DNA from: Amphiscolops sp. MND2022
Taxonomy: Eukaryota
Direction: 5' to 3'
Assembly (NCBI GenBank): GCA_964187785.1
Contig: OZ076412.1
Location: 31,372,001-31,436,000, forward strand
DNA length: 64,000 nucleotides
In this document: in pieces, positions 1 through 64,000 of the stretch
Numbering within the stretch: position 1 is the first letter of the stretch
Layout of the letters: each line of letters begins with the position of its first letter
Translations under genes and position numbers: made by a program
Notes under the pieces: model-generated
Told to the model about the DNA's origin: nothing
Databases searched by the model: none
The model's input: only the letters and a program-made list of their open reading frames with translations

Positions 1-132
1 GATCTGCACAGATTCGCAGAGATCGAAAACCTGGGGAAAACCTTTTAAAGGTACCAAGAACCCTTCAAAAACTAGGGACACTCAAAGGGACACCTAACAA
101 AACTAGGGACACCTAAATAGTTTCTGATAAAT

Positions 133-802
133 ATGTGTGACGATGAAAGTCTGGGCGCTCCGCGCCACAATTCAACAAGCGGTGGAAAGGACTACTATCC
201 ATCTATTGACAAATTGCTGGCTGCTGACTCAAATGGTTTCAAACGACTGATTGGAAAGCTCACAAAAGACTCAATTCTTCGCCTCCTGCGTGACTCTCTT
301 AGGCATCTCAAACAAGCTAAGTCGACTTCTGATCGCTTTTTTAAATTAGAAATTAAATTTTATTTACATTTTAATTACAAACACTGAAACAAGCCCAGGT
401 GTAACACCTGGTTCATCTTCTGCTTCATCAGAAAAAAGTACAATGGCCGATATCTTTAAAGCTTCTCTCGATGAAAGAGAGTACAATGAGCAAGCTAATA
501 AAACCATCGTCTTTTATAACGTTGAAGAAACCAAAGATGTAAATGGCAATGTTGATCCTACAATTAAGGAAGTATTTGAAAAAATTGAACAAAACACAGT
601 CATGATTGAAAGTGCTTACAGACTTGGCAAGAAAATTGATTCCAATACACGTCCTCGCCCCATTGAACTTAAGTTATCTACTGAAATCGACAAGAGGAAA
701 GTTATGGCTAACGCAAGACTGCTAAAGGGATCCAACTTGTTTGTTCAACCCAAACTCCTATGGAAAGACCGCCTAATCGAAAAAACTTTGCTTAGTCTGT
801 GA
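133..802 (+). pseudogene. LINE ORF1 remnants (split over 133-387 and 443-802)
   Basis: Lies directly upstream of APE-RT; C-terminal IESAYRLGKK..RPRPIELKL block is typical of LINE ORF1 C-termini. Confidence 0.55.
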
Positions 803-949
803 TATAAACTCACCCAAAATGGTATCTCTAAGAATCTATTTCGTATTCGAGATCTGAAACCTTTCTACAATGGACATATTATCGACTCCTCATCTCCTGT
901 AAAAGACATCATTAATCAGCTTCCCGATCTAAACCCTGTTGCTGAGTGA

Positions 950-3900
950 CTACCTACTTCTACTAAATGTTGTTTGATCAACACCCGCAGTTTAGTTCCC
1001 AGCTTTAAAAGAGCATCTCTCCTCGACTGGACAATGGTTAACTCCGTGGACTTACTTTTCATTACTGAAACATGGTTTCATAACTCTATTGACAGCAAAT
1101 GTCTTTCGCTTTTTGAACAGTTTGAAGTTCTTTGTCGAACTGACCGAAACAACGAATGGCAAGTTAATATAATATCTGCACTGAAAGAGTTATATATTAT
1201 CAACAATGAGTTTCCTGACAATAATGCTATCGCACAAAAATTCAATCTCTTGGATTGGACGCAAGATATGCTAAGAAAAGTATACCTTTTGCTCTAAAAG
1301 TAGAATCCGATGCGACTGCCAAAGGTCAATCAGTTTTTGATGAGTCTACTCTGTTTTCTGGTAGCCATGACGGTGTGGCAATTTTGGCAAAAAAATTTCT
1401 ACATTTGCACCTCATACCATTAGAATTACCAGCCACATATGATTTTGCTTCCCTTCTTTTCTGGTTGTTAACCTCTGGTTCAGCTCTCATCTTCCTATAG
1501 GTCTATCTACCTCCTTTAACTAGTTCTTACGTCATCTCCCCGCAAGCACTGAGCAATTGTATCGAACATGCTAAACAATCATCATCATCATCATCGTTGA
1601 TTTCCTCTGGCTATACCTGCAATTTTTGTCCACTAGGAGATTTAAATTTGCCAGACACAGATTGGAACTCAGTGTATTCAACTTCCTCCCTCGAGAACCA
1701 GTATCTCGACATATTTGTATCTCATGGTCTCTCTGCTTCTATCAACATTCCAACTCATAAAGCTGGTAACACTCTTGATAACATTTTGCTTGAGAGTGTA
1801 AATCAATTCGATAATTTTATGGTAATTAATGATCTACATTTTAGTGATCATTATCCAATTCTGTTCAATTGTTTGATCTCAAGCTCATCTTCGAAATCTA
1901 CTCCTCTCGCCAGCTCATATTCTTTTAATTCAGCAAAGGAGATTTCGTCATTTATTGATTCTTGGGCTTATTTCATTTTCACAGATTTTCCTTCGTCTAC
2001 AACCGTTGACTCTTTCTATTCTCATTTGAACTTTATTTTTCCCCAAACCTTCAGTCGAAAAACAAAAAAAACATTGAATACCCCGTTCTATTACTCCTCT
2101 CTTTCAATGCATTGTTTAAACATAAAAGAAACTGCTGAAAAGAAATGTACTCGAAACCCCTCGGCTAGAACTCTTTTGATGCTTGAACTGTCTAAGGAGG
2201 ATTTTTCGATGTCGGTTGAGCTGGACAAACTTTGTTTTTTCTCTGGTTCCATTACTCAAAACACCTCTGATGCTTTCAGCCTCCTAAATTCGCTGAAAAT
2301 GCAATGTCTCCCCTCCTCAATGAAATACAATTAGACTCTTCTCACAAATGACTTAGACATTGCAAGTAGTATTAATGAATACTTCTCTTCGTCATTCAAT
2401 TGCCAAACATATCCTTCTTCAGCCCCTCTTTGTCCCTGCGATATCTTTCTTGAAGACATATTTGACTCTATGACTATAGAATCAATCCATAGGATACTCT
2501 TGTCAATGAAATCAACTGGAACCGTTCTCTTTGATAACCTCCCACCTCTTCTAGTCAAATTATGTCCCGTGTTGTTTGCGCATCTTTTGTTTATTTTGTT
2601 CTCTGCTATCATCCACACTTTAGTTTACTCTGATATTTGGAAAACTGCATTTATAAGACCTCTGCATAAATCAGATAGCAAAACATATATTACCAACTAT
2701 AGGCCCATTAGCCTATTACCCAAACATTCCCTCATTTTCGAAAAGGACATTTTTGACTTCTTGTTTAACAAAATAAAGCATAGGATTACTCCTCGTCAAC
2801 ATGGTTTTCAATCAAGGAAAAGTGCTGTGCTTCAACTAAAAGATTTCTTAGAGACTGCTCGGCTGAAAAAAACTCTTCACACAGTTTACTTGGATTATGC
2901 CAAGGCTTTTGATAAAGTTCCTTTTGAAGTTTTACTTCGCAAACTTGGTTTATTTGGGTTGGATGAAAACTTCCTGCATCTCATCAATTCTTACCTTTCT
3001 GACAGTCAGCAAATTGTCATAGTGCAAAACTAAATGTCTCGCCAACTGCCAGTACTAATTGGCGTACCTCAGAGTTGGTCTTGGGCCCTTTGTTGTTTCT
3101 CATATTTATAAATGACATGCCTTCCATATTCCTAGATGCTATTGTGTGGATTTTTGCTGATGACCTTAAACTGCTGTTTGATTCCTTGGATTTTGAATCA
3201 GATATTGTACGTCTCCATTCCTGGAACATCGCAAACGGGAATCTAGCAAACGTTCTCAAAACTAAATTTCCTATTTTCCGTGGTAATGTATCAGTTCTCC
3301 TTGGTGATAAAGTTATTGAAAATGTAAAGCATCAGAAAGATCTTGGGATCATCATCAGTCATGATTTCAAATGGACCAATCATTTGTCAAAGAAGTTAAC
3401 CAAAGCTCAAAATTTATAATTTTTTTATTCGAAACACAGTTCCATGGAATTCTCTCTCTGCAATTAAATTCAATATTTACTCCAGCACTATTCTCTCTTT
3501 AATCATGTATGGCTCCCCGGTCTGGTTGGCGAATTTTAGTTTACTCAAAAGACTAGACTGTTTCCAAAAACACTGTTTCAAATGGATTTTCGGCTCATTA
3601 TTCATTCATGAAGAGCAACTTGCGAAACATCAGTGACTTCCAATTAGTCTCCATCTCGAATTGCGGACACTATTTTTACTGCTGGGTATACTTGACAACA
3701 AAACTCTGGTTGATCCATCAAATTACATCCAGTTTCAGAATCTGAAGACTGCTTCTTGGAGAAAAACAACGAACCCCCTCAAAGTAATTGGGGTTTCACA
3801 CCTTCAAGAAAACTTTTTTTTCGCGAGAGCCGTCAACTCTTTCAACTACTTCTAGAGCCATGGCATCATAGATTTCAATGATCTAACAAATAAATCCAAT

Positions 3901-4005
3901 ATAAAGAAGTTTCTGCTTGCAAAAGAATTTAGCATGGATTTAAGATGCAGCTATTATATTTGCTGGTACTGTAGCTTCTGCAGACCACTGTTAAGGCTTT
4001 CCTAA
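950..4005 (+). pseudogene. LINE ORF2 (AP endonuclease + reverse transcriptase), fragmented
   Basis: Motifs listed for the element; terminal frame ends ...DLRCSYYICWYCSFCRPLLRLS* at 4003-4005. Confidence 0.9.
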
Positions 4006-5802
4006 CTAATCTCAGCGTCAGTGTCTTTTCTTGGGCCAAGCCCGTGTCGGGTTGTGCCACTAAAGTTCATCGCACTATCTTTGGGTTGGGACTTGGATTT
4101 TTTTAATTTAACGTTGTGCTTGCTTTATGTTATTTAATATTCATGTAAAACATTATTTTATTTAAAAAAATGTACTTCATTACTATTCTTGGCTCTCTCA
4201 AAATCGGTAGCAAAAATGTTTAAAGATCAATAACTTTTTTACTTGTTCAACTAACAAAAACTGTCTCAGAGGAAAAAACTGTTTAATTTTCATCTAATTA
4301 CTTTTTTGTTTTAAAACAGAAGAGGAGCTATAAAAGTTAAATCATTGAAAATACTTGTGAAATTTGGCGTTTTCCGTAAATTATCATAGTTTAGCTCCCA
4401 AGACCCAGTTCCATGGGAGAACTTCCAGCGTTATAGTTTGAATGTTAGACTCTGTTCCCTAACTTTTGATTTGAAGACTTTTTCCACATGTAACGGACCT
4501 CTCTGATACAACAAAATCAGTCCGACGTTTCTGAAAATTTCCAATTCGGTGTGTGACGTGGCACTGACGTGATTGCTTTTTTCGCAGTTTCCGCCATTTT
4601 CAATGCAAAACGAAGACGAGAGCAGACCGACGGGAAAACCGGGAACGAAACAGCCAGCGAGCTTAGAGAGGCTGTGAAAACTACAGAAAAGACTCTTTTT
4701 TTTGGTGTTAATACGCTGTTTTTATTTATTTTTAGCTATATCAAGTAGCGAGTACATGAAAAATGAGACTTTTCAGCTGAAGATCTTTTTTGGTGCTTGG
4801 AGCCCCTGGGTCCCAGCCTGTAGCTGTGTTGTTTTCCAGATCTGTGCATTTTTGTTTCTCTTTATTACTAGCTGAAGACCAAATCATACAACTCTTTACC
4901 GAAACAATATCACCAGATTTAGCCTACTACCAGAAAACCCAAAAACTAAAGCTTACAGTGACTTTTTAGTCCACGATCTGCTACTCCAGTTAGCGTTACT
5001 TAAGTTCATGAGGAAATAATTTCTACCTAAAAACATAATTCTCAAGACATAATGAGAGTGTCCTACATATTCGTTGAAAGCCATGTAACATGAAATCTAT
5101 AACCAGGTCTTACCAAAGTAGCATTTCTTTCATTAAAGTACTTCTAACACGAGTGACGACTGCTACTCACCGTCGACCCGCCATCATCGAGCGGAAAAAA
5201 ACGGACCAATCTTATTCTTTGGTTGAACAAACAAATTCAGCCGGAATAGGATGAAAACAACGACGCGTATCATGAGTCATTGTAATTCCTTCGGCGTAAA
5301 CACTACATGCAACCAAGCTATATAACCACGATGATTAATGCAATTCAAATAATTCAACCAACCAAGAACTCTGCAATTCCTTTATCTCCAAAGAAACCAA
5401 GTGATAACGCTAGAGTAATTGATCCAACAAAACTCATCAATCATAAATATTACGACTAAGCTGGTCATTTAAAGTTACTTCCGCACAACCTTAATATTAG
5501 GATTATTGTAAAACTTCTATAGCGTCAGTTGTGTGGGCAAGTCGTCAAAAGCGTGTCAGTGTGCCTGGACATCAACATACAGATAATACCTACTCTTTCA
5601 GTATGTGGATTCAGTGTTCGTTTTGAACGGTATTTTAAGACGACAAAAACGTATTCCCAAGAAATAGTCACTAGAAAAGGACGGTAATACTCTTCTGTCG
5701 GCCGGTCGAAAACAGTGACCGTAAGTAATTCTAAAACCATATTTACGTCTAACAATCAAAGACAAATACATGCAAGTACACGACTCCAGTCCGTAAACTC
5801 AT

Positions 5803-6212
5803 CCCTGGTTGAAACTTCTTGAACTTTTTGCATGTACTTTAATGTTGCCAGCAACTTTTATTATGATTTTCTAAAACTCTTACGGAAACTTTAATGCGAA
5901 AATATGTACCTGTTGTATTCGACTTTTATCAAGCTGCTTGAAAGATTCATCAAAGTTTTGGCAGCAATTTTAGTCGTTGAAGTTTTGCAGGTTTCTTAAA
6001 GAAGCTGTTGAGAAAACAAAGTGTAAATACAAAGTGGTCGTGTCGGTGATGATGTTGTATTTATTTTCAAATTTAATTGCAGTAGTGGAAAATGCAGTGT
6101 AATTCTACAAGATTTACCGCCTGAAATGTCACTGAATTTTCTAGGTTTTATAAGAAATTACCCTGCATGCAGGCCTGCAACATGTAAAAAGTTACTGCAG
6201 TCTCAACTAGGG
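5803..6212 (-). mobile_element. Non-autonomous TIR element (MITE family A), internally deleted, reverse orientation
   Basis: Termini CCCTGGTTGAA / TCAACTAGGG; 2-bp TSD AT (5801-02, 6213-14); body is the reverse complement of 6402-6949 lacking the middle. Confidence 0.85.
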
Positions 6213-6401
6213 ATATAATGACTGCATGTTTGGGACGTCAATGACACACATCACAAGTGAAGACGTCTCAGGGCACATATCACTGTTGATGACGTCATAA
6301 ACAAAACTTTTTTCCGCAGTTAAGGTAACTTAAAGCACATGTATCACTATAACATTTAAAAAACAGTAAAATCAAAACTGGCCATAAACAAGGTCTCCCA
6401 A

Positions 6402-6949
6402 CCCTAGTTGAAGCTGCAGGAACTTTTTACATGCTGCAGGCATGCATGCAGGGTAATTTTTTATAAAACCTAGAAAATTCAGTGAACTTCGGTTGGTAAA
6501 TCATGTACAATTACACTGCATTTTCCACTATTGTAATTAAATTTGAAAATAAATTACACTAGATTACCGACATGATCACTTTGTGTACACACTTTGTTTT
6601 CTCAACTACTCATCTGATGTGATCACCGCTTCTCAAATAGCACGCTAGAGATGACGCTAACTTGCAGTTTATTATGCGACTGAAGTTATTTTGCATTGAT
6701 TTAGCGGTAAATTGATAGCGCCTTATTTGCTTTCAAAATTATAACTGCTGCTTAATGAAACCTGCAAAACTTCAAGGTTTAAAATTGCCGCCAAAACTTT
6801 GATGAATCTTTCAAGCAGCTTGATAAAAGTTAAATACAACAGGGACAAAATTTCGCATGAAAGTTTCCGTAAGAGTTTTGGAAAATCATAATAAAAGTTG
6901 CTGGCAACATTAAAGTACATGCAAAAAGTTCAAGCAGTTTCAACAAGGG
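6402..6949 (+). mobile_element. MITE family A, full length (548 bp)
   Basis: Termini CCCTAGTTGAA / TTCAACAAGGG; 2-bp TSD AA (6400-01, 6950-51); homologous to 25446-26416. Confidence 0.85.
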
Positions 6950-6959
6950 AAAGTATAAA

Positions 6960-9900
6960 TAAAAACCAAAGACCAAAAGTGCTCATTAGAAGGCGCGGCG
7001 CTGTTCTAACCATAATCCCTGATCTATCTGTACGACGCCGTGAACAATTCCTCAAAGCGGCAATTGAACTTGATGAGTGAGAGGTCAGTCATAGCTGTGG
7101 CTACGATGGCGGCTACCACACAAGCACATTGAAAAAGCTGCTAGAATAACTCAAGCACTCCAACAATACAGTAACAAAAACTGGCATGCGAAAAGTAGCC
7201 AAGAATGATCATAACTTAGTCCAACATATAAACATTTACCTTAATACAACATTGAGGATCCTACAGAATGATAATATCTACCGAGCATCAAGAACAACCT
7301 ACTAAGCTCTTACAACATGCACTTTGCAAAAACGACGCAATAAATTGACACAAAATCCTATAAAAGCATAACAAACGAGAACTATACAAAAGATTGACTT
7401 CAGGAAAACCTTTCAAACTCATGCCAGCAGTCGAAAAACGTTGCATCTATCGACAGGTAAATTAGGTTAACAATTAGGTACACGAACCACCGCCTCTCCT
7501 GTGATCTTGCCGGAAGACAATCTAGCCTTTTTCAACAATTTATGTTGACCCATTGATCAAAAGTTCCTTTCCTGTTCGTTTCTAGCTACAAACAAAGGTT
7601 GATACCAACGACAATAACATATACCGAAGACATACAAATCAATCTTTCGGCAACATGTAAATCGTATTAGAAACAACAAAAAAAGTTTGATAAAATCATA
7701 AAGTGAAAACAAAAGCCAGCAATAAAAGAATAACCATTCATTCAAAGCATGAGTTGCATCACAAAACAGTAAAGTCCCTTAAAAACATCATAACAGACTA
7801 TACCCAGACTATCACAACAACGAAAAAAAGTAAGAATCTGATATACTCTGAATACTTTCGTCCGAAGTTTCGCTGATTCGTGCGAGCGATCACTGCCCGA
7901 CAGAAGATTGAGATTTTTTCCTCGGGGCTTTACGTCGAAAGCGAACATTCTCTGGACTTGGTTTGTTAGTCTTAGTTGAGACACCGCCTGTGCGGCGACC
8001 CCGGTTTCTCATTGCTGGGGAAAATCGACAACCCACATATTTTGCACTGGACTGCTTGCTTGGAGCCACTGGAACCTCCACGTTAGTCTGCGCAAACAGC
8101 GTGCTCGATGAATAGTTGACTTCGGATACTTATCGTCATGTACGAAAGCCAGGAAAACCGACGACTGTCTTGACTTCCTGTTACTGCATTTCGAGGTAGA
8201 TGCTCGGGCCAGAAGACGAACGGGACTGCTGAGTTTGTTCCCCTGTTTTGAGCTGTGGACAAACAGCCGATCGGTAAACACACATCATGGCGTTTTCAGT
8301 CCCTGCAACACTACCGGAAAGGCTCCGATCACACTCTGGATAGGTCTCGCCTAGCCCCGTTCTTTAACAATGATCCCAGGAGTGCAAGCGTTCCTTATCA
8401 TGAATCTTGCGTGTCAGTCGACTCTCATTGAACTTCTTGGGCGTCCATCAAATCCTGACTTCAACCAACTGCGTACGAAAATAATGCTTGAAGTCATCTC
8501 ACTCTCAGTGCGTTGTTTCCCACCTCCAGAAAATCAACAGTACACTGACTTCGTAAGGTACCACACACAACAAAACTGACAACTCCTGGCAGTTCAGAGC
8601 AACGATGCCAGTGGGGGTTTGCGAACCACATATTAGCAATGTCGTCAATCACAGGCAACTGATCCAACTGACTAAGCCATCGTTGCCGAAAAAAATCGCT
8701 GACTTCCTGTACTGCCTCAGAATGACCGCAGTACTCTGAATCCTGGTCGATGAGTCAATTACGAGACAGCATCAAGCAAGTTCCCAACAAGGAATAAATC
8801 AGCCTGCCTTTAGAGCCTTAGAAAATCAAAACAGAATCAAACGGCATCAGGCACAGTCTGGTAATCTGTTAATTCTGGTACTTTGTTATCACAGCGAGAC
8901 ACAGACCACGAGTAAATTCGTGAACCTTCCTGTCAAAAATAGAGCTGCTGAGCACTCACTAGTATCAAATTGGAAGTACTTACTGAAAAACACAAGGTAC
9001 TTTTCATTGTTTAACGGCTTCAACTCTAGAGAACGCGCTGCTAGGATCAGGTTCACCTCGAACTTGGCAGGCACATCTGCAAAAATTTGAAGTAGTAATC
9101 ATAGTGCCCTGATAGATCAGCGAACCCTCTTTGAAAAGGGGCATCTCGGTCCGGACTCGAAGAACAGGTGCGCGGGCACTCGTCAACAAGTCGTTAAGTA
9201 GGTGTTTGATCCTACCACAAACCACATGCTGCTCGACACCAAATAAAAGTTACGCAAACAACATTTACATTTAAGCCCTTTCAAAAACAAAAAGGCATAT
9301 TCATGCAAACTAAAATATTCACAACGGGTACTCCCGAACTGAAAGTAGAGTTGGTACCACCGCAATTCTAGGGCGCGACAATCCTCAAAAGCGTGCACGT
9401 CGAAAGTTGAATGAGTCCTTATCTCCGCGGTCATGGTCGGCCGATGGGTCTTGGAATTGAGGCCGAAGTCATCCAAAAACTCAACGAGTTCAGCACAACC
9501 CCGAGCAAGAGCAGTTACAGGCATTGTATTCACCTATACCAACTAAAAATGACTCACGACCTCTTGATAAAAAGTCTAGTAAACCCAAAACCTGTTATCA
9601 CCCCTGTAAAGCGGTACTCAAGAAATCCAAGACCTTGTATGGATCCAATGCGCTGAATTGACTTCCAAAATGACCTCTGAGTACATCAAAAAAACTACTA
9701 AAGATCAAACACACGAACAAGCACGACAGGCGCAGCAACGCTAGCAATAGCACACCCCACAGGCTGTTGATCTTCAACACTGAACATGCTTATCCGGAGT
9801 TTGTTTCCAAACAACACAAAATAGCAGCAACTATATGACATGAGTTAGATCAATTTCCCATCACTCATCAGCACACACTGCCCCAATGCAAACGGATTTG

Positions 9901-11151
9901 ACTTCTAGCCTGTCGACACTGTGACAATCCACAGGCCACTGTGAACCGTCACGGGTTAAACGAAACCCCATACGACTGTTACCTGAGTTATCTCACTGAA
10001 CTGCTCCACAACATACGAATGAAAGTCGTAAAGGCCGAGACTCTAATCAAACACGAAAAAGTTTTCATCAAATTTTTACCACATAACAAAGAAGGCCCCT
10101 AACGCTGGTCATGTAACAGAAAAAATGCGGTGTTCAAAACTAGCAAAGCCTCGACTAAGTGCACGCACGGAAACCCACACAATATTCCATGCAAGTTAAA
10201 GGTTTAAACCGAACTAAAGAGAAAGACCACCCGACCCTCTCAGAGATTAAAAAGTCGTTCAGTGAAGTACAACTCATTCCGCATACTGGTTGTCCACAGA
10301 TCCAATGGCATCACCGGTTGAAAATGTGTAACTACCTTGAAATTGTTTACAAAAAGATTCAACCATATGTAGGGCCTACTTTCTGCGGACAATGGCAGTC
10401 GAGCCTCAGCCGTCACTTCAGCCTCCTCATTGGCCGTCCGACCATCAACTGAAAGTCACAGGCGTGACTTTAGACGAACTGGCGACTCAACCAGCCGTTC
10501 TAATCGGATACGGCGATCTCACTCACAAGTAACAGGTTGACACATCTTGTCACGAAGGGACGCTGAGCCCTTTCAAATGCCTCTATAGATTTTGCAAACA
10601 ACAACCAGCAATACTGATATCGACTTTGCAAATCAGGCATCTCTCGTGTAGCCGTCGATCACCCACAAAAAGGCCGAGCAAGTAGGACGGCCTAAGGTAT
10701 TGAACTTCCGTTTCCTCTAAAACGAAACTCTAAGGTTAAGGAAGCAGAAGACAATAAAAAACCACCTTGAACTAAACAAAGTCCCTTGATTGCATACCGA
10801 TTGTGTTTCTTGAGAGTCAAAAATCCAAAATAAAAACACTAATTACCAGTGAACCCCCTCATTCTTCGAAAAACGTAGAACCTGCTGACACAGCTCAGAG
10901 TGACCCCGAAGTACTTGGTATGGCTCTCAGACTGATCCAACCCACAGGGGTAGACATAACAGGCAAATTAACTCCACCAAGAAATGACCCATGTGACGAA
11001 ATTACCTTGAAGACCTCCTTCGTTTTCAGTATGAAATCATCCATTGCCATCGCACTCGTTGTTTTCATGGATCGCCCATGGATGACTCGACAACTGCTTC
11101 GACGAAACTGTTGACATCTCACTCCAATTGAGTTTCCATGGACGACAAAAA
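6960..11151 (+). mobile_element. Putative 3' internal (accessory) region of a plus-strand LTR retrotransposon, heavily decayed
   Basis: Directly precedes a purine tract, LTR-like segment and gag; carries broken protein-like frames on the minus strand (7890-8283, 8889-9533, 10150-10550). No RT/IN motifs recognised here. Confidence 0.35.
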
Positions 11152-11590
11152 TGTAACGGGGTCTCTTGTCGAAAAACCAGCATCTACAACAACCCAAAAC
11201 TACGATGTCTGCAAAAACAAAAAGCAGGTTATCCACACCACAAAGCAGTTTTCTTTGTTCCATCACACTTTTGAAACAAGCTACGCTGAGTACAGATTGT
11301 AATGCATCGGGCCGTTCACTTAACAACAACGACAGGAACAACAATTATGATACTAAGCAACAAGAGACAACGACAACAATTCGCCAAGACGACCAAACAG
11401 CGCAATCATCTCCTCAGACGTCTCTGCTTGGCTTTGGTGCGACAAACAACATGAGAAAGTATGCCAGCGCTGAAAAATCAACTTCTCCTATAAAACAAAA
11501 AAGGGTAGTCGTAGTTGATTGAGAGCCTCCTCGACCACCTTACATACAGCAAACACCGGGTCCTGACATAATATATTGCAATATAATACA
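11152..11590 (+). mobile_element. LTR-like segment (TG...CA) with upstream purine-rich tract and downstream PBS-like TGG
   Basis: GGACGACAAAAA then TGTAACGGGG at 11152; TATAAAA at 11489-11495; possible CA ends at 11568 or 11590; TGGTTCAGACGAAGCC at 11611; gag follows. No second LTR copy in the window to confirm boundaries. Confidence 0.45.
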
Positions 11591-12216
11591 AAGTTGAAAA
11601 AAAGAAATAGTGGTTCAGACGAAGCCACCTCATCTTATCTTTTGGATTCTACATCTTTCAGTAACCCGCTCGTTTCTACCCATAAGGACCGTAATATGTG
11701 ATACCAGCATCATTTGTTCCTTTTCATCAACATTCTGATACCTCTCCGCTCTCAAAATTATTTGCTCCGTTTCAGCGGCGTTCCCAATTTTGCGTGTCAT
11801 ACTTTTGTCCTAATCTTCAAAACTCTTAACTTGGAGATTGACTAATTGATCACGCCGGCGTGCCTTTGTTGTTGAAATTCTTGAGCAAACTCTTAATTTG
11901 CCGCCATTTCGAAGTTCAAACAGGAATTTTGTTCAAAACGCATCTAGGAATTTTGATACCTTATTTTAGGACGCGGGATTGGAATGATTTGGACTATAGG
12001 AATTTTTAGTGAACAAACTCGTTTTTTATGATGTCTAGAAAATTTTGGCTGAGAAACAAAAAATGCTAGGAAAGTATATATTTGAAGAGCAAACGTAAAA
12101 CTAGTAAATCTGTTAGTTGTTTCCAAAAATAACCTCTCTGTTAATCCAACGATAAAAACCTCAATTCTTCGACGAATTCACATATTTCCGTAAAAATTAT
12201 CTTTTCTACTCTAAAA

Positions 12217-13521
12217 ATGACAACCAGAAGTCGAAAGAGAGAAAAGCTGTGGTCGAATTAGCGTTAGAAGATTTTGAAGTCTCAGTAGCTGAAAACAACC
12301 AAGCTGAAAGTTTAGTAGCAGGCACAAAGCAGTCTTCGAGAATACAGCCTGAGAAAATAAACGAGATCAATACGTCACTAAGAAAATAAAAAAGATATAA
12401 TGTCAGATCTCACAAAAATCTCAGCTGGGAACCATACGGAAATGTTGAAACACATAGCCCCGTTTATCAAGAAACGTTCAATCCACAAAGAAGTGGAGGA
12501 CTTCGATTGTGAAACGGTAAAAAACCTCCCAGCATCTACACAAACGCCTCAAAATCAAAAACGACTACTTCTAAAACTACCCCGATAAGTAGCTGTAACA
12601 TGGTGACAAGAGTCCTCAATGACTCCACAAATCTCATTCCCAAAAAGCCAAAACACCAACGCTTGCAGAGCCAACAACAGAAAGACCGACCGACAACATC
12701 CCGGTTGCTGTTTGCACCACAACCGCAAACATACTCAACAAATGACACCCTGTCGATGCCGAAAACCAACAGCTTTGCTACCCATCTTTGACGGTTAGTC
12801 GAAAAGAAAGGAAGATTCGAAGTTTTGTTTCGAAACAACTGATAACAAAAACTCAAGTATTTCCACTCGATACTTCGCGAAAACGCACTCCAAGCGTATT
12901 GCAACATCAAAGACACCAAAAAAGACAAGTTACAGGAAATATTTACGGTGTTGAAACGTCGATTCGGAGACTTTCAGTCCTCGGCCAAAGCAAGATGCAA
13001 GTGGGACGGATTCACTTCTGCCCGACTAAACAAAAACTTCATAAATTTTTTGGATGCCTTGCAAAAAACTGTCAGAAAAGCATCTGGCAAAAAAGTACAG
13101 AAACATATAGATAAGGCAATATACGCGAACATGCCCGACCACCTAAAGAAAATTCTCAACAGCGCGCATCTCGAAGAAGAGCCGTACAACGATATGTCTT
13201 ACATTTGGAACGAGAAATGGGCCTCAACGGACTAAGCGCGCCAGATGATACAACCCTTGTGCCATTAAACGCCGTGGACACCGACCCCATTGAACAAAAC
13301 AAAGAGCCAATCGAACCTGGCTACTGCTTCTATTGCGGCAGATATGGCAACTATAAAGCTCAATGTCGCAAATTAACGAAAGATCGATATAACGAATATA
13401 GAGTATAAAATGGGGAAACAAATAACAACGACGCCCAAAAATCAAAATGCGACACTTGCGGCAAATTGCATATAATTGAAAGTTGCTGGACGGAGCAAAT
13501 GCGGCGATTGACCCCAGGAAG
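12217..13521 (+). pseudogene. Ty3/Gypsy-type gag remnant with two zinc knuckles
   Basis: Frameshifted FDG..EK.E.F block (12785-12830), KRRFGDFQSSAKARC.WD, HLE..M.LNGL.APD, CFYCGRYGNYKAQC and CDTCGKLH...CW; truncated after the second knuckle. Confidence 0.8.
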
Positions 13522-14817
13522 AAGATGCGAACTTGCCCCTCGTCAACATCGTTCCTCAGGGTGATTTTTCTTGCCACAAGTTCCACACTCAGGGTAAACT
13601 TTCTCTGAGTCGGTTTGCCTTTTTGGGCATCCTTCTCTTTCTTCTTTTTAGGTTTCTCACAGTCTTTGACCATGTGGCCCTTTTCTTTGCAGTAATTGCA
13701 GGCGATGTCAGATGATAGTCCATTGGGGAGAAGGCATTTGGCCTTAGATGTCAAGGAAGTCATCGTTGCCATAGGTAGGCCGTCTGACTCTTCAAGATGG
13801 GCCACACATTCGTCGTAAGAGCCGTTTTCAAGTCTGGCCATGTTGACTGATCTTTTTAGTTTCGGTGGCAGTTTTTGCGGCGGAGACTGTCAATCATTTT
13901 CTGAGCATTGTCGCCAGTTGCTTTTTCTGCCCCTTGATTCCGTTCTTCGAGGAAGTTTGGTAGCTTCATCGTGTTAGGATCGAATACCAAACGGTGCCAT
14001 TTATGACTTGAGACTCTGGTTTGACGTATGTACGCCTGAAAATGACTTTGTCTGTTTGCCGTGCTGATGTTTCTGAACGTTTGTATCGCTACTTTCCTAA
14101 GAAGTGAGTGGAAGTGATTGATTTTCATCTGTTCAGACGTTTCTGACTGCATCTTGATCATCGTATGAAATAAATCCTCAAACAGCTCAAATTTCTCACT
14201 TTTGCCATCGAAAGTCATCGTGTTAGAGTTGACTGGGCGGATAGTGAGCTGTTGGACGATTCTGGAGATTTGTCAACACGTCTGCAACTCTGTTATTTGG
14301 GTCTTGTACGGCCACTGGGGGAGTTTGTTCTGTTGCAGGCAGGGTGGCGCGAGGTGATCATTGTGGTCACGAGGAGGTTGATTGAGTGCAAATCGCGAAG
14401 GGGTTCGTCTGGTATGACAATCGAAAATCTTATTTAGAGATTCGCTGTCTCCTGTCACCATGTCATGAGTACTGTCTAGGTCTTCATTTCTGTTTGGAAT
14501 CCTATGACACTCTTCTCTAGAGTCGCTTCTAAACCTGTGATCCAAGGCTTCTTCAGATGTACATTCCAGTTTTCTAGCCGTGCCTTCCCATCTTCTTTCA
14601 GGCATATGTCCTTGCTCGGATTTCAGAGTAGCTTGTATCTGAGGCAATGTTTGATCAACAATTGCCTCGTTTATGACTCTCTGAATCTGGGAACTCAATT
14701 TGCTCATGAAATCACTCAATTCGAATAAAGGACTGTCTAACATTATGTCTAGGTTTTCAATATCTGAAAGCATGTCAGCCTCTCTTGATTTTTTATTGTT
14801 ACTTTTATGGTTGGCAT
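13522..14817 (-). pseudogene. Ty3/Gypsy-type gag remnant (paralogous family, MLSDIENLDIML N-terminus)
   Basis: MLSDIENLDIML, FDGKSEKFELFEDLFHTMIKMQ, HKWHRLVFDP, MARLENGSYDE.VAHLE, CNYCKEKGHMVKDC and CGTCGKKNHPEERC on the minus strand; truncated after the second knuckle. Confidence 0.8.
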
Positions 14818-14866
14818 GAAGAATTTCCCATTTTAATATTTGAATTATATCGGAAAACCAATATTT

Positions 14867-14958
14867 TGAAAGTGTGTGAATGTCAGTAAGGTATATCAAA
14901 TTATGTCCCTCTCAGGAAAGGTGCAGGTTTATATAGTCCTGAGAGCGTGACATTCACA
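14867..14958 (-). mobile_element. Very short LTR-like segment (~92 bp) between an A9 polypurine tract and a PBS-like TGG
   Basis: Minus strand reads A9 (14967-14959), TGTGAATGTCAC, CTATATAAA, CA (14867), AAATAT, TGGTTTTCCG (14860), then gag ATG at 14817. Nearly the same start (A-run, TGTGACTGTCAC) is seen at 30324-30306. Confidence 0.5.
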
Positions 14959-15686
14959 TTTTTTTTTACAAATTTAATTCAGTAATAATACCTATTGGTG
15001 ACACGTGATTATCATTTTCAGTAGCACCTTTGTATTGCACTCGAGTATCTACATCAAAGCTTTCAAGGAATTTAACTCAAAGTGGTTCAAACATATTTGA
15101 AGAAACTGCTCCTAAACAGTAAACAATTACAATCAACAAAGCAGCAACTGTAATTGGGATATTTGACATATGCGTCAACATTCTTAACCACGTGCCGGCA
15201 CACGTGGCCAGGTGAACATGCAATTAAACACATCATCGATTTTCATATTTTTAAAATTCGAACTAGAACGGCCTGAGTTGGCCATTGTACTCAAGTTGGC
15301 CATGAAGTCTTTGCCAGAATTGTCTCAAAGACAGTATATTACAAAAAGCATCAACAAGCAACAAACTTATACATTACGTCCTTTAATCATAATAGCACAC
15401 GAAAGCGGGCAATTTACACACTCTGTGGCCAAAGGCGTACTAATACTTACGCGTAACAGAACATCATGTCTAATGAAAGGGTGAATTGGCCGTTTGACTA
15501 GCTTCATTTAAATGGCAGCTTTTGTTGAGCCAATTAGCCGTAATCGGCATATTGGAGTAATACTTTAAACTAATACCACAAATACTGCGCTCGGATTGGT
15601 TGTTTATCGAATGGAAAACAACGACTCCGTAAAAGGACGTTTCCCCATTTGAACACTTTTCCTTTATACTGCATAATATTCTGCTT

Positions 15687-15932
15687 TCAACTTACAATCA
15701 TCAATCTTTGCATTACATTTACAGTAATATTGATCATCCAGCAAAAGTAAACAGACGAACAGTACAAAAAATCAAATAATATTTTAAAGACTGGTGAATG
15801 ATAGATTAGGTTCCAATCTAATTTTTGTAAAGTTTCAGTATATTGAAAATATGTTGCAGCTTCTTGTCCGACCGTTGACAATGTTATACTTGTTCCGTCA
15901 CAGGCGGTAGCCTGCCACAGATACAAAAACAC
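15687..15932 (-). pseudogene. C-terminal remnant of accessory ORF Z homologue
   Basis: WQATACDGTSITLSTVGQE aligns with SQAAACDGSLITTTADGQE of ORF Z at 31320-31420; both lie ~1 kb upstream of the same PPT/LTR start. Confidence 0.55.
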
Positions 15933-16229
15933 CGTTTAAATGTCTCAAACAACTAAAAAAGTATCCCAATAAAGGTGGTGAAATTGGCCACAGAATGAAT
16001 AGTGTGCTCAAAAGATTTTCATATATTAAATACAAAAACAGAAGGAAAACTGTCTCATATAGAAATCACTGTTCAAACAACATTTTCAACTGATGCTTAG
16101 GAATTTAATTTTTTCTCTCCACATATCATATGGAAAAGAAAAATGATTGAAACAGTCGCGCCTTTTTCCCTAAACCTTGCCATGTTCTATTTTTATACCC
16201 AATTTGAAGTGTTTCACCAATTGAAATCA

Positions 16230-19200
16230 ACCGACGTAAACTTAGTTTCACGCGATGAGTAGTTGAAGAGATTTTTGGAGACTTTTGGATGACCCTAAGC
16301 ACCCCAGAGTAACCAAACAGTGACCCCAAAAGTGACAAAACAGTGACAAAAATATCGAAAACTCCGTTTTTAAGAATTTTTCGTCAAACTTTCTATAAAT
16401 TTTGTGTATTAGAACGTTAAAAACGTTCAACAACGAATGAAGTCTACGTCCTCAAGAATTTTGGGAGAAAAATGCAGTTTTGTAATGAAAAATTCCGACA
16501 AAATGGCCCCAAAAGAGCCAAAGAATACAACGTTTCTACTGCTTTTGACTTTTTAACGCAATTTTTGTGAAATAATCCAAACGTTCGTGAATCGAAATAT
16601 TGGAATCGTTCAAAATTAATTGAATCTGTTGTCCAGGAGGCTTTTGAAGAGGCGTTTCAATGTTATGTAGAAATATGACTTACTTCCACACTGAAAATTT
16701 AAAAAAAATCTTTCCCGGTTAATGTCCCTTCTCATACAATTTGTATCCAAATTTGAAGCTTAATATTGGTTATAATGTTCAAAACATCCAAGAACGAACT
16801 ACCTAGCTACGCGTATGCTTTTTGTTGGCAAAGCGTCAGTGTTTTGCATCAACTGTTCTTTAGAATGACCCCAGAGAAAGATTTTGTAGAATAGAACTTT
16901 GATATCGTTTAACAACAATTGAAATCGTTGTCCAGTTGTCTTTTTGAAAAGAAAAAACAAGGCTTTAAAAGGAATGTGCATCTATTTGACCCCAAGAACG
17001 TCGTACAAGCCTCGAACGGCTCAAGACGGCGCCCAGCAGAAGGTTCAAAAGAGGAAACATTTTTAACATGCAAAAAGACACCATTGTTGGAATTTCATCG
17101 ATTTTTCAGTGCTAATAAAACCGAAGGGATATGCAAAAGTCTCAAAAATTCATTTTTTCCCAACCGGAGGCAGCAAAAAAAACTATCTCGTGAAGGAAAA
17201 AAAAACAAGAAACGAAAAATTCAGGAACAAAATTCGATATTTTTCTGAAAGGAGTCCTTTAACTATTGCTCGCAAAATTTTGGTTTCTTATAAAAATTGA
17301 AGGTTTCAGAAAAAGTCGTTTAGTTTCGAAAAAACGCCGTCTTCAAAAACAAGACGCATTTAATCCATTGTTTGAAATACCCGCAATTCGTTATATCCGG
17401 TTTGCGCTAATTCAGTTTTGTTCCAAAAGAAACTAAAGGGTTGATCCTTGTGTGACATTGAAAAATTCACGAAAAAACGTAATATCTGGTAAACCTTATA
17501 TCCGGAATTCGTTATATCCGGTTTGAGTTATATACGATATGGGTTGCGTTATTGTCGAAGGAGGAGACTCCTTAGCACTTTTTTCAGTTTTGAAAAAGTC
17601 TTCAAAGTATGTTTTATCCGGTATACGTTACAGCCTGTCAAGCTGATACAATGTGTCACTTCGTCCTTGAAAAAGTTTTGGAAAAAGTCAGTGCTACAGT
17701 CGTCTGTTTCAACGAACGCGCCGACTAAAAAATTCAACGAACGCGCCGAGAGTTTCCCTTTCATGTCGCTTTTCAAACAACTGTTTTCTGAAGAAGATTG
17801 TTCGTTAGACGATTCAAAACAATCAATGACGAATAACCTAGTTATGTAAATAGAAATTGGAAGGGAAAGATGCCGTTGTTGCATTAGAAGCTCTTCAGAA
17901 TGACACCCAATGAGTCTGGAATCAAAACAGGTTCTACTTTTTAACTGTTCTTTATGGAAATGTTTTGGAGTCGCTGGAATGTTTCGAGAGTTACAATGTA
18001 AAACATGTTCGACAACGAGAGCAGCTGAAATCCAGTTGTTTTTTTTGCAGAGATACTTGCAGATTTGTTCTTGGAAATTTCCTCCGAGTGACCCAAAATA
18101 TTAAAAAATTTCGAACATTTTTCTTCAAAATGTATTGCTTGTTTGTGACAATGCAAAGCAATGCAGTACGCCCTTTTGCTGAAGTTTTTGTTGTTTTACA
18201 GGTTGAGCAATATCTCAAAATGACCAGAAGAAGTCGAAAACACAAACATTCTCGAACGAAAATTGAGTTGTTCTTTGAACATTTTATCTTCCCGTATTAT
18301 TTTTATTATTTTTATTGTTTCAAGAAAAAAAAACATTCAAAAGCAAGTAAATGCGATGTTTTGGAGGCTCTTTCCTTGTCAATTGCAGTTTCTTGATAGA
18401 AAAAACCCGCGAAGTGACCCTAAAATACTCAAAGAGCTTGTATACACTTTTGGACAATTAAGGCAATTTTTTGTGAAACGTTGACACGTTTCGTGGCTTA
18501 GAACTTTGAAACCGTTCGACAACAATTGTAATAAGCGTCCCGTGAAATTTTGGAAAGATATTTCACGTTTTCAATGAAAACATGCTGCAAGTTGACCACA
18601 AAAAAGACGAAGAACTAACGTTCTTCCAGTTTTTCGTTTTTCTTGAATGAGCTAGCTATGAAGTATGACTGTTTCGGGAAAAAATCGCAGTATTTCGCCT
18701 CGGAAACATTTCGAGAAGACCACGATGATTGAATTATTGAAAAACAAATTCGTTCTTTTAGCGTTTGTTCGAAAACTTTTAAGTTTCGTATGTTAGCAGC
18801 GAAAACCTTCGACAGCCAACCAATTGGTTATCCAGTAGGTTTTTTGGAAGTCAATTGCAGTTTAGTGTTAGAAAAGACTCTCAAATGGAATCCTGTTTCG
18901 GTGGAAACATTCAATGCTTTTCCGCATTTTTGGCAAACTTTACGACATAGTTGATACATTTCGTGAGCAAAATTGTTGGAAAACTTGAGAATACAAACTA
19001 GCTATGCGGTTTGTTTTTTTGATGCGAAGTTTGCCACTCTGATCTAAAAAAATCCAAGTTCAAACTTTCGATCTTTTTCTATTAAGTTTCTGGAAAACTT
19101 CAGAGAGATTCGGCGGATTAGGTTCTCTAAAAAATCAACAAAGAATTGAGTTTTCCTTCAGTAGTTTTTTGTAGGAATAACAGTAGTTTGTGTTAAAATA

Positions 19201-19600
19201 TTGCCCCAAAAGATCAAAAAGTTGTCAAAATATTATCTGGACGGAATAATCAGCTATGCAGTACGCTTTTCTAAGGAGAAATTTGCAGTTTTCTAGGTAG
19301 AAAAGTAACCACATAATGACCCGAAATCCAAACGGTACAGACGTTTTATGCAATTGGGACGTTTAACATGTTGTAAACTTTCAACAGCGGGGATCTCAGT
19401 ATGCAGTAGGAATTTGGAACAAAAAGGTTTACAGTTTCTGTTCTATAGGTTTCTCATAATGACACCAAAGTTGTTGAAAATATCGAAACTTTCCTCATAT
19501 CGAGGTTTTAGTGACGTTTTCTGTAAAAATGAAAACAATTTGCTAGGTAAGGTGCTTGTATCCACATCGTTCGACAACAATTAGGTATTTAGTGTGCTCT
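16230..19600. repeat. AT-rich complex interspersed repeat with ancient internal repetition
   Basis: Recurring motifs TTCGACAACAATT, GCTATG(C/A)A, AATTGCAGTTT, TGACCC(A/T/G)AAAT at irregular spacing; 16270-16330 resembles the reverse complement of 60645-60692. Confidence 0.35.
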
Positions 19601-20229
19601 TGATTTGAGTGCTTCCTTTTTTTCGAACTTCTATGCATTTTGATAGTGCATTGGCTATCAACAATGAATACACAAAAGCCGACAAAATAGGTGTTTGGTG
19701 TGTTCTTGAAGTGCTTCCTTGTGAAATGGAACGACATTATTCAAAAAGTGTCAAAACTTTCTCCGTCAAACTTCTATGCGTTTTCATAATACAATGACTA
19801 CTCTTGAGTCTCAAAAATATATCATTGCTAGAACAGTGCGGACGGAAAATATCTCGGTGGTCGGCGGGCGTCTTGTTATACGCCAAATGGTCCCGGAGAA
19901 TTATCAAAACTTTCGATGAGCCTTAAGCGGGCGCGACTTTGTACGTCTGAAGGAATCAAAAAATCACTGCACATCTCTTGGAGATGAAAACATCCAGGAA
20001 AGTCGTCGCTTTTCAACCTCGCTGTTGAAATTTTCAATATATAAACATTGTCACAGTTTTGAAGTTAGTCGTAGAAAAAGATACAATACTTTCAAATGTT
20101 CAAAAACACGAGAAATGTACAAAAATTGACAGTGCCCTAGTCGATATTGCTTTAGGTTTTTACATGGTGCATGGAAACATGCAGTCTAATTTTTTACAAA
20201 CCATGGAAAAATCATGGAGCCTGCATGGA

Positions 20230-20592
20230 AAAATTCTGTAGGATTACATTGCAGCTTCCACTATTTCAATTAAAACTGAAAACATTTTCACTTCACCACC
20301 GCGATCAGTTTGTTTTCACGCGTAAGTTTCTCAAGTAAGCACATTATGTAATCACCGTTAGTCAAATAGCACGCTGAATATATATGACACTTCTTTGAAA
20401 CTTATGTGACTGAAGTTCATTTACCTTAAATTTGCGGTAAAAATGATAGGGTCTCAGCTGCTTTCAAAATCAAAACGGCGTCTTAATGAAAGCTGAAAAA
20501 CTTTGCGGCGCAGAAATGCCGCCAAACTTACGATGCATCTTTTAGGCAGCTTGATAAAGTTAAAATCGTTTTAATGCATGGACGTTTGAAAA
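20230..20592 (+). mobile_element. Diverged partial copy of MITE family A
   Basis: Colinear similarity to 6490-6835 (ATCACCG..TCAAATAGCACGCT, GACTGAAGTT, GCCGCCAAA, GCAGCTTGATAAA); termini not recognisable. Confidence 0.6.
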
Positions 20593-20635
20593 TTTTATAG
20601 AATCTTGGAAAATTAGCTTGGTAACCTACAAGCCG

Positions 20636-21140
20636 TGAACGGCCAAAGTCGGTGCCATATCTAAGGCTCAAAATTGAAAAGGGGGGACCCTTCGGGCTTT
20701 GTGAAACTCAGCTGCTTGCAAAAAATGAAAAAAATTGAAGGGGAGCCTTTGGGGACATGAAAAATTCCCAAAATATTTTTTAATGAGATTATTCAACAGT
20801 ATAACAGTGCCGAAAAATGTAAAAGGGGGACCCTTTGCGATTTTTTTGACATCCATTGTGTTGCAAAATATCGAAACAAATCAAGGGGGGACCCTTCGGT
20901 GCAATCCAAAAAGTTTAAAAAAATCTCATAGTGCCGAAAAAAGTGGGGCCATGTGGGGATTCTTAGTTTGAGGTTCTGGACGTCTGTTTTGATTTTTTTC
21001 GTTTTGGACGCGCTTCTGAGGTTGGAGTTGTTGAGGTTTGAAATTGTTGAGGTTTGAAATTGTTGAGGTTTGACGTTGTTGAACAAATGAACAAAAAAGT
21101 GGACCCACTGTAAGTGTCGGGCACATTTTCTACTAAAATG
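20636..21140. repeat. Interspersed repeat built of AAGGGGGACCCTT-containing units
   Basis: Motif recurs at ~20680, 20741, 20822, 20883; reverse-complement motif GGGTCCCCCTT near 51070 suggests a second family member. Confidence 0.55.
21030..21082. repeat. 16-bp tandem repeat GTTGAGGTTTGAAATT (~3.3 copies)
   Basis: Unit starts at 21030, 21046, 21062. Confidence 0.85.
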
Positions 21141-21420
21141 CGCCGACTAAAACATGTAAAACGTTAAAGCAGTTTCAACCAAGTTGTGAACATTTCATGC
21201 GGAATGTTTTGTGTTTCTCAACGACTTTGAGTGTTTACAGAACTAGACTCGCTTCAGCTCACACACCTTAGACAAAACAGATTGCTGCGGATTTAGTTTC
21301 AATTCAATAAATCAAGTTGGCAAGAAAATTGAACCAATTAGGATGCTTAGTTACAGTTCAAAGTGTCTCAAGAGTGCTGAGAAAAGGGCCCAAGGCGACT
21401 TCACACTCACAAGGGTGAGT

Positions 21421-22701
<1,281 letters not shown>

Positions 22702-22880
22702 CTAAAATATAAAAAATCTTTCAGCCTTTGAAAAGTCAAGCGCAACATTTTGAAAATGTTCAAAGTTCAAAAAATTGAAAACTCGTGCTATTATGAAAAG
22801 CGAATCTCCAAAAATCCTCTTGGAAATGGAAAAAATTTCAGAACGTGGAAAGGGATTTGAAGAAACTACGAAAAACTTAC
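22702..22880 (-). other. TUBB: Beta-tubulin intron (179 nt, phase 0, after codon 19)
   Basis: GTAAGT donor at 22880 and ...ATTTTAG acceptor at 22702; splicing restores MREI...GAK|FWE. Confidence 0.95.
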
Positions 22881-22937
22881 TTTGGCTCCGATTTGGTTAC
22901 CGCACTGACCGGCTTGCAAGTGGACGATTTCTCTCAT
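22881..22937 (-). CDS. TUBB: Beta-tubulin, exon 1 (MREIVHLQAGQCGNQIGAK)
   Basis: Exact 57-nt canonical beta-tubulin N-terminus with MREI autoregulation motif; ATG in CCAAAATG context; not in the ORF track. Confidence 0.97.
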
Positions 22938-25445
22938 TTTGGCTGGCTAAGAGCTACGGATTTTAGATATCTAATTTGAACTAAGATTCTGCACTAAATG
23001 ATCGAATGATTAAATTGGCCGCAAGCTCCAATTACGTTCAGAGCCTCGTGAAAAAATATTGTGTCCAGGCGATGTTGCTAGTCAACAATGACAGGTTGCC
23101 AACCAACCAAATCATTCTGTGTGCAGTAAACCATAAGCTCAGCAGCACATAAAACATGTGAAGATAGCGAATGAAACTCAACATCTTAACCACATCTATA
23201 CAATATAAGGGTTTAACAATTTGTGCTCAATTAAGTTCGGTAAAAAGTTACTGATTGAAGTGTTCAGTATGAAGTTTTGTGCGTGCAGCTTTCATTTTTC
23301 GTTGCATATTCAATGGCAAGTTTCAACTTGTTTCTGATTCTGACTTCAGCATTGCAAACGTATACATTTAAACCAGAAATGTACTTAAAAACGCCACATA
23401 ATTTTGATCACGCCACATTACGAAAGAGGCGAACCAAGCTTTGGATCTCGAGCTGAAACCAAAACATACTTTAGCTAATTATTGATAATGATTCAACGAG
23501 TCAAAAACTGACCATATTTGGGGACCATCATCAAGTTCCACAGGTCGATGATTCTTGAAAAAAAAACATGACAAGCATGAAACCATCAAAAAAGCCAAAA
23601 AACAGTGCCAAATGACATCTTACGGACGTTTAAGATGTTTAGGTGAATGGAGATAATCAACCTAATCCTTTTTAAATTTCTACGCAATAAGTAGTTTCAG
23701 ACCTTTTTTCTGTGAATTCAGAGCGAAAGGTGTCATTTATTCCGGGTCGTTTGTTTGATGCGAGTCCAAGTGTTGGAACGAAGTTTGAATATGAACGTTC
23801 CTGGTCTTCGGAAATATTAGTTCCTCTAGTTCCATGCTATATCCATGTTTTTTTCATAGGGTGAAAAGAATTATTGTAAGCAGTTAAATTTCAAAAAGTT
23901 TTACTAAAACGAAATTTATGCAGCGGAAAACAATGCATCCTAAAATTTTTTATACACAGTAAAAAATAAATGGTTTCTAGACACAAAAGTGTCAATTTCT
24001 ACGGTATTGCTCAACGTTAAGCTCCAAATTTATCTATCAAGCTTTATCGAAAAAAGTTGTGTGATGATGTGAGAAATAGTAGAGCGGCTGTAAGTGAAAC
24101 TAGCAAAAAAATGGACGGAATATAAGTAAAAAATAGCGATAAGAGTAAAAGGGGATAATCAAGTGCCTTGATTAAATTATCTTTTTTCAACATTTTGGCA
24201 CAACCCATAACTCTGTAAATCGGGTTATCGGCATTGTAGCACGAAGTGATATGTAAATTACTTGAGAAAAACTAGTTCAATTCATTATTTGATAACTAAA
24301 TTTGCCGATACGAAATTGTAGTTTTATTCTTCAACAAAAATGTTTGTTTCAAGAATAATAATTTGTCCCTTTTTTGATCGTTTGAGCCAGAATTCTCAGC
24401 GCAAAATTGAATTTCTAGATTGAAAGCGACTCGAACAAAATACATTTACCGTTTACCTACGCAAACTTGAGTTTCCTATTTATTATAGAAAATGATCAGA
24501 ACTAATCTCTGTTGTGCTCTTTTTCTAAGTAAAGGTTTTTTCACATATACTTATCATCCTCTTTAAAATAGAATTTTGGAGTTCTTCCGAAGGAAAGTGG
24601 TTAAAATGACCCAAACATCGAATTCATCCAAAACTGCAATGAATCAAATTTATCTGCACCGAAGAATATCATCAACGATTGAATCTTCGTCGCTTATTGA
24701 TTTCAGAGCGGGAAACATCGAGGCGGTCAGCTGGGTTCTGGTTGTAAAATTAGAACGTTCAAAGTTTTTAGTCGGCATTGTTCGGCTGAGTCCATAAAAA
24801 GTTCGGGACACTTGTTCGGAAACAAGTTTTTGGACGTATCACTGAAGGTGCATTTGTACGGACTCATGTTTGTACAGCGCTTTCAAAACAAAACTATCCA
24901 CGCGTTGAATGGACGTCTGTAATGTAAGAAGATGTGACTGAAGTGGCTATTAAGTTCACAGTACCTGCCTCCAAAAAGACACATATGCCATAAGAACACT
25001 TAGTGCTAGTGCTACTTACGGTACAGTGACAATTTTAGTTTGTGTTTACGCTAAACTCGATACTTAATTTGGATTAGCGATTCCAGTTTTAATTCAACTT
25101 TATTACCCTTTTGGTCAGTTAATTACATTTAATAAATATATTTTAGTCTCCAAATAATTAAATGATTTGGATCAGTTTAACTTTTTTTCTACTAAACAAA
25201 GTGAACAAAACATCTCGCGAAATACTTATAAGAAATTTAAACGGTTTTTGGAAGAAATTTTTTCAAGATCGCAATCACTTATCAGCAGTGTTCCGGATAT
25301 GATGGAACGCTTGCCAAGATCCATTGCTGATCACTTACCGAGATACTTTTGCGTTTATCTTGCACTATTGGCATAGCTATCATCTTGCAAAAACTTCCCA
25401 AGAGTTTCCAAATGTACCTTTATCTCGACTAGGGTTTCATCCCTT

Positions 25446-26416
25446 CCCTAGTTGAGGGTGCCGGAAATTTTACATGCTGCAGGCTTGCATGCAGGGTAAT
25501 TTTTTAAGAAACCTAGAAAATTCAGTAAGGTTTCGGTGGTAAATCTTGTAGAATTACACTGCCATTTCCACAACTGCAATTAAGTTTGAAAATATTTCCC
25601 ACTTATTTTACGGACACGATCACGATGTATTCACACATTGATTTCTCAAACACTCAACTGATTTAATCACCGCTTCTCAAATAGGACGCTGAAGATGACG
25701 CTAATTTGTTGTTTACATTGTGAATGAAGTTAAACTGCATTGAAATGGCGGCAAAATTGTTGACGTCTCAGCTGCATTTAAAAATGGAACTGATGCATAT
25801 TGAAACTTGCAGAACTTCGCGGCTTGAAATTGCCGCCCAAACTTTGATGATTTTTTAATGCAGCTTGATAAACGTTGGCGACAACAGGGAAATATTAACG
25901 CATTAAAGTTTGCGTAAGATATTTAGAACTGCTGGCAACATTAAAGTGGTGTCGGGTCACAAGTCCGAAAGAATAAAATTAAATTTTTATCGTCCAATAA
26001 GATTTCAGAAATCCAGCATAAGAAATACTTGGCACTGTATAATTCTCTGCAATCTGATTGGCTGACGCAGGCGGACCGGAACGAAGTCCGATCAAAGATT
26101 TTAAAAATGAATTTTTCAATTTCCCCTAGTCAGCTATGTTCACATAGTCCTAGTGCCCTAAATACAGGAGCGAAGCGAAGCGGAGTGACGTGCCATATGG
26201 ACATGCCTCAATGTTGCTACTTGGCGAAGGGAGCAAAGCGACCGAGCCATACAACAAATGTGAAGCATTTTTTCGGACTTGTGCAACCCAAATTCATTTT
26301 CCGACTTGTGCAACCCAAATTTATTTTCGGACTTGCGCAACCCAAATTCATTTTCGGACTTGTGAATAGCCGCCCATTAAAGTACATGCAAAAAGTTCAA
26401 GCATGTTCAACAAGGG
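25446..26416 (+). mobile_element. MITE family A copy carrying a nested insertion
   Basis: Termini CCCTAGTTGA / TTCAACAAGGG; 2-bp TSD TT (25444-45, 26417-18); colinear with 6402-6949 once 25948-26374 and one TSD copy are removed. Confidence 0.85.
25948..26374. mobile_element. Mutator-like MITE (427 bp) nested in MITE A
   Basis: 9-bp TSD CATTAAAGT (25939-47, 26375-83); imperfect TIRs starting GG with shared core TCACAAGTCCGAAA; 27-bp subterminal tandem repeats at ~26270-26364. Confidence 0.8.
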
Positions 26417-26439
26417 TTGTTCAAAATGCTTGAACATTC

Positions 26440-26572
26440 AACGTTCTACATATTTTTGAAGGTTGGCAGCACTTTTTACAATGATTTACTGCAACTCTTA
26501 CGCAAAACTTTCAAGCGTTACCTTTTCCCTAATCCATTCGACCTTTATCAAGCTGATTGAAAGATTCATCAC
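26440..26572 (-). mobile_element. Partial inverted copy of MITE family A 3' part
   Basis: Similar to 5840-5950 (GCAGCACTTTT, CTCTTACG.AAACTTT, TTTATCAAGCTG.TTGAAAGATTCATCA). Confidence 0.55.
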
Positions 26573-28448
26573 GTTTGAGAGTATGAGTCATACTGCTCTT
26601 GTTGACTAATTACCGCCAGTCTGGTCTTAATTTCGAGATTTTCAAACTTAGTTCTTTCAATATGGACTCTGTTTGCATAGAATTCCTTGTCAGGTGACCA
26701 GTGAAATATAACCAGTAAATAAAGATCGTGCTCCTTTATGAAGCCAGCTAAGGCACTGTATGGGACGGTTAGCATGTGCGCTTTTGGACAGAAATCTCCA
26801 AAAGCCATAACATTTATAACCAACGCAATATATTTTTTCACATCAGTTAAAGAAACAATGTTGCAATTTTTGTCAACTGGCCTTGAAGAAAGTTGTTGTC
26901 ACGTTTATGGCACAAAATTGAAAGATGCGACAGGAAGAGAAAGTGGTAAAAGCCTTTTTAAAAACCGGATTCAATTAGAATTTATCGCCAAGTAATTTAC
27001 TCAGCCCAGATTTCAGAGCGGCCGCAGTTTGCCCAAGCAATTTGACGGCGGCCGGTGTACCAACAGAGGAGTAATTGAAAATACATGAGGACATATTTGT
27101 CAAACAGTGCCGTATTATCTTTCCCGCGGAGGTGAGGTGAAAGCCTAGGAAGCGTCTGACGGTACACAACTCTCGCCCCAGGCAATTAAGTGGGGCGACA
27201 ATTCACCTGAGTCACCACAGCGTACCTCGCGCAACATAAAGCAACCACGGATGGTACAGAAAAAGATTCAATCAAAGCATCCTCAGCTCTATTGCCATTA
27301 GTTTCTCAATTTCACCTCTTTGCCCAATTCAATTGCACGTTGCTACCAATTAACTCCGAGATTCCGTCAACTTTTGGGTCACAGCTGCTATTGCATTATC
27401 AAACAATTTTAAAAAGACAACATTCATTGGTGAGTTTCACGTGTTTTCTTGGATTGATACCACTTGCATTTTTGCAACGATCTCGCATGACTCATGTTGA
27501 TGACAATTTTTGTTGGTCTTGCAAGAGGTTCCTATCCAAGCTGCATGCTTCCAGTTCAAGATTTTGCAAGAGAAATATTCACAGCATTTTTTCATAATAG
27601 CTCAAGAAAATTAATGCCCATCTATAATTAATGACTAATCCAATCACGGCTCAATAAACTATTCAAACTGTTCCTCCATTTAAATCGTTGTATACCTCGT
27701 GTTATTATCGTGAAAAACAGTATTATCGTATAGAACCAAAGGAACATTGAACTTGACTGAATTCGATTTTACAATATCCCTGGCAAGAGCTGAATAATTC
27801 GGAAGTAAGATCAGTGTGTCGAGTACAGGGAATTTTTTGTCGTTGAATCCGTTAATTCAGAAAACGGCAAGACGCGAAATTTCGACACTGCTTAAGTATG
27901 AACTTCCGCCATGGGACGATGTCGTTGGAAGAAATCAGAAACAGTCGTACAATGGCGAAAAAAAATCAAACATTTTAGGTTTCAAAAAACAATTCTCTTG
28001 AAAGCAACAACGAAACGGTCAAAGTAGACATTTTGATGAAGTAGGTTTGTCTTCAGAAAAATGTCATCAAATTTGCCCAAACGGGTTAGGAGTCATGAAC
28101 GAACCTCTGATGAAATAAAAAACTGTCACACAGTCCAGAAACAAAAGCTAGAGAGCTTTGGTTTCCACGTGCTCTAAAAATATTGAGAAAAGATCATCCA
28201 GCGCGGATGTCGAACGCACGTAATCTTGCTTCCCAGGTCCAGTCCGAAAGTTCTAAAATAACGAAAAACAAACAGCCTTAGTCAAGACTGCTGGAACATG
28301 TAACACGCTACAGGCCTTCATTCAGTGAATTTTTTTAATAAAACTCTGAAATATCAGTAGGCAACCGGTGGTAAATTTTGAGAATACGCTGAAGTTTCCG
28401 AAATAGCAAATTAAAATCCGTAAAAATATAATATATTACGGGCATGCA

Positions 28449-28677
28449 CAGGGGTGTTCAATATTTCATTCGAATATTTAATATTATTATTGCTTAAAAC
28501 AAATTAATTTATTTTCACGGTGGAAAAATAAATAATTTTCTTATTTTTTTGCTAAAATAATTATTTTTATTTTAAGAGGTCCAAAAATATTTATTTTTAC
28601 TCATTTAAGTGTAAAAATAAATTATTTTTTATTCATTATAATTATTCTTGCCCATAATTATTTATTGAACACCCCTG
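28449..28677. mobile_element. hAT-type MITE (229 bp)
   Basis: Perfect 15-bp TIR CAGGGGTGTTCAATA and perfect 8-bp TSD GGCATGCA (28441-48, 28678-85); AT-rich interior. Confidence 0.9.
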
Positions 28678-29470
28678 GGCATGCAAAATCACATTTTCAA
28701 GTAGCATAGTAGCATCCCAATTTTGACGCTAGTTCGCAGTTTATAACGTAACTGAAATTATTTTGCATCGAAATTGGCCTAAATCTAATATCTTCTCTGT
28801 TGAATTTGAATAAAGCACTGATGCTTATCGAAAACTGTGGAATAGCTAGGCTTAAAATTGTCTGTTTTTTGTTGAATTTTTCAACTAGCCTGTTAAAAGC
28901 CCTACATAAAAGGAAATATTATTGGCTGAAAGTTTCCCAAAGAATGTTGAAAAATTATAGTAAAAGTTGTCGACAACCTTTGAAAACATCAAAAAAAATT
29001 CAAACAGTTTGATCAAGGGAGGGGTTGACCTGTGTGAACTAACACGTGAAATTCTGCTCTCCGAAGATAAAATACTGTTGAATTTCTGAAAACCACCAGA
29101 TTTGTCAACTTTTTAGGTAATTGAACGCAAAAGCTAGCAAGTGGAATTTTTCATCTTTAACAAGTTGAAAGATTTTCTCCTGATTCAGCAAGCGGTTTAA
29201 CTTGAACTGAATTTTGTATGGGAAACTGTCGAATTTAGGGATATCAAAAAACTGCAACAGGAGTTTCTGGACTGCTCATGAAAGTTAAGTGGCAAAAACC
29301 AGGGATGGTGGAACTAAGTTTCCTTTTCCAAATGGGCTTCAGTCAGAAGAAATTGAGACTTGAAGGTTTGCCAAGCAGAAAGGTTTTTCTAAGCGCAATT
29401 GACTTTGATACGGGAAAAACTTTTGGGTGGAAGTTACTTTCCTTAGAATGGACTCCGAGCAAAAGTTTAA

Positions 29471-30066
29471 TTACGTGATTGCAATGGACGTGTCGGAGGC
29501 ATTGTCTAAGGGTCCATCATTAAGACGGTTTTGGACAAGCTCACTTTTCGAATTATTTCTGGCCTTTTCATTTCGCAGAACTTCGGTATTCGTTTCCGGT
29601 CCCTCGGCCGGAACGTTCCATCCTGTCTGTGTCATGTGTCTCGATCCGGCCATGATGGCATTCTGGATTTGGGGTAATACCTGACTACTGATGGCATCAT
29701 TAATTGCCCTCTGAATCTGAACACTGACACTATTCATCATCTCATCCATCTCCCTAGATGTCCTATAGTTCAATTCATTTGATAATCTGTTGATCTCAGC
29801 ACTAGAGTTCGCACTTGTAGAATTTTGACCAAGACCGGCGTTGTTACTAGATCCGATCTCTCTAGGATTAAAGTAAAAATTCGCTTCATTGTTCTCGAAG
29901 AGATTGCTAATGGTACTTTCAGGTCTTCTAGCAAGACTGCCATTCTCACTATCTTCTCTCTCTCTGAGCGTCGCTCACCTAACATTATGTCTAGGTTTTC
30001 TATGTCTGAGAGCATTTCTAGTTCTCTCTATTTCCTAGCTTTCTTTTGCTTTCTAGTGGTAGGCAT
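29471..30066 (-). pseudogene. 5' part of Gypsy gag (same family as 13522-14817), frameshifted and truncated
   Basis: MPTTRKQKK..MLSDIENLDIMLG and SVQIQRAINDAISSQVLPQIQ match the 14.3-14.8 kb gag. Confidence 0.75.
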
Positions 30067-30105
30067 TGAAGGATATCCGAGCGAGAATATTTAACTTAAC
30101 TCTGT

Positions 30106-30305
30106 NNNNNNNNNNNNNNNNNNNNNNNNNNNNNNNNNNNNNNNNNNNNNNNNNNNNNNNNNNNNNNNNNNNNNNNNNNNNNNNNNNNNNNNNNNNNNNN
30201 NNNNNNNNNNNNNNNNNNNNNNNNNNNNNNNNNNNNNNNNNNNNNNNNNNNNNNNNNNNNNNNNNNNNNNNNNNNNNNNNNNNNNNNNNNNNNNNNNNNN
30301 NNNNN
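30106..30305. other. Assembly gap (200 N)
   Basis: Run of N; true size and contiguity unknown. Confidence 1.
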
Positions 30306-31319
30306 GTGACAGTCACATTTTTTTACATATTTAGCAAGTAATAAGTACAACAACATACTCAAAATGCATGGTATCAAAATATCCCACTTATATTCCACAG
30401 TCCTCAGGTATCACGTGAGCAACATTTTAAAGGGTATTAAAGTTTACGCCGCAACATCAAACAAACTATTGTATTCTAATAAATACTTCCATCTTAGGAA
30501 TGTCAACAAATATTCTTCGCTATGGCAGGTATGCAGAGATGGCACGTTCCGCCACGCGAGCACTGCTGAGTTTAACTAAGCATAAGAATATATGATTACA
30601 TGTAAGGGCCAACATAGTACTATGGCATAATCCGGATACTTAGTCTAACATTGAAACAGTTATGGCAGTCAGGGCTAACTCAATTTAGTACGGGTGGTAT
30701 TGCACTTTACACATTCTGGTCTGAATGGGCTATTTGCCTCATATCAAATAAACATCATTGATTTCTCGGTGCATAGCCTTAAAAGGCAAATAATACCAAG
30801 TCTGGGGTATTAGTTGATAATTACTGCATAGAAACAATTACTTAACGCGTAGAATACAAACACATAAACACTGGTTAACTATAAGTATATATAACCTCAT
30901 AGTTGCATCTTCACTTGAAACAGCAGTAATCGGCCGTTTGACTGAAATACTAATCAGAAGTAGAGGAGGTGCGTCATTTGGCGTTATTCGGCCAATAATA
31001 TATAAAAGCGTCAGTGAAGTAACAAATGGTGAAAACTGATCAGACGTGACTACGTGCTCAAGTGACGTTCCGGAAAAGCACTCTACATCACTTGAACACA
31101 TTTTCTTTACTGCCTTACAGTTGTATTCAACTTGCATCGGTTTAATTTACATTTAGAGCGTCTTTTGACAAATTCTAACAACTTGAATTGGAATTACAAA
31201 AATTTTACACTTAACAAACTAATACTAGAAGCTCCATTACTAAATTGGTGTTGTATAATTACTAAGGTGTAGGACATAACATAAATGTGATATTCGTTAA
31301 AAGTTCGTTGAGCTTTCAT

Positions 31320-32104
31320 CTAAAAGAACGGCAATGTACCTTGCATGATCTCTTGTCCGTCCGCAGTTGTCGTGATCAATGATCCGTCACAGGCGGCCGC
31401 CTGTGACACTGCGGGTGCAAGGAAAAGAAAAGAACCGACGTTCAGACCATCCTCGTAAGCTTCGCTTCTCAGTCGTGTTATGTGTTCCAGCTCAATTCTT
31501 CGGGTAGATCTCTCCAGTTATCAAGCTACTCTTTCTCTTTTAATTTCCTCCACAAATCTGCCGCAAACCATACATCCTGTATAGCACACTTCACTAACGT
31601 TCTCGTACGGTTTCGTATTCTGGATGTTATATGAAGCTCTAAAGTCGAGGTCAGTTGATTGTACCAAAGGGGAAATAAGAGATGGCCCTCTTTCAATCGG
31701 CGGAGAGGACATTGGCGACTCTACGACAGGGAGCAAGGTTTTACATAATTCTATTTTCCTCTTCCCATTTCCTTTGGGGGAGCGTGACAAAGTTTCTCGT
31801 CAAAAAAAGTGGCCTTGAAATTAGGCGTTACCAGCGGTCTCGACAGTGATGTGCTTGGCCCTGCGACCATTTCTTTCTCTATACTGCCCGTCGTCATTAC
31901 TCTTCCGCCAATCAACATAGGACTCGTAACCACTTCTTTCTCGATACGGGCCACTAACTCTTCAGTATCTGATGAAAAGTCAGACTCCCTTTCTCCAGAT
32001 TGGTCCTCTTCCCCACTAGAAATGTAGATTACTGAATCATCTGAGGCGTCAGAGCTGACATCGCCCATGTCGAACAGTTTTCTTGAGAGGTTAAACTTCT
32101 GCAT
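31320..32104 (-). pseudogene. Accessory ORF Z (~260 aa reconstructed), unknown function
   Basis: 31751-32104 frameshifts at a T-run (~31800) into 31521-31790, which continues in frame past TGA TAA to ...YEDGLNVGSFLFLAPAVSQAAACDGSLITTTADGQEIMQGTLPFF* (TAG 31320-22). Acidic N-terminus; CMVCG (CxxC) motif. Confidence 0.65.
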
Positions 32105-32958
32105 GATAAATTTCCTAGCAATTTTGGCGAATTGAGCATCGACTTGTGTTCAGCAAATTCAAAATCAGAATGAATTGGTCGGTTGACTCGCTTTAGGCCA
32201 TGTTAGGATGTTTCCCGGGATTCTCGATTTGGCGGTAGAAACATTAGGCAACTATCCTAAGTCGGCCTAATTTTTCCTGAATGGAACTCCACTGATTGCC
32301 GACGGCCTTGGAAATCCCGATGTTTACCCCTCATCAACACCATCATCAGAAGAGGCGTGAACAGCGCTTGGGTCGTTAATATCAAATAGACTCGTCTCAA
32401 GTGGGTAATTAAGAGGTTGCTTGAGGTCAACTAACGGCACGCTACGGTTAGCTTCTTCCAGAATGGCTCCAGCCAATCAGACACGTTCTACGATAAAATG
32501 AATAATAAATAATAAAATGGTGAAAATTAAAAATCTTAAATATTTCAAAATGGATGAAAATCTAACTAAAAAATAACAAGTCATCAAAGCAAAACGGCGA
32601 AACGAAACAGGGTAAACGGCCATAATCGGCTTCAAACTAACTAAGTTGTAAATAACGAAAAACCTTCTGTACATTTCGCTGGCAGACTCCATACACAGTT
32701 TTAACTTTGTAAATAACCATAGAATATTAGTCAGGTAAATTTTCAACCAGCCATCTGACGATTGTCTTCAAGTCGATCACAAACTTCAATATCATGTCTT
32801 CAAGTTCAGGTCGGTCTGGATTTTCGTTTTTGAACTAATTTAACTTGATCAAGTCTAAATTTTGTTCACAAGTCGCTTCCTGTTTCCATCAATTGGCACG
32901 TGATGACACACTTCATTCAAATTTACAAAAGACTTCCGGAAGGTTTCTAAAGCGTTGA

Positions 32959-34067
32959 ATGGATTTCTTTCAAGGAAGCTCACCTTCAAATTCCATATCA
33001 TTCGGTTCAGATAAACAGGGATTTCAGTTCACTGAATGTGCACAGATACCAGACTCTGGTTTCAACACAATCCCTGCTCCAATCATGGTTCGTTCCCCAC
33101 CTCCTTTTCCTCCTATTAGATCACCCAGCAGTACTGACAGTAATGTGGAAGTCACTGCATACGCCGAAGAAAGGGCCCAAATCCACGAAGATGCACAAAA
33201 GCTAACAGGCCAACAGAAAAGCGGGCAACTTGCGGAAGATTATGAAGAAATAGAAGATGAAGAAGAAGACGAAGACGGAAAGAATGAGTCAGATAAGTTG
33301 TCTTTTGCCCATCCCAGGACCGAAGCAACTTCCCTTCGCATTCCTACTAAGGCCCCTACACCTGGTACAACTGAAACTGCTGTGGAGCTGAACTTGACTC
33401 ATTTGGAGACTGGACTCAGAGTTGCCACTCCCTCTAGAACTGCACTGCTTGATCTATTACCGGCTGTAGATCCGGTTAATGGGACGTCCCCGGCGTAATT
33501 CCTGCAAACTGAAACTGATGACAGTTCATCCTTTTGCGATGCACCCACCCTTCCCCAAGGAGAAAACAAAGTGAGATTCCCCGATGACTCCACTGGAGCC
33601 GAGGAAACCGGGGACGCATCCAGCCAAGCCAGTGGCCCAGTCCTAAAAGAATACAACCCAGTAGAGAAGAAAATGAGCCTCCTGCCAGGGAGGTAGAAGC
33701 CTTGCCCGGATCTTCCGGCTACTTGACCAATCAGACAGCGCCAACCACTTCCGCGCCGCAAGATGCAGGGTTACAGGAATTGTCTGGACGAAGTAGGGCA
33801 ATTCTGAAGCAGTACTTTGATGAAGATACTGAAGCTATAACTTTCCCTTTAGGCCATCGAACAGTACCCTTCACAGAACCTATGTTGTATCATCTCTTTC
33901 GTTTCCTAACTGACGAGACCGTGAGAATGTCCTACACCGCCATAGAACGAATGGTAATAGGAGCGGTCAGGGGAACACCAGTCACCTCTGGGTCTAGAAT
34001 TGACCACTTCAAGACTCGGTATAGAGCCCAAATACCAAGGTCAAGGCTGTTTTTGAGCCTCAGATAG
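32959..34067 (+). pseudogene. Accessory ORF Y (antisense to pol), copy A
   Basis: Track ORFs 32959-33498 and 33702-34067 are separated by one TAA and a 5-nt insertion that are absent in copy B. Confidence 0.6.
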
Positions 34068-34220
34068 GGCGTCGACTTATGCAGTTCCTGGCTTGCTCCA
34101 ACTTTCATCCGACATGTTCACTTCAACTACTTCAACTTCTTCCTTACTTGGTGACTCGTCTGCAACTTTCATTTTGTCGGTGTAACCACAGTAGTCTGCT
34201 TTTCAACACAGCTCCAATCC

Positions 34221-34490
34221 TCACTTGTAGGAGACTCCGAACCGTAAGTTCATTTCTTGATCAATTGCATCTTCGAAAATTCTGACATATTCTTCTCCTG
34301 TGACGTTCCTAGCCCCTCTTCCAAATTCCCTCCTGTTCTTACAATTGAGTGATGTGTTGAGCACTCGTTGAAGATCATCGTAACATGCAAGCCATCGTAA
34401 AAATGTTACGTAAACGTTTGAAATAATTGAAAACTCAAATGAAATAGCCCTCCTTGCCACGATGAATGTTCTTTGACAAAATGAAGCCAT
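34221..34490 (-). CDS. Accessory ORF X (89 aa), copy A; unknown function
   Basis: ATG-initiated ORF just downstream of integrase, open in all three copies; core YVTFLRWLACYDDLQRVLNTSLNCKNRR. Confidence 0.45.
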   Translation of the reverse strand: MASFCQRTFIVARRAISFEFSIISNVYVTFLRWLACYDDLQRVLNTSLNCKNRREFGRGARNVTGEEYVRIFEDAIDQEMNLRFGVSYK

Positions 34491-35468
34491 TTGTTTAATT
34501 CAGTTCACTGTTACCAGTTTTCGTTACCAAGTTTGTCATTGATTCTTTTTGACTTTGTTGTCTAGTCCAAACCTTTTAAGTTTAAAGTACCAATGCCGTC
34601 AAAAGTTCAAAATTTCATCCTTTCCGAATGCTTATTCAATTCAAAGGTCAAAAGTTTTAACCGAATTACATGACCATCTTGCATGACTGCAAACTTAGTG
34701 AACTTTTAGGAACCCAATCACCTTTTTCCCGGCCTTTTGCAGGTAGTTAACTGGTGGCTTAAGATTGGTTCTTAGGTTTAGTCCCCGCTTTGGGTAGGCT
34801 CATTAGAACAAAAATATTCAGTTTGAGCAGTGACTCATATTCAACATTTGTGATAGTCTTTGTCAATGACTGAGGAATGAGAGTCAACAAATTCACCTCA
34901 GCTGCTTAATGAGAACTGCTGTTCAGTTCACTTAACTCTTTGAGTAATTTAATAGTCTTTCTGTTCAACCTCAACTTTCTGTTCAACTCTGAATTAACTC
35001 TTGTTTCTTATTCATCTTGTTTCCTGAGTTCGCGAGGCGTGCACTAAACACCTCCTATCAGCACTTGTTTCACTATATCCCGCTTGGATGCAACTACTGA
35101 TTTCTCGGGGTTTAGTAAGAACGTTATGGTGGTACTCGATTCACTGTGATCCTTGCCTTTCATCTTGGAGCCACGCGTCCAATTTAAAATTAAAATGGAT
35201 GAATCGACAACCGGGTTGAAATCATCATCGAATTGCAGCTTTGGGTCAATCTTTTTGTGTGTCTTGTAATCCTTCCGACGTTTGTTCTCATTGCGAATGA
35301 AACTCTAGATAGGCCCTAGGTTTTTCCTACTAACACCACCTTTCTCTCCAATCGAAGTTTTCTAGCCATACTTTCTACTAGCCCAATCACCCAGCGGTTT
35401 CTCACCGGCGAATAGTGTTTTTAACGTGATTACTTTTCAAATTGCCGCTGTCGGATCTGCTTTATTCT

Positions 35469-36238
35469 CTGTGGAGCTGAACTTGACTCAATTGGAGACT
35501 GGACTCAGAGTTGCAACTCCCTCTAGAACTGCACTGCCTGATCTATTAACAGCTGTAGATCCGGTTAATGGGACGTCTCCGGCGTATTTTCTGCAAACTG
35601 AAACTGATGACAATTCATCCTTTTGCGATGCACCCACCCTTCCCCAAGGAGAAAACAAAGTGAGATTCCTCGATGACTCCACTGGAGCCGAGGAAACCGG
35701 GGACGCATCCAGCCAAGCCAGTGGCCCAGTCCTATAAGAATACAACCCAGTAGAGAATGAGCCTCCTGCCAGGGAGGTAGAAGCATTGCCCGGATTTTCC
35801 GGCTACTCTACCAATCAGACAGCGCCAACCACTTCCGCGCCGCAAGAAGCAGGGTTACAGAAATTGTCTGGACGAAGTAGGGCAATTCTGAAGCAGTACT
35901 TTGATGAAGATACTGAAGCTATAACTTTCCCTTTAGGCCAACGAACAGTACCCTTCACAGAACCTATGTTGTATCATCTCTTTCGTTTCCTAACTGGCGA
36001 GACCGTGAGAATGTCCTACACCGCCATAGAACGAATGGTAATAGGAGCGGTCAGGGGAACACCAGTCACCTCTGGGTCTAGGATTGACCACTTCAAGACT
36101 CGGTATAGAGCCCAAATACCGAGGTCAAGGCTGTTCTTGAGCCTCAGACAGGGCGTCGACTTATGCAGTTCCTGGCTTGCTCCAACTTTCTTCCGACATG
36201 TTCACTTCAACTACTTCAACTTCTTCCTTACTTGGTGA
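35469..36238 (+). pseudogene. Accessory ORF Y, copy B (5'-truncated)
   Basis: 35426-35737 and 35786-36238 are in the same frame, separated by a single TAA at 35735-37. Confidence 0.6.
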
Positions 36239-36304
36239 ATCGTCTGCAACTTTACTTTTGTCGGTGTAACCACAGTAGTCTGCTTTTCAACACAGCTTCA
36301 ATCC

Positions 36305-36574
36305 TCACTTGTAGGAGATTCCGAACCGTAAGTTCATTTCTTGATCAATTGCATCTTCGAAATTATTGACATATTCTGCTCCTGTGACGTTCCTAGCCCC
36401 TTTTCCAATTTTCCTCCTGTTCTTACAATTGAGTGATGTGTTGAGCACTCGTTGAAGATCATCGTAACATGCAAGCCATCGTAAAAATGTTACGTAAACG
36501 TTTGAAATAATTGAAAACAAAAATGAAATAGCCCTCCTTGCCACGATGAATGTTCTTTGACAAAATGAAGCCAT
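36305..36574 (-). CDS. Accessory ORF X, copy B
   Basis: 89-aa ORF homologous to 34221-34490. Confidence 0.45.
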   Translation of the reverse strand: MASFCQRTFIVARRAISFLFSIISNVYVTFLRWLACYDDLQRVLNTSLNCKNRRKIGKGARNVTGAEYVNNFEDAIDQEMNLRFGISYK

Positions 36575-37129
36575 TTGTTTAATTCAGTTCACTGTTACCA
36601 GTTTTCGTTACCAAGTTTGTCATTAATTCTTTTTGACTTTGTTGTCTAGTCCAAACCTTTTAAGTTTAAAGTACCAATGCCGTCAAAAGTTCAAAAGTTC
36701 ATCCTTTCCGAATGCTTATTCAATTCAAAGGTCAAAAGTTTTAACCGAATTACATGACCATCTTGCATGACTGCAAACTTAGTGAACTTTTAGGAACCCA
36801 ATCACCTTTTTCCCGGCCTTTTGCAGGTAGTTAACTGGTGGCTTAAGATTGGTTCTTAGGTTTAGTCCCCGCTTTGGGTAGGCTCATTGGAACAAAAATA
36901 TTCAGTTTGAGCAGTGACTCATCTTCAACATTTGTGATAGACTTTGTCAATGACTGAGGAATGAGAGTCAACAAATTCACCTCAACTGCTTTATTGAGAA
37001 CTGCTGTTCAGTTCACTTAACTCTTTGATTAATTTGATTGTCTTTCTGTTCAACCTCAACTTTCTGTTCAACTCTGAATTAACTCTTGTTTCTTATTCAT
37101 CTTGTTTCCTGAGTTCGAGAGGCTTGCAC

Positions 37130-39360
37130 TAAACACCTCCTATCAGCACTTGTTTCGCTATATCCCGCTTGGATGCAACTACTGATTTCTCGGGGTTCAG
37201 TAAGAACGTTATGGTGGTACTCGATTCACTGTGATCCTTGCCTTTCATCTTGGAGCCACGCGTCCATTTTAAAATCAAAATGGATGAATCGACAACCGGG
37301 TTGAAATCATCATCGAATTGCAGCTTTGGGTCAATCTTTTTGTGTGTCTTGTAATCCTTCCGACGTTTGTTCTCATTGCGAATGAAACTCTAGATAGGCC
37401 CTAGGTTTTTCCTACTAACACCACCTTTCTCTCCAATCGAAGTTTTCTAGCCATACTTTCTACTAGCCCAATCACCCAGCGGTTTCTCACCGGCGAATAA
37501 TGTTTTTAGCGTGATTACTTTTCAAATTGCCGCTGTCGGATCTGCTTTTATTCTCTTCGAGATTCCATGCAGGGTTACGTACTCAGCTAAAATTTTCAAG
37601 AAAATTGTCGGAAGGTGGATTTGACGAAAACAACGCGTCTAAGCATCCTGTATTATAATCTACTAGGACTAACATTTACATTGTCCCTTTTGGGGCTTTT
37701 TGAAAAGAACCTAACAAAATTTGGATCGAGTTCAGCAAAATCTGACAAAACTTCATAGAATAAATTTTCCACCACCGGTATTTTCCTGAACACTTTTTGT
37801 GAATTCGTACATGTTATATTTCAACCTGCTTGACAGCATTGTGGAAACTTTTTCACTTTCTCGACAAACTTTATGTGGATTCTCGGCCACCACACAAACC
37901 CTCCGTTCTCACTGCATCGCTTCTCTGTCACGGAGCTTGAATTGAATTGCGGTTGACTAATTAACAGTCGCGCATGTCTTTTACAATCACTATCCTTTCA
38001 TTCAAGTATAACAACCTGCTGTCATCTAAGTAGGATCAGGTCAACTTTCCCTCGATGGAGGTGGTAAATGGCAATTTGTGCAGTATCAGGATTTCATACT
38101 AATTTCACTATATTGTGGGGGCGGTGGTCCTTCCCAACCTTAAACTGTACGTATACGTTGGTAATTGTTGACTAGCCTAATTGATGACTGCTTTCCGCTA
38201 TTCTAGATGATGTGTTCTGACTGTTCCTTTTGACTTTTTAGTTGTAATGGCGTTCGACACCTCACCGTTTTGTTTTAATAACATCAATGAAGTTGCGGTA
38301 GCTTAATCACAAATTGCCATTTACTACCTCCATCGAAGGAAAGTTGACCTGATCCTACTTAGATGACAGCAGGTTGTTATACTTGAATGAAAGGATAGTG
38401 ATTGTAAAAGACATGCGCGACTGTTAATTAGTCAACAGAATTCTGAATCGTTCTTAGTTTCATTCGCAATTCTCTTTGGTTGTCTCGATTTCACGAGACT
38501 TGTCTCACTCAAGTCCCTCTCAAAATCATTGACAACATTTACAACTGTTTCGATTTTTTTGTCAAACCCAAAGTTCTTCACGAAATCAGCGCCACAGAAA
38601 ATCGAATGGTTTTAACATGTCAGCCAATCTGGTTAATCTGCTTGAAAAACTATTAACTTCTTTTTCCCTTCAGCTCCATTTTCAAGGCTTTGTGATTCAC
38701 AATTGTGTCCGATTCTATCCGGGAACATAATTTGTAAGCAGTGACCGACCACAATGCGACTGATTGGTATCGAATATTTTGCTTCAAACTCCGTTAAATG
38801 TCTTCATGCCAAAGCCATCCGTTTCCTGCAATTCTTTTCCAACTGTTGTATTACTGGCAGTAACCTTTGCTCGTTAGCATCGCAAAGAAATCTCGATAGC
38901 GATAATGTTTGTTTCGATTAGTTTTGTCGTTTTGCTAAACCTTTTTACATGTTCCTAAGACCTCAATTTACATCCCATTTTGGTATATAAGGATTTGGAA
39001 CGCATTCAGCTGCTGAATACGGGAAAAACAAGTTTACTGAGATAACGACACCTGATCACGACATGAGAACTTTCATATTCGAAGGTCTCAGCTTTTCTGT
39101 AAACCTTCCAAATTGTCGTTAAATGGCAAACCCTCCAGTTCGTCAAATTGAAGCCATACCAATCAATTTACTCTGTTGCAATGTTGCTCATCCCTCCAAC
39201 GTTTTGCAGTAGTAACTGTATGAAGAGTTTAATTGTTTGTGTACGTTAGACCCACCGATGAGTAGCATTTCAGGTCTTCATCACTGTAAAGTCTCTCCGA
39301 CAACTTTTTCAAAATAAATTCTCAAGATTTGCTATTTGGTTTAGTCTTATATACTTGTCA
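37130..39360 (-). pseudogene. Duplicated Gypsy pol remnant (RT part, RNase H, integrase)
   Basis: Near-identical to 42290-44436. Confidence 0.8.
38308..38436. repeat. 129-bp inverted copy of 37952-38080, inserted in copy 1 only
   Basis: Near-exact reverse complement; the equivalent site in copy 2 (~43470-43480) reads TAGCTTCTGAATCG with no insert. Confidence 0.95.
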
Positions 39361-39865
39361 TATATAAATATACATATATATACCCTCATCAACATCATCA
39401 TCAGAGGAGGCGTGAACAGCGCTTGGGTCGTTAATATCAAATAGACTCGTCTCAAGTGGGTAATTAAGAGGTTGCTTGAGGTCAACTAACGACACGCTAC
39501 GGTTAGCTTCTTCCAGAATGGCTCCAGCCAATCAGACACGTTCTTTGATAAAATGAAAAATAAATAATAAAAAGGTGAAAAATAAAAATCTTTAAAATTA
39601 AAAACATTTCAAAATGGATGAAAATCTAACTAGAAAATAACAAGTCATCAAAACAAAACGGCGAAACGAAACAGGGTAAACGACCATATTCGGCTTCAAA
39701 CTAACTAAGTTGTAAATAACGAAGAACCTTCTGTACATTTCGCTGGCAGACTCCATGCACAGTTTTAACTTTGTAAATAATCATAGAATAATAGTCAGGT
39801 AAATTTTCTTCAGCCACGAACTCCAACTTTCTATTTTCTGATTGTTACACAATTCAATTCCTTAT

Positions 39866-40097
39866 TATTTGAATTCTTGTCTGTAATTTTCATAACGCCA
39901 ATCATCGTCCTCTTCCGTCTCCAACTTTATTGCTAATTTCTTCCCCCTCGGAGCATTCTGAATCGTCTTCCCTTCTTCTGCCGAAATCGGTCAACTTCCC
40001 GAACTTCAACCAGCCATCTGACGATTGTCTTCAAGTCGACCACAAACTTCAATATCATGTCTTCAACTTCAGGTTGGTCTGGATTTTCGTTTTTGAA
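39866..40097 (-). pseudogene. Accessory ORF W remnant (sense strand), unknown function
   Basis: Manual translation FKNENPDQPEVEDMILKFVVDLKTIVRWLVEVREVDRFRQKKGRRFRMLRGG, then after a shift LAIKLETEEDDDWRYENYRQEFK*; a ~200-bp part is deleted in copy 1. Confidence 0.4.
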
Positions 40098-40221
40098 CTA
40101 ATTTAACTTGATCAAGTCTACATTGTGTTCACAAGTCGCTTCCTGTTTCCATCAATTGGCACGTGATGACACACTTCATTCAAATTTACAAAAGACTTCC
40201 GGAAGGCTTCTAATGCGTTGA

Positions 40222-41339
40222 ATGGATTTCTTTCAAAGAAGCTCACCTTCAAATTCCATATCATTCGGTTCAGATAAACAGGGATTTCAGTTCACTGAAT
40301 GTGCACAGATACCAGACTCTGGTTTCAACACAATCCCTGCTCCAATCATGGTTCGTTCCCCACCTCCTTTTCCTCCTATTAGAGCACCCAGATCACCCAG
40401 CAGTACTGACAGTAATGTGGATGTCACTGCATACGCCGAAGAAAGGGCCCGAATCCACGAGGAGGCACAAAAGCTAACAGGCCAACTGAAGAGCGGGCAA
40501 CTTGCGGAAGATTATGAAGAAATAGAAGATGAAGAAGAAGACGAAGACGGAAAGAATGAGTCAGATAAGTTGTCTTTTGCCCATCCCAGGACCGAAGCAA
40601 CTTCCCTTCGCATTTCTACTAAGGCCCCTACACCTGGTACAACTGAAACTGCTGTGGAGCTGAACTTGACTCATTTGGAGACTGGACTCAGAGTTGCCAC
40701 TCCCTCTAGAACTGCACTGCTTGATCTATTACCGGCTGTAGATCCGGTTAATGGGACGTCTCCGGCGTAATTCCTGCAAACTGAAACTGATGACAGTTCA
40801 TCCTTTTGCGATGCACCCACCCTTCCCCAAGGAGAAAACAAAGTGAGATTCCCCGATGACTCCACTGGAGCCGAGGAAACCGGGGACGCATCCAGCCAAG
40901 CCAGTGGCCCAGTCCTATAAGAATACAACCCAGTAGAGAAGAAAATGAGCCTCCTGCCAGGGAGGTAGAAGCCTTGCCCGGATCTTCCGGCTACTTGACC
41001 AATCAGACAGCGCCAACCACTTCCGCGCCGCAAGATGCAGGGTTACGGGAATTGTCTGGACGAAGTAGGGCAATTCTGAAGCAGTACTTTGATGAAGATA
41101 CTGAAGCTATAACTTTCCCTTTAGGCCATCGAACAGTACCCTTCACAGAACCTATGTTGTATCATCTCTTTCGTTTCCTAACTGACGAGACCGTGAGAAT
41201 GTTCTACACCGCCATAGAACGAATGGTAATAGGAGCGGTCAGGGGAACACCGGTCACCTCTGGGTCTAGGATTGACCACTTCAAGACTCGGTATAGAGCC
41301 CAAATACCGAGGTCAAGGCTGTTTTTGAGCCTCAGATAG
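40222..41339 (+). pseudogene. Accessory ORF Y, copy C
   Basis: Stops at 40768-70 and 40918-20 plus the 5-nt insertion; otherwise homologous to copies A and B. Confidence 0.6.
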
Positions 41340-41492
41340 GGCGTCGACTTATGCAGTTTTTGGCTTGCTCCAACTTTCATCCGACATGTTCACTTCAACT
41401 ACTTCAACTTCTTCCTTACTTGGTGAATCGTCTGCAACTTTACTTTTGTCGGTGTAACCACAGTAGTCTGCTTTTCAACACAGCTTCAATCC

Positions 41493-41762
41493 TCACTTGT
41501 AGGAGATTCCGAACCGTAAGTTCATTTCTTGATCAATTACATCTTCGAAAATATTGACATTTTCTGCTCCTGTGACGTTCCTAGCCCCTTTTCCAATTTC
41601 CCTCCTGTTCTTACAATTGAGTGATGTGTTGAGCACTCGTTGAAGATCATCGTAACATGCAAGCCATCGTAAAAACGTTACGTAAACATTTGAAATAATT
41701 GAAAACTCAAATGAAATAGCCCTCGTTGCCACGATGAATGTTCTTTGACAAAATGAAGCCAT
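41493..41762 (-). CDS. Accessory ORF X, copy C
   Basis: 89-aa ORF homologous to 34221-34490. Confidence 0.45.
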   Translation of the reverse strand: MASFCQRTFIVATRAISFEFSIISNVYVTFLRWLACYDDLQRVLNTSLNCKNRREIGKGARNVTGAENVNIFEDVIDQEMNLRFGISYK

Positions 41763-42289
41763 TTGTTTAATTCAGTTCACTGTTACCAGTTTTCGTTACC
41801 AAGTTTGTCATTGATTCTTTTTGACTTTGTTGTCTAGTCCAAACCTTTTAAGTTCAAAGTACCAATGCCGGCAAAAGTTCAAAAGTTCATCCTTTCCGAA
41901 TGCTTATTCAATTCAAAGGTCAAAAGTTTTAACCGAATTACATGACCATCTTGCATGACTGCAAACTTAGTGAACTTTTAGGAACCCAATCACCTTTTTC
42001 CCGGCCTTTTGCAGGTAGTTAACTGGTGGCTTAAGATTGGTTCTTACGTTTAGTCCCCACTTTGGGTAGGCTCATTGGAACAAAAATATTCAGTTTGAGC
42101 AGTGACTCATTTTCAACATTTGTGATAGTCTTTGTCAATAACTGAGGAATGAGTGTCAACCAATTCACCTCAGCTGCTTCCATTGAGAACTGCTGTTCAG
42201 TTCACTTAACTCTTTGAATAGTTTAATAGTCTTTCTGTTCAACCTCAACTTTCTGTTCAACTCTGAATTAACTCTTGTTTCTTATTCAT

Positions 42290-43250
42290 CTTGTTTCCTG
42301 AGTTCGCGAGGCGCGCACTAAACACCTCCTATTAGCACTTGTTTCGCTATATCCCGCTTGGATGCAACTACTGATTTCTCGGGGTTTAGTAAGAACGTTA
42401 TGGTGGTACTCGATTCACTGTGATCCTTGCCTTTCATCTTGGAGCCACGCGTCCATTTTAAAATCAAAATGGATGAGTCGACAACCGGGTTGAAATCATC
42501 ATCGAATTGCAGCTTTGGGTCAATCTTTTTGTGTGTCTTGTAATCTTTTCGACGTTTGTTCTCATTGCGAATGAAACTCTAGATAGGCCCTGGGTGTTTC
42601 CTACTAACACCACCTTTCTCTCCAATCGAAGTTTTCTAGCCATACTTTCTACTAGCCCAATCACCCAGCGGTTTCTCACCGGCGAATAATGTTTTTACCG
42701 CTGTATTGTTTTTCAAATTGCCGCTGTCGGATCTGCTTTTATTCTCGTCGAGATTCCATGCTGGATTACGTACTCAGCTAAAATTTTCAAGAAAATTGTC
42801 GGAAGGTGGATTTGACGAAAACAACGCGTCTAAGCATCCTGTATTATAATCTACTAGGACTAACATTTACATTGTCCCTTTTGGGGCTTTTTGAAAAGAA
42901 CCTAACAAAATTTGGATCGAATTCAGCAAAATCTGACAAAACTTCATAGAATAAATTTTCCACCACCGGTATTTTCCTGAACACTTTTTGTGAATTCGTA
43001 CATGTTATATTTCAACCTGCTTGACAACATTGTGGAAATTTATTCACTTTCTCGACAAACTTTATGCGGATTCTCGGCCACCACTGCATCGCTTCTCTGT
43101 CACGGAGCTTGAATTGAATTGCGGTTGACTAATTATTAGTCGCGCATGTCTTTTACAATCACTATCCTTTCATTCAAGTATAACAACCTGCTGTCATCTA
43201 AGTAGGATCAGGTCAACTTTCCCTCGATGGAGGTAGTAAATGGCATTTTG
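42290..43250 (-). pseudogene. Gypsy integrase remnant
   Basis: LYLNERIVI.KDMR, WWPRI, C..C QAG, DFA, VLVDYNTG, EYVIQHGISTRIKADP, GLVESMAR..R: zinc-binding and DDE-core motifs, frameshifted. Confidence 0.85.
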
Positions 43251-43599
43251 TGCAGTATCAGGATTTCATACTAATTTCACTATATTGTGGGGGCGGTGGT
43301 CCTTCCCAACCTTAAACTGTACGTATACGTTGGTAATTGTTGACTAGCCTAATTGATGACTGCTTTCCGCTATTCTAGATGATGTGTTCTGACTGTTCCT
43401 TTTGACTTTTTAGTTGTCATGGCGTTCGACACCTCACCGTTTTGCTTTAATAACATCAATGAAGTTGCGGTAGCTTCTGAATCGTTCTTAGTTCCATTCG
43501 CAATTCTGTTTGGTTGCCTCGATTTCACGAGACTTGTCTCACTCAAGTCTCTCAAAATCATTGACAACATTTACAACTGTTTTGATTTTTTTGATTGAA

Positions 43600-43990
43600 T
43601 CCCAAAGTTGGCTTGAGATTCTAGTATTCTGTCAAACCCAAAGTTCTTCACGAAATAAGCGCCACAGAAAATCGAATGGATTTAACATGTCAGCCAATCT
43701 GGTTAATCTGCTTGAAAAACTATTAACTTCTTTTTCCCTTCAGCTCCATTTTCAACGCTTTGTGATTCACAATAGTGTCCGATTCTATCCCGTGAACATA
43801 AGTTGTAAGCAGTGATACCGACCGACCGCAATGCGACTGATTGGTATTGAATATTTTGTTTCAAACTCCGTTAAATGTCTTCATGCCAAAGCCATCCGTT
43901 TCCTGCAGTTCTTTTCCAACTGTTGTATTACTGGCAGTAACCTTTGCTCGTTAGCATCGCAAAGAAATCTCGATAGCGATAATGTTGGTT
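43600..43990 (-). pseudogene. Gypsy RNase H remnant
   Basis: LCDANEQRL, RHLTEFETKYSI, NHKAL, SRLTRLADMLNPFDF, RTLGLTEY. Confidence 0.85.
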
Positions 43991-44099
43991 TCGATTAGTT
44001 TTATCGTTTTGCTAAACCTTTTTACATGTTCCTAAGACCTCAATTTGCATCCCATTTTGGTATATAAGGATTTGGAACGCATTCAGCTGCTGAATACGG

Positions 44100-44740
44100 G
44101 AAAAACAAGTTTACTGAGATGACGACACCTGAACACGACATGAGAAGTTTCATATTCGAAGGTTTTAGCTTTTCTGTAAACCTTCCAATTTGTCGTTAAA
44201 TGGCAAACCCTCCAGTTCGTCAAATTGAAGCCATACCAATCAATTTGCTCTGTTGCAATGCTGCTCATCCCTACAACGTTTTGCAGTAGTAACTGTATGA
44301 AGAGTTTATTTGTTTGTGTACGTTAGACCCACCGATGAGTAGCATTTCAGGTCTTCATCACTGTAAAGTCTCTCCGACAACTTTTTCAAAATAAATTCTC
44401 AAGATTTGCTATTTGGTTTTGTCTTATATACTTGTCATATATATATTTTTGATTGCTATGTTTAATTCGTCCGGGTTCATGGGAATTTTCACAGATCGAT
44501 GTTTCCTCACAGTTATTACGTAGGCTGTATGCCTTTAGACATCATCATTTCTTTCGTCTACCTTCTCAAATGCCGCTCTTTCAATTAACCTCTTTAATCC
44601 AACTGTGATTTTTTTGAATTATAATATCCGTTATGTTCATTCGACTTCCCTTTTTATTGGATTTTTATGATTTTTAACATTTCTGTTTCGCGAAAACAAC
44701 TCTGGAAAGTCTCCAGTGTTTTATTTTGTTTCTTCGCTTG
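44100..44740 (-). pseudogene. Gypsy reverse transcriptase remnant lacking the YxDD core
   Basis: VITVRKHRSVKI..DELNIAI, DKY..NLENL, YSSVGLTY, TAKRC then jumps to IATEQIDWYGF at ~44275; no YxDD block in either copy. Confidence 0.8.
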
Positions 44741-44804
44741 AATATTTGAAAAATCTGACTCACGCACTGGTAATTGAACCATAATAAACTTTAGAGTCGA
44801 TATA

Positions 44805-45034
44805 TCTTAGTAAGATTTTTCTTGCCATATTGGGCTTCTTAGTAAGATTTTTCTTGCCATATTGGGCTTCTTAGTAAGATTTTTCTTGGAAACATGGCTC
44901 TCTTGATAAGATCTTACCATGGCATCTTGCAATTCTTGGCAATATCTTGTCACGATCTTAGCTAAGATTTTTCCAAGATCTTGGCAAGATCTTGCCAAGA
45001 TCTTACTAAGATATCCATGGAGGGTCGACCCGGG
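44805..45034. mobile_element. Right arm of non-autonomous family B element, with 32-bp tandem repeats
   Basis: Near-identical to 49750-49902; ends AGGGTCGACCCGGG|TA; 32-bp unit at 44805, 44837, 44869; no left end found. Confidence 0.75.
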
Positions 45035-45099
45035 TAGCCATTCTCATCCGATGATTCAATTCGAGACCTTTTGCGCGACTAGTATCTCTCTTTTTCTCT

Positions 45100-46010
45100 G
45101 ATATTTGTCGCTCACTTGCTGTTCGCAGAGCCACGTACTTCCACTGAGGTCACCTGATTGCCCTCAAAGGCGACGTATATCGCTCTCTTTCGACCGTTCT
45201 CCTGACTTGCAAATCCAACTGACTCGCGTGATCGGTCTGATGCAAATGTAGAGACCGGACCTGTCTATCAATAATTTCAATAAGCAACGGTTGTTCGTCC
45301 TTACTTGTACGACTTTGAAATACCAAATACGAACCTTTCCATTTTACAATCATTTCTCCTTCCTCAGAGTCTTCGTTATCTTCGTAGTAGTCAACCCTTC
45401 GTACACGTCTCTCGCTTGGTCTCTTTTTTGAATTGTCTCGAGATGGCATTTCTTCTATTTTTTCCTTTCACTTCGAAAAACAACATTTTCCAAAGGACTT
45501 TTCATGCTGCAGGAATTGCAGATCAATTCGTGTCCTTTTCAGGACCTGGCTGTCCGATTGTTCTTGGTCTTCCAGGCCCTTCTTCGAATGAATCTTGAAT
45601 TGCAGTGCTTCTGCAGAATCGTTTTTGGTTCTGTGCAAAATTATTCTTGGAGCGGACCTGTTTAAAAAAATTCGACGTGTTTTAAAAACGTGTCAAAAAA
45701 GTGCCTTGAGTCTGGTACCCAAAGTCGCAATTCGCAGCGAATCTGTTCAAAATATTCCAATATTGATGCAATGATTATGACGGTCGCTACTTTTCTGACA
45801 AGAATGTGCCCTTGTCCGACGTTTTTTTGCGTACTTCAAAGAACGCCATTCGTTGTTCTAACATTTAGCCAGATTTATCACTTAAATTGGCTTAATGCTT
45901 TTAGCTGTACCTTTCGGTGTGGATTGATTTTCTTTGTGTGAACATTTTGCCGTAGCATGTATCTCATGTAATCTGATGTAATTGTTGACTAACAAATCCT
46001 AATATTAGGT
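45100..46010 (-). pseudogene. Gypsy gag C-half and aspartic protease remnant
   Basis: FAANCDFGYQTQ gag block (~45700-45750), decayed zinc knuckle (~45490-45560), acidic linker DYYEDNEDSEE, frameshifted IID(T)G.PVSTF protease motif (~45240-45275). Confidence 0.65.
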
Positions 46011-48934
46011 TTTTTTGAAAGAAAAGGACCCCCTATTACAAGGATTCTTTTTATAATACGTAATTTTGCACATGTAAATGTAAAGTTTTTCTAACAAAAG
46101 CAGGAAAAGATGTATTATATTTTTGGGGTATCACTAGTTAAGGCTCCACATATTAAATTCGTCGTGAGAAGATACAAACTCACTTGGAAGTCTATTTTTT
46201 CCGGTTGAAAAAGATTTACATGATTTCTTGCATGTTAACAATATGTAAACAAATAGGTACAAATGTAAGTTATCACGTTCCAGATCAGCGATTGTTCATT
46301 TAATGCTTCGATTCCAGTTGTGTCATAATTGTGGAGCCACATCGGAAGAAAGTTCCAGCGAACTTCTTTTCGGATGGTAACATTCTAGACGCATTGCATG
46401 TCTCAAGTTAAACAACAGATTTGTAGATGAAAAATTGGGAGCTAATTATACATGTATTTTACCGTAAATACACATCTTGGCTATTTTTGGTAAAACACCG
46501 CATTTTTGGCTCCTTAATTGATGTTTTTGATATTGTTCTGGGGACACATTTCCTGTTGAAAGAAAGCAGTTTCAATGGGTGTGTGGCGTTTTCCCGGCAG
46601 AATATCAGTTACAGTGTTGCCGGTGATAGCGTATTCGGTTACAGCATGTTCCGGTTTCTTGGATTATCGGATATCACTAAAACCTCTTACACCGTAGTAT
46701 GTTATAAAAAGAGATTATTAAAAAGTTTGTTTGCCAATATATCTCTCTAATAACTGTTTATTGAAAAAATACAATTACAACATGCAGTTTCGAGCGCATC
46801 ATATCTCATTTCCAGCGAAAGAATTTACAACTTGTTTTGAATGCCCCAAAACTATCGTGAAGATGTTCAGGAACCAAGACACTGTGTGGCCGTTGCTTCA
46901 ACAATGTCCAGTCAAATTGCTAGCCAAATTGCCAGCTCTCGAACCTTTTTCTCTGACTTCTTGGAAAAAAATCAAAACAGTAATTATGCTGTAGGTTGAT
47001 GAACTTTTCGTATCCACAGTTTTCTATTTCAGATTAGTTGATCGTATGTTGAATAATTGTTTATGGCAATAATGAGCTTAATTCCAAGACGGCTTTCATC
47101 ACATTGCTTACTACCTGTTTCTTCGGGAGAAGAAAAGCATTGGTTTAATGTCAAATTCTTCTAATCTTTTGCTTTTTCCTTGATTTTGCGAGGTGACAGT
47201 TCTTTCAGATTGGGGAAACTGTTATTTGTTTGTTGTTTGTTACTTGGATTAGACATTATTTGAAGGCTTGAAAAATGTCTTGATTCCATTTAGAGTCAAT
47301 TCTAGATGCATAATAGTTTTGACCGCCTCAAATTCAACAGACACTGTTGGCGGCCGAAAATAGCGCTTATAAGAAACATGAATGTACAGGTATGCGTGCA
47401 TCAAACGCTGATATGACAGTGGTTGGAGCTTGGAGCCGGTTCGGGTCACTTCGGCTCGCTCGGTTCAGTTTGGTGGATAGTCGGTTGTTCGGTTGATTAG
47501 AGCTCCACAGTTTTTCCTTTGTGCCGCTGCTGAAAAGTAGTGAAGAACGCAAGAGTGCTTTGTAGCAAAAACTGACAGCGAAATGCAGCGCGTTGGCACA
47601 TGCGATTCTTAGAGGCAAACATTCATGTTCATAAAATATTAATTCACATTGTCGTGATATCAAAACGGCGACGCGGCAAAATCGATACACAATTGCTAGC
47701 TGAAATATTGATGTTTTCATTTAATTCACGGCTTCTCCATAATTTATTCATTAATTCATTTTTAATCCCAAAACATTCTGATATAAAAAAAGCGTACATT
47801 TATAGGCACATGTCGTCCAAAATCTGTGCACATTTTTCATCTAATACTTGTAAAAATTCGATCTTTCAATCCATTGCTCAGCTTCAAACGGAAAAGGTAT
47901 CCCAGGTAGGGATTTAGTGTTAAAAGTCAGTTTTACAGTCCGTCTTTTATCTTTTATCCCGTATTCCTCCCTGCTAATTACTGGATAGTAAGTTACACGT
48001 TTGCGCATCTCGCCTCTATAACTGCAGTCCCCATAAAACAATGAGAAAGCCGCGGCCATTACAAATGTATTTCAGATGTAACTTCTTGTTGTTATGTTAT
48101 CTAGCTTGAAATTTCGAAATGTATTCCTTTTACTTATAACTTATAACTTTCACCTGCTAAATTCGCCCATGATGTTAGTAGATACAAATACCAAAAGTCA
48201 TAAATTCAGATTACATTCCTTATGTAATAAAGACTTTAGGGCTTGTGCAAGGACATTTTTTGGTCTCAAATCTTTAAATCTCTCATGAAAGACCGTGGAC
48301 AGTAATCACTCAACAATAGGTGCAGGCTTCAAACATTAGCTGAGATTGCGATTTGCATTAGTACTTTCAAGTACATGTAATTCTAATTTCAGTCATGCAA
48401 ACATCAAATTCACAAGCATAACAACAGCCTTGAATTGTATTAACCCTAATTAACCTAGCGGTACTTTACAGCACCCTACCTTTTTTCAATTGCTGATTCG
48501 TTTTCTCAGTAGCCCAGTTTCTATAGCACAGTTTTTTTTTCAACAATTCGTTGGTACCTAGATTGATTTGAATGGCACAAGCCAGATTGAAAAAGTTAAT
48601 GTATCCAAAACTGAGAAAAATGCATGTTTTGTGCAAAAAATGATTATACTTTTTCAAAATTCCGTTTTTGGCGAAATATAGATTTCTCAAAAGTGCTGAC
48701 CCATAGAGAAAAGCAACTCATACCCTTCTAAAACAAGACCTTGTGCCACAAACCCCAGTGATATCCTGTTTTTATTACAAGCCCGCGCGCAGTGGGCCGC
48801 ACTAAAATGCTGAAGAATGGGACGCCCGGAGACAGGGGCTCAAGTGACCAAAATGAAAGCTCAATACCAAACCTTGAACACGCTATTGTGTTGTTTTTTC
48901 TGAGCTGTTTAAAATATTTTCTGAATTATAGTTA

Positions 48935-49902
48935 CCCGGGTTGACCCTCTTACTAGCATCTTGGCTGTCTTGGCAAGATCTTGCCAAATTCTTACTACAT
49001 CTTGGCAACCATGGATCCCATGGCAAGATTCTTATTCTTATCACGATGGACAAAATTTTAAGATTATAAAAAACCACTATACCTTTGGTACAAGCAGCCG
49101 AGACTCAATCTAAAGGCTCATTTCACCCAACAACGACTATTTCTACTCGTTTTCATAATCAAAATGCTTAAACCTGCTGAAAAAAAATTTGCATGCAAAA
49201 ATGCGTGAAAAATTACGATAACGTATTCTGGCTTCCGAAATTTTGACGAGAATCCTTATAAGTCCTCACCTGTTTAAGACTGAGAAATGCGAATGTACCA
49301 AATGAAAGGTCATATCGAGGGCTTTCCAAAACTTGTCATTTATCACTCCTGTCAATTCCAGAGGCGGAGAAATATGCTCTCAAACGTCCAGACCCACTAT
49401 CGGAAAGTTACAAAGGAAAGACCTTAAAATCCGGAAATTTTTGTAAAATTCATATTTTCAGCTTTCTTATAGCCTGTTTCAGCAGCCTTATTACTGCTAG
49501 AAACCGCGGTCGTTGCACTAATTTGGGTAATGATTCAGCTCGAGGCTTTTCTGACGCCGTTGTTGGCGACAGTTTTGCAATTGAAAGAACAATTTAACCA
49601 GCGTCTTCCTAAATGAATATCTCTTCAATCAAATTTTATACATTGCTAACAGAAGTTTTAATGTCTAACAATACAAATCTGCAGAAATGTTGATTTTTGT
49701 TGACTTCCTTTCAAATTTTTCTTTCCAAATAGGATTTTAGAATAAAAGTTTTCTTGGAAACATGGCTCTCTTGATAAGATCTTACCATGACATCTTGCAA
49801 TTCTTGTCAATATCTTGGCAAGATCTTAGCTAAGATTTTTCCAAGATCTTGGCAAGATCTTGCCAAGATCTTACTAAGATATCCATGGAGGGTCGACCCG
49901 GG
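48935..49902. mobile_element. Non-autonomous TIR element family B (968 bp; CMC/EnSpm-like)
   Basis: TIR CCCGGGT(T/C)GACCCT; 2-bp TSD TA (48933-34, 49903-04); subterminal arrays of AAGATCTTG-type short repeats on both arms. Confidence 0.85.
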
Positions 49903-51829
49903 TATAACTATAGTTATATAAACGTTTTCTCAGAAAAAAAACTTTTACTCCCACGAATCTCGTTGCTCTTTCCGAGATACCAAGGCAGCAGTTTTTGAAA
50001 ATGGCCAGCAAGAAAACCTCATAATAGAATCTACAAGAACAAACGGCTGCAATCGAGGTATGGATATTCCCATTAAATTATTAGTTCCCATTAAATGTCG
50101 TTGTCACTGTTGTATTTCAGACATAAAACGAATAAACTTTTAAAAATGATATTTCTCTTCTGGTAATAATTTCACTTTTGCACTGCTAATATTAGTGTGT
50201 GATTTCTACAATCATTTTGGCGGCACTGTCATTTTCTTTGAAGTGCACAACTTTTGTCAATTCTTGAAAACACATTTTGGTAGGTGAGAAAACCAACTTT
50301 TGTCAATTTGTCAATTCTTGAAAAAATCAAAACTTCCCCGATTGGCGTCGTAATGATAGCAACGTAAACGAAATTAAAAGTTGATAAACACTGATACGAA
50401 ATGACGAGACGCCGTTTAGCCATCTAGTTGGTAAACAACTACATGTGTTATTCTTTCATCCGGACGATGGGTTCGGTTCACCAACTCATAACACCTTCCG
50501 TCCCCCCTCGTGGATTCTTCCTCACTTTCTGCAGGTTCCCGGCCACACGAAGTCGGCTTTTTGAAATAAATCATTGTTTGTACCTCCATCATCACTTGTG
50601 GGTGGCGTGTCTTGCAACAACTATTATTTCAACCGTAAAAACTTTTAGTTCATGGAACACAACCCGAGGCCCACTTTGTTTTTGTTTTTCCTAAATTTCA
50701 AATTTCAGTGTGATTTTTGCTCGCATTGTGGAGCTTCAGTTTGTCTTTTGAGCTCGTTTGATTTGAATTGTATTCATTTTCTCCGATAAATCGTTGTTTT
50801 CACAATCGTTATCTTGGTAATCCACTTCCTCGTCTTCAATCCCTACGTCCGGGTATCTCTGAAGGTTCTCGACAATTTTCAGCTTTCCGAATTCATCCCG
50901 AAAAACCCTACCCCTTTGAAGCGTAGTTTTTTTCATCGACCACTGAAAGGTAATATCCGTTCTTTTGCACGATGTTGTACATTCCAAGTCTGAGAAGCAG
51001 GAGTAAGTGGGAAGGAGTCTCGCACTAAACCAAAAACTTTCAAATTTGCGAAAATTGGAGGGAGACCAATGGGTCCCCCTTAGGATTTTTTTGGCGCTAA
51101 TGCAACTTGAACAAAAAACTATTCAATCGAAAGCGCTTTTTAATTGCTACGAACAACAAAGCGTTTTGCCAGCATGGAAGGCCACGTTCGTTTTTTCGGT
51201 GTATTGCGACTTAATGAAAATTTTTTAAAAATTACAAAACACAAAAAAAGTGCTCAAAAGATTTAATTCAGTTTTTGGTTTTTTGAGGTTTTCTGAGAGC
51301 AAAACACTTGTTGGAGTATAAAGTGTGACCCTATTGATATTTTTTGGTCCTGTGGAACGGATGAAAAATTTTCAATTTTTGTTTGGTCAAAGTGTACCCC
51401 TTTCACGTTCATAAATGTTTTCGGCTGAAAAAAAAACATTTTGCTTTTTGTCACAAAGAGACATTGTCCGGAAACAACATGTTCCAAAAAAGTTTTAAAA
51501 TGGGTTTCTTGTTTCCAGTTGAGGAAAAATTGATATGCGAGTCTTACGCGTATCCCTTTGGGTACGTTACAGGATTGAGAGGTTTACAAAACTTCAGCCA
51601 TTGTATCCTTTGCCAACTGAAGAAACTTCTTTCTGTTTCTTTTTCAGAAATCAAGATTCTCGCGGCTTGTTTATTTTACTTCTTTGCATGGTCTTGGCGT
51701 GACTTATTTGTTCTGCGGTGTAGTTCTGGGACATTTCCTCTGCACATCGTTCATATAAGTTCGGAACATGCTGGCTTCAGAAAAAAACGGTTGTGAGGAC
51801 CATACGTCATACCTGACTGAAATACTATC

Positions 51830-53000
51830 TCAAACGAGTGTACGCCACCTTTCTTCATTATAAAAAAGCATTCGAATTAGATGATCATGAAATTCTGCAG
51901 AAAAAGCAACAGGATCATAAAATTATTTGGAAAACTTTCAATCTCATATGTAGCCTGTTCTCAAAAAGAAAAGCATGTTTCAAAGTGCGCGACTGTTACT
52001 CTAGTTTTTTCTGCAAATGAGGTTGGTCTTAGCCAGGGTGATAAGTTAATACCGGGATTGTTCACTATTTTTTTGATGACTTCAAAGCATACTTGAAATT
52101 GATTATAGTGAATTGAGTTTTCTATCCAATTCACTTGAAAGCAACTTGAATGCCATTGAGGAGAGGAAATATTCGCATTTTTGTATGCAGACGATAATAA
52201 TATTTTGACATGAAGCTGGACATGCAAAGAATTTAGAGGCTGCACATCAATGTTGCAGTAAGTTCAATAGCAGAACAAACTGTTCCAAAACAAAACAAAC
52301 GATCTTCTCCTGAGGTTGGGTTCGTTAATCGTCAGTGATGTTGAAAAACGACAGTCCGATATCAAGAGTTAATAACGTTTGCTATTCAGGAGTTATTTTC
52401 AAGTATAACAACTAACGATTAAAGAAACAACACCGACAAAGCAATTAAGACGTTATTCAAGTGAAGAGACGAAACAAGTGGTCATAAAGTTGCAATGCAG
52501 ACAAAACAACACCTGTTCGACTCAGTTATTTTATCGATCCTAACCTATGACTGTAGAGTTTGAGGACATGGACATTTCGAACATAGTGAATTTTGTCATT
52601 GGAATTAATTGTGAACGCTTATCGATGTTCGTAAAAATTCTCCAAAAGGCAATGATTTACAGATAAACAGCTTGAATTGAAATAGTTTGGGTTTCTGGAG
52701 ATGCTTGAGCGACGACAAAGACAAACTTTCGTCCCTTTTGTACAAATTTCTTCGAAACGTTGCCCATCCAAACAAGATATTGCCATGTTCAAACAATACT
52801 GGTAGAATGCGGCTCTTTTTAAAAAATTCACCAAGAATAGGCCACACAATGTGTCATTACAATAGTGGATAACATCAGTGAAAGTACCTCACTCTGCAGA
52901 GTGTATACTTTGTTTGAATACAAACATCGAATAGAACCATATGTTTTTACCCGGAAGACAAAAGATAGAATCAAATTGAGTAAGTTATTGACTCTCTATC
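51830..53000 (+). pseudogene. Decayed LINE reverse-transcriptase fragment
   Basis: YATFLHYKKAFE..DH, GLSQGDKL.PGLFTIF, YADD at 52184-52195, ILTYDC, YTLFEYKHRIEPY...KLSKL. Confidence 0.75.
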
Positions 53001-53772
53001 CAGACATTTGTACTTTCTGTATTGTTTGGATAACTTTTTATCGAGGCTTTTCGTCTTCTTGGTACTATTATTGTGTAGCCATTTTGGTGTGTCTTGTGCA
53101 AGTGTTCTGTCATATTTTTCAAGGATAGTTGTCAGGATAATATCTTCATCTTTTTTTTCAAAATGCGGTAACCATTGATTTGTTTTCTCGTTGTTAGAAG
53201 ACGCCTCTGGAAAACATCATTTGACAACATGTGTGGTCAAGATTTATTAAATGATAAAAATTAATTTCCGTCTCTAGTTTTTGGTTCTGTCTGCCGTATA
53301 TTGGAATAACAAGTCTTCTTCGTTCAAGATCTGTGGCAAGAATTCTATACAGCTGTCATGTACTTTTTATGAAACCGGGCAATCGTTTTTGTTTTGCCGT
53401 GTCGTACCGTTTATCGAATGTTGATACAAACAATCGTTGCCTTTTTTTGTAGTTTTTGTAATTGTTCCGATGCAATTAGTTGTCCAAAGATTTTTCCGAC
53501 GTTTTCGTGGAGACTTTCCAGAACAGGTAGTGCTTCACAGGTTGGTGAGTGACTTTACCCAAAAGACGATATTAATATTTTGACACGAAGCAAACTGGAC
53601 ATGCAAAGAATTCATGATCGCGGTGTCTTTTAAATTTGTGTCCATACGAAAAAGACCTTGAAAATTCGCTTGTTGATTTTTGTCTAAATAGAATTTGAAG
53701 TGTGTCCGAATTCTTTAAATCAAAGCGCACCCAACAGCAGTGTTAATTTCAGTTATTTGACAATCGTGTTAA

Positions 53773-54267
53773 CCCAAGTCGAACTTCGATACATTTTCTG
53801 CAAGAATGTGTCAGATTTCACTGCCAAGATCTTGGAAGACAGTACATTTTTCTTGCAGTTATCTTGGAAATAACTTGGAACAAATTGCTTGATCTTGGAA
53901 GTAACTTGGAAAATGGGTTTTGAAACATTTCATTGACAGACATGTAATGCAAGTTTGTTGTAGTCAAGTGGACCACAGGTCCAATCCTTGGCGAACTACT
54001 CTGGAGGTAGTCTGCTGCTTCCGTCTCCACACGAAATCATCTAAACATAAAAAGGGACAGCAAGATCCGTCCAAGAGTCTTGCAAGAACTGTTTGGGCCT
54101 GCAAGAATCTTGCAATAAACATCTGAATCTGCTAGAAATGTCTGATCTGACTGAATCTGACAGGTTTGTCTGAAATGAAGGATACTTGCAAGATTCTTGC
54201 AGATAATGTCTGATATCTTCCAGTTCTGCAAGATTCCTGCCAGAAATGAATGGCAGTTCGACTGGGG
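53773..54267. mobile_element. Non-autonomous TIR element family C (495 bp; CMC/EnSpm-like)
   Basis: TIR CCC(A/C)AGTCGAACT; 2-bp TSD AA (53771-72, 54268-69); internal CAAGA/TCTTG short repeats. Confidence 0.8.
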
Positions 54268-56556
54268 AACTGTTTTAGTATTCTTTTGTTGTAAAGTAAA
54301 GTAAAGTTTATTTCGTCAGATAGTAAATCAAATACAAACAAGTGTTTCAGAGCTTGAGTGATTTTTCATTCGTAATTTCTACGTATTTGTTCTACGACCG
54401 AACAGTCATTTGCAAGTTTGCTGTCATTTCTTTTTTTCCCTTTTATTCCGAGCTTTGTTGTAGCCCATTTTTCCTACTTTTTCTACCTTATTCATCACTG
54501 CGTCTAAAATTGGGTTTTGGTTTGTCATTTTGTTGTCTTTGAACTTGTTTTTTTATTATTTCGATTGTTTGTTCTTCAGCTGCTTTCGATTAAGTTTATA
54601 TGGTCGTTCTTTGTCCGTGTTTGCGATCATTAAGTTCGAGCCCTGTAGTTCCCATTATTGTTGCGAAACTATACTAGTTTTCTATTTCTCCAAATCTCCA
54701 GAATTCCTCTGGAGGTTGGTTCATTATTGGCTTATTTTGACCAAACTAAATACCCAGATTTTGAATGTTTTTTTTTCGGCAATAATTGCTCAATGAAAAG
54801 TTTGATCAGTTCTTTAACAGCCCTGTCTCAGTTTCTGTTACATATTCGGCACCGATAATTTGATTTTCCGGTCTCACTCCTGAATTGAGGACTTCTAGTA
54901 CTTGTTTACCTCTTGTGTCTATGTTGTACCTGTTATATAATCCTGGTGTATCAATGGGTTGATGTTTACTTTGTGTGGCATTCTAGAATTTTGCATGAAT
55001 GTCTGCAGCCGTTTTTTGTATAAAAACCGGTTTTCGTAATTCACTCAAGCATCCAGAGGGGGTATCGATAGCGTCTCGGTCATCTTCGGCGTGTGTTTTT
55101 TCGTACTTCATAATTGAAACGAACTCACTTTTAAAACTGAGCCTATATTTGGGGCGAAAAGAACATATACAAAATTTCAAAGTTTTTTAGGCAATTAGAT
55201 CAAATGATGAGGTGCCTTTTTAGGTGGTAACACACTGATATGCTGGTGTTCGTCACCCATTCTCAATCAATCAAAAGATCTATTCAGTTCACTATTGTTT
55301 AATTTAGAGTCATTTAAAGAGATCTGCCTTGTTCAGTTTAATGAAAACAACTTTGCCCCTGAACATTAATCAAAAACAAACGAGACACAGGAGTTGTACT
55401 CTTTTTGACCGTAATATACTGACCTGTGTAACTTTTGTTGTCCAAAAGTGTCACCCTACGCAAAACTATTTGACCCTTCAAGCGCTCATACTCCCCTTCC
55501 ATTAAACGTTTGACACACTTGCATTCGCAAGACCGCCTTTTTGCGAGTTGCCGATAGTGGTAAATTTGCTTCAAGTGTCCTCGTCTTTCAAGGTTTGGCA
55601 AGGCTCCACTTTCAACACCTGATGACATCTATCAACCTGTTATATTCTCCCTGTACATAATTCTTTTAATTAAATCATCAAATTATAAATATTTGATTAT
55701 CAGAACAAGTGACATAATTGGATAATTATACACGTTATCAAACAAGCAGCGGTTAGTGTAGAACCGTATGAGCTCTTGTTGTGTTTTGTCTCAGTTTTGA
55801 ATTTATGGACGATTTGATTCTCGTCTCCGCGTTTTTTCCCGGTCTTCTCTTTTCAATCTGACGACTGTCCCAATAATGTCTTAATCTTCTCAACTGTGTT
55901 ACCTGTAATGGTCAGAAGGTAATCGGATTACCATATATTATGATTGGGTTATCAGACTTTAGTCTTGTTGATTTTCTGATATGTGGTTCTGAAGTTCCGT
56001 TACTTTAGTTTCGGTTTTCTAATTGTTGTCATCACCGCTTCTATCCAATACTGTGAAAGTGGCCGGGTAGTCGTTCAGATGTTGCTCATCCATGTTGTCT
56101 ATATGCATTCTCAGTTTTTTTGCACCTGATCAGTTTATTGTTGATCTATCTTTTATCAACATCCTTCGCCCTCGTCGCAGCATTGATGTAGACGATGTAA
56201 ATTCGAAACATGCCTCCATTTTACTTCTGTCTGTTGGCCTAAATTTCTCTCTGGTACCTGGTCTGGACAAAACTGTGGTTCTTTCCCCTCTTCTTAAATT
56301 TTTGCTGTTGATGTATATCTTTCGGTTGAAAGGACATCTGTAGTAACCAGACATCCAGTCTGCGGTGGTTTTCTCCTCAACTAGAGAGTGGGTTCTAAAA
56401 GGTTTCCAAGATTTGTTTTCTTCGTTTTCGGTGAATTATTTTGTTTGTTTTGTCAGTTGGTACTGCATGCTTAGTTCCCGACGCTACTTTTGTGATTTGG
56501 TTTCCTTTGCGCTTTCAAGATTAGTTTTGATCTGTTTAAGTAACCTCAGGTATATA

Positions 56557-57691
56557 TAGCGTATTTCAAAAAAAATGAAACCCTGCTCTTTTTTCCAAAT
56601 TTTTTTACAGCGAAACTGCAAACCGCTTTATATTGTTTTGTCAAGGCGTTAACATGGGCCACTCACTACCATGTGAACAATTTCGACGCCTGCAAATTAA
56701 GTACTTCGTGGGCAGATATTAAAAACACTTTTTTGAAAACGAGTTTGCGAAACACACGCGTTTCACTTGAATATCTCTACGAGAACATCACCAACCACAC
56801 TGCTCTATCCGCGACAAGAGATCAATATGCCAAAGAGCCCTCTACAACCCTTTCTTCGACCGACCGCAAAAATATCTAGTGAGTCCTCGCGAAGCAAGGA
56901 ATGTTCAGGTGTCGATGCCCGCCGTCTATCGAACTTTGAAGAAGACAGGCTTTTCCGTTAAAAAGCACAGGAAATTCCATTATTGATAGATCCCCAGAAA
57001 CAGAACCGTATTTCCTTCTGTCAAACTTGGTTGGTCGACATTTTTTTCTCCAATGTCTTTATTACTGACGAGTCATATTTCCAATTTTTTAGTAACAGAA
57101 CTTTGCACTGGTCCGAAGGTCAGAAGCATGTGAAACATGCAGCCAAGTTTTGCCCCAAAATCATGGTGTGTGGTGCTCTCACCTAGCGTGAATTTTCTTC
57201 CAAAAATTGTGATCGAGGGACAAATTACTGCCAACGATATATTGGTATCATCAACAACTTCAGTCCCTACGCAGATGTACCAGCTGGTTGGATCCTACAA
57301 CAGGACGGTACAACTCCCCCAACGTCAAGAGAAACTCGAACTTTTCTGAGGAAACATTTCAAATTTTGCAGTAGCTAGCATATTCTCTGGACTTTGCACC
57401 TGTTGAGAACGTCTGGGGAATTCTTAAAGACGACGTTGAAAGGAATAACCCTGAAAATTTGAAAGGTTTAGACAGGTTCATCTTGGAATCGAAACAGAAA
57501 ATTACATTCGAACTGCAGAGAAATTTGATGGACTCTATTCCTGACCACTTTTACCGCCGCATATCGAATAACTTTCTAAAATGTGATAAGTACAGAGAAA
57601 TCGCTTCCGTTTCATGTAGTTTGTGATACATTCGGTTTGTTGTATGATTCACAATTTGAAAATTTACAAGTTCCATTTTTTAAAGAAGCTA
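56557..57691 (+). mobile_element. Decayed Tc1/mariner DNA transposon with transposase pseudogene
   Basis: HTH-like VSMPAVYRTLKKTGF, NVFITDESYF, PKIMVCGAL, WILQQDG, DFAPVENVWGILK; imperfect TIRs (TAGCGTATTTCAAAAAAAATGAAAC vs TAGCTTCTTTAAAAAATGGAAC) flanked by TA. Confidence 0.8.
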
Positions 57692-57924
57692 TATGTTTAT
57701 TCGAAAAGCAACTTCAATTAATTTTTGACTTAAATGTCTCCGTTCACTCTTGAACGCTTTGATACGACCTTGCCTTTACTTTCTTCTTGCTTCGGTCAAA
57801 CTTATTTAGTTTTCAACAAGACGCCTGCAGAGCAGCGAGATGATTTCCGCCCCAAACAGTTCTTCAACTACATAAGTTGGAGGCTCAATTCTAGCCAATG
57901 CACTACAAAAACGCTACGAAGTTC

Positions 57925-60573
57925 GGAACGAACGCTTTGATTCATTTTAGCCCACTTTCAAAAAAAATACTGGGTTAATTATTTATGCGACAGCTGGCCA
58001 GTTTTCGATTTTTAGCACTCTGCGACTTACCGCTTAAAAAGAAATTATTTTGAAACTTTTTTCGAAAACGATTTTCGAAAAACGTTACTCGCAGTTCTTG
58101 TTTTCGAGGTTCTCTGTGAAGCAAATAAAATTCTCGAATCTTGAGGGTGGCCTCTTTGTTACTTTCAATCACGTGGAACTGATGAGTTTTCTGATTGATT
58201 GTGGGAAACGCCTCATTCCAGTTTTTTCGGCTCCGAGCGTCTTGCCGAAATTTTGATTTGGTCGAAGGGTACGCCCTTGGTTTCATAGCTGATTTCGCCT
58301 CGTGAAAAGTAGTTTTGTGAGCTAAAACTTGTTCAACCATCATAATATTTTACCGAAATCATTTTCGAAAAATTGGATTGTTTGTGAATCCTGTTGGGGA
58401 AAAAGATGTTTCCGAGTATCAGACGTATTTCATGTGATAATTTTTGCCACTGCGAAAATGATAGAAGCTCGAAAGTAGTCCCGTTGCAAGTTTAGGAAAC
58501 TTGGGCGGTCCTGGTTCGTTGTATTATTGCACGTAGTTCCACCAGAAGTGTCGAAAATCTTTTCGGCAACTTTGTGATCAATTCGAAGAACTTTTCCAAA
58601 ATGAATCTACAGATGTCTCTTCAAGAATAAGCCTGTTTTCAAGTAATGTTTTTGAACCTTGTGCAAGTGAAATTGTCTGACATCTTTCCGAACCGCTACC
58701 GGTGGCTCCATGTTTCAATGCTGAGCCTCTGGGTTTTATGATTGAAGGGACCTTTCGGAAAGGGTCCAAAACTGGGACAATGTTTTCGAAAAGTGAGAAA
58801 AATCGGATATTTTGGGGCCTTTGTTGTAAACTTGACAAATTTCTTACCCACTTTTTTCCCAAATTGCACTTTCACTACCCTATTGTTTCAACGCTCTGGT
58901 CAATGGAAATTCTACTCTGGAAAACTTTCGTGGTTTGAACAAAACTTGGGAATACTTTGTCAAAAAACGTAGTTTTATGTTGTTTCATGGTATTTGGGGA
59001 GCTTTGAAGCTTATTCCAAACAAAAATTGCAGGTAAATCTTCAAAAGTGTCAGTGAGCGTCAGGATTGGTCATTGTTGAGTTTTTTTAACTTTTTTATGC
59101 AAGGAAGTAGCTCAAAAATTGAACAAAAAATGGCCTAAAACTGTGAAAAAACTTGAAATTTCTCGGCTTCTGGGTCACTCTCAGGAAATTTTTTTAAATG
59201 AAAATTGCAAATTTTTCTTTTAAAAACGTTCTGTGGGCCTAGTTTTGTCATCTCAAGCTGTTTGAAGATTTTGTTTCACCAAAACAATCCAATCAAAAAT
59301 AAAAATTCACTGAAAATATCAAAAATTGGCCAAAACTTTGACGTTTTCGACTTTTTGCGGTCAATTTTGAGCCATTATCTAATCGAAGTCTGCAAATATT
59401 TCTTCAAAAGCCAAGTGGATTATGAGTTCAATCTTTGCTGAAAGTTTGCCAACATTTCGACTCCAAATTGATTCAAAAAGTGGACATGAGTTGCATAAAC
59501 ACGAAGATGTTGAATTTTTTCGACTCATTCTGAAGTGTTTTTAAAACAAAACGCTGCAACGTTCTCTTCAAAAATACTAATGCATAGTTCGTTCTTTCGT
59601 TGTTGCTTGTGTTGGAACTAAAACCGAAATCCCGCGGAAAATGTACAAAAATTGCATCAAAAACGACAAAACCTTCAAATTTTTCGACAATTTCAGGGTC
59701 AATTTGAGGCGTATTTCAGTCACAAATTGAACTCATCTCTTGACGAAACCTCACTGAAACAACAGGTTTTCCATTGTTTAGGGGTCTTAACACTCTAATC
59801 TACGAAATGTATCAATAGTTAAAACAAAAATTGAACCAAATTGGAGCAAAACAAAAATTTTTTGATTTTTTGTCTTTTTCGAAGTCAATTCTAGATTTTT
59901 ATCAGGTGAAAAACTGAATTTGTCTCTTCACTAAGCATACTGGATAACACATTCACATTCTTTCCTTGTTGACTCTCTCGAACATTCTACTCTCCGGAGT
60001 GTGTCGAAAATTTGACAAAAATTGCATAACGTTAAAAATCGGGAAAATTGTTTTTTATATTCGGTGTCAATTTGAGATCTTTTTCATGTGGAAATTGCAA
60101 TGATGCAATTGAACTCTTGGGAAATGCTTACTGGACTATTACTCGTTCCTTGGTGATCCTTTTCAACATTCCAATCCACGAAGTTTGTCGAAAACTTGAC
60201 AAAAACTGCATAAAAACTTTGAAAAATGGAAAATTTCGGGTTTTTTGTCCTTTTCGGTAAAAATTTGAAGTATATTTAACTGGAAAAACAAAAAATATCT
60301 CTTCGGAAAAGCCTACTAGATAATAAATTCCTGTCATGTTGAGCGTTTTCAACATTCTAATTCACAAAGTCTATCGAAAATTTGAGATAATGTGCATAAA
60401 AGCGTTGGAAATTGGAAAATTTTTGCTTTCTTGTCATTTTTAGTGTCAATTTGAGATCTTTTTCACATGGGAAGCAGCAATTATCTCTTCATAGAAGACT
60501 ATTGGACAACGATTTTGTGCCTTGTTGAACGTTTCCAACAGCCTAGTTCACGGTATCTATCGAAAAGTTGAAG
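57925..60573. repeat. Near-identical segmental duplication, copy 1
   Basis: Matches 61363-64000 with offset ~3.44 kb and only scattered SNPs and small indels. Confidence 0.95.
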
Positions 60574-60650
60574 AAAATGCATTAAAACGGTAAAAAAAAA
60601 TTGAAAATTTTTGCAAATTTTCTCATTTTTGGACTCAATTTTTGGTCACT
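59250..60650. repeat. Diverged ~185-bp tandem satellite
   Basis: TCGAAAA(T/C/G)TTGA at 60004, 60188, 60374, 60560 (spacing 184, 186, 186); GTCAATTT.AG-like motif recurs with a similar period further left. Confidence 0.75.
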
Positions 60651-61362
60651 CTAGGGTCCTTGGGGTCAACTAAAAAAGTCCAGAAATCTCCACAAATACA
60701 TATCGCTCGAAGCCAATTTTATGTGAGTAGAGTTCTATGGGTAACATATAAATATTTATGTGGTTCTTGGCAAATTTTGTAGAGAAAAAACCGTTTGACT
60801 TAAATATTTTCCTTTCCCATATGAAATATGGGCGGAAAATAACTAGGAATCATAGGAAGCGTCTCCTAAAATTGATTAATTTGCAAATTAAAAAATATTT
60901 TGTTAACGATGGTTGGTTGCATCGACGATTGCGTCATAAAAAGGTACGCAGATCAAATCTTAGTTGGCGACAGTTCTTTGACCTGGACAGTTACTATGGC
61001 TATGCAGTGATACTTTATCCATATTATTCTATGTATGGAGAACATGTGTCCCATACATATATATTATGTCAGTATGGAAAACCTGTTTTCCATGAATCAT
61101 CTTGGTCATAGTAGGTTTCGCATAAAACCATATTTTGGATGATAAGGTTCAGGGCTCATTCTTTCGATGGTTCCCTCGCATGGCATTGTAAAAGTTGCAT
61201 GCTTGTCGTGTCTTTTCTCTCGCAATTAACTAGAGTGCCAAAATTCAAGACAGAAAATCAAAGATTCATTTTGTTTTTTTTTGAATAGGCTTCACTTTTT
61301 TCCATCAACGTTTGTGTGGTTTTTCTGTATTAGTCTTTTTCAATAAAGTTGACGCCATTTTA

Positions 61363-64000
61363 GGAACGAACGCTTTGATTCATTTTAGCCCACTTTCAAA
61401 AGAAATACTGGGTTAATTATTTATGCGACAGCTGGCCAGTTTTCGATTTTTTAGCACTATGCGACTTACCGCTTAAAAAGAAATTATTTTGAAACTTTTT
61501 TCGAAAACGATTTTCGAAAAACGTTACTCGCAGTTCTTGTTTTCGAGGTTCTCTGTGAAGCAAATAAAATTCTCGAATCTTGAGGGTGGCCTCTTTGTTA
61601 CTTTCAATCACGTGGAACTGATGAGTTTTCTGATTGATTGTGGGAAACGCCTCATTTCAGTTTTTTCGGCTCCGAGCGTCTTGCCGAAATTTTGATTTGG
61701 TCGAAGGGTACGCCCTTGGTTTCATAGCTGATTTCGCCTCGTGGAAAGTAGTTTTGTGAGCTAAAACTTGTTCCACCATCATAATATTTTACCGAAATCA
61801 TTTTCGAAAAATTGGATTGTTTGTGAATCCTTTTTGGGAAAAAGATGTTTCCGAGTATCAGACGTATTTCATGTGATAATTTTTGCCACTGCGAAAATGA
61901 TATAAGCTCGAAAGTAGTCCCGTTGCAAGTTTAGGAAACTTGGGCGGTCCTGGTTCGTTGTATTATTGCACGTAGTTCCACCAGAAGTGTCGAAAATCTT
62001 TTCGGCAACTTTGTGATCAATTCGAAGAACTTTTCCAAAATGAATCTACAGATGTCTCTTCAAGAATAAGCCTGTTTTCAAGTAATGTTTTTGAACCTTG
62101 TGCAAGTGAAATTGTCTGACATCTTTCCGAACCGCTACCGGTGGCTCCATGTTTCAATGCTGAGCCTCTGGGATTTATGATTGAAGGGACCTTTCGGAAA
62201 GGGTCCAAAACTGGGACTATGTTTTCGAAAAGTGAGAAAAATCGGATATTTTGGGGCCTTTGTTGTAAACTTGACAAATTTCCTACCCACTTTTTTCCCA
62301 AATTGCACTTTCACTACCCTATTGTTTCAACGCTCTGGTCAATGGAAATTCTACTCTGGAAAACTTTCGTGGTTTGAACAAAACTTGGGAATACTTTGTC
62401 AAAAAACGTAGTTTTATGTTGTTTCATGGTATTTGGGGAGCTTCCAAACAAAAATTGCAGGTAAATCTTCAAAAGTGTCAGTGAGCGTCAGGATTGGTCA
62501 TTGTTGAGTTTTTTTTAACTTTTTTATGCAAGGAAGTAGCTCAAAAATTGAACAAAAAATTGCCTAAAACTGTGAAAAAACTTGAAATTTCTCGGCTTCT
62601 GGGTCACTCTCAGGAAACTTTTTTAAATGAAAATTGCAAATTTTTCTTTTAAAAACGTTCTGTGGGCCTAGTTTTGTCATCTCAAGCTGTTTGAAGATTT
62701 TATTTCACCAAAACAATCCAATCAAAAATAAAAATTCACTGAAAATATCAAAAATTGGCCAAAACTTCGACGTTTTCGACTTTTTGCGGTCAATTTTGAG
62801 CCATTTTCTAATCGAAGTCTGCAAATATTTCTTCAAAAGCCAAGTGGATTATGAGTTCAATCTTTGCTGAAAGTTTGCCAACATTTCGACTCAAAATTGA
62901 TTCAAAAAGTGGACATGAGTTGCATAAACACGAAGATGTTGAATTTTTTCGACTCATTCTGAAGTGTTTTTAAAACAAAACGCTGCAACGTTCTCTTCAA
63001 AAATACTAATGCATAGTTCGTTCTTTCGTTGTTGCTTGTGTTGGAACTAAAACCGAAATCCCGCGGAAAATGTACAAAAAATGCATCAAAAACGACAAAA
63101 CCTTCAAATTTTTCGACAATTTCAGGGTCAATTTGAGGCGTTTTTCAGTCACAAATTGAACTCATCTCTTGACGAAACCTCACTGAAACAACAGGTTTTC
63201 CATTGTTTAGGGGTCTTAACACTCTAATCTACGAAATGTATCAATAGTTAAAACAAAAATTGAACAAATTGGAGCAAAACAAAAAATTTTTGATTTTTTG
63301 TCTTTTTCGAAGTCAATTCTAGATTTTTATCAGGTGAAAAACTGAATTTGTCTCTTCACTAAGCATACTGGATAACACATTCACATTCTTTCCTTGTTGA
63401 CTCTCTCGAACATTCTACTCTCCGGAGTGTGTCGAAAATTTGACAAAAATTGCATAACGTTAAAAATCGGGAAAATTGTTTTTTATATTCGGTGTCAATT
63501 TGAGATCTTTTTCATGTGGAAATTGCAATGATGCAATTGAACTCTTGGGAAATGCTTACTGGATATTACTCGTTCCTTGGTGATCCTTTTCAACATTCCA
63601 ATCCACGAAGTTTGTCGAAAATTTGACAAAAACTGCATAAAAACTTTGAAAAATGGAAAATTTCGGGTTTTTTGTCCTTTTCGGTAAAAATTTGAAGTAT
63701 ATTTAACTGGAAAAACAAAAAATATCTCTTCGGAAAAGCCTACTAGATAATAAATTCCTGTCATGTTGAGCGTTTTCAACATTCTAATTCACAAAGTCTA
63801 TAGAAAATTTGAGATAATGTGCATAAAAGCGTTGGAAATTGGAAAATTTTTGCTTTCTTGTCATTTTTAGTGTCAATTTGAGATCTTTTTCACATGGGAA
63901 GCAGCAATTATCTCTTCATAGAAGACTATTGGACAACGAGTTTGTGCCTTGTTGAACGTTTCCAACAGCCTAGTTCACGGTATCTATCGAAAAGTTGAAG
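61363..64000. repeat. Near-identical segmental duplication, copy 2 (runs off window)
   Basis: Begins at the same GGAACGAACGCTTTGATTC as copy 1. Confidence 0.95.

Follow-up and report, generated by a model that had tools for sequence, protein, structure and literature searches.

ORF Z, a conserved non-env accessory gene before the 3' LTR of a family of animal retrotransposons

Introduction

How animal retrotransposons evade host silencing is poorly known, and non-env accessory proteins with a tested role are few, CERV among them. The 64,000-nt stretch of DNA analysed here (the window) holds two decayed LTR elements with a similar peptide in the env position. Does this peptide belong to a gene, here called ORF Z, and what could its protein do? 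The initial annotation had read the peptide pair as protein-level constraint on a non-env accessory gene.

Results

Two broken copies next to LTRs

Both peptides were found again, and both read from the minus strand: SQAAACDGSLITTTADGQE spans about 31406-31350, and WQATACDGTSITLSTVGQE, which matches it at 11 of 18 residues, spans 15917-15861 (tblastx E 0.099 within the window). Searches with a profile of the ORF Z family delimited two copies:

31320..32104, minus strand: ORF Z copy B, full extent, broken
15852..15918, minus strand: ORF Z copy A, reduced to about 20 codons, which also carry the hairpin seen in copy B (8/9 pairs)

Copy B matched the profile at 32104-31754 (iE 2e-42) and 31823-31323 (iE 2e-70). 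A frame change near 31770-31780 and two in-frame stops at 31523-31518 interrupt this copy, in which both the acidic, serine-rich N-terminus and the CMVCG motif reported earlier are present. Copy A matched at 15914-15852 (iE 0.003). The 82-codon open stretch at 15690-15935, previously assigned to ORF Z, is homologous over about 20 codons only, and the DNA above about 15960 is unrelated. By itself this remnant would not suffice for the claim of a gene (tblastx E 0.1). Furthermore, the peptide match is also a DNA island (21/24 nt) lying on a hairpin, so that the window alone gives no proof of protein-level constraint, and the in-window pair cannot carry the argument first built on it.

The flanks had been described as barely alignable apart from islands. 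The island GGCCGTTTGACT is real (15488 and 30932), but homology between the 3' flanks runs through their whole length (global score 115 vs 15 ± 7, maximum 32.5, in 50 shuffles). As reported, both copies stand about 1 kb before the same PPT/LTR start: an A-run and TGTGA.TGTCAC follow 0.9-1.0 kb on, at 30317 and 14958.

30318..31319, minus strand: 3' non-coding region of copy B, with an A-rich PPT-like run at its end and the conserved island at 30932
29491..30317, minus strand: LTR of element B, starting with TGTGACTGTCAC and ending in GACA; spans a 200-N gap and holds the 5' part of gag
14959..15851, minus strand: 3' non-coding region of copy A, homologous to that of copy B, with the island at 15488
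14461..14958, minus strand: LTR of element A, holding the gag start; a PBS-like site and more gag follow
14449..14460, minus strand: PBS-like TGGTGACAGGAG, which follows the LTR end immediately and lies within the gag frame
13600..14448, minus strand: degraded gag of element A, with a capsid-like DUF1759 (E 8.5e-5) and a CCHC knuckle (E 0.0016), both matches under Pfam's curated cut-off

LTR hallmarks (A-run, TGTGA.TGTCAC start, GACA end, candidate PBS after the LTR) were thus found, and with them the features of an LTR retrotransposon: terminal repeats with a PPT and a PBS-like site, and a gag with a capsid-like domain and CCHC knuckle. In element B, the gag homology to copy A stops at the GACA junction and unrelated DNA lies beyond, which identifies this LTR as the 3' one. 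The LTR of element A, followed by a PBS-like site and more gag, is apparently shared in a tandem arrangement. A TGG site lies at 14460, and a similar junction at 12598 on the plus strand. An 86-bp inverted repeat, TGTGAATGTCA...TGACATTCACA, at 14958 was considered as a short LTR and ruled out: gag homology ends at the GACA/TGG junction. For pol, whose PR-RT-RH-IN order and gypsy-type RT would mark Ty3/gypsy rather than BEL/Pao, there was no Pfam match in the 128 window frames or in three read-through frames of 7900-10901, the copies being too decayed, and the "env position" therefore rests on the 3' LTR and its junctions. ORF Z lies between the antisense ORF Y and this LTR, about 1 kb before it and sense to gag.

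ORF Z is a gene under purifying selection

The original idea of a non-env accessory gene conserved in the 3' (env) position is supported by outside relatives, and not by the in-window pair: their ORFs, about 260 aa long, stay intact across 20-70% identity and lack a transmembrane segment, and both comparisons at DNA level gave a pN lower than pS. The relatives form 616 protein clusters. The 156 full-length representatives have a median length of 270 aa and a median identity of 29%; in them, the frame is open over 240-345 codons at identities down to 20%, the four cysteines occur together in 142, and the [ST]PxSP box and SQAAACD in 143 each. Member sequences number 1,073 in 74 clusters; adjacency to an LTR was seen in 2/2 window copies. 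Values of pN/pS were 0.39/0.68 over 63 codons for copy B against L001, a related sequence, and 0.26/0.49 over 19 codons for copy A against copy B. The proposed dN/dS check gives roughly 0.3-0.4, from two short pairs with dS close to saturation, and conservative substitutions are modestly enriched (0.40 vs 0.32). ORF Z is a real coding gene under purifying selection with a soluble product, and its host elements are a large, old, still young-looking family of animal LTR retrotransposons.

A hairpin under the most invariant block

31383..31409, minus strand: VSQAAACDG, the most invariant ORF Z block, with a perfect 22-bp palindrome at 31386-31407

The most invariant peptide overlies a conserved hairpin or palindrome of 9-11 bp, and its invariance may therefore partly be a nucleic-acid constraint. 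Compared with shuffles, folding gave z -4.2 for one window copy, -4.4 for the other and, for L001, an unremarkable -1.2; across these three sequences 26/27 cells pair, with no compensatory change. The loop codon and the following Gly are conserved as well, and TGTGAC is common to the palindrome and the LTR start. Six of the nine stem pairs fall on first or second codon positions of S-Q-A-x-A-C-D, and identical codons encode 6/9 shared residues inside the motif vs 4/16 outside (p ~0.05, by hand). Both observations would suit a peptide conserved only through a palindrome that acts in cis as DNA or RNA, the ORF not being kept as a protein. This is highly improbable, as the frame is open in 156 proteins and positions far from the hairpin are conserved (C121, C177, C180, E204, A215 and the SP box). 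It would account for the VSQAAACDG motif but not for the gene, and for the ORF it is already largely refuted. Besides the protein, the hairpin under VSQAAACD probably adds a constraint of its own, acting in cis.

No match to known families

That ORF Z could not be assigned to a known family was borne out by the absence of Pfam and PDB-sequence matches. Neither ORF Z and its relatives nor ORF Y had a match at the Pfam cut-off, and the best PDB sequences had E 7.4 (ORF Z) and 0.16 (ORF Y). The structure model of ORF Z is weak (mean pLDDT 57.9, pTM 0.29) and confident only for helices 184-222. A fold search with it gave no match at E 0.001 in PDB or BFVD, faint Rpb10-like CxxCG-helix hits at E of at least 4, and a best VIA Z of 5.5 over 45 residues; with such a model, the lack of a match does not establish the fold as new. 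The best ESM Atlas scores, 0.79 and 0.82, are leads only. Scans for related loci found none in viral contigs or prokaryote genomes and one in metagenomes (1/173 pattern matches), and Rfam gave no match. Neither SQAAACDG nor a description of the family appeared in the searched literature, which left out Repbase, supplements and most subscription journals; a repeat-library entry may exist.

Motifs of the ORF Z protein

32003..32032, minus strand: VIYISS-acidic motif, a candidate phospho-SUMO-interacting motif (SIM) with CK2-type serines
31560..31574, minus strand: CxxCG, at the start of a predicted two-helix module; may form a zinc site together with two other conserved Cys

The strict motif [VIL][VIL]x[VIL]-S-S/D-acidic occurs in 75 of the 156 representatives, vs 1.4 expected from composition. 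All 35 members of the window's own group carry it and none of the 46 in one deep group, which have LSYQ/PSYY-SSDE instead; two other groups have only a P-I-Y-L-SS variant. The N-terminal motif fits a phospho-SUMO-interacting motif, and SUMO binding is predicted from it. Only the SS-acidic core is universal, and this core might be no more than a CK2 site. A conserved basic NLS is not clear among the relatives, and neither an Arg-rich RNA-binding tract nor a leucine-rich export signal is conserved.

Does the env position indicate an envelope? FAST-like sORF2 is a small membrane protein with a lipid anchor and a transmembrane helix, and an envelope or FAST-type fusion protein would agree with a gene sense to gag in this place. 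A 19-residue hydropathy window of at least 1.8, however, occurs in only 2/156 representatives, leaving 154 without transmembrane-strength windows (simple scale, not DeepTMHMM). By simple scales, none of 123 ORF Z proteins has a hydrophobic N-terminus or signal peptide. An MG start is found in 1/156, and the N-terminal half is acidic and modelled with low confidence. Such a fusion protein is hardly credible and is refuted unless a spliced exon supplies the membrane anchor.

The conserved Cys/His of the 156 representatives are four Cys and one His. A RING or SUMO-targeted ubiquitin ligase, with eight zinc ligands in RING spacing, was rejected on this count. Vpr, Vif and ICP0 are adaptors that take host factors to a ubiquitin ligase for degradation, and ORF Z might bring a restriction or silencing factor there in the same way. 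The small size, the predicted zinc-bound helical core, the SUMO-motif candidate and the degron-like SPxSP box would fit, and Burro elements carry ubiquitin- and SUMO-related domains (PMC6431247). With five conserved Cys/His, too few for a RING, and no ligase-binding motif recognised in ORF Z, we regard this adaptor role as doubtful.

A head-to-head partner, ORF Y

32105..32958, no strand: spacer between head-to-head ORF Z and ORF Y, 854 bp, with GG[CT]CG[GT]TTGACT at 32177
32959..34046, plus strand: ORF Y, antisense accessory gene, broken; the N-terminal ~365 codons of a family of 640-727 aa

Intact members of the ORF Y family carry a W-C-x2-C...H-x4-H zinc-finger pattern in a portion outside the window; the finger is a pattern only, without a Pfam match at cut-off. 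The head-to-head layout points to an internal promoter rather than a spliced subgenomic transcript, and makes the 854-bp spacer a candidate bidirectional promoter. Four longest-contig sizes are common to ORF Y and ORF Z matches. A complex prediction for the two proteins, run without alignments, was uninformative (score 0.00). Relatives of ORF Y appear to end at a splice-donor-like point, and the element RNA may therefore need help with export or packaging, as in the Rev/CERV reading discussed below.

Discussion

Our preferred reading, to which we give a probability of roughly 45%, is that ORF Z is a nuclear, zinc-binding co-regulator or anti-silencing protein. The protein would be mostly disordered, with acidic linear motifs: a CK2-phosphorylated SUMO-interacting motif and, in the [ST]PxSP box, a proline-directed phospho-site. 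Its C-terminus would form a small zinc-binding helical module. An internal promoter, which the head-to-head ORF Y would share, probably drives its expression. Its most likely site of action would be the chromatin of the element itself, where it would serve as a co-activator or counter silencing, engaging SUMO-marked host silencing machinery, with the zinc-finger ORF Y as a possible DNA-targeting partner. In flies, SUMO has been tied to piRNA-guided transposon silencing (10.1101/533091). An extension of this proposal, which we consider unlikely, is a two-gene cassette in which ORF Y is a zinc-finger DNA-binding protein, the phospho-SIM of ORF Z antagonises SUMO-dependent heterochromatin silencing, and the palindrome is a cis signal.

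The main rival to a co-regulator or anti-silencing protein is an RNA-export factor of the Rev/CERV kind, which we hold to be rather unlikely. Here, a phosphorylated cysteine-finger ORF Z would bind structured element RNA, for which the hairpin within the ORF Z coding sequence is a candidate, and promote export or packaging of unspliced genomic RNA. CERV has an essential phosphoserine and may have a C4 finger (PMC10309623); ORF Z, for its part, conserves four Cys and an SP box. The folding of the hairpin in the window copies and its pairing across the three sequences also agree. However, the L001 hairpin is unremarkable and compensatory change is missing, no Arg-rich tract or export signal is conserved, and CERV is a 517-aa protein, spliced to gag, with a G-like domain. 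Alternatively, ORF Z could be a minor protein of the particle or integration complex that tethers new copies to SUMO-rich heterochromatin, and so serve targeting rather than transcription. The SIM census speaks for such a tether as it does for a co-regulator, and TGTGAC in both palindrome and LTR start would suit it. With no link to gag or integrase shown, and a separate head-to-head layout that suggests independent expression, we find it improbable.

The closest known systems share parts of this picture. Plant LTR retrotransposons also carry conserved non-gag/pol ORFs before the 3' LTR, such as Grande gene23, RIRE2 and Retand TRP28 (PMC7264820, PMC11963269). These 3' accessory ORFs can be nuclear, with their own promoter, and ORF Y mirrors the antisense ones with possible DNA binding (PMC7264820). 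In contrast to the plant cases, the present element is from an animal, has two head-to-head genes, and has ORF Z in sense; plant env-like ORFs have transmembrane segments, which ORF Z lacks, and ORF Z showed no match to TRP28. An animal LTR element, Cer1 of C. elegans, likewise encodes a non-env accessory protein, CERV; this has a cysteine cluster, and its phosphoserine control may have a counterpart in the predicted phosphorylation of ORF Z (PMC10309623). CERV, with 517 aa, exons shared with gag, and H, M and G domains, stands apart from the stand-alone, largely disordered ORF Z of about 260 aa. In HCMV IE2, SIM1 consists of CIVI and then CK2 serines, an arrangement that raises both SUMO binding and transactivation (10.1101/655282). 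ORF Z has the same order, a four-residue hydrophobic core directly before CK2 serines in an acidic tract, a likeness at motif level only, IE2 being from a herpesvirus and having a DNA-binding domain of its own. Bdelloid rotifer LTR elements (PMC5408684) and planarian Burro (PMC6431247) are invertebrate elements with non-env third ORFs too; those match the known enzymes or domains GDSL, DEDDy, MATH, BIR and BCL2, whereas ORF Z matches nothing in Pfam. With errantivirus env of the F and gB types, ORF Z shares the position before the 3' LTR (PMC13524379), but it has neither signal peptide nor transmembrane anchor, and its low-confidence model predicts no large folded ectodomain.

The finding also carries a caution for reading function from the VSQAAACDG motif: an invariant peptide can overlie a nucleic-acid stem. 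The ORF Z family is deep, unnamed and present in high copy; many of its natural copies are intact, and it offers specific testable motifs, namely the SUMO motif, the zinc site and the in-frame palindrome. Its subfamilies with and without the SUMO motif are a built-in natural comparison. If the two-gene proposal is true, the elements would encode, in this cassette, a counter-defence against piRNA/SUMO silencing, which could help to explain very high LTR loads.

ORF Z copies and family

The accessory gene ORF Z occurs twice in the window, in two diverged LTR retroelements, A and B.

32104-31320, minus strand: ORF Z copy B, interrupted by two in-frame stops and by a change of frame near 31770-31780
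15914-15852, minus strand: ORF Z copy A, the sole homologous stretch

The initial annotation held that the peptide is conserved between the copies while the flanking DNA is barely alignable. A shared peptide is indeed present (11/18 residues alike, tblastx E 0.099 within the window; family profile iE 0.003 for copy A), but copy A is homologous over 15914-15852 only, the remainder of its 82-codon open stretch being non-homologous. The flanks proved otherwise: the 1-kb regions 3' of both copies are homologous end to end (score 115 versus 15 +/- 7 in 50 shuffles). An A-run and then TGTGA.TGTCAC close both regions (30317, 14958), placing both copies about 1 kb before the same LTR start, as had been proposed. 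GG[CT]CG[GT]TTGACT has three occurrences in the window (15488, 30932, 32177), every one next to ORF Z: one some 70 bp ahead of its start codon side, the others in the two 3' regions.

The ORF Z observation is real. As anticipated, it is an accessory gene, and the searches matched it to no named family: a C-half search returned 74 clusters (96 candidates, 1,073 sequences), many intact at ~260 aa, and no named relative appeared among the 120 matches listed, nearly all from ENA, of the 616 clusters (3,559 candidates) found with a profile from 13 distant members. A profile search gave 358 representatives, and one metagenome locus, L001, carries an intact relative at 26% identity. We analysed 156 of 330 retrieved representatives (240-350 aa; 174 shorter left out), which include near-duplicates and are not independent. 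Their median pairwise identity is 29%, and they form nine groups at 45% linkage. Source-sequence sizes of 456530, 358536 and 509396 are common to the window's group and deeply diverged groups, therefore a large part of the radiation appears to belong to a single host.

Conservation comes in patches, the pattern that a protein would be expected to show (residues 23-31, 0.65; 70-99, 0.25; 118-140, 0.58; 175-231, 0.56; 232-240, 0.98). The suggested protein-level constraint is supported by dN/dS of ~0.31 for copy B versus L001 (63 codons, dS near saturation) and ~0.41 for copy A versus B (19 codons).

In copy B, the codons for VSQAAACD make up a perfect 22-bp palindrome, unique in the window with arms of at least 11 bp besides one satellite-like and two T/A-rich repeats. 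The stem is preserved in A and L001: across the three sequences 26/27 cells pair, one A-U pair is replaced by G-U, and compensatory changes are absent (folding z -4.2, -4.4, -1.2). Six of nine stem pairs occupy first or second codon positions, thus a conserved stem alone would determine the greater part of the peptide. Since conservation extends to the loop residue and to the Gly after it, nucleic-acid and protein constraints may both act on VSQAAACD. That ORF Z is purely a cis-acting stretch is very improbable.

Element structure

A gag frame begins no more than a few hundred bases beyond each TGTGA.TGTCAC. Gag homology between A and B ends exactly at A's GACA|TGGTGACAGGAG junction, where B enters unrelated DNA; therefore gag starts inside the LTR, and B's LTR is a 3' LTR. 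A's LTR appears common to A and a following copy. The LTR holds approximately the first 110-190 codons of gag (29491-30317 and 14461-14958, minus strand), and a PBS-like site falls inside the gag frame. A gag start within the LTR is a Ty1-like layout, here taken to an extreme, and 3' LTRs could yield a truncated Gag peptide. LTR A starts (14873-14958, minus strand) with an inverted repeat, TGTGAATGTCA...TGACATTCACA, that encloses a TATA-like sequence. Pfam matches of A gag to DUF1759 and CCHC were both sub-threshold, and no pol was found by Pfam in 128 window frames or three read-through frames.

ORF Y, a second accessory gene, starts at 32959 on the opposite strand, 854 bp upstream of ORF Z. 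Local duplication produced three copies.

32959-34046, plus strand: ORF Y
35453-36130, plus strand: ORF Y
40222-41318, plus strand: ORF Y

This unnamed family comprises 47 clusters, and its longer members (640-727 aa) carry a C-x2-C...H-x4-H pattern, presumably BED-like, for which Pfam gave no match. Many intact relatives stop near a common FDWGEERIS stretch and differ in their tails, a pattern that could reflect an intron. Four largest-source-sequence sizes appear both among the 74 ORF Z and among the 47 ORF Y match rows, which fits linkage of the two genes in other copies.

Genomic setting

The window consists of eukaryotic DNA rich in repeats, with a GC content of mostly 33-50%. Its composition and gag fragments might suit an acoel such as Symsagittifera roscoffensis, whose genome has a GC content of 36.7%, with LTR elements making up about half of it (excerpts of PMC9911081). 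Recent segmental duplications span 32328-44446 (identity 92-97%; spacings 2.1, 5.2 and 7.3 kb), possibly in part assembly-related, and include a 136-bp inverted repeat (37944-38443). A 3.43-kb tandem duplication (98.5%) at 57922-64000 includes a 186-bp repeat array. MITE-like non-autonomous inverted repeats, 68-92% alike, lie at 5793-6950, 20135-20571, 25445-26571 and 28276-29029. Palindromic repeats rich in AAGATCTTG (44800-45012, 49715-49880) are probably ends of a DNA transposon family. Degraded frames at 1501-3419 (plus strand) resemble a non-LTR retrotransposon endonuclease and reverse transcriptase.

21421-22701, minus strand: uninterrupted 426-codon frame, beta-tubulin-like

Potential role of ORF Z

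Hydropathy reaches 1.8 in only 2/156 ORF Z proteins and an MG start occurs in one. The hydropathy argues against an env or FAST-like fusogen, in line with the proposed non-env gene, whereas the env of errantiviruses carries a signal segment as well as transmembrane ones (excerpts of PMC13524379); an env identity is hardly credible. Coding status, selection, position and the lack of a membrane anchor are the sole properties demonstrated. Non-env 3' ORFs of LTR elements are a known kind, found in plants (PMC7264820; PMC11963269), rotifers (PMC5408684) and planarians (PMC6431247; all as excerpted). No prior description of the ORF Z family itself turned up in the article texts searched.

C121, C177, C180 and C238 occur jointly in 142/156 proteins, 124 of the 156 having H159, which suggests one zinc site. 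AlphaFold (pLDDT 49.7 and 57.9) is confident solely for two helices after CxxCG. SUMO is reported to take part in piRNA-guided silencing. An N-terminal motif fitting a phospho-SIM (SUMO-interacting motif) is present in 75/156 proteins versus 1.4 expected. Its strict form occurs in 35/35 and 35/44 members of two groups and a PIYL variant in 16/17 and 9/9 of two others; a group of 46 lacks it (0 strict, 1 relaxed). The candidate motif resembles HCMV IE2, where CIVI and CK2 serines lead to SUMO binding and transactivation (10.1101/655282, excerpt); for phospho-SIMs in PML, Daxx and PIAS1 see PMC4276917 (excerpt).

Other roles for such a protein can be considered. A CERV/Rev-like export factor (CERV: PMC10309623, excerpt) is unlikely, a degradation adaptor distinctly more so, and an integration tether is more doubtful again. 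Our tentative preference, at a probability of roughly 45%, is a nuclear, zinc-binding accessory regulator. ORF Z would be expressed from an internal promoter common with ORF Y, and its product, zinc-bound in the nucleus, would engage SUMO-marked chromatin factors and may thereby keep the element active.

Follow-up and report, generated by a model that had tools for sequence, protein, structure and literature searches.

A Ty3/Gypsy clade of Amphiscolops sp. with a conserved antisense gene, predicted to be spliced, and a sense gene in the stretch from pol to the 3' LTR

The broken element in the window

We analyzed a 64,000-nucleotide stretch of the Amphiscolops sp. MND2022 genome (contig OZ076412.1, positions 31,372,001 to 31,436,000; here called the window), for which an earlier note had described a Gypsy element whose accessory module after pol comprised four ORFs on both strands (X, Y, W, and Z). 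The window copy is the decayed, rearranged 3' end of a member of an abundant, recently active Ty3/Gypsy clade. Its 3' LTR lies on the minus strand (29491..31408) and spans an N gap (30106-30305). A genome search with 30306-32330 gave 44 matches (best 40 scored of 1,813 candidates), several of which stop exactly at 31408 and run on past the N gap into 30105-29491. The LTR therefore extends from 31408 to ~29491, an interval that is matched by solo LTRs and by 5' LTRs of relatives, and the polypurine tract (PPT) proposed at 30318-24 is consequently internal to it. The expected PPT position (31409..31440, minus strand) holds a pyrimidine tract that ends in ACCCGCAG within Z codons. The LTR starts with the last ~29 codons of Z and ends with a copy of the gag start (30090-29513).

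Gene Z (31323..32104, minus strand; ~260 aa, with an acidic N-terminal part and a CxxC motif) is a real, selected sense gene, listed as a sense ORF in the earlier note, and is broken in this copy. A noncoding spacer (39383..40221), with conserved islands and a CCAAT box, separates Z from a head-to-head antisense gene and corresponds to the former ORF W; a second spacer copy, with ~200 nt missing, lies at 32105-32958. The former ORF Y (~396 aa) is indeed antisense coding sequence but only a fragment of exon 1 (first ~384 codons, broken; 40222..41309, plus strand) of a gene about three times longer, with introns, the remainder of which is absent. This fragment recurs at 32959..34037 (plus strand) and, in part, at 35468-36121.

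The duplications reported earlier were confirmed by self-alignment: 39383-44446 is tandemly repeated at 32328..39369 (plus strand), with an inner repeat of 2.09 kb and an identity of 92 to 97%. At one breakpoint of this duplication, 38308-38443 is a 137-bp inverted copy of 37944-38080.

Homology to the four nearest relatives stops at 41308-41319. Beyond this point, where the relatives no longer match, 41320..41605 (minus strand) is probably the acidic tail of an unrelated simple Gypsy pol, its putative link to 42325 being drawn from the CCTCC that flanks an intervening solo BEL/Pao LTR (41606..42324, plus strand) on both sides as a 5-bp target duplication. Copies of this LTR with the same CCTCC lie at ~34334-35050 and ~36418-37135. 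The LTR matches a ~720-bp repeat occurring as direct pairs ~8 kb apart (94 to 99% identity between LTRs in the three pairs examined), and both of the parent BEL elements scanned carry the Pao peptidase A17 (Peptidase_A17), one also DUF5641 (Pfam). ORF X (41493..41771, minus strand) is a chance frame over the end of this LTR and no gene: 166 of its 279 nt are within the LTR, and such a frame arises in 74% of 500 shuffles.

The region from 42325 to ~45850 (minus strand) aligns in pieces to residues 127 to 1391 of a 1,558-aa single-ORF Gypsy and represents decayed gag-pol of that family. Its members (six loci) are ~5.3-kb elements with 181- to 206-bp LTRs and no extra region, and their pol is 23 to 26% identical to that of the accessory-gene clade. 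The supposed pol end at ~42290, near which no pol motif was seen, thus belongs to a foreign element. Neither pol of the accessory-gene clade nor the later antisense exons were found in the window or the next 30 kb, and Pfam gave no match over the cutoff for ten window ORFs. Given the foreign pol, the end of homology at 41308-41319, and the missing own pol and exons, the window copy is what remains of a 3' end, fused to foreign element sequence. Insertion of the BEL element followed, and the tandem duplication postdates both events; its place after the insertion follows from the identical target duplication of the three BEL LTR copies.

Other repeats accompany these features. A ~230-bp repeat at 44805-45036 is inserted in the simple Gypsy remnant (37 other copies at 98 to 100% among the best 40 scored of 1,568 candidates) and has a relative at 49715-49904. 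The accessory-gene clade has left a further decayed piece, of LTR and gag, at 12849-14964, with an inverted gag fragment at 12849-13522. MITE-like elements with long inverted arms occupy 5800-6950 and 25440-26571. A second tandem duplication, at 57922-64000, is 98.5% identical across 2.65 kb, contains inner repeats of ~185 bp, and may be real or an assembly effect.

Intact relatives carry two accessory genes

In protein searches, Z had 7,821 candidates and the antisense protein Y 3,550; 150 matches were scored for each, many with open frames of 274 to 350 (Z) and 678 to 730 (Y) codons. Young full-length copies, whose recovery the earlier note had proposed, were found at 10 of 10 loci from five families, with LTR pairs 97.4 to 100% identical (at least 99.3% in nine). 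They encode a gag of ~570 to 590 aa that starts within the LTR and a pol of ~1,735 aa, followed by a ~6.2-kb region. LTR pairs of intact relatives measure 1.49 to 1.96 kb, with TG...CA ends and a short target duplication, and the primer binding site (PBS) TGGTGACAGGAG adjoins the 5' LTR. Exact copies of the PBS-LTR junction number 3,430 in the genome, against one for the reversed control; this is a count of junctions rather than of intact elements. In copy A1, gag contains a CCHC motif and pol has the order PR-RT-RH-IN (Pfam); A AAA AAC is present at the gag-pol overlap in all four copies shown. Because gag starts ~590 to 650 nt inside the LTR (window 29513-30090; loci L041-L042), a gag fragment of ~200 codons is present in all 3' LTRs and solo LTRs.

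Thirteen further loci came from a search with P0087, a divergent database protein; 10 of them have LTR pairs (97 to 100%). In a far clade, pol is just 60 to 67% identical to that of the near clade, and the layout is unchanged. The accessory region is thus not DNA unique to the window copy. Accessory-clade pol stands beside the antisense gene at 12 of the 13 divergent loci, and the remaining locus has a nested insertion. At one far-clade copy (L182-L183; 59.33 Mb on its contig), the antisense gene and gag are tandemly duplicated. The best matches of P0087 and of a second database protein, P0488, in this genome are 35 to 44% and 27 to 31% identical, respectively, so that the antisense gene is probably present in other genomes.

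The near clade lacks a polypurine tract before the 3' LTR and has, as in the window, a pyrimidine run plus ACCCGCAG within Z codons (four copies shown); the far clade has a short purine run there that ends in (A/G)GGGGAG in four copies. The near-clade border (window 31409-31440, L041, L047, L055, and L059) resembles a splice acceptor, and copies with identical LTRs exist nonetheless. The accessory region is not env-like, in agreement with the earlier note: it contains no furin-type R-x-K/R-R site, the maximum 19-residue hydropathy is 0.2 to 1.5 (six pieces), and no env domain was matched in Pfam.

The antisense region consists of three large ORFs bounded by splice-like sites, with two short exons between them. 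As predicted from these borders, it is very likely one gene of five exons and four introns. In copy A1, where exon 5 has an open frame, the exons add up to ~1,308 codons, a sum in which two borders are a few bases off. Borders were counted in 24 copies (29, less 4 in the opposite orientation and 1 with a duplicated gene; near-identical pairs included); one further copy did not enter the count. GT and AG are present in 24 and 22 copies for intron 1, in 23 and 24 for intron 2, and in 24 (at most one codon away from the extrapolated border) and 20 for intron 4, whereas intron 3 has GT-AG in 18 copies and is exactly absent in 6. The introns are 60 to 156 nt long. Intron 3 is kept in the far clade, and a single change on the exon-2 tree accounts for its absence elsewhere; P0087 lacks intron 1.

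The spacer of intact copies is ~1.05 kb. It has no ORF common to the copies, its gaps are mostly nontriplet, and in the near clade it keeps short islands (a 19-mer and a CCAAT box), of which no exact match was found in the far clade. Promoter and untranslated sequence is thus the best reading of the region once taken for a sense remnant (W); sense frames without a stop span 50 to 101 codons, and the spacer may hold a short translated upstream ORF.

Purifying selection acts on every exon of the antisense gene and on Z. Synonymous sites are near saturation between families, and where dN/dS was measurable it was 0.02 to 0.04 in the antisense finger region, 0.04 to 0.08 in the helical segment, 0.11 to 0.37 in the acidic N-terminal part, 0.05 to 0.14 in exon 2, 0.01 to 0.09 in exon 3, 0.03 to 0.21 in exon 4, and 0.06 to 0.25 in exon 5, compared with 0.06 to 0.30 in Z and 0.01 to 0.06 in pol. 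Opposite-strand frames had pN/pS of 1.0 to 1.3. The dN/dS of 0.69 between the window Z and its nearest old relative is expected of two decaying copies.

On the basis of these results, we are highly confident of the element anatomy and of two real accessory genes. The bidirectional module described earlier is conserved, selected, and present in intact relatives, with two genes rather than four. Likewise, a complex metazoan Gypsy lineage stands as an abundant clade with a conserved antisense gene and Z, and the window copy itself is chimeric debris.

Accessory modules diverge faster than pol (pS of 0.72 to 0.81 in accessory genes versus 0.48 in pol across seven families), and pol, the antisense exons, and Z give conflicting trees (L041-L207; copies from this genome only). 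The accessory modules have therefore been swapped between families on a common pol backbone.

Ancestry and possible role of the antisense protein

The antisense protein comprises, in order, an acidic disordered N-terminal part, a helical segment, a C2H2 finger, an RNase-H-like meander, a long helical region, and a basic C-terminal tail. The finger has an invariant C-x2-C...H-x5-H with an upstream Trp and structurally matches U1-type fingers; Pfam found no zf-BED in the protein. It aligns weakly in structure to Hermes (8EDG) residues 361 to 605 and weakly resembles ZBED/FAM200/GTF2IRD2-like clusters. These weak likenesses speak for a hAT insertion domain and C-terminal dimerization domain, whereas no Pfam or profile match was obtained. 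The catalytic D-D-E and C/DxxH positions, putatively placed by eye with reference to hAT ORFs of the same genome, are variable or nonacidic in 11 to 13 rows. We consider descent from a catalytically dead hAT-type transposase moderately likely.

Our preferred reading of the whole, to which we give a probability of about 0.5, is that the dead-hAT-derived antisense protein binds DNA as a regulator and thereby maintains expression of its own family. The antisense gene and Z would be transcribed outward from the ~1.05-kb spacer, and the protein would bind the spacer or the LTR in the nucleus; the finger, acidic region, dead transposase body, and basic tail make nuclear action on DNA the simplest reading. 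Introns of an antisense gene would survive reverse transcription because they read backwards on the genomic RNA and are unspliceable, and the exact loss of intron 3 could reflect recombination with cDNA of the spliced antisense mRNA. That the regulator is positive (activating or antisilencing) is a tentative proposal; the faster divergence and interfamily exchange of the modules suit a factor that is specific to its family and, like VANC, in conflict with silencing by the host. More speculatively, the clade could have captured an intron-containing DNA-transposase gene long ago, kept its introns by antisense placement, and disarmed it, the product now serving as an antisilencing or activating factor with alleles swapped in an arms race.

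Alternatively, the antisense protein could serve a replication step (export or packaging of RNA, priming of the plus strand at the atypical PPT, import into the nucleus, or choice of target), binding RNA or integrase rather than promoter DNA. The likeness of its finger to RNA-binding U1-type fingers, the missing purine tract at the near-clade 3' LTR border, and the Rev-like roles proposed for plant antisense ORFs (passages of PMC11963269) speak for this. We nevertheless consider it unlikely, as exchange of the module independently of pol argues against a tight partnership with reverse transcriptase or integrase, and the simple Gypsy of the same genome transposes without such a gene.

It is also improbable that the gene limits its own element, the protein repressing the LTR or the antisense RNA feeding small-RNA silencing as copy-number control. 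Whatever antisense transcript is made would be complementary to ~4 kb of the genomic RNA, a role discussed for plant elements (PMC7264820), and dead or truncated transposases are often repressors, e.g., that of the P element (passages of PMC6719617). However, antisense RNA alone is insufficient as an explanation given the protein-level selection on all exons, thousands of junctions and many identical-LTR copies show little restraint, and fast divergence with module swapping fits conflict better.

We regard as very improbable that the region is a passenger, i.e., a nested hAT transposon (possibly with an active transposase) or a host gene. Introns, an orientation of its own, and the weak hAT likeness would fit an inserted DNA element, but its position and orientation are constant in two clades whose pol differs by 33 to 40%, every exon is under selection, the catalytic residues are not conserved, and the divergent loci have clade pol alongside except where a nested insertion intervenes. 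Furthermore, the best inverted match around the gene is 12 to 14 nt versus 10 to 14 in controls, so that none of six copies shows terminal inverted repeats above control. A single element whose own pol is followed directly by four accessory ORFs is hardly tenable: Y and Z do exist, one on each strand, but X crosses a BEL LTR end, W is noncoding, and the pol is foreign.

Comparison with known systems

PMC7264820 and passages of PMC11963269 treat as open where antisense accessory ORFs of LTR elements come from and what they do, note no likeness to other transposable elements, and regard spliced antisense transcripts as worth a look. The present clade is an animal test case: its junctions number in the thousands, many copies are very young, selection is seen at the exon level, an intron serves as a gain-or-loss marker, and alleles are shuffled. 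ORF-only annotation splits its antisense gene into three unrelated "hypothetical" proteins. If the hAT ancestry is true, a class I element has taken over a class II gene for accessory use; if the regulator role is true, the protein is a candidate for a counter-silencing factor that an element encodes in an animal germline; and if the capture and arms-race reading is true, VANC has a counterpart in animals and the origin of an LTR-element antisense accessory gene has been traced.

Like hAT transposases, the antisense protein has a C2H2 finger, a three-stranded meander, a long helical region, and C-terminal helices in order. Unlike them, it has no Pfam or profile match, conserved D-D-E and CxxH, or terminal inverted repeats; it has a ~500-aa acidic N-terminal extension and is carried in an LTR element. 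The nef gene of complex retroviruses overlaps U3 and is thus, like Z, a sense ORF overlapping U3. HTLV-1 HBZ is, as here, an antisense accessory gene in the 3' half (passages of PMC11963269). Unlike complex retroviruses, the clade lacks env and is not a retrovirus, and no homology was found.

VANC of Arabidopsis VANDAL is a functional analogy only: an element-encoded, family-specific, fast-diverging accessory factor (passages of PMC6719617 and PMC13547354). VANDAL is a plant DNA transposon, and the likeness concerns proposed function, not sequence relation. Bdelloid rotifer LTR elements are likewise metazoan Gypsy elements with a non-env accessory gene exchanged between mobile elements (passages of PMC5408684). 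The rotifer ORF3s (GDSL esterase and DEDDy exonuclease) are recognizable enzymes whose catalytic residues are intact, and "intron" is a word absent from the main text of that paper; the gene here is antisense, predicted to be spliced, and apparently catalytically dead. In the literature outside subscription journals, supplements, and repeat databases, we found no animal Gypsy element with a spliced or transposase-like antisense gene, and passages of PMC8220671, PMC13524379, and PMC13547354 present no closer case.

Plant and fungal elements are known to have antisense ORFs in the interval from pol to the 3' LTR, and the plant Ty3/Gypsy elements Retand, Grande, and RIRE2 share with this clade a long pol-to-LTR region (2.9 to 6.6 kb in Retand) and conserved antisense coding (PMC7264820 and passages of PMC11963269). 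The same sources describe an upstream promoter of its own and a nuclear product for Grande gene23, with regulation as the proposed role. Unlike the plant Retand-type elements, the present clade lives in an animal host, and its antisense gene encodes ~1,300 aa over four predicted introns, with no Pfam match to TRP28 (PF04195). It is paired with a sense gene that enters U3, and gag starts inside the LTR. The plant antisense ORFs are described, in those sources, as having no outside homologues, whereas the antisense protein here is transposase-like.
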